A stretch of 64,000 nucleotides of DNA from Octopus bimaculoides. Its lineage: Eukaryota. Made by a program: the position numbers and the translations under genes. Shown piece after piece: positions 1 to 64,000 of the stretch (position 1 is the first letter of the stretch; the number at the start of each line of letters is the position of its first letter). Where the stretch lies: contig NC_068982.1 in NCBI RefSeq assembly GCF_001194135.2, positions 127,178,523 to 127,242,522 of the forward strand, read 5' to 3'. The notes beneath the pieces are model-generated. The model had not been told where the DNA came from, made no database searches, and saw only the letters and a list, made by a program, of their open reading frames with translations.

Positions 1-389
1 AAGTTATACAAAACCAGCTTGACAAGATTTAATGTCGCATCGGAAAAGGGCAGAGATAAATACTGAAATGCTTTTGATCTGGTGCCCTATTTTTTTACCT
101 TTTCATATTTACAATTCCACTGCATTCGAGTTGCAACATAATGCTAAACTACAGTGTGTACAGAGAGAGATCTGACCGGGATCTCGCAGGGAAAACAGTA
201 GGCTGCTTCTTGGTTCAAATACCTTCCTTACTGCATTAAAAAGATGTAAACAAAAGGTTTATAAGTAGATGGAAAGTTGTACCATAGCTACACAACCAAC
301 TACTGCACTATTGAACTTGACGCGTGACGTCACCTAGTTATATGCGCGCGCGCGCGTGGTGTGTGCAACGCTGGTAGAGGCCGCTGCAT

Positions 390-1231
390 CAAGGTCCCAG
401 CCTCAGGAGTGTTTGTACGGTCCATCACAATCCACAGGAGTGTTTCTACCCCAGTCTTTTACTGCACGAGGTCAGAGGACCAACGTGTTTCTATGACTTG
501 AAAATCTTTGATGGTGAGGTATGTAGAACATTCCAGGAGGCCTGCTTCAAGCACGGGATGCTAGAAAATGCGGCACAGTGTCATGCAACACTGGCAGAGG
601 CCACTGCACCAAAGTTCTCCAAACGTCTCAGGACATTGTTTGCAATGATATTGCAAATATGCATGTTATGTGATCCCAGTTCCTTGTGGTTCAAGTACAG
701 GGATGTGAAAAGGGAAAAGACGTCTTCATACCGAGGATTCTCCTTATTCCGTCGGGACGGAAATTCCCTTTACTTTCAGGCGGTTGCAATTTCCTGTTCG
801 TGTAAGTTTTGCGATGTCGAGCAACAAATCCCAGGAGCAAACACTCACTGTGTCAGGACTTCACCAAGAGGACTCGTTAGCAGCGCTGCCGAAGTTGGTA
901 AGTTTGTACAGTTTTGTATGTTTTTACCGAAAAATTGACTGTATCGAACGTTTAAGAGATTTTAAATTTCAATATTCTTTCTTTTTTATATGTATTTTCA
1001 TCAATTTCAAGTCATTATACACCCTTGCATTTCAAAATTTTAAAGAAAAACCGGTATTTTTCTCTATTTTTGCGGTTGTGACATATTTAAAAAATATTTT
1101 GTATGATCTTGTGAATTTTGGTACGTTTAGGCATGAAATTCTGTAGGTTTTTCAAAAAAGCTTCGGCAGCGCTGGTCATTAGACTAAAAATAAGCGTTCA
1201 CATCCTGAGCAACGCCGAGTACCTCTGCTAG
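390..1231 (+). mobile_element. Helitron, internally deleted and frameshifted (RepHel remnant plus 3' terminus)
   Basis: Translation gives TVHHNPQECFY..LHEVRGPTCFYDLKIFDGEVCRTFQEACFKHGMLEN..RLRTLFAMILQIC..PSSLW, the typical Helitron region between Rep and helicase. It then jumps to GCEKGKDVFIPRILLIP..FTFRRLQFPVRVSFAMSSNKSQEQTL, the PIF1 helicase C-terminal motifs. It ends in GAGCAACGCCGAG..CTAG (1228-1231) followed by T, a canonical Helitron 3' end. The 5' end was not located. Confidence 0.9.
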
Positions 1232-2611
1232 TATAATATAAAGCTACAGGTATTTATTTATCATACATTCTATCTAGTATTATAAACAGAGGCTTGGTAT
1301 CCATTTGGTATCCATTCTTGGTATCTATCCGTATGTGATCAACCTTCAAGACAAGAAGAACGTCATATGGAGGGAGTGTCGCTCACCCACTTCTTATTAT
1401 GACGTCCATCTTTTTTCTCAGGGGCATTAAGCAATGCAGATATAATAGATATAGTGGGAATCAAAATCAACTTGCATATTTTGTCACGTTGGAGCTTACT
1501 TTCTTATTTCAACTCTCTTAGTTCAAATCCCACAATGGTCAATTTTGCCTAAGCAGGTACTTTAAAAATGTTTTATTTCATATATATGAATAAGGATAAG
1601 ATCGATATATAAAGATATCGATTTCATCAAGTGGCCAGCATTGGAATAAAAACCATCAAAGGTAACAATTATTTAAAATTATAATATAAGGTATCTAAGA
1701 GATACCGCCACGCTGAAAATAGCAGTCAAATCTTGACTCTAAACCATAATAAATATTCATATAGCACCAAGAGCGAAGACGAAGAGACAAAATAAACTAG
1801 CAAAAATTACTGGATAATTTCAGATCCCGGATTTTGCAAACTCATTGTACAATAGTTACATTTACATTCACTTCTCGTTCATAGTCAAGATCTTGTTTTT
1901 ATTATTGCGATGTGTCCCTCTGGCTGATTTAAAATAGACTTGGCCGCTATTTCTAGTAGGTCAAGTGACCACACAAAAGCTCTTACATCTGTGAATACGT
2001 ATATGTAGGTCAGTAATATTTGTGACAGACGATGAATGTCAAAAGGATTTTTATTTTTTTATTTTTCATAGTAATTCTGTCCACATTTCAGTGAAATAGC
2101 TTAATGGAAACTTCCGATACACAGAAGAAAAAAAATGGTCATTGATACGTTTCACTAAACTATTTTCTCACAATAAGAAATGATTTTGCTTTCTTTTTTT
2201 AATGTCACAAATAACAGAACTGACCGTTTTACTGGTTGAAGATTTTTGTAAAATATGTAGTTTCAAGTAGTAGAAGGAGCAGAATTTTATATATCAAAAT
2301 AGATTTACTGCAGAATTAACCGTTTTACTGAGTGAAAGTTTAGTAAATCTATTTTAGTAAATTACCTTCCCTTTTCTCCTCTCAGTCTCCCCCCGTGTTA
2401 TCTTTTTCCTTTCCTCACACAGTCTATTGTATCTGAGAGTGAAATATTCATAGTTATTGATTTCTCTGTGCCATGCGAAGTAAAAATAAAGTTATATATA
2501 TATATATATATATATATATTCTTTTTTTCTTACGTTGCAGAGGTTAATTCAATGAATAAATTCCCTGTTTCTTTTAATTCGTTTCTCCAAATAAATTAGT
2601 TGATCTGAGGA

Positions 2612-2675
2612 AAGCGCGTGACGGACGGGCTGATGTAGACAGGCAAACAGAGAACACGGCTTTTATCATATAGAT
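2612..2675 (-). mobile_element. Possible 5' end of a non-autonomous Helitron-like element
   Basis: The minus strand reads A|TCTATATGATAAAAGCCGTG..GTCTAC..GTCCGTC. This matches the TCTATA(T/A)ATAAAA start plus GTCY-type repeats of non-autonomous Helitron-like repeats. Confidence 0.4.
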
Positions 2676-3042
2676 TACATCACTATGGACCTAGATTTGA
2701 ATATTATGGATTTACAAGTTCAATATCCATTTCTTTTGAGAATGGTGAAACTGAAAGAAACAATGTAGTATCGGGTTTTTTACTGGAGTTTTACTATATT
2801 TTATTTAGTCTTTCTAGGCTCTAGGTTCAAATCCAACTGCTTTCTAATTTGTATTTGAGCCAGAGGTTCTGATGAATAGGTGTACCAGTAATATTTGTAT
2901 GTCGATACAGTCATCAATATAGGATTGGCTTTAGCTATGATGAAGACATCAATACTAAAAGGTTGTCTGTTATTCAGGAGGATAATTGGATGTGTTGCTT
3001 GATATTAATTTCTTTCTCAGGGGTTCTATCTGCATAGTATGT

Positions 3043-3200
3043 AAACGCAGTATAGCTGAATGATTACGAAGTTTGCTTCGCAACCACGAGATTCTAGATT
3101 CGATCCCATTGCATGGCATCTTGGGAAAACGACATTTTCTATAGCCTGCAGTCGATCTATATATACATTGAAAGAAAAATTGAGTAGTCGGAAACTGTAC
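3043..3200 (+). mobile_element. Diverged SINE (family C, CORE-like), 5' part
   Basis: Degenerate tRNA-like head followed by GGCATCTTGGGAAAA..TTTTCTATAGCC, homologous to the copies at 36924 and 50903. Confidence 0.5.
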
Positions 3201-4049
3201 AGTGGTCCGTCTAATGGATTGTACTTGTAATACAAAGATGCAGCCTTTTAACATAGTGCGTCACGCTGATTCTACCTGACGATTATGTCAAGGTACACAT
3301 GTTTGTAGACAACTCTGTTCATAACACGTTAACTCAAGAGTAGGAAATTCAGTCAACCAAACTATTGAATACCCAACGTCAGAAGCGACTGGGAGCCATC
3401 CATCGGCGTAACTGAAATATTGCTGGCCGCCCAGAGTTATGTCTGTAACTTAAATTTTGTATTTGTTCGTGTATACATTCCTTTTATTATTTTTCTCAAT
3501 TTCATTCGCTGGACTACGACCATACCGAAGCATTGTCTTCAAAGATTTTAGTTGATCATATCGACAGCAGCAATTTCTAATCGCTAAGTTACTTCCTTTG
3601 ACACTACAATGGTTAACGTTGATATAAAGAAACATATACATACGTTTTAGGTTTTTGGATTGAACACATGCACATAATCACATAATATATGTAACACATA
3701 CACACACATACGCATACCCACGCACGCACATATGCTCACACATAAGCAGTAAGGAAGTGTACACACTTAACATGCACACCCACAGCATGAGTGTAAGTTT
3801 ATCCACAGATCTCGAGTTATCTTGACGTAACACGAGTCGTTTCTTTGTTGGTGACGGAATTCAATTTTGAAAAGAACGAATAGAAAAAAGCTTAAATGAA
3901 TCTCGATGTCAAAAACATAGTAATGTGTGTGCGAGTGAATGTGTGAGTGGCGTGTGCATATGTGCAGAAGTATACGTTGAATTTGATCTTTTACTCAGTA
4001 TTTTCCTTAGTCCGTAAATGTTTGAAAGAATTAGGATGTACTGGTAAAT

Positions 4050-4053
<4 letters not shown>

Positions 4054-4108
<55 letters not shown>

Positions 4109-4241
4109 GTGTCTTTAACGCCTTATTATTCAGTGGTTAAGTTCAATAGTTTTGTAAATTTCACATGAGTTTTGTCTGTGTAATAATTTTGTCGTCTTTG
4201 ATATTTGAAAGAGATGTTCACAATCGACGTATGTACAAATA

Positions 4242-4295
<54 letters not shown>
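4054..4295. repeat. (TG)n and (CA)n microsatellites
   Basis: (TG)n at ~4054-4110 and (CA)n at ~4245-4295, read directly. Confidence 0.95.
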
Positions 4296-4298
<3 letters not shown>

Positions 4299-4715
4299 AT
4301 ATATATGTGTGCATGTGCGTATATATGTATATATATTTACACATAATTCATGCATGCATCCAAGCACACACACATATGCCTATGCATGTGTGTATATAGG
4401 GAGGTATGTGTATATGTATGATACGTATTTCTGCATAGTTTCGAACATAGAATCGAAACTCGGTCGTGGCACCATACGCAATTAAAATTACTAATGAAAC
4501 CATAAGTCGAGGCTGCAAACCAAACTCTGACTAAAGTGAGACTATGGCATAGCTTTGATCAGGTTGAAGTAAATTCGCTTCAGTTGTAACCTTAATGTCC
4601 TTGAAAAAAAGGAATAACATTCTTTCTTTCTTCTACTCTAAACGTGTGTAGACTACTAAGCCCTTATTGGAATCTTTTTTTCGTGTATCTTAAGTCCTGG
4701 TTAACTTACAGTACT

Positions 4716-5105
4716 GTGGAGGCGCAATGGCCCAGTGGTTAGGGCAGCGGACTCGCGGTCATAGGATCGCGGTTTCGATTCCCAGATCGGGCGTTGTGAG
4801 TGTTTATTGAGCGAAAACACCTTAAGTTCCACGAGGCTCCGGCAGGGGATGGTGGCGAACCCTGCTGTACTCTTTCACCACAACTTTCTCTCACTCTTAC
4901 TTCCTGTTTCTGTTGTGCCTGTAATTCAAATGGTCAGCCTTGTCACACTGTGTCACGCTGAATATCCCCGAGAACTACGTTAAGGGTTCACGTGTCTGCG
5001 GAGTGCTCAGCCACTTGCATGTTAATTTCACGAGCAGGCTGTTCCGTTGATCGGATCAACTGGAACCCTCGACGTCGTAAGCGACGGAGTGCCAACAACA
5101 ACAAA
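4716..5105 (+). mobile_element. Full-length tRNA-derived SINE, family A, (CAA)n tail, with TSD
   Basis: Head GGAGGCGCAATGGCCCAGTGGTTAGGG..GGTTTCGATTCCC (A/B-box-like) and tail GCCAACAACAACAA. Flanked by ACTTACAGTACT (4704-4715) and ACGTACAGTACT (5106-5117). Near-identical copies at 18978 and 47096. Confidence 0.92.
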
Positions 5106-5776
5106 ACGTACAGTACTAATACTCTTCCAAAATGCAGGAACGTGAATATATCTTTCTTTCTTCTCATAAAATTAGAGCTTTGTGCTTAGTCAAGAGAAAC
5201 TAATGCTGAAACAGTATGAAAACTTGTGAAACAAATAAGAAAATTCTGTGGCGACTCGATTTGATTTCAAAAGGCACTAATTGTGACACATAACCGATTT
5301 CAATATCTTCTATAAGAAACTGTATGTATTTCTACCGGTCTTTTAAGTTTGTTGTCGGTTAGCTTATGATTAAACGATGAATGCATTCATATATTTTCGA
5401 GCAAAATGGAAAATATAAACTTATTCGGAGAATATAATGAAGGCTTTGTTTTGCAGATGAAGTCTAATTGTCCGAAACGTGCAAACACAAACCAGGTTCC
5501 TCCACTACGCGTGAAAATTAATTTTCTGTGATATTAACCCTTATTTTCTTAAAAATGATCTTCCCCTTTCTTTCAGAATCGTCAATAATTGAAAAGGCTT
5601 CTTTTGTTGCTGTTTTTTTTTATTATTATTGCAACTGAAACCATTGTGTATTTTTGAGCACACCATTCTGTACATCGCCAACAATCTGAATTATCTCATA
5701 CATAACATTTCAATTCAAAAAGTTTTATGTTTATGTGCGTGCACGTGTATATGTAAATGCATATATGCCTATGTAT

Positions 5777-5781
<5 letters not shown>

Positions 5782-5865
<84 letters not shown>

Positions 5866-5871
5866 CGCGCG
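5782..5871. repeat. (TG)n-(CG)7 alternating purine-pyrimidine tract (Z-DNA prone)
   Basis: About 38 TG units followed directly by (CG)7 at 5858-5871. Confidence 0.9.
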
Positions 5872-6060
5872 AATATATGTATATGAGAAGTTGTTGGCTT
5901 GGGATAGCTCAGCCTGAGTGACCCTCGCTGTAATTATTACATCAGAAGATCTGCTAGCTAGGAAACATATGTAACCTGGAGTTTACCTGTTCCACTCCTT
6001 CAGTTTGGATTTTTATTCGCATTCATAGCAACTCTAGTTGCTAACCGTGAGCTATACAAA

Positions 6061-6300
6061 TGTGGTATGACGTCAGCGACTGGGGAGCTGACCGCTGACC
6101 GGAACCGGGAGCTTACCGGAACTGGGAGCTGACCGGAAGGGGGAGAGGAGCAGAGGGAGCCACGATTGGGATTTCTTGCCTTTTTCGAGCGGGGTCGTTG
6201 CGACGCGAAGACGTGCGAGGCGATCGTCCAGGTGAGGGAGAGGCAGCTGCTATTTCTAGCGTTCTTCGGGTCGGACCATGTGCGAGGACAGGATACCACA
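6061..6300. mobile_element. Candidate solo LTR (240 bp, GC-rich)
   Basis: GC/CpG-rich island in AT-rich DNA, bounded by 8-bp inverted termini TGTGGTAT...ATACCACA (TG..CA). No clean TSD or PBS seen. Confidence 0.5.
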
Positions 6301-7700
6301 GGACAGGCTCGTGCGGCGGAAGGAAGACGAGGTAAGCCGATTACTTCTAATCATTCGCATACACCACAACAAACATTTTCAGCTTATCGAATTTCCTTGT
6401 AGCTTCGGTATAGGAAAATGTACGTAACCTTTAACGCCAATAAATTGTTCCTGAACGTACACGGTTCACTTTTTATTTTCTATTCTTGCCACAGACCGCT
6501 TGAAGCTTACAAACTTCCTACACTTGGATCCCTGGATTTTGCCCTTATATATCGATAATTACACACACACACACACACACACACATAAACGTATGTGTCT
6601 ATGTATATATAATTTTAACGGAAGGTTAATTATACAAATTACTGTTTCTTTCATTTGAAGATTGTTGTGATAAATTAAGAGCACGAAAATCAGTGACTTT
6701 AATCTCTTCCTCAAGGTCAGGACAATAAAATAATCGAATTGTCTTTTACGTGGGAATCGAAACGTCGTCCCTTTATTCTTTGCCATAACTTTACTTCTAT
6801 CATCTTTCTTCTCTCTATAAATTAGCCGGTAATATTCTAACGGAAAAACGATTCCTTATGTGAATTCCTTGGTTGTTTCTTTGTGTTTCCTGATTCTAAA
6901 ATATTATATGCAATAAAAATGTCATGTGTTTGAAGTATTTTATTGTGTGCTAAATATTACATAGGAAAAAACAAAGAAACTTTAATCGCTTTTAGTTAAA
7001 ATACTTGCACGAGTTTCCTGTTGTTAAGTAACTAATTACTTACAATAATCCAAATAGGTTTTCATATATCTGATCCTTAGTGCATTTTTCTTTTTTTTTT
7101 TTTTTTNNNNNNNNNNTTTTTTTTTTTTTTTTTTTGAAGTTATTATCCAGACAAATAATACCGAACTTCTTTTGTTTCCTTTTTGTCTTTCAGAAATATT
7201 CGGTTACTTTTGTTTCTCAATAACCTTTTTTGAAATACTATTTCTTCTGATCAACGGTAATATGTTTTTCACTATTAATCTTGACGCTAACTGGCCTCCA
7301 GAATAAAATATTTTATTCGCAGTCACAACGTTGAGAAAGTTTCTTTATTTCTTACTCTACTTTGATAGAATCTATGAAACTAGCAACTAACCGACTCAAT
7401 AGGAATGGTACATAACACATAATAATCCATTTTACCGAAGATGTAAATAGGTGGCGTGTAGAAGTGGTGAGATTGTCTATTTGATAAATACTTTAATATT
7501 ATAGCGCTGCAGTAAAATCACTCGAGGAAAATAAAACGGGCACATCACTACAATGTTTTCTGCTCTAAATTATTTACCATTTAAAAGGTTGGGATTGTCA
7601 CAACGATTCAACTGGTAAGTGGACATAACGTAGTCTCTCTCCCTGAGATTTTTCTACAAATATAAGAAACTTGTTTGTTTTTCTTTTTAATTAACTGAGT

Positions 7701-7912
7701 AAGACGGTGAACCGGCAGAATAGTCAACACGCCGGAGAAAAAACAAAACAAAACAAAACGCATAATGGTATTTTTCCGGCTTTACTTTCTGAGTTCAAAG
7801 GCTTTTCTGGGTCGATAAAATAAGTACCAATCGAGCACTGCGGTCGATATCATCGATTTAGATCCCTATTCCCTAAAGTTGCTGGCTTTGTATCAAAATT
7901 TGAAATCCTTAT
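7701..7912 (+). mobile_element. SINE family B (Meta-core-like), diverged
   Basis: Head AAGACGGTGAACCGGCAGAAT.., TTCTGAGTTCAAA, core GGGTCGATAAAATAAGTACC. Confidence 0.75.
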
Positions 7913-8850
7913 ATTTTTAACTGAGTAATGACTACTTCACTGACTTCAACATGAACCGAGTAGATCACGGATGAATAAGGCTAATCTTATGTAAATAGAT
8001 TAACTATTCAGAGTGCAGCAAATTTCCAACAAATTGTGAATCCTGCATTGAAGAAAGCTCTAGGTACAGCATCATATCTTGAGATTGCCATATTTCCTAA
8101 CTGGCAAAGTTGGGGCAATACAGTAGCAAATCTATAGATATGACGTAGGCAAGATGAAAGACAGATATTGAGAACGAGTGAAGCAAGCAACAAATATAGA
8201 GATGAAATAGAGAAAGGCTGGAATATTTTTGTCGCCGAGAAGAAAAGGTTGAACGGGAGTCCACAGATGAATTGGTATAGAAGGAGTAAACGTGGGATAG
8301 ATTCCATTGTTAAAGGATTTATAATAGAATCATAATTTTCGTTTGTGCCCGGAAGTTTTCATTCAATCTTAAAATTATAATTATTACGTTACACCGTATA
8401 GTTTAAAATTAATTAACTCTGTAGAATTAATAGATTAAAGTTTTAGCCTTACTTTAAAAAAAATTCAGTCTTTTAACCAGCTTTCTTAAAATAGTCATTC
8501 TCCAGTTATAAAACATATGTGTATTTTCTTATGTAAGATTAATATTTAATACATGTTTAATTCTTCAATTTAAAGTAAATTGTTTATATTCATTGAAATA
8601 GTTGTATATTAATTGGCAGTGTACATGCAGTTATTATACGATACACTTAATGTAATTTCTATAACTTTTAGAATAAACAATTTAAAAGTTTTCAAAATAT
8701 CAAAAATGCATTTGGTGAAACAAACGAATGTGTGACATTGCGAAATTAAAGAAAATACATTAAAACAATTCAGATTTTCACACAGAGAAATAAAGATTAA
8801 ATTAAAATATCTAACCGATACTGTTAGTCATGAAAGCAAATATCTTAATC

Positions 8851-9137
8851 CAGGGGTTTTCAAACTGTGGTCCGCGGACCACAGGGGGTACGCAAGGACA
8901 AGACAGGGGGTCCGTGGACAGCAAATACTTTTTATGGGCAATTTGATTTTATATATGTTTTTTAATCGAAATCTTTTAATTGACAATAAACATATTTGTT
9001 AAATAAATAAATGTAAAAATATATGTTATTTTAAGCAAATATTTATGTATAAATTTCATAAGCGTTTATAAGGGGGTCCCTAAGGTAAAGCCTGAAATAT
9101 AAAGGGATCCGCAAGTCAAAAAGTTTGAAAACCCCTG
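8851..9137. mobile_element. hAT-superfamily MITE (287 bp) with perfect 8-bp TSD
   Basis: TIRs CAGGGGTTTTCAAACT / AGTTTGAAAACCCCTG. Identical TCTTAATC on both sides (8843-8850, 9138-9145). An 8-bp TSD with CAGGGG termini is typical of hAT (Charlie/Tip100-like). Confidence 0.93.
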
Positions 9138-9992
9138 TCTTAATCTATGAATAAACTTATTTGTATTTTAGCAAAATACTGGCGAATTCCGCATAGTATC
9201 GGACAGAACAGTGTGTTCTTTGCGGATAGTTACATTTCATAGTTATATATACATAGAATGAAATATCACCTATCAACAACACAATTTAACTTGTTGTAAA
9301 TGAGGACGAATAAAGTTTTTAAAAATCATGTTTTTCACTATTATGTTGTTGAATATATCAAAAACATTTTTCGTGTTTGTTCAAATAAAAGTCTTCAGCA
9401 ATGAAAATACCTACTACTGAAGATATCGCATTTCTTGTGTTAAATAGATATTTACTTTAGCATTTCTTTTAACACAATAACCTCTTTAAGTGCTTTTAAA
9501 GACTTTCTCTTATGCGTTTTTACTGTTTATACAGACAAAACTAATTTGTGCAGTTTATCAAAAACAAATTTATTGATATCTGCCTACCAATACTGAGGAT
9601 CTTATTTCTATTTATTGCTTGATCAGTGAAAGCCTAATGTTATGGAAACTTGCGTAACAGCAATGAAATACAAACTTATCTTTACATCAATCATTAAATT
9701 TTACACAAGTATGCTAAGGTAAATATCTTCTGAAAATAAGTAATGAAATATCTTCAATGTAGCCTCTTTCTATGGATTTTCATTTGAACAACGTTTCTTA
9801 ATTCTTGTTACGTAAACGACATACAATTCTCGCTGGTTAGAAGAACAAACCTTCTAAAATCAATGGAGAAAAATCGAAATTCTACACGTCATTATTCACA
9901 GTTCTTTTTTTAAACTTCAAGTTATACAGTAAATACAATACATACATACACACACATGCATACATACATATACATACATACATATGCAAGAG

Positions 9993-10162
9993 TTACGGAA
10001 TGGAGTATGGGAAATCCGGGCTATATATGTTTCGGAGCGAGTGGGCTATCCTTGGCCTGAAGAATAGCCGGCGGTATACACCTCACTTGGATTTTACCAC
10101 TTCTGAGGTTCCACTCACTATGAAACATAAGTAGCCCGGATTTCCCATACTCCATTTTGTAA
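9993..10162. repeat. Fold-back / MITE-like inverted repeat (52-bp arms, 66-bp spacer)
   Basis: 9993-10044 matches the reverse complement of 10111-10162 at 45/52 positions by manual alignment. Confidence 0.85.
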
Positions 10163-10772
10163 GCTTTGTATTCTTTTTCGCAAACTCAGCAACCCTGGCT
10201 GCCTACCGAGGAATATAAAAAGACCTTTTTTCAACTCTTCGTTCTTCGATAGAAGAAAAAATTTGCAACCTTCCGTCTCAGTAAACTACTACTGATCCTG
10301 AAAGTTGTTATTTATATTCANNNNNNNNNNNNNNNNNNNNNNNNNNNNNNNNNNNNNNNNNNNNNNNNNNNNNNNNNNNNNNNNNNNNNNNNNNNNNNNN
10401 NNNNNNNNNNNNNNNNNNNNNNNNNNNNNNNNNNNNNNNNNNNNNNNNNNNNNNNNNNNNNNNNNNNNNNNNNNNNNNNNNNNNNNNNNNNNNNNNNNNN
10501 NNNNNNNNNNNNNNNNNNNNNNNNNNNNNNNNNNNNNNNNNNNNNNNNNNNNNNNNNNNNNNATATATGTATATAGACTTATATATATAGTCATATATAT
10601 GTATATATAGACACACACACACACATATATATATATATGTATATATGTATCTTCTATTTTTTAATTATTATAAATGTTTCACTGAAGAGGGAGCCGGTTT
10701 CCAACAAAGATATAAGGCTCCATATTTGGGACGTGTATGTATGTATGTGTGTGTACGTGTGTATGCGTGTGC

Positions 10773-10820
<48 letters not shown>

Positions 10821-11956
10821 GTATAATTGCACGCACGTATACAGATACACATAATATTATATTACAAATGTTACTTAGAAAAAAATAAAAGGTCTTGTAC
10901 ACAACTCTTTAATTCGTAGTCAGATACCTCCGAAGTAAAAAGAAAACCCTTAAAACAGGAACTATAAGCATAATAAGTAGTTTTGTTTTGTTTTTTATTG
11001 CTTTTACATTTTTTATTAAAGAAAAGAACCTAACAGCAATATAATGGTCATGGGAAATAAATATATATATTTTTCATTTTTTAGTGTGCGTTCTCATTTT
11101 CTTCATAGTGTTACTTTTGTCTGACAAAAATAAAGAAATAGATAAATAAATAAATAAACAAATAAATGAATGAATAAATAACAGGGTTCAAGCTTGAAAC
11201 ATAATTTCGAATATTTTCAATAGAAAATAAAAGGTGAAATCTAAAACTCGTTTACTACTCATTAACTCAAGTAACAGATTTCATTTTACTAATTCAGAAC
11301 AGCTTATATGACACGAGATGAATTTTGCAAAGTAATTTTGTGAAAATTTCATTTTCATTTATTAAAAAAAAAAAAAAACAATTAAAACAATCATTCAATT
11401 CAAGTTTTCATTATTTCAACTTTAAATGTCGTGTGATTATATATATATGTGAACGTTCAATACATGTGTTTGTGTGTGTGCGTGCGTGTGTATAATTATG
11501 TGTGCGTGTGTGTATGTATGTATGCATGTATGAATTTGTGTGTGTATACACATATGTATTTCTGTGTGTGAGAGGGTATGTTTGCGTGTATGTGTGTGCA
11601 GGTATGCATGCGTGTGTGTCTGTCAGTGTCCTGTCCTTATATATATATACTGTATTTTAACACCTCCTCATTGAAGCGAACACTTACCATGTATAAATTA
11701 GGAAATGCAAACATCAAAATTAGAAATAAGAAACCATATGGTGTCTAACTAAATGTTATTTTATTTATTTTTTTACTAAACATCTACATATATATTATAC
11801 ATTATTAGATATATTTTTACTTGAGGAAAAAGCAAAGGCGTTGTTGATGATCGAAATAGCAGAACCTTAGAACGTTCTACATATTTAAAGTTCTATAGCA
11901 TGTTTAAATTCTGTTACGGTTGACTTCTCGTCAGGTTTAGTAAAATAAATACGTTA

Positions 11957-12075
11957 TCTATATATATAAAAGAGTTTGTGTGTGTGTGTGTGCGCGTGCG
12001 TGCGTGCGTGCATGCGTATGTTCCTTCTGCATTCGAAAATTGAGCTGCCGATTTTGACGTATGGGCTATCAAAAC
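11957..12075 (+). mobile_element. Possible 5' end of a microsatellite-containing non-autonomous Helitron
   Basis: A|TCTATATATATAAAAGAG followed by a (TG)n/(TGCG)n tract. Confidence 0.45.
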
Positions 12076-12346
12076 ATTCAGTAATCTTTCGTCTACCAAA
12101 TAGACTTTATTTTCATTTACATATTTTCTACTTTATCTGAACAACTAACTATAGTTATTTGAATGACACTGCTCTAAAATAACCAGGTTTCGTTAGAAAG
12201 TGAAAATAGTTTCACACTTTCAATTTCAACCAAAATTACAAAGTTTTGCATTACGTGAGTGACGATGTGTGAATAATGAAAGTACTGTTTTTCCGAATTA
12301 GGCGTACCTGTACTATAAGAAAAGCTGCTTATCATCTATCTATATA

Positions 12347-12720
12347 CAGGGTGACCCCCACCCAAAAAAACACAACCCACAAATCTTTAAATGAAACTGT
12401 TAATTTTAAGGCAGTGTTGAGGAAGTTTTGGGCATCACTGGGACGATGTAGAGGGACAGATTGAGATGAACAGTGGAACAGTGGTTCTAACAAGACGGGG
12501 CCACCCCTCCACGCATCAAATGACTCTATAGCCTGGCTAAGACTCCATAGCTTGGCTGAGAGAGCGATTTCAGGGGAGACTGCTCAGATTTTTATCTGTG
12601 GGGGTATCTCAAGGATAATGCTTACCAGAACAACTCTCAGACGATTGATAAACTGAAGGCAGCAATCACAGCAAAAATCAGAGAAATCCCCAAAGAGGAA
12701 TGTTTTCGAGTAATTGGCAC
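12347..12720 (+). mobile_element. Tc1/mariner transposon relic (terminus plus transposase C-terminal fragment)
   Basis: TA|CAGGGTG terminus. Broken frames give WF*QDGATP..WLRERFQGRL..DFYLWGYLKDNAYQNNSQTIDKLKAAITAKIREIPKEEC, the QQDGA(T/P)PH and DFxLWGxLK motifs of the DDD catalytic domain. Confidence 0.85.
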
Positions 12721-12859
12721 AACTATTTACTCAAGGTGCCGAGGAAAAGCATCACTGGATGTAAAACTTCGTGTTGAGTTAGTTGGAAGCTAGCAAAGAT
12801 TCGGCGTAAATTTTTAACACCAGAGATAATTCTTACTACTGACAATATCATCAAAATTG

Positions 12860-13263
12860 CAGATCTGTGATAATATGAGTCGGCGATCATTCGACGATTC
12901 TGCTTATACCGCAAAAACACGCTCCAGCGACTATCAACAGTTCAGTTCTCAAGAAGTGCCGTGAGATTGCGTGTTTTTGTACGGATTCAGGTACTCGTAC
13001 CTATCAATAAGGCATTTGAAAATCAACTAATACATGTAGCCTCATTTATTGTTGATTCATCCATCCTGGATAACACGGTACACTCAGTTGTGAACCATGT
13101 TTCGCTTATCTCAGATCTGTGATAATATGAGTCGGCGATCATTCGACGATTCTGCTTATACCGCAAAAACACGCTCCAGCGACTATCAACAGTTCAGTTC
13201 TCAAGAAGTGCCGTGAGATTGCGTGTTTTTGTACGGATTCAGGTACTCGTACCTATCAATAAG
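12860..13263. repeat. Perfect 152-bp direct repeat separated by a 100-bp spacer
   Basis: 12860-13011 and 13112-13263 read as identical, from CAGATCTGTGATAATATGAG to CCTATCAATAAG. Confidence 0.9.
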
Positions 13264-14829
13264 TGAATTGAAAACGTATGGAGGCATCTGGTTCAAACAA
13301 ACGATGAACACACGTGTATTTATTCTCTACATGAAAATACGTAACAGAGGAAGCTGTCATTGAATCTACCATTTTAAAGTCAGTAGATTCGAACCCCATG
13401 TTTTTCTCTAAAAGAAATGCCATCTTCCACGTGGCAGTGGAAGATATGATTGGATCTACCATTTGTTCCATTTACAAAGTGCGTGGAAATGATTCATTTA
13501 TCACTGTTTGTTTTTAAAACAACCTTCATCCCGTGATAAATGAGGATAGATATATGTAGGGGAGGACTACAGCTTTGGAACCTCACTCTAGACTTATCTG
13601 TCTAGCGCGTTTCTGTTGCTTTTCAACTGAATTAATAGTGATTAGACTTGCTCTGAGTAAAGTTAATTTAATCTGATAAATTTTATAATATTAGATCTTA
13701 ATTATTTAAACTTATTTTCTAATTTCATTATTTTATATCACAATGTGTAACATCATATTACGTGAAGACTTCAGTTTCGTGCCGTATACTTAGGACATGT
13801 AGGCTTCTTCGGAAGGAACCATTCCTTTCCAAGCTCTGACTGCATTTATAGTTGCACTCATCTCTCCAAACTAGCAAAGCATTCTTACAGTTTTGCAACT
13901 ATTGTTGTCTTTGTTTTAGTTGTTGCCGCTGTTGATGGTGATGACGAGATTGTTGGTCACAGATCTGCCATGATCAAACAGACACATGTTCAACCGTGAC
14001 CACCCCATCATTTTAAAGTACATAGGGTGGCATTGTCTAATGTGTCATTTCTGTTTTTTTTATGTAATACGGTAGAGTTTACTCGAGGGATGTTTGGTTG
14101 CTATTTTTAGCGGGCCTAGTTTTCATCAAACCTTTCTCTAAAGTCCTATAGCTACTAACAATGACGTGTTGTTCATATTCCGTGGCGCCCATTTCTATTA
14201 AGGAGAGTTGAGTCATTTAATAGTTACATGAGATGTTCACAGTAATACTAAACAGGATAGGAAAAAAATTTACATTTATCTTTTTCTCTATAACTGATTT
14301 ACTTTTCGTCTAACATTTGTATTGAGTGCTAGAAACAAATGAAAAATAAGATATTGAATGCCAAACATTAAAAATTATCAGAGTAATTTTCTTTATGCGT
14401 AGGTAGATATATGTGTATTGTAATTGTGTGTGTGAAGTTCAGTTACAATAATAATTAATGAATTTAGTCCACACCCGTGAAATTTGAGCTCCAATTTTGA
14501 AGTGAACAATAACTGATCCTCTTACCTACTTTCTGTATTAAGTAGCGATATATTTTTTAATTAAACACAAGGTCATTTCCTAAGTGGGAAAAAATTTAAA
14601 GCCGACAGATTCGAGCTCCATGTTTTTCTCTGAAGGAAATACCATATTCCGTAACAAGTTGTCTGCTCAGAAAACCAAGGTTCCGATCATTAACGTTCTT
14701 TTAAACGATCTCACTGTTCATGATGTTACGAATACAGTAGGACCTTTAATCTAGCATTTACAAAAACCACGTATTTTGCGTGACAGGTATAATCAATTTA
14801 ATCGGTCGCAATACTTCAATTGAAGTTAA

Positions 14830-15055
14830 TAGAACTGGCAGAATCGTTAGCACACTGGACAAAATGCTAAGCCGTATTTCGTACGTCTTAACGTTCAGAG
14901 CTGAAACTCCTCCGAGGTTGACTTTGTCTTTCATTCATTCGGAGTCGGCAAAATAAGTACGAGTTGAGCACTAGGGTCGATGTAAACGGCTTACGCCCCC
15001 CCCCCTCCCACCGAAATTGCTGACCTTGTGCCAAAAATTGTAACCAATATTTTTT
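14830..15055 (+). mobile_element. SINE family B (Meta-core-like)
   Basis: AACTGGCAGAATCGTTAGCAC head, GTTGACTTTGTCTTTCATTC core, TGACCTTGTGCCAAAA tail. Confidence 0.8.
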
Positions 15056-17735
15056 AATAGGAATGATTTTACCGACCCGCACTCCACGAGGAATGAAAAT
15101 GAAAGGCAGCCCCAGAAGAGTTAAGTTTCAGAACGTAGAGGCGCATAACTAAATGCTGCAAGGCATTTCGACCGGTGCTCTACTGATTCTGCCAAGTAGT
15201 AAGAAAGCGATAATTTTTGACATAGGCACAAGGCCGTAAGTTTGGATAAGCGGGAAAGAGTTGATTAAATATTCAGTAATATATCACTAGTAGCTATTTT
15301 ATCGAACCCAGAAGGGTGAAAAACAATATTCAATACGAAAGTATTTGAAATCAAACGTAGAGATAATTTGCTCTACACTCTATAAATGCTACAATTTATT
15401 GACTTAGTTGTATTACAATAAGCATATCTGCATACGTTACTATGTACTGTTAAAACACATCACATTTCAACTAGTCTAAATTGGTGGTAGAATCTTCAAA
15501 ATTCTAATTTCAATGTGTCAATAAAAATGTTGCTTTTATTGTCAGTTTCAGGTTCTACTTTTGCTGAAAATTCGCACTTCAGTGTCTACAATTCAGGGTG
15601 ATCACTTCCTGTTCTACTTTCTCTCTCAATCTTTAAATTTTACCAGTCAGTCTCATTTTTACTTTTATGACAATATTGTTTTAAAGAAATTAAATGCAAG
15701 ACAAATTTCTTTATTTGTATGATTGTATCAGTGTTTTGTTTTTAAATTTTGACCATACACTACTTTGTGCATATAACATCTGAATTATCTGGACCAAATC
15801 AGCTTACCTTGCATAAGATTTTAACCGAGTGCAGAAGTTCTTTCCGTCATTATATCCTGGTCTAAATCATAATACGAGGATCTGTTGAGAGTTCTGTTGA
15901 AGAGAAGACTTATCGTCAACCTATTTTGTTTCATCCAACGTTCTAGCTATTCTGTGTAGCCACCAGCCTTGTTGTTGTTGTTGTTGTTGTTGTTATCCTC
16001 ATCGTACAGACCTACGGGAAAAAGCGTTCCCGCTATAAATAGTTTTGTATATCCGGAACTATATTGTCGATTGTTCATTTCTTTAATTTTGTAAGACAGT
16101 AATGTGGGAATGGAAAACAATGAAGTTGTTATTTCGAACGAATTCAGAGACCACGCAAAAATTCCCTCGTTGAATTGAGAGAAGGTCAGAAAAGAAATCA
16201 CCCCAAATAATTTGACTGAGACTTGGATCCATCCTGCGTTTTGTCTTAGACATTTGAAATAATTGTCAAGCTACCGTCCTTCGCCAAAGCTTGGGCTTGA
16301 CTGTAATTCAGTTGATATGAACTGTAGATTGAATGTTTTTCAGAAGAGGACAACATCTATCATCGTCCTGGAACCCTCGCAATGTCTGTTAATCCTAGGC
16401 TATGGCATCCTGAGACGCCCACGAGTGGTTGTTGAACAAAAATATCTTTTTTGACCAAAGCAATTAGTCTATTGCACAAAAGGAAAAACAGATTAGTAAT
16501 TCGGTGGAAAGTAATATAATACACTGGGTTTGATAAAAGGAAGAGCAAAAAAGAAAAAAAAAACATTGAAGTGATAAAAATACACCTAATCCCCAAATGA
16601 TCTTTTATAGTCAAATTGCTCTCATCTTGTTCTGAGTGAAGTTGGTTATTCTAGTGGTAATCTAATTAAAGTTTCTATCCATCTGAACATTCAGTTTGGT
16701 CTGGATGTCTAGATCAAACTATACTCCAAGCAAGATAATAGATCCTCTGACAAACACTGGCTAACACATGACATACACCGGCTTAGTCAAGTTAATTAAT
16801 GCATCTGTTACTAACTCAAATTTCTCCAAACTGGTGCATTTCCGACGCCATAATTATTGTGTATTTTACCTCTACAGACAATGCTTCCTTGCGTACCAAT
16901 ACAATTTGGAAATCTTTTAGTTTATCCATCTTCCGCAGCAAAAGAGAATTTTTTTTTAAGGGTGAGGAGAAGACACAACAGTGACGCAGAAGCTTTCAGA
17001 CATCCCTGATTGATCGTGAAGCATAACATACATTTGACAGGTTCTCATTTCTCCTGACCTCCGATAGGAATCTGCAAAATAATGCTATGATTCAACCTCC
17101 AAAGAGAGGCACACAACCAGTCACGCTTAGGACAGCTACCAGGCACTTATGGTTACCTCTATAAAATAAATTCAGCTGATATAAGTTGATAGAGTTTTAG
17201 CGAAGATATCTCTACTGCCCACTCTCTATGATGTGTTGTATCGCATAATATTGTCCAGCATAGATCCTCTCAGAAGAGAATATGTCCTAAACTCGTTGCT
17301 AGCACTCAACCAAATTTTTTACTCTGCATTAAAATGAATCATTATATCTCCGTCTCGTGTTTTTCCTCTGTAGTGCAACTTCCTTCCTACTCATGTAGCT
17401 TGAAATGCTTCAAGTCTGTTTCACTTGCGGTGCATATTGATCTAAACTGAAGCAAAATAAATTTTGGAGTATTCTATAGACATCAAGTAATGATCGCTTT
17501 CTTCTTGATGTCTATTCTATAGACATTAGGTAATGGTCGCCTTTCATAACTCGGTTATGAGTATTAAAGTTTTTGGCAAAGCTACATTTCTGCAGAGAAA
17601 AGATCGATTTGTAGATAGTTTAAATAAGTTTTAAAATACAATATCACGGGTGAATTCATCGACAAATAGTGATGAAACATTCAAAACAACTTTTTGGAAT
17701 CGAACACTAAATATGCCATTCCCGTTTAGTCCAAC

Positions 17736-17765
17736 AAACAATTGCAACTGATCATTAAAGATGTG

Positions 17766-17840
<75 letters not shown>

Positions 17841-17899
17841 CACACGTGTGTGCATGCGTGTGTGTGTAACACAACTTTAATGATCAGTTGCAATTGTTT
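17736..17899. repeat. (CA)n microsatellite flanked by a perfect 25-bp inverted repeat
   Basis: AAACAATTGCAACTGATCATTAAAG (17736-17760) is the exact reverse complement of 17875-17899. Confidence 0.9.
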
Positions 17900-18296
17900 C
17901 TGTACCAAATTGTTTCTGTACCAATTGTTTCTGCTTTCAATGATAGCTCATGCAAAAGTTCCAAGTGGACATTTTAATAAGAGCTGCAGTTTTACACGTT
18001 TGAGTGGCACTTTCTCAGAACTGCATCAAAGGCGCACTCTTACATTGTGTGCCTGCCAGACTTTGTGTTTTGCTTTTATTAAAGAGGAATATATATTTCC
18101 TTTAAATTTTCGATGTTTTATTCAAATCGTTATCTCCGGAATATACCATAATGATTGACAAGAGTGAAAGGATTGCCATGCTAAACATGCAGACAGATAT
18201 CTGTAGGTGAAGAGAAGGATGAATAGACATGCAAAAACATAAAAAGTTAAATAGAATAGATATAGTCCCATGCAGTTATACGGTGTGGCAAACATG

Positions 18297-18886
18297 CACG
18301 TCGGTATTTCGCTAAGGCTTAACCTCCACATTTGTGAGCCCCACCAATGACGCTGCGGCTTCACAGTGGACTCTTTCGGTCTCTATCCATTGTCGTGCCA
18401 TTATAATGCCGGCTGCCTTTCACACCATTCTGCTTTCAACGAGAGCATAAAGCATGGCTTAGACGCCACAAGTTTCTCTTTCCAGCTCGAACTTACAGGG
18501 TTCGACACGTGGGGGAATATGGTAAAAGGCCAGACGGCATAACAATTTTCCTGTTCCGCGGTGACAGCCTCTCATTTGGGATGACACATGATGCGACACC
18601 TCCAGTGGCAACCTGGTGTATTCGGCTGCTAGACAAGGGGGTCGCTGCACGTCAAGGCGAGAAGGGCAACATGTCGAAGTCTCGGCTGCTCTCTGCAAGA
18701 TTTCTGATCGAGGTTGTGACAATCGAGACCTCCGGACAACCCTGCTCATTTCTATCGGGGTCCGAGATGGCTATCCGCAAGTGCGATCCCGTGAGTCATG
18801 CCAGCTATTCCAGTACATCTCCCTCGCCACCCGCCGGAGCCATTTCATCCTCCAGGACCATGAAGCAGAATGACAAGTTTTATTAG
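18297..18886 (+). mobile_element. Non-LTR retrotransposon 3' fragment with zinc knuckle and restriction-like endonuclease (CRE-clade-like), decayed
   Basis: Across stops and frameshifts: ISLRLNLHICEPHQ*RCGFTVDSFGLYPLSCHYNAGCLSHHSAFNESIKHGL..GEYGKRPDGITIF..KMSK..VVTIETSG..RESCQLFQYISLATRR. This is the CCHC-like knuckle followed by the KRPD...E PD-(D/E)xK motif typical of CRE-type elements. Confidence 0.82.
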
Positions 18887-18977
18887 TTATAGCTAAAGTT
18901 TCTCATTGATGAAATGTAATCTTTCTCTACTCCTGATTAGTAGACATTGTCTTTTTCATTTTAACAATTGACGCGCA

Positions 18978-19253
18978 TTGTTGGCACTCCGTCGCTTACG
19001 ACGTCGAGGGTTCCTGTTGATCCGATCAACGGAACAGCCTGCTCGTGAAATTAACATGCAAGTGGCTGAGCACTCCATAGACACGTGTACCCTTAACGTA
19101 GTTCTCGGGGATATTCAGCGTGGCACAGTGTGACAAGGCTGTTCCTTTGAAATACAGGTACAAGAGAAACAGGAAGTAAGAGTGAGAGAAAGTTGTGGTG
19201 AAAGAGTACAGCAGGGTTCGCCACCATCCCCTGCCGGAGCCTCGTGGAACTTC
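18978..19253 (-). mobile_element. SINE family A, 3' two-thirds (5' end lost in an assembly gap)
   Basis: Reverse complement of the 4716-5105 element up to the N gap at 19254. Confidence 0.9.
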
Positions 19254-19763
19254 NNNNNNNNNNNNNNNNNNNNNNNNNNNNNNNNNNNNNNNNNNNNNNN
19301 NNNNNNNNNNNNNNNNNNNNNNNNNNNNNNNNNNNNNNNNNNNNNNNNNNNNNNNNNNNNNNNNNNNNNNNNNNNNNNNNNNNNNNNNNNNNNNNNNNNN
19401 NNNNNNNNNNNNNNNNNNNNNNNNNNNNNNNNNNNNNNNNNNNNNNNNNNNNNNNNNNNNNNNNNNNNNNNNNNNNNNNNNNNNNNNNNNNNNNNNNNNN
19501 NNNNNNNNNNNNNNNNNNNNNNNNNNNNNNNNNNNNNNNNNNNNNNNNNNNNNNNNNNNNNNNNNNNNNNNNNNNNNNNNNNNNNNNNNNNNNNNNNNNN
19601 NNNNNNNNNNNNNNNNNNNNNNNNNNNNNNNNNNNNNNNNNNNNNNNNNNNNNNNNNNNNNNNNNNNNNNNNNNNNNNNNNNNNNNNNNNNNNNNNNNNN
19701 TCTCTCTCTCTCTTTCTCTCTCTCTATATATATACAGGTACACACAAATATATGTATATACAA

Positions 19764-19824
<61 letters not shown>

Positions 19825-20002
19825 CATACACACACATATGTATGAATGTATATATTTATTTATATATGTATTTATATATAAAAGAATATAAGCATAACAA
19901 TCACGTTAATGGTTTTATCAAGTAGTCTGCATGCTATAAAAATTTGTAGGCAATTAATACATTAAATTAATAATAATGTACATATGTATATAATTATATT
20001 AA

Positions 20003-20517
20003 GGGAGATCGGGCGAAAACGACCTTTCTCCGGCATGCTTGAAGTGCCGATATCTTCAAAAACAACCAAAAACTCCAGCGAAAATATACACATGGCCGAA
20101 AACGGGCTAGTGAGACAAAATTAGAAAGACCTCACGTTAATCGTGAATTGGTTCCAATTTCTGGACTAAAGCAAAAAATAGTTTTTTTTCCTTCGTCAAC
20201 ACAATACACGGGGAAGGGAAATATAAGTCCAAATAACTGTACATACCGTGCAAAGCAAGTTCATACGTTTACATAGAAATATTTGCACGTATAAGATCCA
20301 AATAAAGTCAATTTATAAATTCCCTCACGACAAAGAAGCTATATTTTGCTTTAATCCAGAAATTGGAACCAATTCACAATTAACGTGAGGTCTTTTTAAT
20401 TTTCTCTCACTAGCCCGCTTTCAGCCATGTGTATATTTTAGCTGGAGTTTTTGGTAGTTTTTGAAGATATCGGCACTTCAAGCATGCTGGAGAAAGGTCG
20501 TTTTCACCCGATCTCCC
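20003..20517. mobile_element. MITE with ~178-bp TIRs and TTAA-type target (Sola3/Kolobok-like)
   Basis: GGGAGATCGGGCGAAAACGACC... (20003-~20181) pairs with ...GGTCGTTTTCACCCGATCTCCC (~20338-20517). Flanks are TTAA (19999-20002) and TTCA (20518-20521). Confidence 0.85.
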
Positions 20518-20795
20518 TTCATATAATTATATTTATATATATATAAAGTAGTTGTATACTGCCAACTTAACGTGACAGTCCCAATAAAGGAATATACTAC
20601 TGCTATTTAGCTCTAGGAAGCTGGACCGCTTCCTGTCGGCCTTGATACATTTTCTGTGTCCTTATGTTTGCGAGGGGGAGACAAACTCCTCCACCCAGCC
20701 TGCATTCAGGGACATGTTTCTGAGTTTTTGCTCGTCATCAGCCTGAAGTAGCATGACTAGCTGGCTGAAGAAGTCTGCGAATATATATATATATA

Positions 20796-20845
<50 letters not shown>

Positions 20846-20967
20846 NNNNNNNNNNNNNNNNNNNNNNNNNNNNNNNNNNNNNNNNNNNNAGATAGATAGA
20901 TAGATAGATAGATATAGATATAGCCATACACACATATGCATACATGTGTGCATATAAATATATATAT

Positions 20968-21127
20968 TCTATTATTCTTTTTTACTTGTTTCAGTCATTT
21001 GACTGAAGCCATGCTGGAGCACCGCCTTTAGTCGAGTAAATCGACGCCTAGTACTTATTCTATCTGACTCTTTTGCCGAACCGCTAAGTTACGGGAACGT
21101 AAACACACCAGCATCGGTTGTCAAGCG
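20968..21127 (-). mobile_element. SINE family C (CORE-like), 3' part, interrupted
   Basis: TACTTGTTTCAGTCATTTGACTG..GCCATGCTGGAGCACCGCC..GCATCGGTTGTCAAGCG, as in 50903-51322, stops abruptly at 21127. Confidence 0.85.
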
Positions 21128-21478
21128 TTTTCCATGCTAGCATGGGTTGGACGGTTCGACTGGGGTCTGGGAAGCCAGGAGGCTGCACCAAGCCCCAATC
21201 TGATCTGGCAGTGGTTCTATAGCTAGATGCCCTTCCTAACGCCAACCACTCCGAGAGAAGTGCTTTTTACGTGCCACCGGCACAGGGGCCAGAGGAGCTG
21301 GCATCGACCACGATTGGATGGTGTTTTTACGTACCACCGGCAAGGAAGCTAATCAAAGCGGCACTGGCATCGGTCACGTTCGGATGGTGCTTTTTACGTG
21401 CTACCGGCACGGGGGTCACCACTACAATTTCCATTTAATTTGATTTTGATATTGTTGCTGATATTGATGTACTTGACT
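21128..21478. mobile_element. Interspersed repeat (possibly RTE-LINE related) containing ~70-bp tandem subunits
   Basis: Contains GATGCCCTTCCTAACGCCAACC and three degenerate copies of (GG)TGCTTTTTACGTGCCACCGGCA. The family assignment is recall only. Confidence 0.55.
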
Positions 21479-22261
21479 CATATATATATATATATATATA
21501 TATAAGAATAAGGGCAGAGAATCGTCAATTAATAATAGAATTAATAATTAACAATTCTGCCAAGTAGTTCAGTATGAAAAAAACCTTTATCGGTAAAACT
21601 ATTTATCATTATAAATATACAGGGATTAGCAATTGAGTTGCTTCTCCAACATACTGAAAATTTAGAAATAGCAGTCAAAGAACTACTGATTCCAAACTAC
21701 NNNNNNNNNNNNNNNNNNNNNNNNNNNNNNNNNNNNNNNNNNNNNNNNNNNNNNNNNNNNNNNNNNNNNNNNNNNNNNNNNNNNNNNNNNNNNNNNNNNN
21801 NNNNNNNNNNNNNNNNNNNNNNNNNNNNNNNNNNNNNNNNNNNNNNNNNNNNNNNNNNNNNNNNNNNNNNNNNNNNNNNNNNNNNNNNNNNNNNNNNNNN
21901 NNNNNNNNNNNNNNNNNNNNNNNNNNNNNNNNNNNNNNNNNNNNNNNNNNNNNNNNNNNNNNNNNNNNNNNNNNNNNNNNNNNNNNNNNNNNNNNNNNNN
22001 NNNNNNNNNNNNNNNNNNNNNNNNNNNNNNNNNNNNNNNNNNNNNNNNNNNNNNNNNNNNNNNNNNNNNNNNNNNNNNNNNNNNNNNNNNNNNNNNNNNN
22101 NNNNNNNNNNNNNNNNNNNNNNNNNNNNNNNNNNNNNNNNNNNNNNNNNNNNNNNNNNNNNNNNNNNNNNNNNNNNNNNNNNNNNNNNNNNNNNNNNNNN
22201 NNNNNNNNNNNNNNNNNNNNNNNNNNNNNNNNNNNNNNTATGAAGAATCTTTTGTCGAAAA

Positions 22262-22586
22262 AATCGACACTAGGGCTTTTTTTTTGTAAAGCCCAGTACT
22301 TATTCTATCGATTTCTTTCGCCGGACCGCTAGTTATGTTGACGTAAACATGTCAAGTGGTGGAAGTGGACACACACAAACACAGACAGACACAGACGCGC
22401 GCGCACACACACACATATACACGACGGGCTTCTTTCAGTTTCCATCTATCAAATCCACTTACAAGGCTTTGGTCAGCCCATGGCGACAGTAGAAGACACT
22501 TGCCTAAGGTGCCACCGCAGTGAGATTGAACCCGGAACCATTTGGTTGAGAAGCAAGCTTCATACCACAAAGTCACGCCTGCACCT
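22262..22586 (-). mobile_element. SINE family C (CORE-like)
   Basis: Homologous to 50903-51322, including ACGACGGGCTTCTTTCAGTTTCC, AAGACACTTGCCTAAGGTGCC and the internal CA microsatellite. Confidence 0.85.
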
Positions 22587-23083
22587 ATTGCTTACCAAAT
22601 TTTATTCCAAAGGCTTAAATCGACTCTACACAATAGCAAAAGATCCATCGCACCGCCCAATGGAATCGCATCCACAACTGTGTAGTGGCGAATGCACTTA
22701 ACCTTCTCACCTAAAGTTTGAACTTAGAGACTTTACTAACATAGCACAAAACTCTTTCTCCGACGCTCTACCGACTGAATTCGGCATTCACTTCCCTTAG
22801 TCGTAAATAATTGCGTTAAATACTGTAAAATGTTTTGCGATATCAGGTGAAGAAAAAATAAGAATGACAGCGGGAAAGAGAGAAAGAAACAGGGAAAACA
22901 TGAAAGTTAGGCTTACGTAACACGAGAATTCACATTTGTTGTCTGTGATGTGTTTCGATCTTTAATTCTTTTATTCTGTTTTCCTTCAAACCATTTTTTG
23001 TAGGGAGTGATAGTGGTAGTGGTGGTGGTGGGTCTATAGGATATAACTATTCGTCCTTTTTAGAACGTCAGGTGGGGGAAGAA

Positions 23084-23114
<31 letters not shown>

Positions 23115-23356
23115 CAAAGAGCCAAGATAAATAGCGACGAAGACATACAAAGGAAAACAGTGAGACTGAAAGAGGAAAAAAAAGTGTGATGAATGAGTGA
23201 GTGAGTGAGTGAGAGGAAGAAAGAAAGAGAGAAGATGGGGAAAAAGGCGGGAAGAAGAAATATCAATCCACCAATTAAATTTGTGGGCGTGGCTTTTGTT
23301 TCCCAGTGCAATGTTTTTAAGAGCTTATCGCATGCCTACAACATAATAAGCTAGAC

Positions 23357-23397
<41 letters not shown>

Positions 23398-23646
23398 TAC
23401 ACACACACACATACACATACATACAAAAATCAACACATACGCACGCAGAGTTAAAGTAACTGAGATGCGTAGGAAAACGAGTCAAGCCGAAGTAAAAGCA
23501 TGGTCAGAAAAATAATCGGCAAGTAACGTATAGGATATTGTTATAATAGTAGTAGCTTGTAAAACAAAAGGCATTAAAACAAAAAGCAAATCCGGGAAGA
23601 AGTGCAGGACAGACGAAGAAAAGGAGAGAGAAGTAAATGAATGCGC

Positions 23647-23656
23647 GTCACGTGAC
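23647..23656. promoter_or_regulatory. Palindromic extended E-box GTCACGTGAC upstream of nvd (candidate promoter element)
   Basis: Perfect 10-bp palindrome ~530 bp 5' of the ATG, in a CpG-containing non-repeat patch. An Inr-like GCAGTT lies at 23674-23679. Function untested. Confidence 0.35.
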
Positions 23657-24186
23657 CCTAACTAGTAAAGCTCGCAGTTGTCTCAGGTACTGAGCTTCGT
23701 CATCAAAGCTAGATGTGTCACTAACGTAATAACTACGATGAGTTTCCGACTAACACTTATATACACACCTTAACTCGATGTAGATCGCCTTTTGTTTGTT
23801 GTCTCTTCAATTCATTAACATTCTCTGACCAGCTTCTACTCGTTCTTTTTGTATGTATATTTATATATATATATAAAAGTAACACGAATACAAAATTATA
23901 AATTGATGTTTCGTTGTACATCATTTCAAAAAGTGTAGTTCTTTTTGTTTTCGTAATTTTTTTTTTGTTAATTATCTTTTCTAAACCGCTTTGCTGAAGT
24001 TGCTTATTTTCATCCTTAATGGTTTAAAGTTTAAGAAAAAGAAAGAAAAAAAATGAACCGAAGAAAAAAGTGAAGGAAAAGAGGAAAACAAACGATAACG
24101 CGAAGTTTTTTTTTATATATATATATAAATATATATTGTATATAATTATTATACTTTTAGAAAATTTGCAAAAGAGAAATAACGAT

Positions 24187-24676
24187 ATGTATATGTGGAA
24201 GCGAATAGTTTTAATTTCTTTCATAACAGCGAGTTTTTTAACTCTTGTTGTTGTGGCAGCCCTATCAGATAGTCTGGATTTTAAAACTTTAACTGTACCT
24301 TTATTCGAAGTGGGTGAATTTTGCAAGCATGCTGTGTCCACTGTAACTACAGATGGCTGGAGTGACCTGCTTGCACGCAATTATCTGGACTTTTTCCTTT
24401 TGTTTCGTATTGGAGTATACGCCACCCTGGCTTATGTGACCATTAGTATTTTGCGCTGGCTACACCAGTTTCTCTTCTGCACCATGGATCGGACACGTGT
24501 ACTGGGGACCACTGGATATGTACCCGATGGTGTACTCAGTATGAAAGAAATCGCTAACGGTGTACGTCGGCGAAGACGAGTCGGGGATATTCCACCTGTT
24601 TATCCCAATGGCTGGTTCGGATTAATTGAATCTCACAAACTGGCAATCAGACAGACTGTTCCTATAAGTATATTAG
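24187..24676 (+). CDS. nvd: Cholesterol 7-desaturase (Neverland/DAF-36, Rieske oxygenase), first coding exon (163 codons + 1 nt)
   Basis: MYMWKRIVLISF...WLHQFLFCTMDRTRVLGTTGYVPDG..KEIANGVRRRRRVGDIPPVYPNGWFGLIESHKL..ISILG matches the conserved Nvd/DAF-36 N-terminus (TM helix, GY, ANxVRRRRxxGxLPPxYPNGW..LG) that immediately precedes the Rieske domain. Strong donor AG|GTAAGT at 24676/24677, phase 1. The start could be ATG 24187 or 24193. The upstream Lys-rich extension to 24070 is probably UTR. Confidence 0.92.
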
Positions 24677-24895
24677 GTAAGTCTATTAAAAGTGCATTTA
24701 TTTATTTATTTATTTATTTATTTATCAATCTGTCTAAAGCTCTTAAACTTCGTTTTTAAATATACATTAATATGATGTAGAAAAAATAAAATAAAATCTT
24801 AACTTCGAAATAATTTCGTTGAACATAACAAAATAATGCACTACCCTCTCGCTCTCACACACATTCTCTCTCCTCTTTCTTTCTTTCTTTTTTCC

Positions 24896-24933
<38 letters not shown>

Positions 24934-25710
24934 TATGGTATACCTATCTATATATCTATCTATATGACAGGATTTCATCCTGTCTTAAGGTGTGTAACCT
25001 GAGTAGCTCTTGTCCAATAAATTGCTGATTAACGCAGGATATCAAACTTTATTCCCACTCCCCCACCTTCAAAAAAAAAAAAAATGCGGAAAAAGAAAAA
25101 GACAAATTTCCTCGTGGAAAACTTGGGATTGCCCAAGGAAGATAGGAGTGAAATGTCGGGAAATAATACTTCTACAAAATTATGAAATATTGTTTATGTT
25201 GCGACCGCGCTTTTCTTCATAATTCTCAGTGACAAAACAAATAAAATATAAGTATTGCACTGGTTCATCCACCTAATATTACTGGTATTTAGTATTCAAT
25301 TTAAAATGAAGCAGGAAAAGTTAATAGTAAGTTATCTGGTTTCGATTCCAGTAATAACTTTATCCTCCTGGTTTCACGATTCTGTTTTTGATAGTTAATT
25401 ATTGTAAGTTCAAATCCAATTCAAATTTACTTTGAGGCCGATAAATAAAATACTGAGGTAAATCAACAAGATATTAGATCGACAGTATTAGATATTGAGG
25501 TGGATCCACATAAATTATTCCCCAAGAAGTTGATCGTGTTTATCCATAGTCGAAATTTTAATACTGCGTGTGTACCTTCAGTAATTAGAATACTTTTTTT
25601 CTAAAAATCGAATCTTTTTCCGACAAAGTTCAAACTTCCAAAATAAAGCCTACACCTTAAAAAGTTCGTTTTAGCACTATCAACAACTTTGCAAACAGAA
25701 ATGATTAATG

Positions 25711-25853
<143 letters not shown>

Positions 25854-25979
25854 CAAACTTTTGCCACAAGGGCAGCTTGGGGGAGGAGATTAAGTCGATT
25901 ACATCGACCCCAGTGCGTTACAAGTATTTATGTTATCGACCCCGAAAAGATGACAGGCAAAGTCGACCTCGGAGGAATT

Positions 25980-26016
<37 letters not shown>

Positions 26017-26255
26017 TGATGATAATAATAACTGAATTTCAAAGAAGGAAATTTTTCTTTATAAAGGTATTTATTTTTTTAAACTTTGATAAAGAATCTT
26101 CATCATAAATCGAAGAAAATTTGATAAATTCATAAAGATTCTGTCAAATGAATTCTGGAAAAAAAAATCATTCATTGAAAAAGACTCGGCCAAGTTAAAC
26201 CAAAATATAAAGTATCGACTTTAGGATATAGCTACATAAATGCGCCCCCCCCCCC

Positions 26256-26700
26256 TACCTGACTTTGTTTCCTCATAACTTTCAGAAAAATGTGTATTTT
26301 TATATGAAGTTTATTTCTAGGTTCCGATTATATTGGAATTTGTTGTGAAAATTTCTTGTGGGGAGAGGAATTTCGGAAAATTCACACGAATCGGCTTTGT
26401 TTCCTTATAACTTTCAGAAAAATGGGTATTTTGTAATGAAATTTTCTATAAATACTTTTCAGACGGTATAGATTACGTTTATATCGGGATTTGATAAGAA
26501 AATACAAAACATTTTTCTGAAATTTATCAGGAAACATAGCGGACTCGTGTGAATTTTCCAAATTCTTTTACCCATCCTTAGAAAAAAATTTCACAATTTT
26601 CGGTATAATCGGAATCTACACCATTTGAAGCGTATTTGTAGAAGAGTTCATTGAAAATATACACTTTCTGGAAGTTATGAGGAAACAAAGTCGGGTGGTA
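26256..26700. mobile_element. Fold-back DNA transposon/MITE with internally repeated arms
   Basis: GACTTTGTTTCCTCATAACTTTCAGAAAAATG at 26261 is inverted at ~26655-26692 (..TTCTGGAAGTTATGAGGAAACAAAGTC). A second copy of the same unit occurs at ~26395 and, inverted, at ~26506-26540. TA lies at both outer ends. Confidence 0.75.
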
Positions 26701-27429
26701 GCATACTTGTGTGGGTATGCTGACTTCAATGCAAGTTTTGTTGTAAGTCATGTATTTAGAGTTCGCATATCAAGTCCGTAAAAGTTACACACACACACAC
26801 ATACACACACACACACACATACAAATACACACAATACACAAAAAGACGTGTGTATGCGTGTGTGTGTGTATGTGTACGGACGTTGATAAGGAATTAGCTA
26901 CAAATGTTCTGTTTGTTATGTTTTTGCAAAATTTTCCGTTTGTTGTTTTTTTTAATTATTGATTTATATATATATATATATATATATNNNNNNNNNNNNN
27001 NNNNNNNNNNNNNNNNNNNNNNNNNNNNNNNNNNNNNNNNNNNNNNNNNNNNNNNNNNNNNNNNNNNNNNNNNNNNNNNNNNNNNNNNNNTATATATACA
27101 TATACAAGGTGCGATGAATGAGTCAAGTTGCTTTTAATACCTTATGAATTCATTCATTAAATATAAAAATGGGGGCTATCTACGAAACAATGAATTTTCG
27201 ATTAACTTCACACGTGAAACTGATATCTCTTACACACACACACACATCTATAAATGGCGAAGAATTATTTTATAGATCTGTATTTATGAGTGAGGATTAT
27301 ATTTGTGTGTTAGCCTAGGTGTTTATGTACGCAGTTTTTTTCCTGGGAAGATTGCGTAATCTGAAAACATGGAAAAGTGGAAAGTCTACGCATTAGACGC
27401 TCGCTGTTTTGTTATTATTGAATATTAGT

Positions 27430-27547
27430 AATCCTTCGGTATTAATAGACGACGTCATTCACCCACACAACGTTCCCTCACGACATAAATAAAGAGGCTA
27501 GGCTGAAAAAGAGGGTGAATGACGTGGTCTACTAATACCGAAGGATT
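27430..27547. repeat. 35-bp inverted repeat (33/35) with 48-bp loop
   Basis: AATCCTTCGGTATTAATAGACGACGTCATTCACCC versus GGGTGAATGACGTGGTCTACTAATACCGAAGGATT. Confidence 0.85.
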
Positions 27548-28187
27548 GCCGTAAAAAGACAAACAGAAACGTACCCACACACATCCCAGCACGTTTCGTT
27601 CTTTTAAATAAGTTGTTTCGAAGTTGTAGATTTTGATTTAACCAGATCAAACCAAACTATCGATTGAATTCCGTTAGAGGCTAAAAGTGAAAATAGAAAG
27701 AAACCTTTTAATTCTATGTACAGCAAATGTAGTTTCTGAACCATGACGACATTCCTGATCACTTTCATTAACAATTGTTTTCACTAATTAGCGTTTCAAT
27801 TTTGCAAATTGCAATTTAGTGTCAATAAAAGTCTTGTTACTCGTTCGTAGTTACTTTTCCCGCGCGACTGTCACGTGTATAGACTGTTTATCTCAATAAC
27901 TGACTAGTCCGTCAAGCGGAAGTGAACTGTGGTTGTGTATTGTCAGGTATCAATAACTTCGCTGCTCTGCAACCCAAAGTCAGGTAGAGTGGCATCGATG
28001 TTGCCCCTTCGATTCGTTTGTAAAGAAAAAAAGAAAAAAAACAGAAAAATACTTGGCTTCCACGAGTGCTTTCACACACTTCGATTATTTGTAGCCGAAT
28101 TGTCTCTTATTTCACTGTCTAATTCAATACACCCCCTAAACTTTCGTGTGCATAGTCATCACACATATTTCAGAGTAATAAAAGCTG

Positions 28188-28225
<38 letters not shown>

Positions 28226-29440
28226 CTTTTTGTGAACTTTTAGACGGGAGGAGAAGGCGGAGTCCGTGACCGTTCACAATGTTTTTATACGGGTGGGAGG
28301 GAAGGAGAAAACCGGACACATTACTCGAATGCTCACAACAGAATGGACTCTGTTAAAGACCCCCGAGGTGCCAGGTGATGATGTTTAAAGCAGGCGACGG
28401 ATTTAGTCAACCATCCAAGTAGGCCATGACAAGATTTGAACTCAGAGCGCAAAGTCAATTCACAACCTTAAATTGATAGTCTTTTTATATCGACTCCGAA
28501 AAAAACGAAGTACAAAATTGACCTTGGTGACAATTGAACTCAGAGCATAGGGCGTCGGAATATAGCCACAATGTTGATATTTTGTTTTTAAGGTAGTTAT
28601 AAATATTTATTCTCATTTTTTTACCAACATTCAGACCTTTGAGGCGATTTCCTGCTTATACCAGGTTTGTTGTGGTTTCTGTCGAAACCATTCGGTCTTT
28701 CTTTTAGCCTTGCATTCGCTCTTATGATTCAGGTCGCATAGATTGGACATTGTTGCTACTACAGAAACTAGATTGAGAAGACCGCGGGCTTTCCCTCCCC
28801 TCCTAAACGACTACGAGAAATTAATTTCTCTATGCCAACCTGGGGGGGGGGGCGGAGAGGTGTTTGCGGTCCTACTCAGGAAAAATTTGAATTTACATAT
28901 AAGAACAATCTTCTTTGAAGAAAGTGGCTTACATGTTGAGAATGAACATACTTAAGGGATGACATAAAGCTTCTGAAAAGGTCCAGCGGTGGAACGTGGT
29001 ATGTAGGGTCACACCCGTTCATCACTTCATCATCATCATTACATAATTTTATTTATCATAAATTTGTATAAATAACGTTTATTCCCCTCTCCCNNNNNNN
29101 NNNNNNNNNNNNNNNNNNNNNNNNNNNNNNNNNNNNNNNNNNNNNNNNNNNNNNNNNNNNNNNNNNNNNNNNNNNNNNNNNNNNNNNNNNNNNNNNNNNN
29201 NNNNNNNNNNNNNNNNNNNNNNNNNNNNNNNNNNNNNNNNNNNNNNNNNNNNNNNNNNNNNNNNNNNNNNNNNNNNNNNNNNNNNNNNNNNNNNNNNNNN
29301 NNNNNNNNNNNNNNNNNNNNNNNNNNNNNNNNNNNNNNNNGGGGGAGGAGGGGCCAGTCGATTAGATCGACCCAGTACTCAACTGGTACTTAATTTATCG
29401 ACCCCAAAATGATAACCTCCAAATTTATCGACCCCAAAAG

Positions 29441-29595
29441 CGCCGCCTTTAGTTGAACAAACCGACACCAGGACTTATTCTTTGTAAGCTTAGTACTTAT
29501 TCTACCAGTCTCTTTTGCCGAACCGCTCAGTTACGGGGACGTACACACCAGCATCCGTTGTCAAGCGATGGTGGGGGCACAAACATAGACACACA

Positions 29596-29648
<53 letters not shown>

Positions 29649-29696
29649 TTATACGATGGGCTTCTTTCAGTTTCCGTCTACCAAATCCTCTCACAC
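29441..29696 (-). mobile_element. SINE family C, 3' and central part
   Basis: GGACTTATTCTTTGTAAGC..GAACCGCTCAGTTACGGGGACGT..(CA)n..GGGCTTCTTTCAGTTTCCGTCTACCAAATCC. Confidence 0.85.
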
Positions 29697-31574
29697 TTCT
29701 TTTCATCTTGCTCCTGTTCCTTCAACCGTAAATGCGTAACACTTCGACGGACTAGCGTCCCGTTCTAGAGGAACGTTGAGATTTCGGTCACTTATCGGGA
29801 TACCGGCCCTATAATTCCTACCACTGGGGTCAATAATATTTTGCAGACTTACGTTTTTTATAACATATGAAAATGAAATAAGAAACGAAAATCAAAACTG
29901 CAATTGAGTAAAATTTTTAAACGGAAAATCGGTTTCATTGAACTATAGCAGTCGAAATTCTGTAAATATAGATTACATTGAGAGAAAAACAAAATAATTT
30001 TCGTTGAATATGTCAGCTGCAAAACATAGCTGAGAATTGAGTTATCAGTTCAGTGTGAATAAAAAGCTTGAACTCAGAATGTAGAGAAAGAAGGAATGAA
30101 TATATGTTGGGTTGTGTCTGCTTGTGTCGAGTTATAATAAAAACAATTTAAGATTAAAATAAAGTACTAAATACTTTTACCAGAATGCACATAGTGTTAG
30201 AAAGTCGTTGTCACCTCTCTTCTTCTAGTTGTAGTTTATGTGTGTGTGTGTGTGTGGATGAACTTAGAACGTAATGGAACATAGCTTAAATGTCAAATAG
30301 CATCTGGTTCGACACCATGCCATAATTTCAGTCACTCATCATTCTATAAAATATTGAAATGTGTCTTTGCTATACCAAATTATATAATAGTTATTCTTTC
30401 ACTTGAGTAAAATCTTTAAGAAGAAAATTCTTAGAAAATCTCTTTGGCGAACATATTCTCATATTTAATATAAAAGTCAAAATAAAACATCCGGTAACTC
30501 TACTCGAAGCAAACTAACAGAATTGCAGACAGTCCCAGGGATATAAAGTGTCCAAATGTTATATATTACTTTTCTGATAAAACATAATCAGTATAAACCT
30601 ATATATATAAAATGAAGTTACTGTAAGAATTTTGACAGTCTACAATTTTATTTTTACAACTAAGTAACTTGACATTAAAATACAAACTACAAAAAAAAAA
30701 AAGGTTTTGATTTTGTGCGTGCATATGCAGGGACTTGAAGGATCTTGCGTCGCTTTTAATTCAAACTCTTATTTAATGTAACTATTAATTTTCTAAAATT
30801 AAAATACTAGAAATTATTTTTATGTTCGTTCAGGTTGCTTAAACTTGTTCTACATTACAATGTGAAATACTTTCTAAATTGTTTTCAATTATAATTCAAC
30901 CTGAAGTTAGACCTATTCTCTTTCGAAGCATTTCTTTCAATTCTTGCCATCTTCCCCTCTTGTATTTTAATTAATAACATAATTTTAATTTCTTTCTTAA
31001 ATCAGGCGGTAATCCAATAATGACACAGTCACGGTTTCCGCCGCGATCGACTCTTTTCAGATAGATAAAACAAGTACCATTTAAACACTGTGGTCGATGT
31101 AATTGAATAAACTAAAATTACTGACCTTGTGCCAAAGTTTAAAAACGTTACTGTCACGGTCTGGTGTTATTCAAGACCTAACATAATTTTAGAGGAGATT
31201 TGGAATATTTTTTTCAACTAGATAAACCTGTAGAAATAATATGATTGTTTTAATCATCTCTACATCGAATAGACAGGCATGCTTTACAAACAGTTAATTT
31301 AAAACTTGTGATTATCTGCAAGTTAAATGATGACATCTGTGTTAAATAACTGTCTTTTTTTTTTTTTTGGAAAATTACATTTAACCTTCCCACTGCATTC
31401 ATATCACCTTGCAATCATCGTACTAGCAGAATTGAAAGTGCTGTATTTGACATTCCCCTAGTTTGTCATCAAGAATACACTTTAGGAATGGGTAAATGAA
31501 ACTCAAGAAATAATCTAGCAGATTATAACTGCTCTATCTTGTTTCAGTTACCGAGAGTGTATCTACACCGGTGC

Positions 31575-31925
31575 CCTACCTTCAAAGGTTTAGTCGAACA
31601 TATCGACCTCACTACGTATTTTTTAATGCGATACATGTTCCATCGACTTCTTTTGCCGAGAGAATAACCGCTTATTCCTAGGGATGTAAAAAACCAACAC
31701 CGGTTGTCCAGTGATAGAATGGAAACACAACACACACGTGCGTGTGCTGTGTGTGTATTAGAGGGGTTTCAACACAGCTTCTGCCTACCAAATCCACTCA
31801 CAAGATATTGGTCAGTCTAGAGCTATAGTTGAAGAGACTTGCCCAAGGTACCGTGCAGTGGAACTGAGCCCGAAACAATGTGGCTGCAAAGCCAACTTCT
31901 TAACATCACAGCTAAGCCTGCGACT
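31575..31925 (-). mobile_element. SINE family C, diverged
   Basis: CTACCAAATCCACTCACAAG..GACTTGCCCAAGGTACCGTGCAGTGGAACTGA. Confidence 0.7.
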
Positions 31926-32589
31926 AGGTAATATAGTAGTTTCCTGAGGCAGATGATTCATTGAAAAATGCCTTCAGCTCCTAAATTAACCTTAATCAGT
32001 GGCGCGAGATTACATTTTCTACAATCTAGCATGGAATTTTGTATCACTTCTCACACTTTCTGAAATTACGATTAATACTTCGGTAATAAAGAATATATGT
32101 ATTTTTTAACGCTTATATTGTAAAGGTAAGCACCTAGGGAGTCGAACCGGAGGCTTGTTTTTGATTTTTGACATGTAACCAGTTTGCTTCCTCTTTTGTA
32201 ACTAAATGCACGTGGGAAACAAACATCACAACGTCTTAATTTTTTTTCTCTATTAGCCTTTTTTACCCGTCGTCAGAAATCAATGTTCATAAGGATTAAC
32301 TAGGTGAATTGTTAGTTCTTGACAATAATCTTATTTACTTGGATTGTTATTTCATGTATTGAGTTAATAAAATAGAGGTTGTGATAGTAATCCAAAACGA
32401 AGAACTTCACAGCATTGTTTTAAAATATTTTCTTTATCATTAATTTAAAACTTCAGTTTATTTTCTAACTTAGTTTTACGGAAGTGGTTTTGTCCTACGT
32501 ATGAGAGACACAGCAGAAGAAAGGAATTTTCAGTAACTGTTCCAATCCGCTTCATCCACTGTATCTATAGACTTACTAATTTTATAGTA

Positions 32590-32800
32590 CAGTAATTGCT
32601 CGCCATACCACGGTTCACCTATCGTGGTTTATTATTTAAGCGTACGTCGATTCCTCCGTGGTGTTGTTTTGCATTTATAATAAAATAGATGTATACAAAT
32701 TATAAAAATAATATAAAAACAATATACAATACAGTACTGCTTCTACTTCGAGAATTTTCACCTATCGTGGGGTTTTTTGGAACGTAACACTCCCTATTGT
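32590..32800 (+). mobile_element. Pogo/Tigger-like MITE fragment
   Basis: TA|CAGTAATTGCTCGCCATACCACGGTTCACCTATCGTGG, with CACCTATCGTGG repeated at ~32759. The right TIR is not intact. Confidence 0.45.
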
Positions 32801-35800
32801 CGAGACACGAACTCTTTCAAAACCTTCATGAATTCATAGTACTGAGAAAATGAAATACATTTCTTTCTGATCGCTGGTTTCTCAGATGATCTGCTTACTT
32901 TTTTCATCTAACAAGCCGAAGTCTATAAAATAAAGAAGTATTTTGCCCATATAAACAATGCAATGCTCCTTGCGCTAAAAGTTCAATATATTATTACTTC
33001 GAAGGTTCCAGCTGTAAAGCACTTTTAATAAAGAATACCTATAAACAGACCCACCAATCTTTAAACTGCTGGTTTAGTGTTTATTAAACAGCACCTTTCA
33101 CTTTATAACCGCGACCTCTGCGTCAGCTATTTATGCGACCAAATGTCAATGTGTCAATTATGTTGACCGGAAGTTCAATGTTATATACATATTGGATTTG
33201 GGCAACCCTTTGGCGAGTCACAATGATGTAGGAGGAACAACTGTATGTATTCACATTCCTTGTTACTCTCTCTCTCTCTCTTTTAAGTTAACTGTCTCTT
33301 ACGAAGAAGTGACACAACTGTCACTTTTTCTCTGCAGACACCTTCCTAAACGCTCTAGTCACAGCTAGATGGGTTACCTTACAATATCTGATTAATTCAT
33401 TGAATTTATAGATAAGCAATTACATCGTGAATTAACCATCTTATTCATCTATAAAAATCAAAGATTGCTGGACTCACTTTTCATTTATTCCTAGATGTTT
33501 CAAAATTTTCGTTGCACTATTGCGACCTGGCCACTGACAGTTCAAAAATAAATAACGCTGTACAAATGACCTCAAATCACAATGATTGCGACAAAAATTG
33601 TAACAGTTTCTCTGTTTTTTAGGTGGCTTGAGTAGCTTTTCCACAATATAATGCTTCATTTACTACGAAAGATTTCAGATTAAGCCACTCACTTGCTTGA
33701 CAAGTACAACTCCAAATTGATTAAAACAGTCGGATGTCATTTTCTGATTCATTAATATCATTCTCCAGTCTCTGCGTTTTGTGCTAGGAAACTTCAGAAA
33801 AAAACTTGATATCATGCCGGGAAAAACTCAATTATTTACACATTCGCATCCAATCATGTGGCTTTCGCATGTAATATTCGCTAACCAGATATGTTTCTAC
33901 CTTGTTGCACGTCCCCTTTTGTGCCATAGAAGCATTTCTCAATAAATGTTTTTTTCTTTTTCTGAATGCCCTTCAATGTCCTTTCCTCTCGTCAGTCTTG
34001 AATTGTTTTATTATAATAAATGCAGTACAACACCAATATAATAAATGTTAATTGCAGCAGAATTATCAATAAAATGTTAAATTATATGATGACGTTATTT
34101 CGTCGGCAAATGTAAGATTAGGCATTTAACGCTGATTTCATAGATAAAAATAAAATGTAGTAGTAGTATTTATAAAGAAGACCAATGAATAGATTGCTAC
34201 ATTGTTCTTGCTTTCTCAAGTATATTGGTGACATTAAGAGGTGTAAGCGAGATTCGAAATTTGACTCGCGTATTTTGCTTGTTGAGAGTTTATTTCAACT
34301 CAACAGTGTTTATCATTTGACTGTTTAAAAAAGTATTATTTTCGTATATTAGCACAAAGATAAAATCAGTTGGGTTAGGAACAGGTAGATTAATATATCT
34401 AACATTACCCCCGATACCTATTTCGCAACAGGATAATGAAAAGCTATCAAACTTTGCAGGATTTGATCTGAGACCATAACTGATCTCTACTCGTTACTTG
34501 AAGGTATCTTGTCCAGTGCACGACCTCTTGTCACAACCCGAAGATTGCGTTATGCTGGTGACAATATAGATGAAACTGTAGTCAATTCCACACCATTTGG
34601 GGTTTAAAACCCTCCCTGTGTTGATAAACATAATACCTTAAATACGCTTGTGTGCTGATACTTTAAACTAGTTTCAGTTATAGGGAACCTGTGATAATTT
34701 GAGAAATGGACGGAACAATTACCATACTTAATAAAGATTTTAAACTTATATAACACGATGGGAAAGCTAAAGAAACATTTTATAGATACCGACTCTGTTT
34801 TGTCTCCTCGTTAATAAGTGTGGGGGGTAAAAGTTACAGCTAATAAATTTTGGCTAAGTTTGCTATTTGTCAGATTGGGAATCAATGCTTTAAGTTATTA
34901 GTTGGCATTTCCCTATTTATCTGATCGGATCAGAAATAAAGTGCAAATGAGAAACCGTAAAAATTTGGGTAGCGGCATGATTGACCAAATCAATATAATT
35001 ATACCAACATCTTGTGTCGAATGCGTATAGCTTACTTGCTGTATACAAAGAAACTTCAGAAACTAAAGGTTTTATGCAGTAAATAATAGGCTTTGAAATC
35101 TGTATAAACTGAAAGCAGAGAGAAGGACAAAGCTTTTAAACACGTTAAAGTTAAAATCCTTATTCTAAACATCTTAGACTTGCTTAATTATTGACTTCAC
35201 TTGACACAGAGTTTTAGATTTATAGGTGAGAGATAAAAATGTTGTACTTTCATGTTTGCTCGTAGAGCAGAACTTCCAGTTTGGAAATGAAACTTAGTTG
35301 AAGACTCAATTCGCCGAAAAACCCACTCTTATGCGAAACAAGATTCCAAAGTGCTACTTTGGTGTGTGTGATCTACAATTTCAAGGGCGATTACTTCAGG
35401 TTAAGTTTTAGTTTCTTTACGTTGCAAAACTCGCGGCTGCCAAACTTTTGTGATCTATGCGATTATTTTAATTATTATATTGTTTATTCGTGGTTTCTTA
35501 TTGCTATTTACTAAACATAAATGGAACATGGTTTTATTATTATTAAAATAGTAAGAATTTTGAAAAAATACATTTACAAATTATGTATAAAAGAATTTAT
35601 TGTAAAAAGTCTGTTGTCAACATAGTAAGTCCTTTTAGAAATTGGAAAGTAAACTAAAAAAGTAACCTATAGTAATCGCTCTGTAGGTTGTAGATCACAC
35701 GCCAAAATAGCAGCGTCTCCAAACCACACTCCTACAAAGAAATACTAAGAAATGAAAAAAAAGAAAAAGAAGAAAAATCATGACTAGACAAGGTCTGTTA

Positions 35801-35932
35801 GTTTTTGGAATAAACTTAGCCTTTTCAGCTTTAGTTATGTTTTAATTCTTGTTTTAACGAACTCATTATAATATGCTTCTTGAGTCCATAGCTTAGCTTT
35901 ACGCTTCTTCCCTTTCATTTCAAGAGCACTCA

Positions 35933-36156
35933 TTATAATTATTTCTACCCTAGGCACAAAGCCTTGAAAATTTTGGGGGAGGGGGAATAGTCGATTACAT
36001 CGACCCTAGTGCGTAACTGATACTTTATTTCATCGATCCTGAAAGGAAGGAAGGCAAAGTCGACTTCGGCGGAATTTGAACTCAGAACGTAGTTGCAGAC
36101 GAAATATCGCTAAGCATTTCGTCCGGCGTCCTAACGATTCCATCAGCTCGCCACCT
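35933..36156 (-). mobile_element. SINE family B, full length
   Basis: Reverse complement of GGCGAGCTG..AATCGTTAG..TTCTGAGTTCAAATTCCGCCGAAGTCGACTTTGCCTT..ATAAAGTATCAG..TGTGCCTAGGGTAGAAAT. Confidence 0.9.
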
Positions 36157-36923
36157 TGAGAGCACCCATTGTAATGGCGGCCCACATTTGGTTTCTTCTG
36201 TATATAGTCACATAGCATGAAACTAACTTTATATACGCCCGCCCGCGCGCGCATACACGGAAGAAACCCATACACAACTACATTTTACATTTTTATGTCG
36301 TACTTCCATGATGTTTATTTTTAGTATTCACGATAAACCTCATTTACCTTAGGGGAATTTATGATTTTATTAGAGTTTCCGGTGAAAATAAGGTCTTTCT
36401 TGCGATAAGACTAGTTAACTACAATAAAATTGATTTGCATAGTCCGTATAATTAATTTAATTGGAATTTGATGTCCCAGCTAAGAAAGAAGTATGCTCTC
36501 AACTTAACACAATGAGCGAAATATTCAGACACCTTCTATAAATATTTAAATTTCGAGCATTCTTAAAATAACGAAGAACATATGTATAACCGTTAGTATT
36601 TTTTAATACATGTTTAACGACTCGACTTTTCTTCGGAACATTAACAAAAGTGGTAAGCCGTTGTCTCTAATTTCCTATATATTTTCAGGTGACAGAATTT
36701 GGGGATACATTTTGTAGCTCAGACATTTAACTAATTTTTAAAACTTTATTATTTTTCCTGTAATGATAACCATACGTGAGAGTAAAGTTTCCTTTCGTCA
36801 AACCATTTTATTTGGCCGGGAAGTTCAAGTTATGGTGTTAATTTCTGATTCCTTGTAGACTGGTATACTCAACTAAAATTTGAAAGTATACATATTTTGG
36901 AAAATTGTTACACCGTGAATTTT

Positions 36924-37303
36924 AGGCGCAGGTATGGCTATGTGGTAAAAAATTTACTTCCTAACTACATGGTTCTGAGTTCAGTCCCACTGTATGACAC
37001 CCTGGGAAAGTTTCTTCTGCCATAGCCTCGGGCTGACCAAAGACTTGTGAGTGGATTTGGTTGACGGAAACTGAAAGAAGCCCGTCACATACACACACAC
37101 CCACGTGTGTGTGTGTGTCCCCACCACTGCTTGACAACTGGTATTGGTGTGTTTACGTCTCCATTAATTAGCGGTTTGGCAAAAGAGACTGATGGAATAA
37201 GTGTCAGGCTTTAAAAAAAATAAGTATTGAGGTTGATTCGTTTGACTAATAATTTTTCACGGCGGTGCCCCAGCTTGACCGCCGTCAAATGACTGAAACA
37301 AGA
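36924..37303 (+). mobile_element. SINE family C (CORE-like), full length
   Basis: AGGCGCAGGTATGGCTATGTGGTAA head, GGTTCTGAGTTCAGTCCCACTG B-box-like, internal CA/TG tract, AAATGACTGAAACAAG tail. Confidence 0.88.
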
Positions 37304-39425
37304 GAATGTTCATTATAAATTTGTCTTTGGTTATTGTATTTGTTCATATAAGAAATAAATGAAACACCGGAGATCGCAATTGAGCAATAGATAATGTCTG
37401 TGCGAGTCTTGATCAGTAACTTATTTCGCTTCCCCGTTGAAACCACTTCACCTCATTTTTAAGTAGTTAGTCTGCTCGAGAAAGGCATGAACATTATACA
37501 ATCATGTTTTTTCTTGTGAATTTATACCTTTGCATTCAGTTAGAAATCCATAAACATAGTCACCGGGCGTTTACAAAATAAAACAAAAAAATATATAACC
37601 CCACAACATGTAAAGCTAATCTGTTTGAACCGAATGAACCTTTGAACTAATCCATTACCTACCAGGAGAACAATAAATCTGAGGGTTTGCTGATCGTTGT
37701 GGTTATTTATTTTATTGTTCATTATTGAAGAAAAGAAATGAGATAAAATTGACATTTTTATGAAGTCGCTTCTTTGTCAGAAGCTCCATGTATTATTTTA
37801 TTAGATTATTTTTATTGCGGATATCATTTTAAAATTGCAAATCTGTAAATATTTAGCGGTGTCTTAATCACAAAGGTCTATCTGATTTAATAGTTTAATC
37901 TCGGTATTTTATATCATGTCCTTATCTAGATTGTCAGTACTTTTTTTTTTTTTTCTTATTTGGTTTAATTATAAGAAAGCGCTACTTTGCAAACACATTA
38001 TAGTCTTTATGTCCCAGTCAACTTTTATCTCATTACAGCAAGTACACTAGGGTTGAATACTTATTTCACATCAGTGTTACAAGAGAGCATCGAAGTATTC
38101 GTAGATATGTCTAATAATTGTTTGTAATTTAGACACAAGGCCAACAATGTTTTGAGAAAGCGTGAAACTATCATTTTCTGTGAAATCAATTCTAAGAAAT
38201 AATTAGTAGCAATTATTAGCAATCAATGTTCATTCTATAATGACATAAATATGCTGTACGAGGATAAGCTATAAGTTGCGCCAGAAATTAGCTTTTATAA
38301 TGTGTGCTTTATTTACAAAAATTATTTTAAAATCTCGAGAATTTACTAACGTCCAGTCTTATATTTTTTTTTATTTTTCGAGTTTGCCAAATAGCTTTAT
38401 AAAAATTGCTAACTACCTTTCTTTTTATTGGCGAACGTCTTGTTTTTTAGTATGTTAATATACTATAGTAAACGTTTTCATATTCAATGTTTTTTGCACA
38501 ATGAAATAAATATACGAATTATGACAGAGTGATCATACGTTTGAAAGTTTAATTTCTGTGGCTTACAGAAGTTCTATTTTTCACTTGGTCCCTAAATATG
38601 TGGTAAGCCCTTCACCTCCTCTCGCTATTGAGAATCGCAGAAAATTCTAGTTTCACAACTGCATAGAAGCCTGATTTTTGTTAGCAGGCACAGCGAAAGC
38701 TATAGGCATGATTTTATTTTATTTTATTAAGCTGCATTACTAGAATATAATCACCTGGAGCCCTTTAGATCAAAGCATATAGACCTTTACAAGTAGAAAA
38801 ATGAGTTGCGAACAATTTCGAAATATATCTTATTTATCTGCTCTTCCTCTATCTCTTATATACACACATGCAAAAGATGTTGAAGAAATCAAAGATTGTT
38901 ATAATTTAATCATATATTTTATTAATTTTGGAGGTGAGTATTTAAAAAAACTGCTTTGTTTCTTTTTTCATTCTTTCATTTCTGTTTTTGCTACAACTGC
39001 TCTGCTTTGATTTTATTTAAAATCTTTGTGCTAACGTCTCATTAGTCAGGAGTCGTTGCGACTTATATAGTTTTGCAAAAAAGTCTTACCATTAACGTTG
39101 AGAGTTACCTGAAGCATGCTTGGTACTAGTTCAAACGTTGTGTTTCATGTTTTTATATTTCAGTTAGATAGTGGTTTCTGCAGTAGAAAATAAAATTTAT
39201 CACCTTCCGAGAAGGCAATTATTATTTCTTTTCCCGATCTTCAGGATCACCAAAAAGCCGCTTTATGTTCGTAAATTAGACATTTAATCAAACTGAAAAG
39301 GAGGGAAATAGAAACACCAAATTGTTAGAAAATCTGGCCCCAATAGAAAAAGTCCGAGTTTCGATATTATTAGATCTCAGCAAAATACATTCTCAGTAGG
39401 CAGACTAATGAATGATATGCATGTG

Positions 39426-39470
<45 letters not shown>

Positions 39471-41606
39471 GATAGAGTGGCGTTGATTATGAATAGCAAC
39501 GTTATAGCTGAACGGGAATTATAGCAGTGGACTAACTGTTCTACATACTAAATACAAGTACGGCCAAGACCCACATGTATAATATAGTTAATGTTGAAAG
39601 ATCGATCCATCGGGATTATCTATACAATAATTAAGATCCCCTTCTCGAAGGTCTATTAAATCTGATTACTGGTTTTGCAAGTTGCTTCAACTTTTCGTAA
39701 AACGTTCCCTGCCGTAGAGGACATTCCGGTATGTTCGCCATCTTTAGTTACTTAGGATAGTCGTTTTTGTAGCATTGTAAATGCAAGGGCGTAATATATT
39801 TGAGGGAAGATGTACACAGTCGATTTAATCAACCCCAATACACAGCAGCTACTTATTTTATAGTCGGAAAATAGAAAAATAAAATCAGGCCCGGTCCAAT
39901 TTCAGTTAGTATTGCAAGGGGTTTTACCCAACACTACACTGAATCATCTTTGACTGCATGAATTAGTCTTAAGTTAAAACTGCGGCTATGAAACTGATGC
40001 TGTTTTTTTTTTCTGAATACTATCGCTACACAAATAAGATATCTATACGGACGTTTTCAGAAGCAACGACTGAGATTAAATTAAGACAGCAAAAATGAAT
40101 GGAAAAAAAAAAAAAACGTATATATTGAAAGTTGAATGTAGTGTCACATTATTCATAGCGAAATAATAAAAGACATGAATAGATTATAGATCCAACCAAG
40201 TGTTGCTAGGATAATTGTTTAAAAACTACGTGGTATTTCATGCTTTTTTTAAAGTAGCTTATGCTGTCATGAAAATATAACTTGTTTAATAAAAATAAAT
40301 AACGGGTCAGATAAATTTTGCAGCGGATCATTTGTCGGTTGTTCGTGGATTTATATGTTAAATGCTGAATTAATTCATCTTTTTCATTATTTCACGAAAG
40401 AGTTTATGACCAATAGAATGAAATTTCTGAGCTAATGACCTCCGGTTGCGGTATCCTGCTTTGAGGGTGACAATCACCTTGTCACTGTCATAAAAAGACA
40501 ACCTCTCGCTTCAGGAAGTTTTCTGTTTTCTTTATTCAACAGATTGATTAATTTTCGTCGTATGTAAAGAGTCAAGCTTTTAGATGTATGCCTAACAAAA
40601 GAAATTGAACAAGAAGTTAGAAGTATTGCAAGCCGATAGAGGTTAGATTCTTGAGTGGGAGCATACATGAACTACATACTACCCATCAGATTAAATATTA
40701 TTTAGTGCCCTGACAACCAAGCTATGTAGTCTTTACATGCTTAATATCTCACGCGTCGTTTTCCCAATGTAATTTATTGGGTTGATCATAAATGGTTATT
40801 GAATAAGCTTTTGTGTGTTTAGAACATTTAGAAATTCACTAGTTGCTACTGCAGTCATGTCAGCACTTCGGTGATCATATACTTGCTTTCTAAATCTTAT
40901 TTTTTTCAAGTTAATAAATACAAACTAATGCAAGTTGTTCTATTTAGTTCGTATACGGCGTTGTTATAAATAAGCAAGGATATAGTTATTACTTGCATAT
41001 AACGTCGTAGTTTCAATTCGTAATTGATATCTTAGATTTTTCAAACGCAAACTTTGTTTACAGTTTTTAATTTTCATAAGATTTCACTGTTTTTGTATTG
41101 TTTTAATTCTGAGTATTGTATCCAATGCCGAGATTGTAACAAATAAATTGAAAACGAAGAAATGAATGTATCAGATTCTTATTTCCTGTACGTGACTAGG
41201 GTAAAACCATGGCAACAGATTTCGTTTTCGTTTTATATCAGTAACTTACCCTGGAGATGGATATAATTTCCAGATTATATCCATGCAAGAATTTGGACCC
41301 TGTGCTGCACACTAATGAACCATTCACCAAATATACAATACCACCACTGCGTACAATAGTAAAGATAAGTTTCGATTTCTTTATATCTCACCAATAAAGT
41401 TCAGAAACGGTATTAATATCATCGGAAAATTTAAATTAAAGAGAAATATTTCGAAGTTATTAATAAACAAGAGCTGGCAGTTTTAAAAAATGGAATGAAA
41501 TAGAAACAAACAATCTGGATGAGTCCAATAACATTGAAATGACTTTCACGGAGTGGTTCGTTCAAACTGATGAAGTTTGTGAAGGTTGTAGCAGCATTAC
41601 CTACCA

Positions 41607-42025
41607 TACTTGTATAAACAAGAGAGGAATTGCTCTCGTCAGCAAGTCACATATTGCCTCCTTGACCAACATCAAAAATACAAATGGAGAAACTTAGTAA
41701 AAGCTAATTGACTGCTGTAGATTTCGGGCGTGACTTATTGGTCTGGGTGTTCGGCTTACGATCATAAGGTCGTGAATTCGATACCCAGTGACGCGTTGTG
41801 TCCTTGAGCAATATACTTTATTTCACATTGCTCCAATAAGAAAAAGAGAAACAATATATCTTTTGTTGAGAAAAGGTTCCATTTTCAACGAAGACAGTAG
41901 ATTGATGATGTTTGGGTTCACCTCTCTGAATTTTAAAACTTTATTTTCGATCTGATAAATTCTACTTGTATAAACAAGATAGGAATTGCTCTCGTCAGCA
42001 AGTCACATATTGTCCCCTTGCCCAA
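41607..42025. repeat. Local 63-bp duplication (59/63 identical), 356 bp apart
   Basis: 41607-41669 versus 41963-42025 (TACTTGTATAAACAAGA(G/T)AGGAATTGCTCTCGTCAGCAAGTCACATATTG...). Confidence 0.85.
41726..41835 (+). mobile_element. SINE family D (CORE-like), 5' fragment
   Basis: GGCTTACGATCATAAGGTCGTGAATTCGATACCC..GTTGTGTCCTTGAGCAATATACTTTATTTCACATTGCTCCA. Confidence 0.75.
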
Positions 42026-43440
42026 TTTAGGTGACGACTACTTTTGTATCTCCCCTTAACTATGAAATTCAATGAACCACCAGATAATTCTTTACTTATT
42101 ACCAAATCAGGTTTGCATAAATGCTTCTGAACTATTTGTTACAAATTTGAAATAGAATAATCTTAAAGACTGATGTATCTTATATCTTTATTGAAATAAA
42201 TCAAAAACTATAGAATTAAAAAAAAATAATCTGGTTGAAAATAATATAAATTGCAAGAGACCATGACTGAGCAGACGACACTTTAGTTTTGACAGTGTGA
42301 AGCAAAAGAGAGAAATCTCTGCATACGACGCACATTTATCACAAATATCATTTTCAGATAAGTTTATAAATCAGCTATCTATCTATTCCCCACAGCTTAG
42401 TCCACATCAAATTGTTTAGTAGCAGAGTGAAATTCCTATAACCGATTTGCACCCAGAAACATTTATGTACTTTTTTCTTCAAATTGTCTTAATATTAACT
42501 ATATATCTTTCTTAAGGCCAACTTTTAAGACATACAGTTAACTAACACAATTTAAGAATTTCATCTATCAATCTTATTGTTTAGATATATTGCAATTGAC
42601 TTCTTTTACTTAAAGGATAGAATGGTGAAGTGAAATAATAAATTTAGTTTGAGGCCTTTTTCACTCTGCTTCTTTTCTTGAAAAAAATTTAAGTGCTTAC
42701 GCGAATATTTTAACGTTTCATAACATCGTCCGCTTAACGAGGATTACAATTGAAAAATCTAATTAAAATAGAGTATCTTAATTAGTAGGAAACTTAGATG
42801 TGTTTATTAAAAGTTTTAAACAGATGCGTATGAGCGCTAGAAAACTGTTTGTGGGCTTTAACTTTAAGTGTTGAAATAGCCTGATCACAAATGAGGAATT
42901 TAAAAAAATCTTTAGTTTATATTGCCTATTTATTTTTGTAAATTAAGTTTTAATGAAAATTCAGACAGCACACAGTAATTTGTATTAAATTTCATATTCA
43001 GTATAAAATATAAACTTATAAATGTATGTACTTTCGTTTGTCAAACTGTGTCTGAGCGTTGTTGCTTCCAAATGTGTCACTTGTATTGTTCACGGTACTT
43101 AACATTTTTTATCTTCCTTCAAAGAGTGTCTAGCTGTAAAATTCATTGCTCATTCTTCTGCTTGTTTTGTTTGTGGTTGGTTGTATTTTCGAAATTTTGT
43201 CTATAAGGCAGCATTGATTCTGCTTTTCTATGCTTTTTTGATTGGATCTAAAGAAAAATAATGTTCAACTGTTTTTTTCCTCCTCAAAAAGGTAAGGAAT
43301 AAAAAAAGAAAAAAAAAACGAAAACAGATCCCTTTTTTAAGTTGTAGATTTACTAGATACGACATACAAATAAAAATGCAATTGCCAAAGAAAATTAAGA
43401 AATCGCAAATCTACTTGAAACGTATCTTTGCGACGCAAGG

Positions 43441-43646
43441 TAATAATAATCCTTTCTACTAAAGGCACAAGACCTGAAATTTGCAGGGAAGGGAGCAGTC
43501 AATTATGTCGTACTCAGGATTTCACTGGTAGTTAATATAAAAGCAAAGTTAACCATGGCGGAATTTGAACTCGGAACGTAAAAACGGACGAAGTACCGCT
43601 AAGCATTTTGCCCAACGTGCTAACGATTCTGCCAGCTCGTCGCCTT
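43441..43646 (-). mobile_element. SINE family B
   Basis: GGCGGAATTTGAACTCGGAACGTAAAAACGGACG..GCTAACGATTCTGCCAGCTCG. Confidence 0.88.
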
Positions 43647-44127
43647 AAACAAGCACAATTTAAGTAAAAAAAAAACAAAAAAAAAAACGTAGTGGGGGAA
43701 ATGTAGAAAAACGAAATAAAAGAATTACACTGTGTACAGTTAAAATAAATACTGAAAAGAAATAGACCTAAAGTTTTGGGTTATGCCTTTTTAGAATAAA
43801 AGTGAATGGCTTAAGTGAAGGAGGAGAAAATGAAATAGGACCGTACCAAATTTACGACGTCCGTTTACAGTGCACATGAGTATAATTAAGTTAAATATAA
43901 ATAAAACAAACAAATAAGAGCAATCCACCAACAAACGGGTGAAAAGTCGTCACCTTAGTTTAATCGAGGCACACCACGATACTAATTGCCTTCAGAGTCC
44001 GTATACCCTGTATCTGTGTCACTGAAAATATTCGGCCTCGAAATCCGTGTGCAACTCATGTGGCGGAGTAGGTGGCACACGTCCTCTTAATGGTAAAGAT
44101 ATAGCAGTTAATATCCCTTTCTATGAA

Positions 44128-44348
44128 AAGCGGTGAGCTGGCAGAAACGTTAGCGCGCCGGTAGATTTGCTTAGCGGTATTTCGTCTGCTGCTATACGTT
44201 CTGAGTTCAAATTCCGCAGAGGTTGACTTTTCTTTTCATCCTTTCGGGGTAGATAAATTAAGTACCAGTTGCATACTAGGGGAGATCTAATTGACTGGCT
44301 CCCATCCTCAAATATTTCGGGCCTTGTGCCTAGAGTAGAAAAGAATAT
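44128..44348 (+). mobile_element. SINE family B, full length
   Basis: GCGGTGAGCTGGCAGAAACGTTAGC..GTTGACTTTTCTTTTCATCCTTTCGGGGTAGATAAATTAAGTACCAG..GGCCTTGTGCCTAGAGTAGAAAAG. Confidence 0.92.
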
Positions 44349-45894
44349 CCCTCTAAGATGGTTTAATCTTTTGATTGCTCCACATAATCGGAACTCATCT
44401 CTTCACAAATTTATACTTGAAATTTTACTTGATCTTCATATAATCCGCTTAGATTATCTATCAATAAGTGGTTTCTTATTCGAAACGCTTTAAACTTCAT
44501 GATTTCCCATGAAGAGATGAGCTATTCTTCGGCTCACTTGTTTTAAAAAAATATTTTTCTTCAGAGATTTTCTTTTTCCACTGCCCTCGATAATTTGTAC
44601 TTTCGTTCCTCTTCGTTCATCATACCCTCATTACTGCAATTCGACGAGTTGATGATATTGGTTGCGACGAGCTGGAAAACCCTAGTTCATGGTTTTCCTT
44701 GGAGCCGACACGGATCAGTTTCTGTGATTTGTTGTTGTTGTTACCCGTGCTGTGCCTCACTTTCTCTCTTTGTGTACATTTTCAGGTTCTCTGAGTTACA
44801 AGCCACCAAATAGCTCTTATTTTCAAACATAGACCAGGACGGCTTTCTGCCTTGCACAACCGGTCTTATCGCTATTCTCTCTTTGCCAACGATGAACTGC
44901 TGTTCCGAATAATTCGGTGGTCATCTGAATCATTTAGGACTTGCATGCCATACAGACTCCCCTCTCCCGCAACCGACCACATACCATTTCTGGTCACCAA
45001 GGCGCTTACCAGCTACTTATATTGTCTCGAAAAAGTTACTGCAAGCAAAGAATCAATGCTGATGCTAATAATGTTTTCTGTGATCCTTGAGTTACGACGC
45101 CCTGTGTAATGAATGGGTAAACAGTATTTGATGAGGAGTTTGAGGCACCATCTTGACCTGTTTTTCTTTTGTTTTTGAGTTTTTTTCTGCTTTGTCCTCA
45201 CTACTGAAAAATATGCACACAACAAATACACTGCGCAACGGTCAGTGACAACCATACTGTTCCACACATTGACTAGCGCTTCCTTTTATTCTTCCAAGAC
45301 CCTATTGAAAACTTTTCCATTTGTCAATATTCAAGAGTTTGAAACTTTTCTGGTTGCCTTATTTCCGGTAAAATCATTAAAGTGTTGTTTAATATCTTTG
45401 ACTGATAATATTAATGAAGCTATTTTTATTAATGCCTCTGTTAAAGTTTTTTGACATCGCAGCTTATGTGTGTTGTAGTGCGAAAGTCTGTATTTACAAA
45501 TGCAATCGTTTCCGAAATTATTTTTTTTCTCTATGTATTCTTTTCTTTTTAAAGTGCAAATATCTCTGTTAGCTTGTTTAATTGTCTCATGTTTATCTTT
45601 CTTCTTGATATATGTTAAACGTTTGGAGGCGTATTCCACCACCGACACCACCGATTCAGTGGATGACATGTTTGCAAAATTAAAAATAAAAAATTATCTG
45701 ACGGCAAAAAATCCACCCGCCAGAAAAGGAGTTAAAAAGACACAAAGACTAAACATCTCACCTAACCATGTAATGAGTCCACAAAACCAGACAAAAAGAA
45801 AAATTTAATCCTAGAAGTAATCCGATATTTTTAAAACTCCTGCAACTCGTATAAAACACATTTATTACTGGTAACCCTAAAAGCAGTGATAATG

Positions 45895-46270
45895 GTGTCT
45901 AACTTAGGCATAAGGACAACAATTTTGAAGGGAATGAACTACTCCATTTTATCGACACACAGAGGAATGAAAATCCTTTTCAGGATTTGAACTTCGAACG
46001 TAAAGAAGTTGAAGAAATGCTGTAAGGTTTCTTCGGTAACCTACTGATTTTGCCAGCTTGCCGCCTTCAATAATAATGGTTTCTGATTTAAGCACAAGGC
46101 CAACAGTTTTGAAGACTAAGGGTTAGCGGATAATACCGACCTCGGTATTTGACTGGTACTTTATTTTGTCAAACTCGAAAAGATGGAAGGCAATGTTGAC
46201 TCGACACGATTTGAACTCAAAACGTAAAGAATCAGAAGAAAGGCGTTTGTTCCGACGCTGTTTTCAATCC
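45895..46270 (-). mobile_element. Two adjacent diverged SINE family B copies
   Basis: Two ATTTGAACT(T/C)..AACGTAAAGAA motifs at ~45985 and ~46210, with intervening AAGCACAAGGCC tail sequence. Confidence 0.65.
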
Positions 46271-47095
46271 ATCGCAGTCTAAAAATTGTTTCTATTATAA
46301 GCACAAGTTTAGAAGAAATGGAGTTAAGGGATAAATATGGCCTCATAATTTAGCAGTTCGGCATAAAAGAATAAGTGCGAAGCTTAAGAGAAATATCTAC
46401 TAGAGTTGTTTTGACCGACTGAATCATTCAAGGCGATGCCCCAGCATGGCTGCAGTCCAGTGACTGAAACAAGTAAGACGAGGAATGATAAAGACAAATT
46501 CTATGAATATATTTGGATCATTTAAGCGACACAAACAAAATTTTTTTTTTATTTAACAGAGGTACTATATTAAGGTATATGGTATTACCGTACCACAGCT
46601 GAAAAAGTTGTTTGATATATTGAGATATTTGAAAAGTAGCCTATTCTAGTCTGAGGTTATTCAAACGCTCATGTTTTCAGCATTCTGTGGGTGACGGTAC
46701 TTGTCAATGCTTATCTCTGGTTGGTTTAACAAGTTACTCTAATGTGTGTTGACATTTTGCCTTGTCGTTCAGAGAGGATAAAAGGCCAATTCACCTTAGA
46801 CAAGACGACTGAATCGTACATTGATGAGGCAGACAGCCATATGAACGGACACGCAGACACTCCCCCACTCGCGCGCGTGCACTACACACACTCTCACACA
46901 CATATACATACATACATACATACATACATATATGCGTGGTAGTTTTAATTCTGTATGCTAGTATTTCACGTCCATTCGACGATAATCGGCTGCGCTAACT
47001 GCTCACAGGCTAAAGAGAAAAGAAAATTACTGTACACTGAAACAACTTCTATATGTACGTGTTATATAACCTTTTTTAATTTTCTATTATCAGTT

Positions 47096-47482
47096 GTTGT
47101 TGTTGTTGTTGGCACTCCGTCGCTTACGACGTCCAGGGTTCCAGTTGATCCGATCAACGGAACAGCCTGCTCGTTAAATTAACGTGCAAGTGACTGAGCA
47201 CTCCACAAACACGTGTACCCTTATTCTCGGAGGATATTCAGCGTGACACAGAGTGTGACAAGGCTGACCCTTTGAATTACAGGCACAACAGAAACAGGAA
47301 GTAAGAGTGAGAGAAAGTTGTGGTGAAAGAGTACAGCAGGGTTCGCCACCATCCCCTGCCGGAGCCTCGTGGAGCTTTTTAGGTGTTTTCGCTCAATAAA
47401 CACAACGCCCGGTCTGGGAATCGAAGCCGCGATCCTATGACCGCGAGTCCGCTGCCCTAACCACTGGGCCATTGCGCCTCCA
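47096..47482 (-). mobile_element. Full-length SINE family A with perfect 12-bp TSD
   Basis: Reverse complement of the 4716 element. CTATTATCAGTT flanks both sides (47084-47095, 47483-47494). Confidence 0.93.
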
Positions 47483-47980
47483 CTATTATCAGTTATATAC
47501 CTATATACATACATACATTCACATACATACCCATATAGCGAAGAATATATTAAAAAAATATGGAATAAGATCAAGGCTTGACGCTCAGGAAAATGGAAAG
47601 AGTTAATGGGTGTAACGTTTCGTAAATTGTCCTTCTTCGGATTGAGGAAAATGAGAATAAGAAAGATCAGGAGAGTAGGAAAAACGAAGGAGGATATATT
47701 AAAAGAGTAATTCTGCAAATGAAGCATACTTGCTCTCCAAGTCACGGAATTGGTTTACATGGACAAAACTGAAAGCTCTAAGGACATACTTGTCCGTTTA
47801 ATCTCACTCAGACTGCCATTTTGGATCGCGTCGGATCTTTACCGTTTATTATGGTTGTGTGTGTATGTATTTGAAGTGCAATGAACAAAATTGTGCGTTT
47901 TAATAGAGTAGGTATTGACGCAATCTTTTGCATTCCACGGATTTGATAACAAATTATTATTATTATTATTGTTATTAAAA

Positions 47981-48902
47981 AGGCAGCGAGCTGGCAGAAT
48001 TGTTAGCACGCTGCACGAAATGTTAGCGGTATTTCACCAGTCACTATGTTCTGAGTTCAAATTCCGCCGAGATCGACTTTACCTTTCATCCTTTCGGAGT
48101 CGATAAATTAAGTACCAGTTGAGTACAGGGATCGATGTAATCGACTATCCCCCTCTCCCAAATTTCAGGCCTTGTCCCCATTATAGAAAGGACTATTATT
48201 GTTATTAAGGGAAAGTAAGACGGCGAACTGACAGAATCGTTAGCACGCTGGACGAAATACTTAGCGGTATTTCGCCCGTCGCTACGCTCTGAGTTCAAAT
48301 TCCATGGAGGTCGACTTTGCCTTTCATCCTTTCGGAGTCGATAAATTAAGTACCGGCAAAACACTGGGGTCGATGTAATCGACTAGTCCCCAACCCCCAA
48401 ATCTGAGGCCTTGTGCCTCCAGTAGAAAGGTTATTAAAGGGAAAGCAAGACGGCGAGTTTGCAGCAACGTTAGGACATAGAAAACGAAATTTTCTTTTCG
48501 GCATTTTTTCCGATTCCTTACATTCTGTGATCAAATCCTACAGACGTCTCCTTTGTCTTTTATCTTTTTAAAGATGGATAAAATAAATTACCAGTCAAAT
48601 ATTGGGGTCGATGGTATCGACTAAACTCTACCCCTTAAAATTACTAACCTGGTCAATGCCTCACTTAATTGAAATTTAATATTTTGTGCAAAATTAAAGC
48701 GGTGAGCTGGCAGAATTGTTAGCACGTCGGGAAAATACTTTGCGGCATTTCGACCGTTTTTACGTTTTGAGTTCAAATACCGACGAGGTCGACTTTGCCT
48801 TACGTCCTTTCGGAGTCGATAAAATGAGTACCACTTGAGTACCAGGGTCGATGTAATCCTCTCCCCGAACTTGCTGGTTTTGTGCCAAAATTTGAAATCG
48901 AT
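47981..48902 (+). mobile_element. Head-to-tail array of four family B SINEs (~230-bp period)
   Basis: Heads at ~47981, 48217, 48447 and 48696. The core CCTTTCATCCTTTCGGAGTCGATAAA is clear in copies 1 and 2, diverged in copy 4 and decayed in copy 3. Confidence 0.88.
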
Positions 48903-48928
48903 TAAAATATTATTTACAACAGTATTGA

Positions 48929-49125
48929 TGTTACTTTTCTGTCCATGTATCTATCCTGGAGCGAGCGAGCGACTAATGCTGATCGGGTGACAAGTTGCGC
49001 GATCGCCAGCGAAGCGACTTTTCCTATGCCCGGTCGAGTTGCAAGGCGCCGCGGCGGGCGTGGAGAGACACGAGTGCGAGTATGGGTGACGCCGACCGCA
49101 GCTGCAGATCTCGATGGTGGTAACA
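48929..49125. mobile_element. Candidate solo LTR (197 bp, CpG-rich)
   Basis: CpG-rich island bounded by TGTTAC (48929) and GTAACA (49125), inverted TG..CA termini. No TSD seen. Confidence 0.5.
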
Positions 49126-50054
49126 AATATACTTTTCTTTAACATGAAACAGTGTTCGCTCAATTGTTTAGGTTTCATTCGATATTTTATGATATTAAAA
49201 AGCATTTATATCATTCGATGAAAGAAAGAACAGGGGTCAGTTAAAAAGTTAGCGTTTGTTTTTTTTTTTCTGTATCAGAGTCTGGTTTGTTAAGGCGGAG
49301 AAGGATGTTTTGAGTTGTAGTATTTGAGATGTGTGTCTGCATGCGTTTAATGCTGAGTTGCAGTTTTCCATCTGAAGTCCCTTTCTTTCTCGCCTTTTTT
49401 TCTCTCTCTCACGCGTGTGGGCGTAAAAGAACCATGTGTCTTTATAAGTGAAATTAGTAGTAAAAATATTAAAATATCAGTATTTCCTGCCTGATTATTT
49501 GTAATCAACCATATGGATTCTACATAAACAACGCGACCCTAGTTTCTCTTTCTTTAGGGTCAGTTTACTTTATTAACATCAGAAGAGAGAGAAAATGAAA
49601 ATTGTGTTGTTCATTAATTCATAATAGAATTAGCAACATAAGAAAATTGAAATAGTCACATTTGGGAAATCGACAGCGAATGGCAGGCCGGAAGCTCATC
49701 TCTCACCCTCATTTCTCAACAGGCTCGCACCATATACTTGATTTAATTAGAATGAACTATATATTTTTCTTAATATCGGCTTTTCACAAAGTCTTAAACC
49801 TAAAAGGCATTCCATTCCTTCGGAAGTTGATCAGAGCGCTTACGTCCCTCGCTATCACTATCTCACAGGTTAACAAAAGGGCACAGAATTGGATTATTGT
49901 ATTTTCACGCGCGTTTTAGCATTCCTGTCCTCTGTAATTGTCGAAAATAAAATGCATGGTTACTTTGATATCCATTCATTTCTTTTATATAGTGAAATAC
50001 AACTGTGTATTTTTTTTTTTTTTTGTGGGAAATAACGGCCCGATTAGCTTCCGA

Positions 50055-50236
50055 AATAACGGCCTCAAAATGTTGGTACAAGGCCAGCAGTTTTTTAAGG
50101 GCTTGCACAGTATTTATTTTATCGACCCCGAAAGGATGAAAGGCAAAGTTGATCTCGAAATTTGAACCCAAAACGTAAAGACGGACGAAATGCCGCTAAA
50201 TATTTTGTCTGACGATACCGCCAGCTTGCCGTCCTT
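50055..50236 (-). mobile_element. SINE family B
   Basis: TTTTATCGACCCCGAAAGGATGAAAGGCAAAGTTGATCTCG..ATTTGAACCCAAAACGTAAAGACGGACG. Confidence 0.88.
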
Positions 50237-50655
50237 TGTAATATAATAGCGCAATTATGCGATAAATCATACCAATATTATGAGTATCTTCATCAAAGCT
50301 TTTAAAGGTTTCATATAGAATCTCATTTTCGAAAATACCCTTTTAGTCAAGCTGTCAGTGGTAGCACTTATGAATGAAAATATATTAACTTTTCACCTTG
50401 CACCCCGATAAATAATATGCGAAACTGAAGTACTGATGAAATTTAATTTTTCAAACTTTGATCTCTTTGCTTCAGTTAATTAAATATGACCTTCAAAGAA
50501 AAATCAAAGGAACAAAACTGTTTTTTCTAAATTCTCTTATTGTAACGTTGACGCGGATCGGTCTTCGTTAGATCCTTGCACTCACCTTTAACACACATGC
50601 ATACACATATGCACAAACATACGCGCGCGCATGTATGTGTGCGTCTGTGTGTTCT

Positions 50656-50860
50656 GTCTTGAGCCCTAGGATTCACCAGGCCGGTTACTCGGTTTTGATG
50701 GCATAAATGTGACCTAGATTACAGGCATTCCCTCTCAACAGGACGACGGTCCGTCTCAGTGTTACTGATTCACAGCTAAATAAAGTGGAGTAGCATGGAA
50801 TGAAGTATTTTGCTCAAGAATATAACGCGACATCTGGTCCGAGAATCGACCATGAGACCT
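50656..50860 (-). mobile_element. CORE-like SINE with an alternative 3' tail
   Basis: The minus strand shows a family D-like core (TTCTTGAGCAAAATACTTCATT..CAGCTGTG-like) followed by TATGCCATCAAAACCGAGTAACCGGCC..GGCTCAAGAC. Confidence 0.6.
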
Positions 50861-50902
50861 TCACTATATACACACATATACTCATCAAATACGCATGCAT
50901 AT

Positions 50903-51115
50903 ACTCTTTTACTCTTTTACTTGTTTCAGTCTTTTGACCGTGGCCATGCTGGAGCACCGCCTTTTAGTCGAGCAAATCGACCCCAGGACTTATTCTTTAG
51001 AAGCCTAGTACTTATTCTATCGATCTCTTTTGCCGAACCGCTAAGTTACGGGGACATAAACACACCAGCATCGGTTGTCAAGCGATGTTGGGGGGACAAA
51101 CACACACATACAAAC

Positions 51116-51150
<35 letters not shown>

Positions 51151-51320
51151 CATATATACGACGGGCTTCTTTCAGTTTCCGTCTACCAAATCCACTCACA
51201 AGGCTTTGGTCGGCCCGAGGCTATAGTAGAAGACACTTGCCCAAGATGCCGCGCAGTGGGACTGAACCCAGGACCATGTGGTTGGTAAGCTAGCTACTTA
51301 CCACACAGCCACTCCTACGC

Positions 51321-51322
<2 letters not shown>
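50903..51322 (-). mobile_element. SINE family C (CORE-like, OR-type), full length
   Basis: Minus strand: AGGCGTAGGAGTGGCTGTGTGGTAAGTAGC..GGTTCAGTCCCACTGCGCGGCATCTTGGGCAAGTGTCTTCTAC (MIR/CORE-like CTTGGGCAAGT), internal (TA)(TG) tract, tail GAAACAAGTAAAAGAGTAAAAGAG. Confidence 0.93.
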
Positions 51323-51353
<31 letters not shown>

Positions 51354-51414
51354 CATACATACATACATACATACATACANNNNNNNNNNNNNNNNNNNNN
51401 NNNNNNNNNNNNNN

Positions 51415-51448
<34 letters not shown>

Positions 51449-51458
51449 CATACATACA

Positions 51459-51492
<34 letters not shown>

Positions 51493-52339
51493 AGAAGGAA
51501 AGTGCACACAGTTTAAATAGTTTTAATATATTTTAAATGGAAGAATACTGTAGTTGTCGACCGGTTTCGCTTTCGCTAATCATGACAGTGAAATTATTAT
51601 TTCGTATTTTCTTAAGAAAATTTTAGCCCATGTTCTTGTATGAAAGTGGAATGCACTTAGGAATGGTTAAACATATTTTGTCATTCATAACTAAGCTGCG
51701 TTCTTTCTGTATATGACGTCACTAATCTTACGCTTATGTATGTGTTTTGCAATATTCTTGATGCGAAATCACGTGTTGAAACAAATATTGTTATACTTGG
51801 GAATGGTGTTTAATTGGCAAAATATGATCATCCCCAAGTATAAGAACATCTCTAATCTGTTGCATGTTAACTTGCATAGTTGTTTTTTCCACGTATAAAA
51901 TAAAGAAAAAGATGTAACTATTTTGCTATTTTACATGGCAATGCAACAGCATTTTTGCGTCAAGATATACACTGAGTCCCACCCGTGTCGTTCTGTTTTT
52001 CTTTATCATTATATCTATATAGTTATGTGTATATATATATATATGTGTGTGTGTGTGTGGTGGGAGGAGAGAGAAATATATATATGCGTGTTTGTGTATG
52101 TGATGGCGTATGTGCGTGCGTGTACGACGTGCATATGTGTAAATTATTAAATGAATGTCGAAAGAACATGAGCTACATTATCGCTTTCATTAGCTAACAA
52201 ATGTTTCTGTTATAAGTAAGCGTTCACCTAGACCTGACTGCCAGTGCGACATCTTATAGCTTCCTCGGAGCAATTTGAATTATTAATTGCTACTACTGCT
52301 GCCCTAATGGTTTACAGGTTATTGGTAACGCTATGCCTG

Positions 52340-52340
<1 letters not shown>

Positions 52341-52416
<76 letters not shown>
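52341..52416. repeat. (TCTA)19 tetranucleotide microsatellite
   Basis: Counted directly. Confidence 0.95.
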
Positions 52417-52417
<1 letters not shown>

Positions 52418-52463
52418 ACACACGCTCACATATTTCTTATTAATGAAAACACACTCTTGCACG

Positions 52464-52523
<60 letters not shown>

Positions 52524-55500
52524 GTGTACGCATACAAACACACGTGTTTTGTTTTAGCTTTATTTGAGCCAGCATTTCCTTTTTCCCTCGGTAAACTGAA
52601 GCTTGTTTCTTTAAGACTGCGTTACATAAATACTAAATAACAATGTGAAAATTCAACATAAATTAATGCAGGGCAATAAATAGCCCTAATCTTCAAAATT
52701 ATTTCAATTTTTATCCTCTGTGCAAAATGTTGTCTTGACATTCCATGTTATATCGTGGAAAGTGGAGTCGAAGAAAAGTGTGATAATTAAAAAAGTTTGA
52801 GTAGTTCTGATCTGAAGATGGATGAGTTTGCTTGATTGATTCGTCCTTCACATTATATATTACAAACGCTTCATCTGAAGCATGCCGCCTTTTGGAGGTT
52901 GTTATTTCTTAAAGCTGCGCACCGCTATCGGGGCGGAGATAGCTATACGTAAGTTCGAACCCTGTTTGTCAGAGAGGCTGTTTCAGCGCGTCTTCCTCGC
53001 CCTCCTTCGGGACAGCTCTCTTTCCGTTTTGTCCGTTGGGACCGCAAGGCGGACTGACAAGCCCTTTTAGATATTTCTTTGCTGTAAGGAAAAGGAAAGA
53101 TATGATGATTTACGTCGGGTCCTCCGTCAATATTAAAGTATTTTGTAGCTACGGTTATGATTTACCGTCGAAATATTCAAGGAGTTAAGAGGTAATCCAC
53201 TTTATACTGATAATTACTTAATATTATGAATCCTTTCCTTATTGATAAATAGAACAACAGAAGAAACTCCAACTAGTGAATACAGAAAATTTTTGTTGGA
53301 TAAAAATTGTCATCTATCAACAACACTTGCATGGTTAATGTGTATAACCGCTTCATTAGGGTAGGAAAAAAAATCAAAATCGTCATTCAGTAAGTGAACG
53401 TGCAACAATTCGATAAGAATCACTGATTAAAACTGCAACAAAAGGGATAACGTTTTTGATATTAAATATAAATTTATTCCCAGTTGTCATTTTAGTCATT
53501 AAAGCTAAGTCCTTTTTTATGTAACTGTTTGATTTTTAAGCAATTACAAATATATATTATTTCCATTAAAGTATACAAGCAGCAATTGTTAAACATGTCA
53601 AGAAAGGTCAACTATTCTAAGTCGTACAATGTCTGCTTAACATCACTTAACATAAATTATGTGCAGCGGCTAACGTCTCTGTGAACGCTCACATACACAC
53701 ATAAAACTACAGTTGATCTTTTTAAATCATCTGTGACTTTTGGGTCACATTTCATCAATGCTCACGTATGGAATTACCAGCTATGTTTAACAATGGCTTA
53801 AATTTAAAGCCGTTTATACTGTGTTGCTACTCATTCATTATTCATGGTTTCTTAGGGCATAATTTTAAACATTTCTTTGCTTTATTACTTCGCTATTCTC
53901 CACCTCTTTCTTTTGTATATCTATTCCTAAATGAAGGTTTGAATTTATTAGTCACTTCTCGAGATTACACTCCAAGAAGTGGAAATAACTTCAACCTAGA
54001 TTTAGAATAAATAAACTTCAAATATAGAATTAGTTAATATTTAAAATCTATAGAAGGGATGGGTAAAATAGTGAAATGTGTGTATGTGCGTGAGGGAGAG
54101 ATTGTAGAAAAGAAGAAATAAAAGAGTAAAGATAATGATATTAAGATAAGGGAAAGAAGAACGGAGGAAAGAAAGAAAGAACAAAAGAAGGAAAACACGG
54201 TTCGGCAAGAAGGGGCCAAAATTGGGAGAGGTTACGCGGAAAGAGAAGAAACAGCGAGGAGGAAGTAGGAGAAAAGGTGAAAAAGTAAGATGAGGAGAAG
54301 AAATGATTCAAAAGGATTAGATAAACTAAGTTGTTGTCCAAAATGAAATTTTGAATACAACTCAAGTGACGACAGAATTGGTACTGCGTCATAGTAAACG
54401 CACACGGATGTATATGTGTGTGACGTATAAGCTATTTCCTTTTGTGTGTGTGTATCTGGAGAAAAGCAAATATAGAAATTAGCACTCCTTCTACAAACTA
54501 GAATTTTTTTTCTTTTTGAAATTAACAGACTTCTTTGTCTTATCATTTTGGTTCTCATAGCATCTGAAGCTTTCACTGCAGTAACCAAACAATCGTTCCC
54601 TAAGGGGCACTCCTACATTTATTATGCTAGTTTTATATCATCGGCCTTAATACTTCCGGCAGTAAAAGTTGTAGAATCTAATCTCTCTCTGTGTATGTAT
54701 GTATGTATATATATATATATAACAGCAGGGCTACGGATGTCGTTAATATACTCTCACCGAAAATGTGATGCCTGATAAGTGTCATGCAAGAGTTATGGCT
54801 ATTTCCGTCTTTTAAATCAGTATATATATGTATATTTATTTTTAGAAAGTTGTATTATCTTCGGACTTGCTGTTATTATTATTATTATTATTATTGGTCT
54901 ATAAATGAGAAAGGAAATGATCCTTAGAAAGAGGTAATAACATTATGTAATATTAATACTATTATATTTTGAAGTTACCCATTAAAATTCGATAGTTAAA
55001 TAATTTTAAACAGGAGTTTTTAACTTATTTTGGTTTCTATAAATGTTAAAGTTTCAATCATGAATCTTTCGTAAGAAATATATTTTAAAGTTTCGGAAGT
55101 GTATTTGCCAAACGAGTGATTTGGTCTAAAACCGTGTGTAGAAACTAAAACAATTACAGCAAGAAAGACTCATATTAGTTATTCAAAAATACACAAAGAC
55201 TTAAACATTTATTGTTTGTATGCTTATGAATGGCTAACATGTGTCTTCCACATTATAATTGTTAATATTTTAGAGCTTATCATGGAACCGTTGACAATTC
55301 ATGATGAGCAGCAGATATCAGAAAACTGGAGTAAATTATTGATTTGTTATATGAGGTATAAGATATTCTATTTTATCTACACCTCGAAGAACGAAAGGCA
55401 AAGTTGAACGCGGCGGAAGTTGAACTAAGATCGTAACCTGAATTCATTTCCTTTCTGACATTCATTCAGGTGGAGGAGAAGATGCCAATACAATAACTTT

Positions 55501-56838
55501 CAGCAATATACTTACTAAAAGCAATTCAGCAATTTATATGTCTCTTTAAAACATATTGTCATTGTGCTTAGTCGAAAGTAACAACAAGCCAATTACGTTG
55601 ACATCATAGCCAATTCAATTGAAAACAATTTATACATTCAGTCTTTGAATTAGACCAATACTGGCAAGGAACATTTGGTTTCCATGTTAGACAATATTCA
55701 TTTCAAACGCGACTGCCACTCTTCATCTAATGTCATCTCATTCTCTTTACAACCGCAGACGCACTACATGACAATCAGTTTACATGTCACTCACGAAGTT
55801 TGAATGCAACAAACTCTACATACACTCATACTCGTAGGTATATATGTTTATATGTGTGTGTGTACAGACTTATATGTATGCATAGTCCGTATGTATATGC
55901 ATATATATTAGATATGTTTTATATACTTTGCATGCACTCCATTTATATATCGTTTGGTTGATTGCAGTAATACTAAACATAGATCTGATTTATCCAGGTG
56001 TATGTTATTAGGTTTTTCATTTATTTGTTTTCTTCAATTTTTATAGAATTGCTTCGTGAAAAATGTACTTTTCTGAATAATATTACTTGTGTATTATGTG
56101 AATTCTGATTCTGTATATCTATTTCGACAATACTCGATGGTTGATACCACAGGGCAGTTTTAAGAGTTGGTAAAAATGGTTGAGTCCCAAATTTTGTGGT
56201 TTTTGCATCTCGGTTCAAACACCATTGGAATAGACTTAATGTTTCATTCCTTTGTAATCAATAAGTTAAAGGGGAACAGATCCGAGAAAACTTGTTTTCG
56301 TCTTCGTCGGCAAATAATGAACACAAATTGTCTGCCAGAGTGAAATAAATAATTATACGGTAAGGCAGACTAGGTTGAGATGAAGAAGATGGAAAAAGAT
56401 CTTGACTTTCGGTTAGAATCTTGCGTAAATTAAATTCGGTTTGTGGTTGCGTGGTAGTATTGAGGGGCGCGCACTGATTGATTTAATTGATTGTACTTAT
56501 CCCAAACAATTCTGTGGTTTCTACCAATATTTAGAAATCAATATTCAGCGATTGTTGCCGAGCTATAAAAACCTCTGACAAGCGGAATCTGAGACGTGGT
56601 TTCCAATCCTGCATGGACTAGTTTTATTTCCCTCACACACCTAAATAATATGTAGGCCTTGTTTTGCTCCCAAAATAGTAACCTTTATGTTTGTCCAAAA
56701 GAAACCAGTTTAACAGTTCTTGTAACATTTGTGCATCTTACAGATCTTCTGTAGCAGAGTAGACCTATGGTCACATGCATTCCATCCTATATTTTTATTC
56801 AGTCACAGTATATACAGGAATATATTATCAGATGCTGA

Positions 56839-57177
56839 GACCCCCTTCGGTCATGAATGACCATGGGATTCCACCTAGAAAGTTACCCTCCCAGGCACGA
56901 GTCCGGGCAAGTTTTTCTTTTATAGAAGACCAGCAGTCGCCCATGCATACCAGCCTCCCATCTCCACGCCACCAGTGTTATCCAAGGGAAAGGCAAAGGG
57001 GCCGATACAGCTTGGCATCTGTGACGTCGCAACTCATTTCTACAGCTGAGTGAACTGGAGCAACGTGAAATAAAGTGTCTTGCTCAAGAACACAACACGC
57101 AGCCTGGTCCGGGATTCGAACTCACAACCTCATGATCGTAAGCTCGACACTCTAACCACTGAGCCATGCGCCTTCAC
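56839..57177 (-). mobile_element. SINE family D (CORE-like, tRNA-Arg-type head), full length
   Basis: Minus strand: GTGAAGGCGCATGGCTCAGTGGTTAGAGTGTCGAGCTTACGATC..GAGTTCGAATCCC..GTGTTGTGTTCTTGAGCAAGACACTTTATTTCACGTTGCTCCAG. Highly similar to 63690-64000. Confidence 0.92.
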
Positions 57178-58339
57178 NNNNNNNNNNNNNNNNNNNNNNN
57201 NNNNNNNNNNNNNNNNNNNNNNNNNNNNNNNNNNNNNNNNNNNNNNNNNNNNNNNNNNNNNNNNNNNNNNNNNNNNNNNNNNNNNNNNNNNNNNNNNNNN
57301 NNNNNNNNNNNNNNNNNNNNNNNNNNNNNNNNNNNNNNNNNNNNNNNNNNNNNNNNNNNNNNNNNNNNNNNNNNNNNNNNNNNNNNNNNNNNNNNNNNNN
57401 NNNNNNNNNNNNNNNNNNNNNNNNNNNNNNNNNNNNNNNNNNNNNNNNNNNNNNNNNNNNNNNNNNNNNNNNNNNNNNNNNNNNNNNNNNNNNNNNNNNN
57501 NNACCCCGAAAGGATGAAAGTAAAAATCGACCTCGACGGAGTCTGACCTCAGAACATAAAGCAAGAAGAAATGCCGCCGAGGATGTACTACGCACAAACG
57601 ATTCTGTCAGCTCACCACCATTTGTAAACCGAATAATACTTAATAAATCTTTATTAGCATATTCTTCATGATAGTTATGAAGCCATTAGCTTGTGATTAA
57701 AAACATTCAGTACTGGAGGTGGTTTTTCCTTCCTTCCTTCCTTTCTTTCTTTCTTTCTTTCTTTCCTTCCTTCCTTCCTTCCTTCCTTCCTTCCTTCCTT
57801 TCGACACATTTTGCAAGCAAATCTGATCAAAAAAGCTTAAGACTCTCTCATCAAATTTAATTTCTTTCAGCTATTATTTCAGACTTGTTTTACCGTCTCA
57901 TGGTCTATGTACATATGTATGTTCATATATATACATATATATTCACTATATCCACTGCAGTGAAGGATGCATACGCGTACGTGTGTCTCTGCGATACAAT
58001 ACAATCTTTCGTTGCAATGGGAACCCAATGGCATTGCCCTTCCAGTGAAAGAATTACATTTTTTATTGTTTCCGACAAATCCCCGTTTGAAAGTTACCTT
58101 TCTTTCCTTTTTTTTTACCATCTACTTACTTGGTTTAGCCTAACCTTCAACCAACCCCTTCTATTATCCTTGAATGGTAGTGTGTGTGCGCGCGTGTGTG
58201 TGTGTGAGAGAGAGAGAGAGAGACAAGGAGAGGCATACGCTAACACCTACAAGCACACGCATATTCACATTCGTACCTGTACATACCTACCTGCCTTACG
58301 GATGACATTTTATACTTACATCTCTCTCTCCCTCTCCCC

Positions 58340-58381
<42 letters not shown>

Positions 58382-58393
58382 GANNNNNNNNNN

Positions 58394-58433
<40 letters not shown>

Positions 58434-58466
58434 GAGCAACACAGTACACACGTACTTGCACATTTA

Positions 58467-58517
<51 letters not shown>

Positions 58518-58963
58518 CAAACAGTTTAGGGGTCAGCAGTTTTATTAAGTATGCTATTGTTGTGAATCCAGTAGATTGTTCCTTTACTGACTCTTGTTTC
58601 CCACGTCAGGTGTTCAAGAAAATACCATCAGGACCAGTGGCGGTGGTGGTGGGGATGTGTCGGTTGGTAATATACTGACTGCGGTCAGGGTGAAGGGTAG
58701 AGGTACATTACAGTCGAGTTTCTTCTATTGCCTGTTAGAATTGCTTCCCTCTAAAATATCACTAATGTTCTTCAACAATACACGAGTCTCACAACTTCCC
58801 ATCTCCAGACACAAAGGAGCTGTTTTGACAATGAATGAAAAAGGTACATCCGTTTGTGGTGGTACTCGACTTCACTCGGTTTCAGTACACGTTTAATGTT
58901 GTTAGGCATGGAAATTATAATTTCATCGTTCTTTACAAAGTTGCCAGGCTTCATGCTTATTAT

Positions 58964-59649
58964 AACAAAATGAAACTGAACGAGGGAAAATTTGAGCTGA
59001 TACATTTTGGAAGGAAGTCTATACTAAAACAGCCATACTCTCTTCCTTCAGGGGAACCGCTCACTGCATCCAATAATATCAGAGATCTGGGTGTAATTGT
59101 TGACAACAATCTCAATTGGAGTGCCCACATCAACAATAAGGTCAATATAGCTCGTAGGATGAGCTCCTGGATCTTAAGAACCTTCCGGTCCAGAGAACAA
59201 GGTGTCATCATTCCACTTTTCTCCTCCTTTGTACGGCTACACCTCGAATACTGCTGCCCCCTGTGNNNNNNNNNNTCCAAGGCTGGGACCACGGGCCATA
59301 CGTCCCCTGCCCAATTCAGGATCACAACATATAGGTACACTGTGGCATAATTTCTTTTCCTCAATAGGCCCTGCCCTGTTTAACATTGTCCCGAAACAGA
59401 TAAAAGAGGAAAAGGATCCTATCAGCTTTAAACGGAGTCTAGACAGATTTCTTCAAGGAATACCAGACAAGCCACCCATACCTGGATACAACTCACTCAA
59501 TAAGAACTCACTACTTGAATGGACGATAAACAAAACTTAACTGTAAAAAAGGGTTTAGATAATCCTATCAGGTGGTGCTATTAAGTTAGACATGGCCTGG
59601 ACCAATCTTTATTCGAAACATATTTAAGTTTTATCTAAGTTTATATAAG
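58964..59649 (+). mobile_element. CR1-group LINE, 5'-truncated 3' end (RT C-terminus), with a gap
   Basis: NKMKLNEGKFELIHFG..IRDLGVIVDNNLNWSAHINNKVNIARRMSSWILRTFRSR..LFSSFVRLHLEYCCPL..NFFSSIGPALFNIVP..FKRSLDRFL..IPDKP, the DLGV, LEYC and LFNxLP/FKxxLDxFL motifs of CR1/L2-type RT. Ends in TAAG-type short repeats. Confidence 0.9.
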
Positions 59650-60056
59650 GAACAAAACGCGGAACCGTTAGCTTTCCGAACAAAATATTTAGCAGCGTTT
59701 CTTTCACCGTTCAACGGTCGACTTCGCCATTCATCCTTTTCGAAGTATTGGAGAGGATATAATCGGGTAACCCATTTACCCTAAAATTGCTAGACTTGTA
59801 CCTAAATTTCAGACATTTATATACATATAAGTTACGAATACGTCATTTAAATATCATGTCGGTGCAAAATGGTTTGAGAATATTCAAAACTGGTGCCGCA
59901 CTTTTCTGAGTTCAAATCCTCCTGAAGTTGCCTTTATCCCTCAAACGTCAGGAATCAATGGACAGAAAATACTGAACCAACTAACTTCTATTTAATAAAT
60001 AAGGGTTTTTGGCATTATATCTAACTCCCTCCCCCCTCTCTCTCCCTCTCTCTCTC

Positions 60057-60097
<41 letters not shown>

Positions 60098-60431
60098 NNN
60101 NNNNNNNNNNNNNNNNNNNNNNNNNNNNNNNNNNNNNNNNNNNNNNNNNNNNNNNNNNNNNNNNNNNNNNNNNNNNNNNNNNNNNNNNNNNNNNNNNNNN
60201 NNNNNNNNNNNNNNNNNNNNNNNNNNNNNNNNNNNNNNNNNNNNNNNNNNNNNNNNNNNNNNNNNNNNNNNNNNNNNNNNNNNNNNNNNNNNNNNNNNNN
60301 NNNNNNNNNNNNNNNNNNNNNNNNNNNNNNNNNNNNNNNNNNNNNNNNNNNNNNNNNNNNNNNNNNNNNNNNNNNNNNNNNNNNNNNNNNNNNNNNNNNN
60401 NNNNNNNNNNNNNNNNNNNNNNTATATATAT

Positions 60432-60846
60432 TCTCTTTTATTCTTTTACTTGTTTCAGTCTTTGATTGTAGCCATGCTGGAGCACCGCCTTTAGTCCAAC
60501 AAACCGATCCCAGGTCTTATTCTTTGTAAGCCTAGTACTTATTATATCGGTCTCTTTTGCCGAACCACTAAGTTACGGGTACATAAGCACACCAACATCA
60601 GTTGTCAAGTGGTGGTGGTGGTGGTGAGGTGGGGGTTACAAACACAGACACACAACTAAATGTATACATACATATATATAAACGACGGGCTTTTTACAGT
60701 TTCCGTCTACCAAATCCACTCACAAGGCTTTGGTCGGCCCGAGGCTATATTAGAAGACACTTGCCCAAGGTGCCACGCAGTGGGACTGAACCCGGAACCA
60801 TGTGGTTGGTAAGGGAGCTTCTTACCACGCAGCCACTCTTGGGCCT
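60432..60846 (-). mobile_element. SINE family C, full length
   Basis: Colinear with 50903-51322. Confidence 0.92.
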
Positions 60847-61534
60847 ATCCGTCTAAATCTTTCACTAAGCATCAATCTATTCCCTGTGAACATTTGACAC
60901 GTTGTTTTTTTGTTTTTTATTCATTTTTCTCTCTCTTCTCCCTCTCTCCCCTCCCTCTCTCCCTATATATATTTAGCGAGAGAGACAGAAAGAGATACAT
61001 AAATACATACCTACATACATTGATGCATGTGTGTGAAAATGCTATTGTTTATCCTAGATCAGCTCTGATAGAGCAAGCCCCTGTGATTGAAGGGTTTTTT
61101 TTGACATAACAGCGTTAGTCCTTTCTTTAGACTATGTATCCAGCGTATTGTTCTCATTTTTTTTTAGTATCGTAATATGAGATTTGAGTAGGATTTGGTT
61201 GCTATTTCCAGTTTATTTAGAGAGTACGTAGTTGTTCTCTTGTGGTCTCGCGTATGTATGCATGTATATATAAGTATGTGTATGTAAGCAGGCAAGCATA
61301 TAGTTATGTACGTGTGCTTGTATGTATGTATGTATGTATGTATGTATGTATGTATGTATGTATGCATGCATGCATGCATGCATGCATGAGTAAATTCTGT
61401 CTCCATGTGACTTAATGATTATTATAGGTTAACTGGCTGCATTTTTCATGTTGAATTACATTTATATTACAGTAATCTCTCTTTGTATATGGTATTTATA
61501 ATTATGGCTCAATATTTTAATATTTTAGGGGATG

Positions 61535-62005
61535 AGGGGGAGAGTTGGCAGAATCGTTAGCACGCCGGATAGCATGCTTATCGGCATTTCGTCCGTCTTT
61601 ACGTTCTGAGTCCAAATTTCGCCGAGGTTGGCTTTGCTGTTCGTCCTTTTGGGATCAACAAAATAAGTACCAGTTGAGCACTTGGGTTTATTTAATCCAC
61701 TTAACCCTCTCACCCACCGAAAATGCTCACATTGTGCCAAAATTTGAAACCAATATTTTGGAGATGTAATCGAGGTTTGAACAACAAATACTTGTACTTA
61801 TGTGCTGCGAGCTGGCAGAATCATTAGCTTGTAGGACAAAGTACTTTGCAGCATTTCTTCTGATTCTTTATGTCCTGAGTTCAAATGCTTCCGAGGTTAA
61901 CTTTGCCTTTCGTTACTTCAGGTTCGGTAAGATAAAGTAACAACTCAAGTAGTGAAATCGATATAATCGATTTAACCCTCCCATCAAAAATTGCTAGCCT
62001 TGAAC
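61535..62005 (+). mobile_element. Two tandem family B SINEs
   Basis: Heads GAGTTGGCAGAATCGTTAGCACG (~61543) and GCGAGCTGGCAGAATCATTAGC (~61807), each with TTCTGAGT(C/T)CAAAT and the core. Confidence 0.8.
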
Positions 62006-62088
62006 CTCGCAACGGACCCGCGTCTCGGTCAGGGACGAATGTCGTGATTTCGGTCACTTATACGCCATGGATTCTGGGCAAATGGCCT

Positions 62089-62510
62089 CAGCACTGGATT
62101 AACCATTAAGCAAAATAAGCATGTGCTTAAGGCATCAAGGGAAGGAAGGGAGCACCACAGAAATGGTAAATGGTTTACAGCACAAAAGAAATCACTTTAA
62201 ACTTGCTAAACTGATATTCGGGATGCCTTATCTCTACATAGTATAGAATCAGGCGTTTTACGTAAGATTAATTTTGAGAATCTGATCAAAGATTTTGCAA
62301 TTAAAAAAGATAAGAGAAAACTTTGCAAATATAAATAAAGTGAAAGTATGCAAAAATAAACATTATTTTTCGTCTTACTGTTAGTTTTGTTTCATTTTGA
62401 AAGATAAAAATTTATTTTATGGTTTATTATTGTTTACATTTTGAATTATATATGGAGGCACCAAAATCTTTTGAGTGCTTAGGGCCTCTATGGGTCTTAA
62501 TCCGGCTCTG
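62089..62510. mobile_element. Older hAT-like MITE (422 bp) with diverged 8-bp TSD
   Basis: Termini CAGCACTGGATTAA / TTAATCCGGCTCTG. Flanks AATGGCCT versus ACTGACCT (6/8). Confidence 0.65.
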
Positions 62511-62662
62511 ACTGACCTAAAAAACTTAATTATGAAGGTCATGTAAAAGAGAATTAAGTGTAGGCACTCAACGAAAGTGGAACTTACACCTCCAAACAAA
62601 GAAGCCTTGTGGAGCAAAAATGAATAACGTCAGTTGAATAATAAGTACACGCACCCTTCTTA

Positions 62663-62968
62663 GTGGAAGCACATGGCCTAGTGGTTAGAGCAGTGGACTT
62701 GCAGTCGAGGGATCGTGGGTTCTAATCTTAGACCAGGTGATGTGTGTGTTTATGAGCGAAACACCTAAGCTCCACGCGGCTCCGGTAGAAGGTAATGGCG
62801 AACTTCTGCTAACTTTTTTACCACAACTTTCTCTCACGCTTTCCTCCTGCATCTAGCGGCTCGCCTGCAACAGGCCATCGTACATTCCAGGTGGAGAACC
62901 TATACGCCAATGAAACCGGGAAACTGACCCTTATGAACCAGGCATGGCTCGAGAAGAAACAAACAGCA
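62663..62968 (+). mobile_element. SINE with family A head and body but a different 3' tail; 10-bp TSD
   Basis: GGAAGCACATGGCCTAGTGGTTAGAGCAG..AACACCTAAGCTCCACG..CCACAACTTTCTCTCAC matches family A up to ~62849, then switches to ..GAAACCGGGAAACTGACCC..GGCTCGAGAAG. ACCCTTCTTA flanks both sides (62653-62662, 62969-62978). Confidence 0.88.
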
Positions 62969-63432
62969 ACCCTTCTTATATCCCAGCAACATTTTATCGA
63001 TTTAAAATAGAGAAAGAACTCGAAATAAGTGAATACTCGTGTTGATTTTTCAACAAGCTCACTATATTGTGGTGCGAACACGACTGTGTGGTTAAGAAGC
63101 TCTCTTTGCAACCACGGAGTTTTTAGCTCAGTCTCACTGCACAGCACCTTGGGCAAGTGTCTTCTACTATACACCTGGGCCGGCCAATGGCTTGTGAGTG
63201 AATTTGGTAGGCGGAATCTATGTGAATGCCTGTTGTATACATTCTCAATGTTAGCTGACTAACATTACATTCCTACTTCCATTAGTAGAGATGATAAATG
63301 CCTCTGAACAGCGTATCTGACGGTTCGCTTATGTTGCTAAGAATATAACGGGTGCGAGTATAATAGGTGCTAAGAGTATAATAGGAGTATAATGGCAACT
63401 TTCTGACCAGCCATAAGCAACGATTACATTAA

Positions 63433-63483
<51 letters not shown>

Positions 63484-63689
63484 TGTTTGTGTGTCTCCCC
63501 ATACCGCTTGATAACCGGTGGAGGGGGGACAAAAAGAAATGCGAGGGCATGCATATACACACGCACACACTTACACACACACACGTATGTCTTTGTATGT
63601 GTGTGTCTATGCGTGTATGTATGTAGGTATGCATATATATATATGTATATATATATATATATGTACATATATATATATATGGGCGGGGG

Positions 63690-64000
63690 CCCCCCTTCGG
63701 TCATGAATGACCATGGGATTGCACCTAGAAAGTTACCCTCCGAGGCACAAGTCCGGGCAAAGTTGATTATGGAAGGCCAGCAGTCACCCATGCATACCAA
63801 CCTCCCCTCTCCACACCACTGATGTTATCCAAGGGAAAGGCAAAGAGGCCGATACAGCTTGGCTCCAGTGATGTCGCAACTCATTTCTACAGCTGAGTGA
63901 ACTGGAGCAACGTGAAATAAAGTGTCTTGCTCAAGAACACAACACGCAGCCTGGTCCGGGAATCGAACTCACAGCCTCACGATCGTAAGCTCGACACTCT
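63690..64000 (-). mobile_element. SINE family D, runs off the window end
   Basis: Near-identical to 56839-57177. Confidence 0.9.

What the first reader, a model, noticed from the sequence alone, without database searches (positions are those of the whole stretch)
24187..24676. Neverland/DAF-36 cholesterol 7-desaturase in a probable octopus genome: an ecdysozoan-type steroid entry step in a cephalopod
Seen: an exon carrying the Nvd N-terminal signature (GY..ANGVRRRRRVGDIPPVYPNGWF..ISILG|gt). Established: Nvd/DAF-36 converts cholesterol to 7-dehydrocholesterol (7-DHC), the first step toward insect ecdysteroids and nematode dafachronic acids, and the family is absent from mammals. From recollection (verify): octopus optic-gland studies of post-mating maternal senescence reported raised 7-DHC. 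Inference: this locus could encode the enzyme that makes that 7-DHC and feeds an uncharacterised cephalopod sterol-hormone pathway. Molluscs may carry several paralogs, so this copy's role is open.
Basis: partly seen in the sequence, partly recalled or inferred. Interest (0 to 1): 0.72.

Follow-up and report, generated by a model that had tools for sequence, protein, structure and literature searches.

The report
First exon of a Neverland/DAF-36 gene
The window holds only the first coding exon of a mollusc-type cholesterol 7-desaturase (Neverland/DAF-36) gene, and both this animal-wide enzyme family and its link to 7-dehydrocholesterol in the octopus optic gland are already published.

Summary
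Window 24187-24676 (+) is an intact 163-codon exon. It starts at an ATG and ends at a consensus G|GTAAGT donor. It is the longest stop-free frame in the window.

It aligns from residue 1 to about 150 of proteins that NCBI names "cholesterol 7-desaturase nvd(-like)". The best named matches are molluscs (Mactra 43%, E 6e-33; Haliotis 40%).

Only this exon is present. The Rieske CxH/CxxH motifs, the non-heme-iron motif and the KshA_C domain are absent from all 64 kb, on both strands. The catalytic part must lie more than 39 kb downstream, so catalytic competence cannot be judged here.

- "Ecdysozoan-type" is wrong. Named orthologues occur in sponges, cnidarians, nemerteans, many molluscs, amphioxus, fish and amphibians.
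- The central inference is already published for Octopus bimaculoides. That covers transcriptomes (2018), lipid mass spectrometry (2022, as cited by later papers) and in situ hybridisation (2023).
- The octopus origin of the window could not be tested.
- Whether this locus is the optic-gland "isoform" remains open.

Verdict: a real feature, correctly named, already known, of low interest.

The parts
24187..24676 (+). First coding exon of an Nvd/DAF-36 (cholesterol 7-desaturase) gene: ATG to the last exon base, 163 codons plus 1 nt (phase 1).
   Evidence: Searches give the sequence and translation. Homology: E 1e-44 to P0001. The exon aligns to residues 1 to about 150 of named mollusc cholesterol 7-desaturases. 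Its Met1 aligns with their annotated Met1.
24677..24682 (+). 5' splice donor GTAAGT at a conserved intron position, directly after the invariant ...LG.
   Evidence: One search gives the sequence. In 9 single-exon ORFs from other animal assemblies the frame also runs past LG into K, R or E (GGT AAG / GAG / AGG), as expected for read-through of a donor at the same place. The sponge-like locus L002 has no intron there and continues QNFAVFRD....
24196..24276 (+). Hydrophobic segment 1 (residues 4-30), a predicted N-terminal signal-anchor or transmembrane helix.
   Evidence: Kyte-Doolittle 19-residue window, peak 2.62. Named Nvd proteins have an equivalent hydrophobic N-terminus.
24391..24453 (+). 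Hydrophobic segment 2 (residues 69-89), a predicted second membrane segment.
   Evidence: Kyte-Doolittle peak 1.78. The position is conserved in the alignment but the sequence is not.
24562..24618 (+). Family signature just before the Rieske domain: VRRRRRVGDIPPVYPNGWF (residues 126-144).
   Evidence: P136 P137 V138 Y139 P140 N141 G142 W143 F144 and R130 are invariant, and V126, R129 and G133 nearly invariant, across 11 sequences. The same block is present in named Nvd proteins from sponge to Xenopus. In KshA the homologous stretch is PTRFARGWH.
24613..24675 (+). Start of the Rieske [2Fe-2S] domain fold (WFGLIESHKLAIRQTVPISIL). The cluster ligands themselves are not in this exon.
   Evidence: In the L002 homologue, Pfam Rieske PF00355 starts at the residues equivalent to GWFGL (residues 55-138 of 393). 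The window exon alone gives no Pfam hit.
24150..24160 (+). Possible 3' splice acceptor (tatacttttAG) 27 nt upstream of the ATG. If used, a non-coding 5' exon lies further upstream.
   Evidence: Sequence only. This is an inference, and no transcript data are available.
24683..64000 (+). Presumed intron 1, at least 39.3 kb. It is repeat-rich, contains seven N gaps totalling 1055 nt, and holds no further Nvd exon.
   Evidence: No CxH.GA, CPxHGW, DxxHxxxxH, WNNK or RRWY motif in any frame. tblastn with the L002 protein and 10 full-length mollusc and nemertean Nvd proteins finds only residues 1 to about 155. Interspersed repeats are listed.

Best explanation
Window 24187-24676 (+) is the first coding exon of a mollusc, plausibly cephalopod, orthologue or paralogue of Neverland/DAF-36.

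What the exon encodes:
- an N-terminal membrane anchor (hydrophobic residues 4-30);
- a loop;
- a second hydrophobic segment (residues 69-89);
- the basic RRRRR cluster and the PPVYPNGWF signature;
- the first strands of the Rieske domain.

Where the rest of the gene is. The exon is spliced at a conserved phase-1 donor (G|GTAAGT) to exons that lie beyond the 3' end of the window, more than 39 kb away. By homology, those exons carry:
- the Rieske CxH...CxxH [2Fe-2S] ligands;
- the mononuclear-iron motif;
- the KshA_C substrate-binding domain.

How the protein would work. This is inferred from established knowledge of the family, not shown here. The complete protein would be a membrane-bound Rieske non-heme-iron oxygenase. 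It would pass electrons from the [2Fe-2S] cluster to the catalytic iron and use O2 to remove the C7 and C8 hydrogens of cholesterol, giving 7-dehydrocholesterol. In octopus this enzyme family is already implicated in optic-gland steroidogenesis.

Shown: exon identity, exon boundaries and family assignment of the N-terminus. Inferred: completeness of the gene, catalytic activity, tissue of expression and host species.
For: - The exon is intact with a consensus donor, and it is the longest stop-free frame in the window.
- All 14 invariant columns of the exon-1 alignment are kept.
- The best named matches are "cholesterol 7-desaturase nvd-like" or hypothetical proteins of molluscs: Mactra P0031 at 43% over 159 aa (E 6e-33), Haliotis P0063 at 40%, plus Crassostrea, Sinanodonta, Liolophura and Nucella. 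All align from their residue 1. Bulinus "Cholesterol 7-desaturase" was found in the exhaustive search.
- A homologue sharing the same signature (L002) continues into Rieske PF00355 (6.6e-21) plus KshA_C PF19298 (9.8e-25). Its nearest solved structures are KshA, 4qdc at 5.7e-35.
- The intron position is shared with exon-1 ORFs from many other animal assemblies.
- The closest relative's locus, L001, also has no second exon within 10 kb downstream, so a long first intron is plausible in this lineage.
- Literature: DAF36/cholesterol 7-desaturase is expressed in the O. bimaculoides optic gland together with its product 7-DHC.
Against: - No other part of the gene lies in the 39.3 kb downstream or anywhere else in the window. 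A complete gene is therefore assumed, not seen.
- The exon alone has no Pfam or PDB hit.
- No transcript evidence is available.
- The species is not identified. No cephalopod protein with a name was retrieved.
- The published work speaks of "an isoform" of DAF36, and molluscs have tandem paralogues: two entries each on one contig for Gigantopelta and Saccostrea. This copy need not be the optic-gland enzyme.
Confidence: 0.88

Rival explanations
1. The exon belongs to a genuine Nvd-family paralogue that is not the optic-gland enzyme. It would be expressed in another tissue, or act on another sterol, so it would not feed the maternal-senescence 7-DHC pool.
For: The 2023 preprint refers to "an isoform of cholesterol 7-desaturase/Daf36". 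Molluscs carry more than one nvd-like gene on the same contig: Gigantopelta P0086 and P0097, Saccostrea P0060 and P0133. The nearest relative, P0001, is only 53-54% identical. That fits either a distant species or a paralogue.
Against: There is no second copy of the exon in the window. The exhaustive search found only one representative above 50% identity, so there is no direct sign of a close paralogue family. Nothing here says which copy the published probes detect.
Confidence: 0.3
2. The exon is an orphan: a partial duplicate or remnant whose downstream exons are lost. It would be a pseudogene fragment and make no enzyme.
For: No other Nvd exon is found within 39 kb downstream or 24 kb upstream. 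The surrounding DNA is dense in repeats and has no other detectable gene.
Against: 163 codons stay open in DNA where frames average 16 codons. Every invariant family residue is kept. The consensus donor sits exactly at the conserved intron position. The closest relative also has an intron longer than 10 kb here. From general knowledge, very long introns are usual in cephalopod genes.
Confidence: 0.08
3. It is a chance ORF or a mis-assembled contaminant sequence with no biological role at this locus.
For: The scaffold has many N gaps.
Against: E-values range from 1e-44 to 6e-33 against independent animal sequences. There is no N gap within 2 kb of the exon on either side: the nearest are 21701-22238 and 26988-27090. 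GC content and repeat context are continuous with the flanks.
Confidence: 0.01

Closest known systems
Neverland (Drosophila, Bombyx) / DAF-36 (C. elegans) cholesterol 7-desaturase family, including NCBI-annotated "cholesterol 7-desaturase nvd-like" proteins of molluscs (Mactra, Haliotis, Crassostrea, Bulinus and others)
   Same: The N-terminal architecture matches: a hydrophobic anchor, a second hydrophobic segment, then the [RK]RR+xGxxPPVYPNGWF signature leading into the Rieske domain. Alignment starts at Met1. Identity to mollusc members is 39-43% over about 150 aa. The intron position after ...LG is shared with many animals.
   Different: Only the first about 35% of the protein is present in the window. 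The catalytic motifs are not available. Residues 1-100 are poorly conserved outside the closest relative, P0001.
Octopus bimaculoides DAF36 (optic-gland cholesterol 7-desaturase; Wang & Ragsdale 2018, Wang et al. 2022, and the 2023 peduncle-complex preprint)
   Different: Identity of this locus with that transcript could not be tested. The papers' sequences and primers are not in the held text, and the window's species is unknown.
Bacterial KshA (3-ketosteroid 9-alpha-hydroxylase oxygenase; PDB 4qdc, 2zyl)
   Same: It is the nearest solved structure to the full-length homologue, with Rieske plus KshA_C domains. The stretch PPVYPNGWF aligns with KshA PTRFARGWH at the start of the Rieske fold.
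   Different: KshA is soluble and lacks the roughly 125-residue membrane-anchor region that makes up most of this exon. Its chemistry differs (9-alpha-hydroxylation). The exon alone gives no PDB hit.
Tetrahymena DES7 and the Capsaspora Rieske sterol C7-desaturase
   Same: They belong to the same Rieske C7(8)-desaturase family according to the literature.
   Different: They are protist members. They were not compared at sequence level here.

Membership tests
Neverland/DAF-36 cholesterol 7-desaturase | Best matches are named family members, aligned collinearly from the N-terminus. | tested here: met
   127 of 135 collected proteins match. The named ones are all cholesterol 7-desaturase, nvd or DAF36. 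The mollusc proteins align at their residues 1 to about 150. add Bulinus "Cholesterol 7-desaturase".
Neverland/DAF-36 cholesterol 7-desaturase | Conserved signature before the Rieske domain: basic cluster, then G-x-x-P-P-V/I-Y-P-N-G-W-F/Y. | tested here: met
   RRRRRVGDIPPVYPNGWF at residues 127-144. These columns are invariant.
Neverland/DAF-36 cholesterol 7-desaturase | N-terminal hydrophobic membrane anchor. | tested here: met
   Kyte-Doolittle segments at residues 4-30 (2.62) and 69-89 (1.78). This rests on a hydropathy scale only, not on a dedicated topology predictor.
Neverland/DAF-36 cholesterol 7-desaturase | Rieske [2Fe-2S] ligands C-x-H ... C-x-x-H. | tested here: inconclusive
   Absent from every frame of the 64-kb window. 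In homologues they begin about 22 residues after the exon boundary, so they should be on exons outside the window.
Neverland/DAF-36 cholesterol 7-desaturase | Mononuclear non-heme iron motif (E/D-x3-D-x2-H-x4-H) and the KshA_C C-terminal domain. | tested here: inconclusive
   Not found in the window. Present in the homologue L002 (PF19298, 9.8e-25).
Neverland/DAF-36 cholesterol 7-desaturase | Converts cholesterol to 7-dehydrocholesterol. | not testable with these tools
   Needs expression of the full cDNA and LC-MS.
Octopus optic-gland DAF36 isoform | Sequence identity with the published transcript, and expression in the optic gland rising after mating. | not testable with these tools
   No octopus sequence or primer is available in the held papers. 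No RNA-seq is available.

The most novel reading that the evidence does not exclude
This exon is the first exon of a cephalopod Nvd paralogue, or an alternative first exon, distinct from the published optic-gland DAF36 "isoform". It would give a 7-desaturase with a different membrane anchor, tissue or sterol substrate, meaning cephalopods have subfunctionalised the entry step of sterol-hormone synthesis.
Probability: 0.2. Interest if true: 0.4.

Novelty: already known. Interest (0 to 1): 0.2.

Why it matters
Nvd/DAF-36 performs the committed first step from dietary cholesterol to ecdysteroids in insects and to dafachronic acids in nematodes. In octopus, its product 7-DHC is one of the sterols that rise in the optic gland during maternal decline.

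Locating the gene's first exon, and so its promoter-proximal region, is useful for annotation. It would also help anyone designing probes, knock-outs or reporter constructs in cephalopods.

It adds no new biology. The family's presence across animals, including many molluscs, and its optic-gland role in octopus are already documented.

Tried and rejected
1. Looked for the rest of the gene in the window. Methods: regex for the Rieske, iron and C-terminal motifs in six frames; tblastn with ORFs of two related loci; tblastn with a spliced sponge-like homologue; and tblastn with ten full-length mollusc and nemertean Nvd proteins. Only exon 1 was found. The best other hit has E 0.13, lies on the wrong strand and contains stops.
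2. Scanned the exon alone against Pfam and PDB. Nothing significant came up: TMEM18 at E 0.15 is below its cutoff, and the exon stops before the Rieske ligands.
3. Tried to feed whole-frame translations to Pfam.
4. Tried to identify the species.
   - No tRNA or Rfam match.
   - No named close relative in the word-indexed search, the exhaustive search or the cluster look-up.
   - The closest locus, L001, shares only the exon at DNA level and no repeats.
   - The octopus origin therefore stays untested.
5. Tried to get the published DAF36 primers or accession. The table is an image and the supplements do not hold them.
6. Scanned eight other long ORFs in the window against Pfam. No family was found, so no neighbouring gene was detected.
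7. The bacterial promoter and terminator scan is irrelevant to a eukaryotic locus.
8. Yoshiyama-Yanagawa 2011 (PMC3138242) is not held. Its content is cited only through papers that reference it.

Full report
**Observation**

- The exon starts at ATG 24187, with a second in-frame ATG at 24193.
- It holds 163 codons plus one base.
- It ends ...PISIL-G, followed by GTAAGT at 24677-24682. This is a consensus donor, and the intron is phase 1.

The stop-to-stop frame that contains the exon (243 codons) is the longest N-free frame in the whole window, where frames average 16 codons. The window is AT-rich (about 28-42% GC) and has 12 N gaps. No gap lies within 2 kb of the exon.

**What the exon is**

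Two protein searches were run with the exon.
- A word-indexed search found 15 relatives.
- An exhaustive HMMER search of 1.84 billion representatives found 163 relatives. Only one of them, P0001, exceeds 50% identity (54%, E 3e-45).

Most hits are short single-exon ORFs called on eukaryotic contigs. They share an invariant block, R-x5-PPVYPNGWF-x4-S, and a nearly invariant ...LG. In nine of them the frame runs past LG into K, R or E. That is what read-through of a G|GT(A/G)AG donor gives, so the intron position is conserved.

One hit, P0015 at locus L002, has no intron there. It continues [33 protein letters not shown]. Later exons at that locus carry CIECPFHGW, IPENGADMSHLNYLH and RDMIAWNNK...RRWYSQFY.

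The spliced 393-aa L002 protein was then characterised.
- It contains Rieske PF00355 (6.6e-21) plus KshA_C PF19298 (9.8e-25).
- Its nearest solved structures are the KshA steroid hydroxylases, with 4qdc at 5.7e-35.
- Used as a query, it retrieved 972 proteins. The sources name many of them "cholesterol 7-desaturase nvd(-like)", "DAF36 desaturase" or similar.
- The named proteins come from sponges, cnidarians, nemerteans, a chiton, bivalves, gastropods, crinoids, hemichordates, amphioxus, fish and amphibians.

BLASTP of the window exon against this set matches 127 of 135 proteins.
- The best named ones are molluscs: Mactra antiquata P0031 (43% over 159 aa, E 6e-33), Haliotis rufescens P0063 (40%), and Crassostrea, Sinanodonta, Saccostrea, Liolophura and Nucella.
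- The alignments start at residue 1 of those proteins. They end exactly at the residue before x-x-[FL]-AVFRD...DAYCPH.

The exon is therefore the first coding exon of an Nvd/DAF-36 family gene of mollusc type.

**Anatomy of the encoded peptide**

- Hydropathy shows two hydrophobic segments, residues 4-30 and 69-89.
- These are followed by MDRTRVLGTTGY, a basic RRRRR cluster and the PPVYPNGWF signature.
- The last about 21 residues correspond to the start of the Rieske fold. In L002 the Pfam Rieske match begins at the equivalent GWFGL.
- A polypyrimidine-AG (tatacttttAG, 24150-24160) lies 27 nt upstream of the ATG. It could be an acceptor for an upstream non-coding exon. This is an inference from sequence only.

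**What is not there**

None of the catalytic part is in the window.
- No frame on either strand contains CxH.G[AG], C.[FYW]H[GA]W, D..H....H, a plausible W[ND].K context, or R[RK]W[YF]..[FY].
- tblastn with permissive settings finds only residues 1 to about 155, at 24193-24687. The queries were the L002 protein and ten full-length mollusc and nemertean Nvd proteins. The best other hit has E 0.13, lies on the minus strand and contains stops.
- The N gaps downstream total only 1055 nt. They cannot hide about 300 codons.

The remaining exons therefore lie beyond position 64000, so intron 1 is at least 39.3 kb, or the exon is an orphan.
- The reading frame is intact.
- All invariant residues are kept.
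- The donor is perfect and sits at the conserved intron position.
- The locus of the closest relative, L001, also shows no second exon within 10 kb downstream.

**Surroundings**

- The window is packed with microsatellites and interspersed repeats.
- One repeat family is about 275 nt long, with three copies at a mean column identity of 90% in the three-way alignment.
- Another is a family of at least six copies with an internal microsatellite. One end of its reverse complement looks tRNA-derived (GGTTC.GGGTTCAGTCCC).
- Eight other long ORFs gave no Pfam family.
- There are no tRNA genes and no Rfam matches.
- No second copy of the Nvd exon occurs in the window.

**Species**

I could not test "probable octopus".
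- The nearest relative, P0001, sits on an unnamed 194-kb ENA contig. It shares only the exon with the window at DNA level: 75% over 145 nt, with no shared repeats.
- The nearest named N-termini are from bivalves and gastropods.
- The composition, the repeat load and the very long intron are compatible with a cephalopod genome, but that rests on general knowledge, not on a test made here.

**Comparison with what is known**

- The family is not ecdysozoan-specific. One search shows named orthologues across Metazoa. PMC4967820 states that Nvd/DAF-36 orthologues occur in vertebrates except mammals and in ciliates, and it cites Najle et al. 2013, "highly conserved in animals". PMC6170570 found nvd homologues in numerous bilaterians.
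  - Wang & Ragsdale (bioRxiv 10.1101/340984, 2018) report that cholesterol-metabolising enzymes rise in O. bimaculoides optic glands after mating. They discuss daf36/cholesterol 7-desaturase among them.
[quoted passage not shown] 2022. It shows DAF36 in situ signal restricted to the peduncle complex and optic gland.
  - A 2026 preprint summarises the same findings.
- The word "isoform", and tandem nvd-like genes in other molluscs, leave open whether this particular locus is the optic-gland copy.

**Verdict**

- The "ecdysozoan-type in a cephalopod" surprise does not hold.
- The optic-gland hypothesis is already published.
- The window contains only the non-catalytic first exon.
- Confidence that this is exon 1 of an Nvd/DAF-36 family gene is about 0.9.
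- Confidence that it is specifically the enzyme behind optic-gland 7-DHC is much lower, about 0.4-0.5, and is not testable here.
- Novelty: already known. Interest: low.

Noticed in passing
window 4824-5098 (-), 18978-19252 (+), 47100-47377 (+): An interspersed repeat of about 275 nt is present in three copies, with a mean column identity of 90% in the three-way alignment, which suggests recent activity. One copy abuts an N gap. Its translation produced the recurring spurious peptide "RLRQGMVANPAVLFHHNFLSLLLPVS".
   Followed up: partly
window 22359-22587, 29448-29702, 50963-51324, 60490-60848 (+); 36923-37091, 63093-63219 (inverted); also 31774-31905: A SINE-like family with at least six copies and an internal (CA)n/(TA)n microsatellite. 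The reverse complement of its 3' part resembles a tRNA-derived head with a B-box-like GGTTC.GGGTTCAGTCCC. ARAGORN calls no tRNA. The family fits the SINE-rich cephalopod genomes known from the literature, but was not matched to a named family.
   Followed up: partly
window 19976-20188 / 20332-20544: An inverted repeat with 213-nt arms, 92% complementary, separated by 143 nt. It may be a MITE-like or foldback element.
   Followed up: no
window 12860-13022 / 13112-13274: A 163-nt segment is duplicated in tandem at 98% identity, with a 252-nt period.
   Followed up: no
window N runs at 10321-10562, 19254-19700, 20846-20889, 26988-27090, 51380-51414, 60098-60422 and others: Many of the assembly gaps are flanked directly by (TA)n, (TACA)n or (CA)n microsatellites. 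That is typical of a short-read scaffolded assembly breaking at simple repeats. Two gaps have the same length, 325 nt (57178-57502 and 60098-60422).
   Followed up: no
window 58835-59540 (+) and 498-1146 (+): These ORFs look, from memory, like decayed transposon proteins: the C-terminal region of a LINE reverse transcriptase (...RDLGVIVDNNLNWSAHI...LEYCCPL) and a Helitron- or PIF1-like fragment. Pfam gave no hit at E <= 0.1, so this stays unconfirmed.
   Followed up: partly
L002 11600-12300: An intron of the sponge-like Nvd homologue holds a long minisatellite that a gene caller fused to the CIECPFHGW exon, giving a 321-aa ORF ("HIEVCMYSRP" repeated). This locus also lacks the intron after ...LG that most other animals share.
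   Followed up: no
The word-indexed protein search with the exon returned none of the full-length named Nvd proteins, for example Mactra P0031, which shares an 18-residue identical stretch. A later search with a different query retrieved them. The index is lossy for short queries, so absences should not be over-read.
   Followed up: yes
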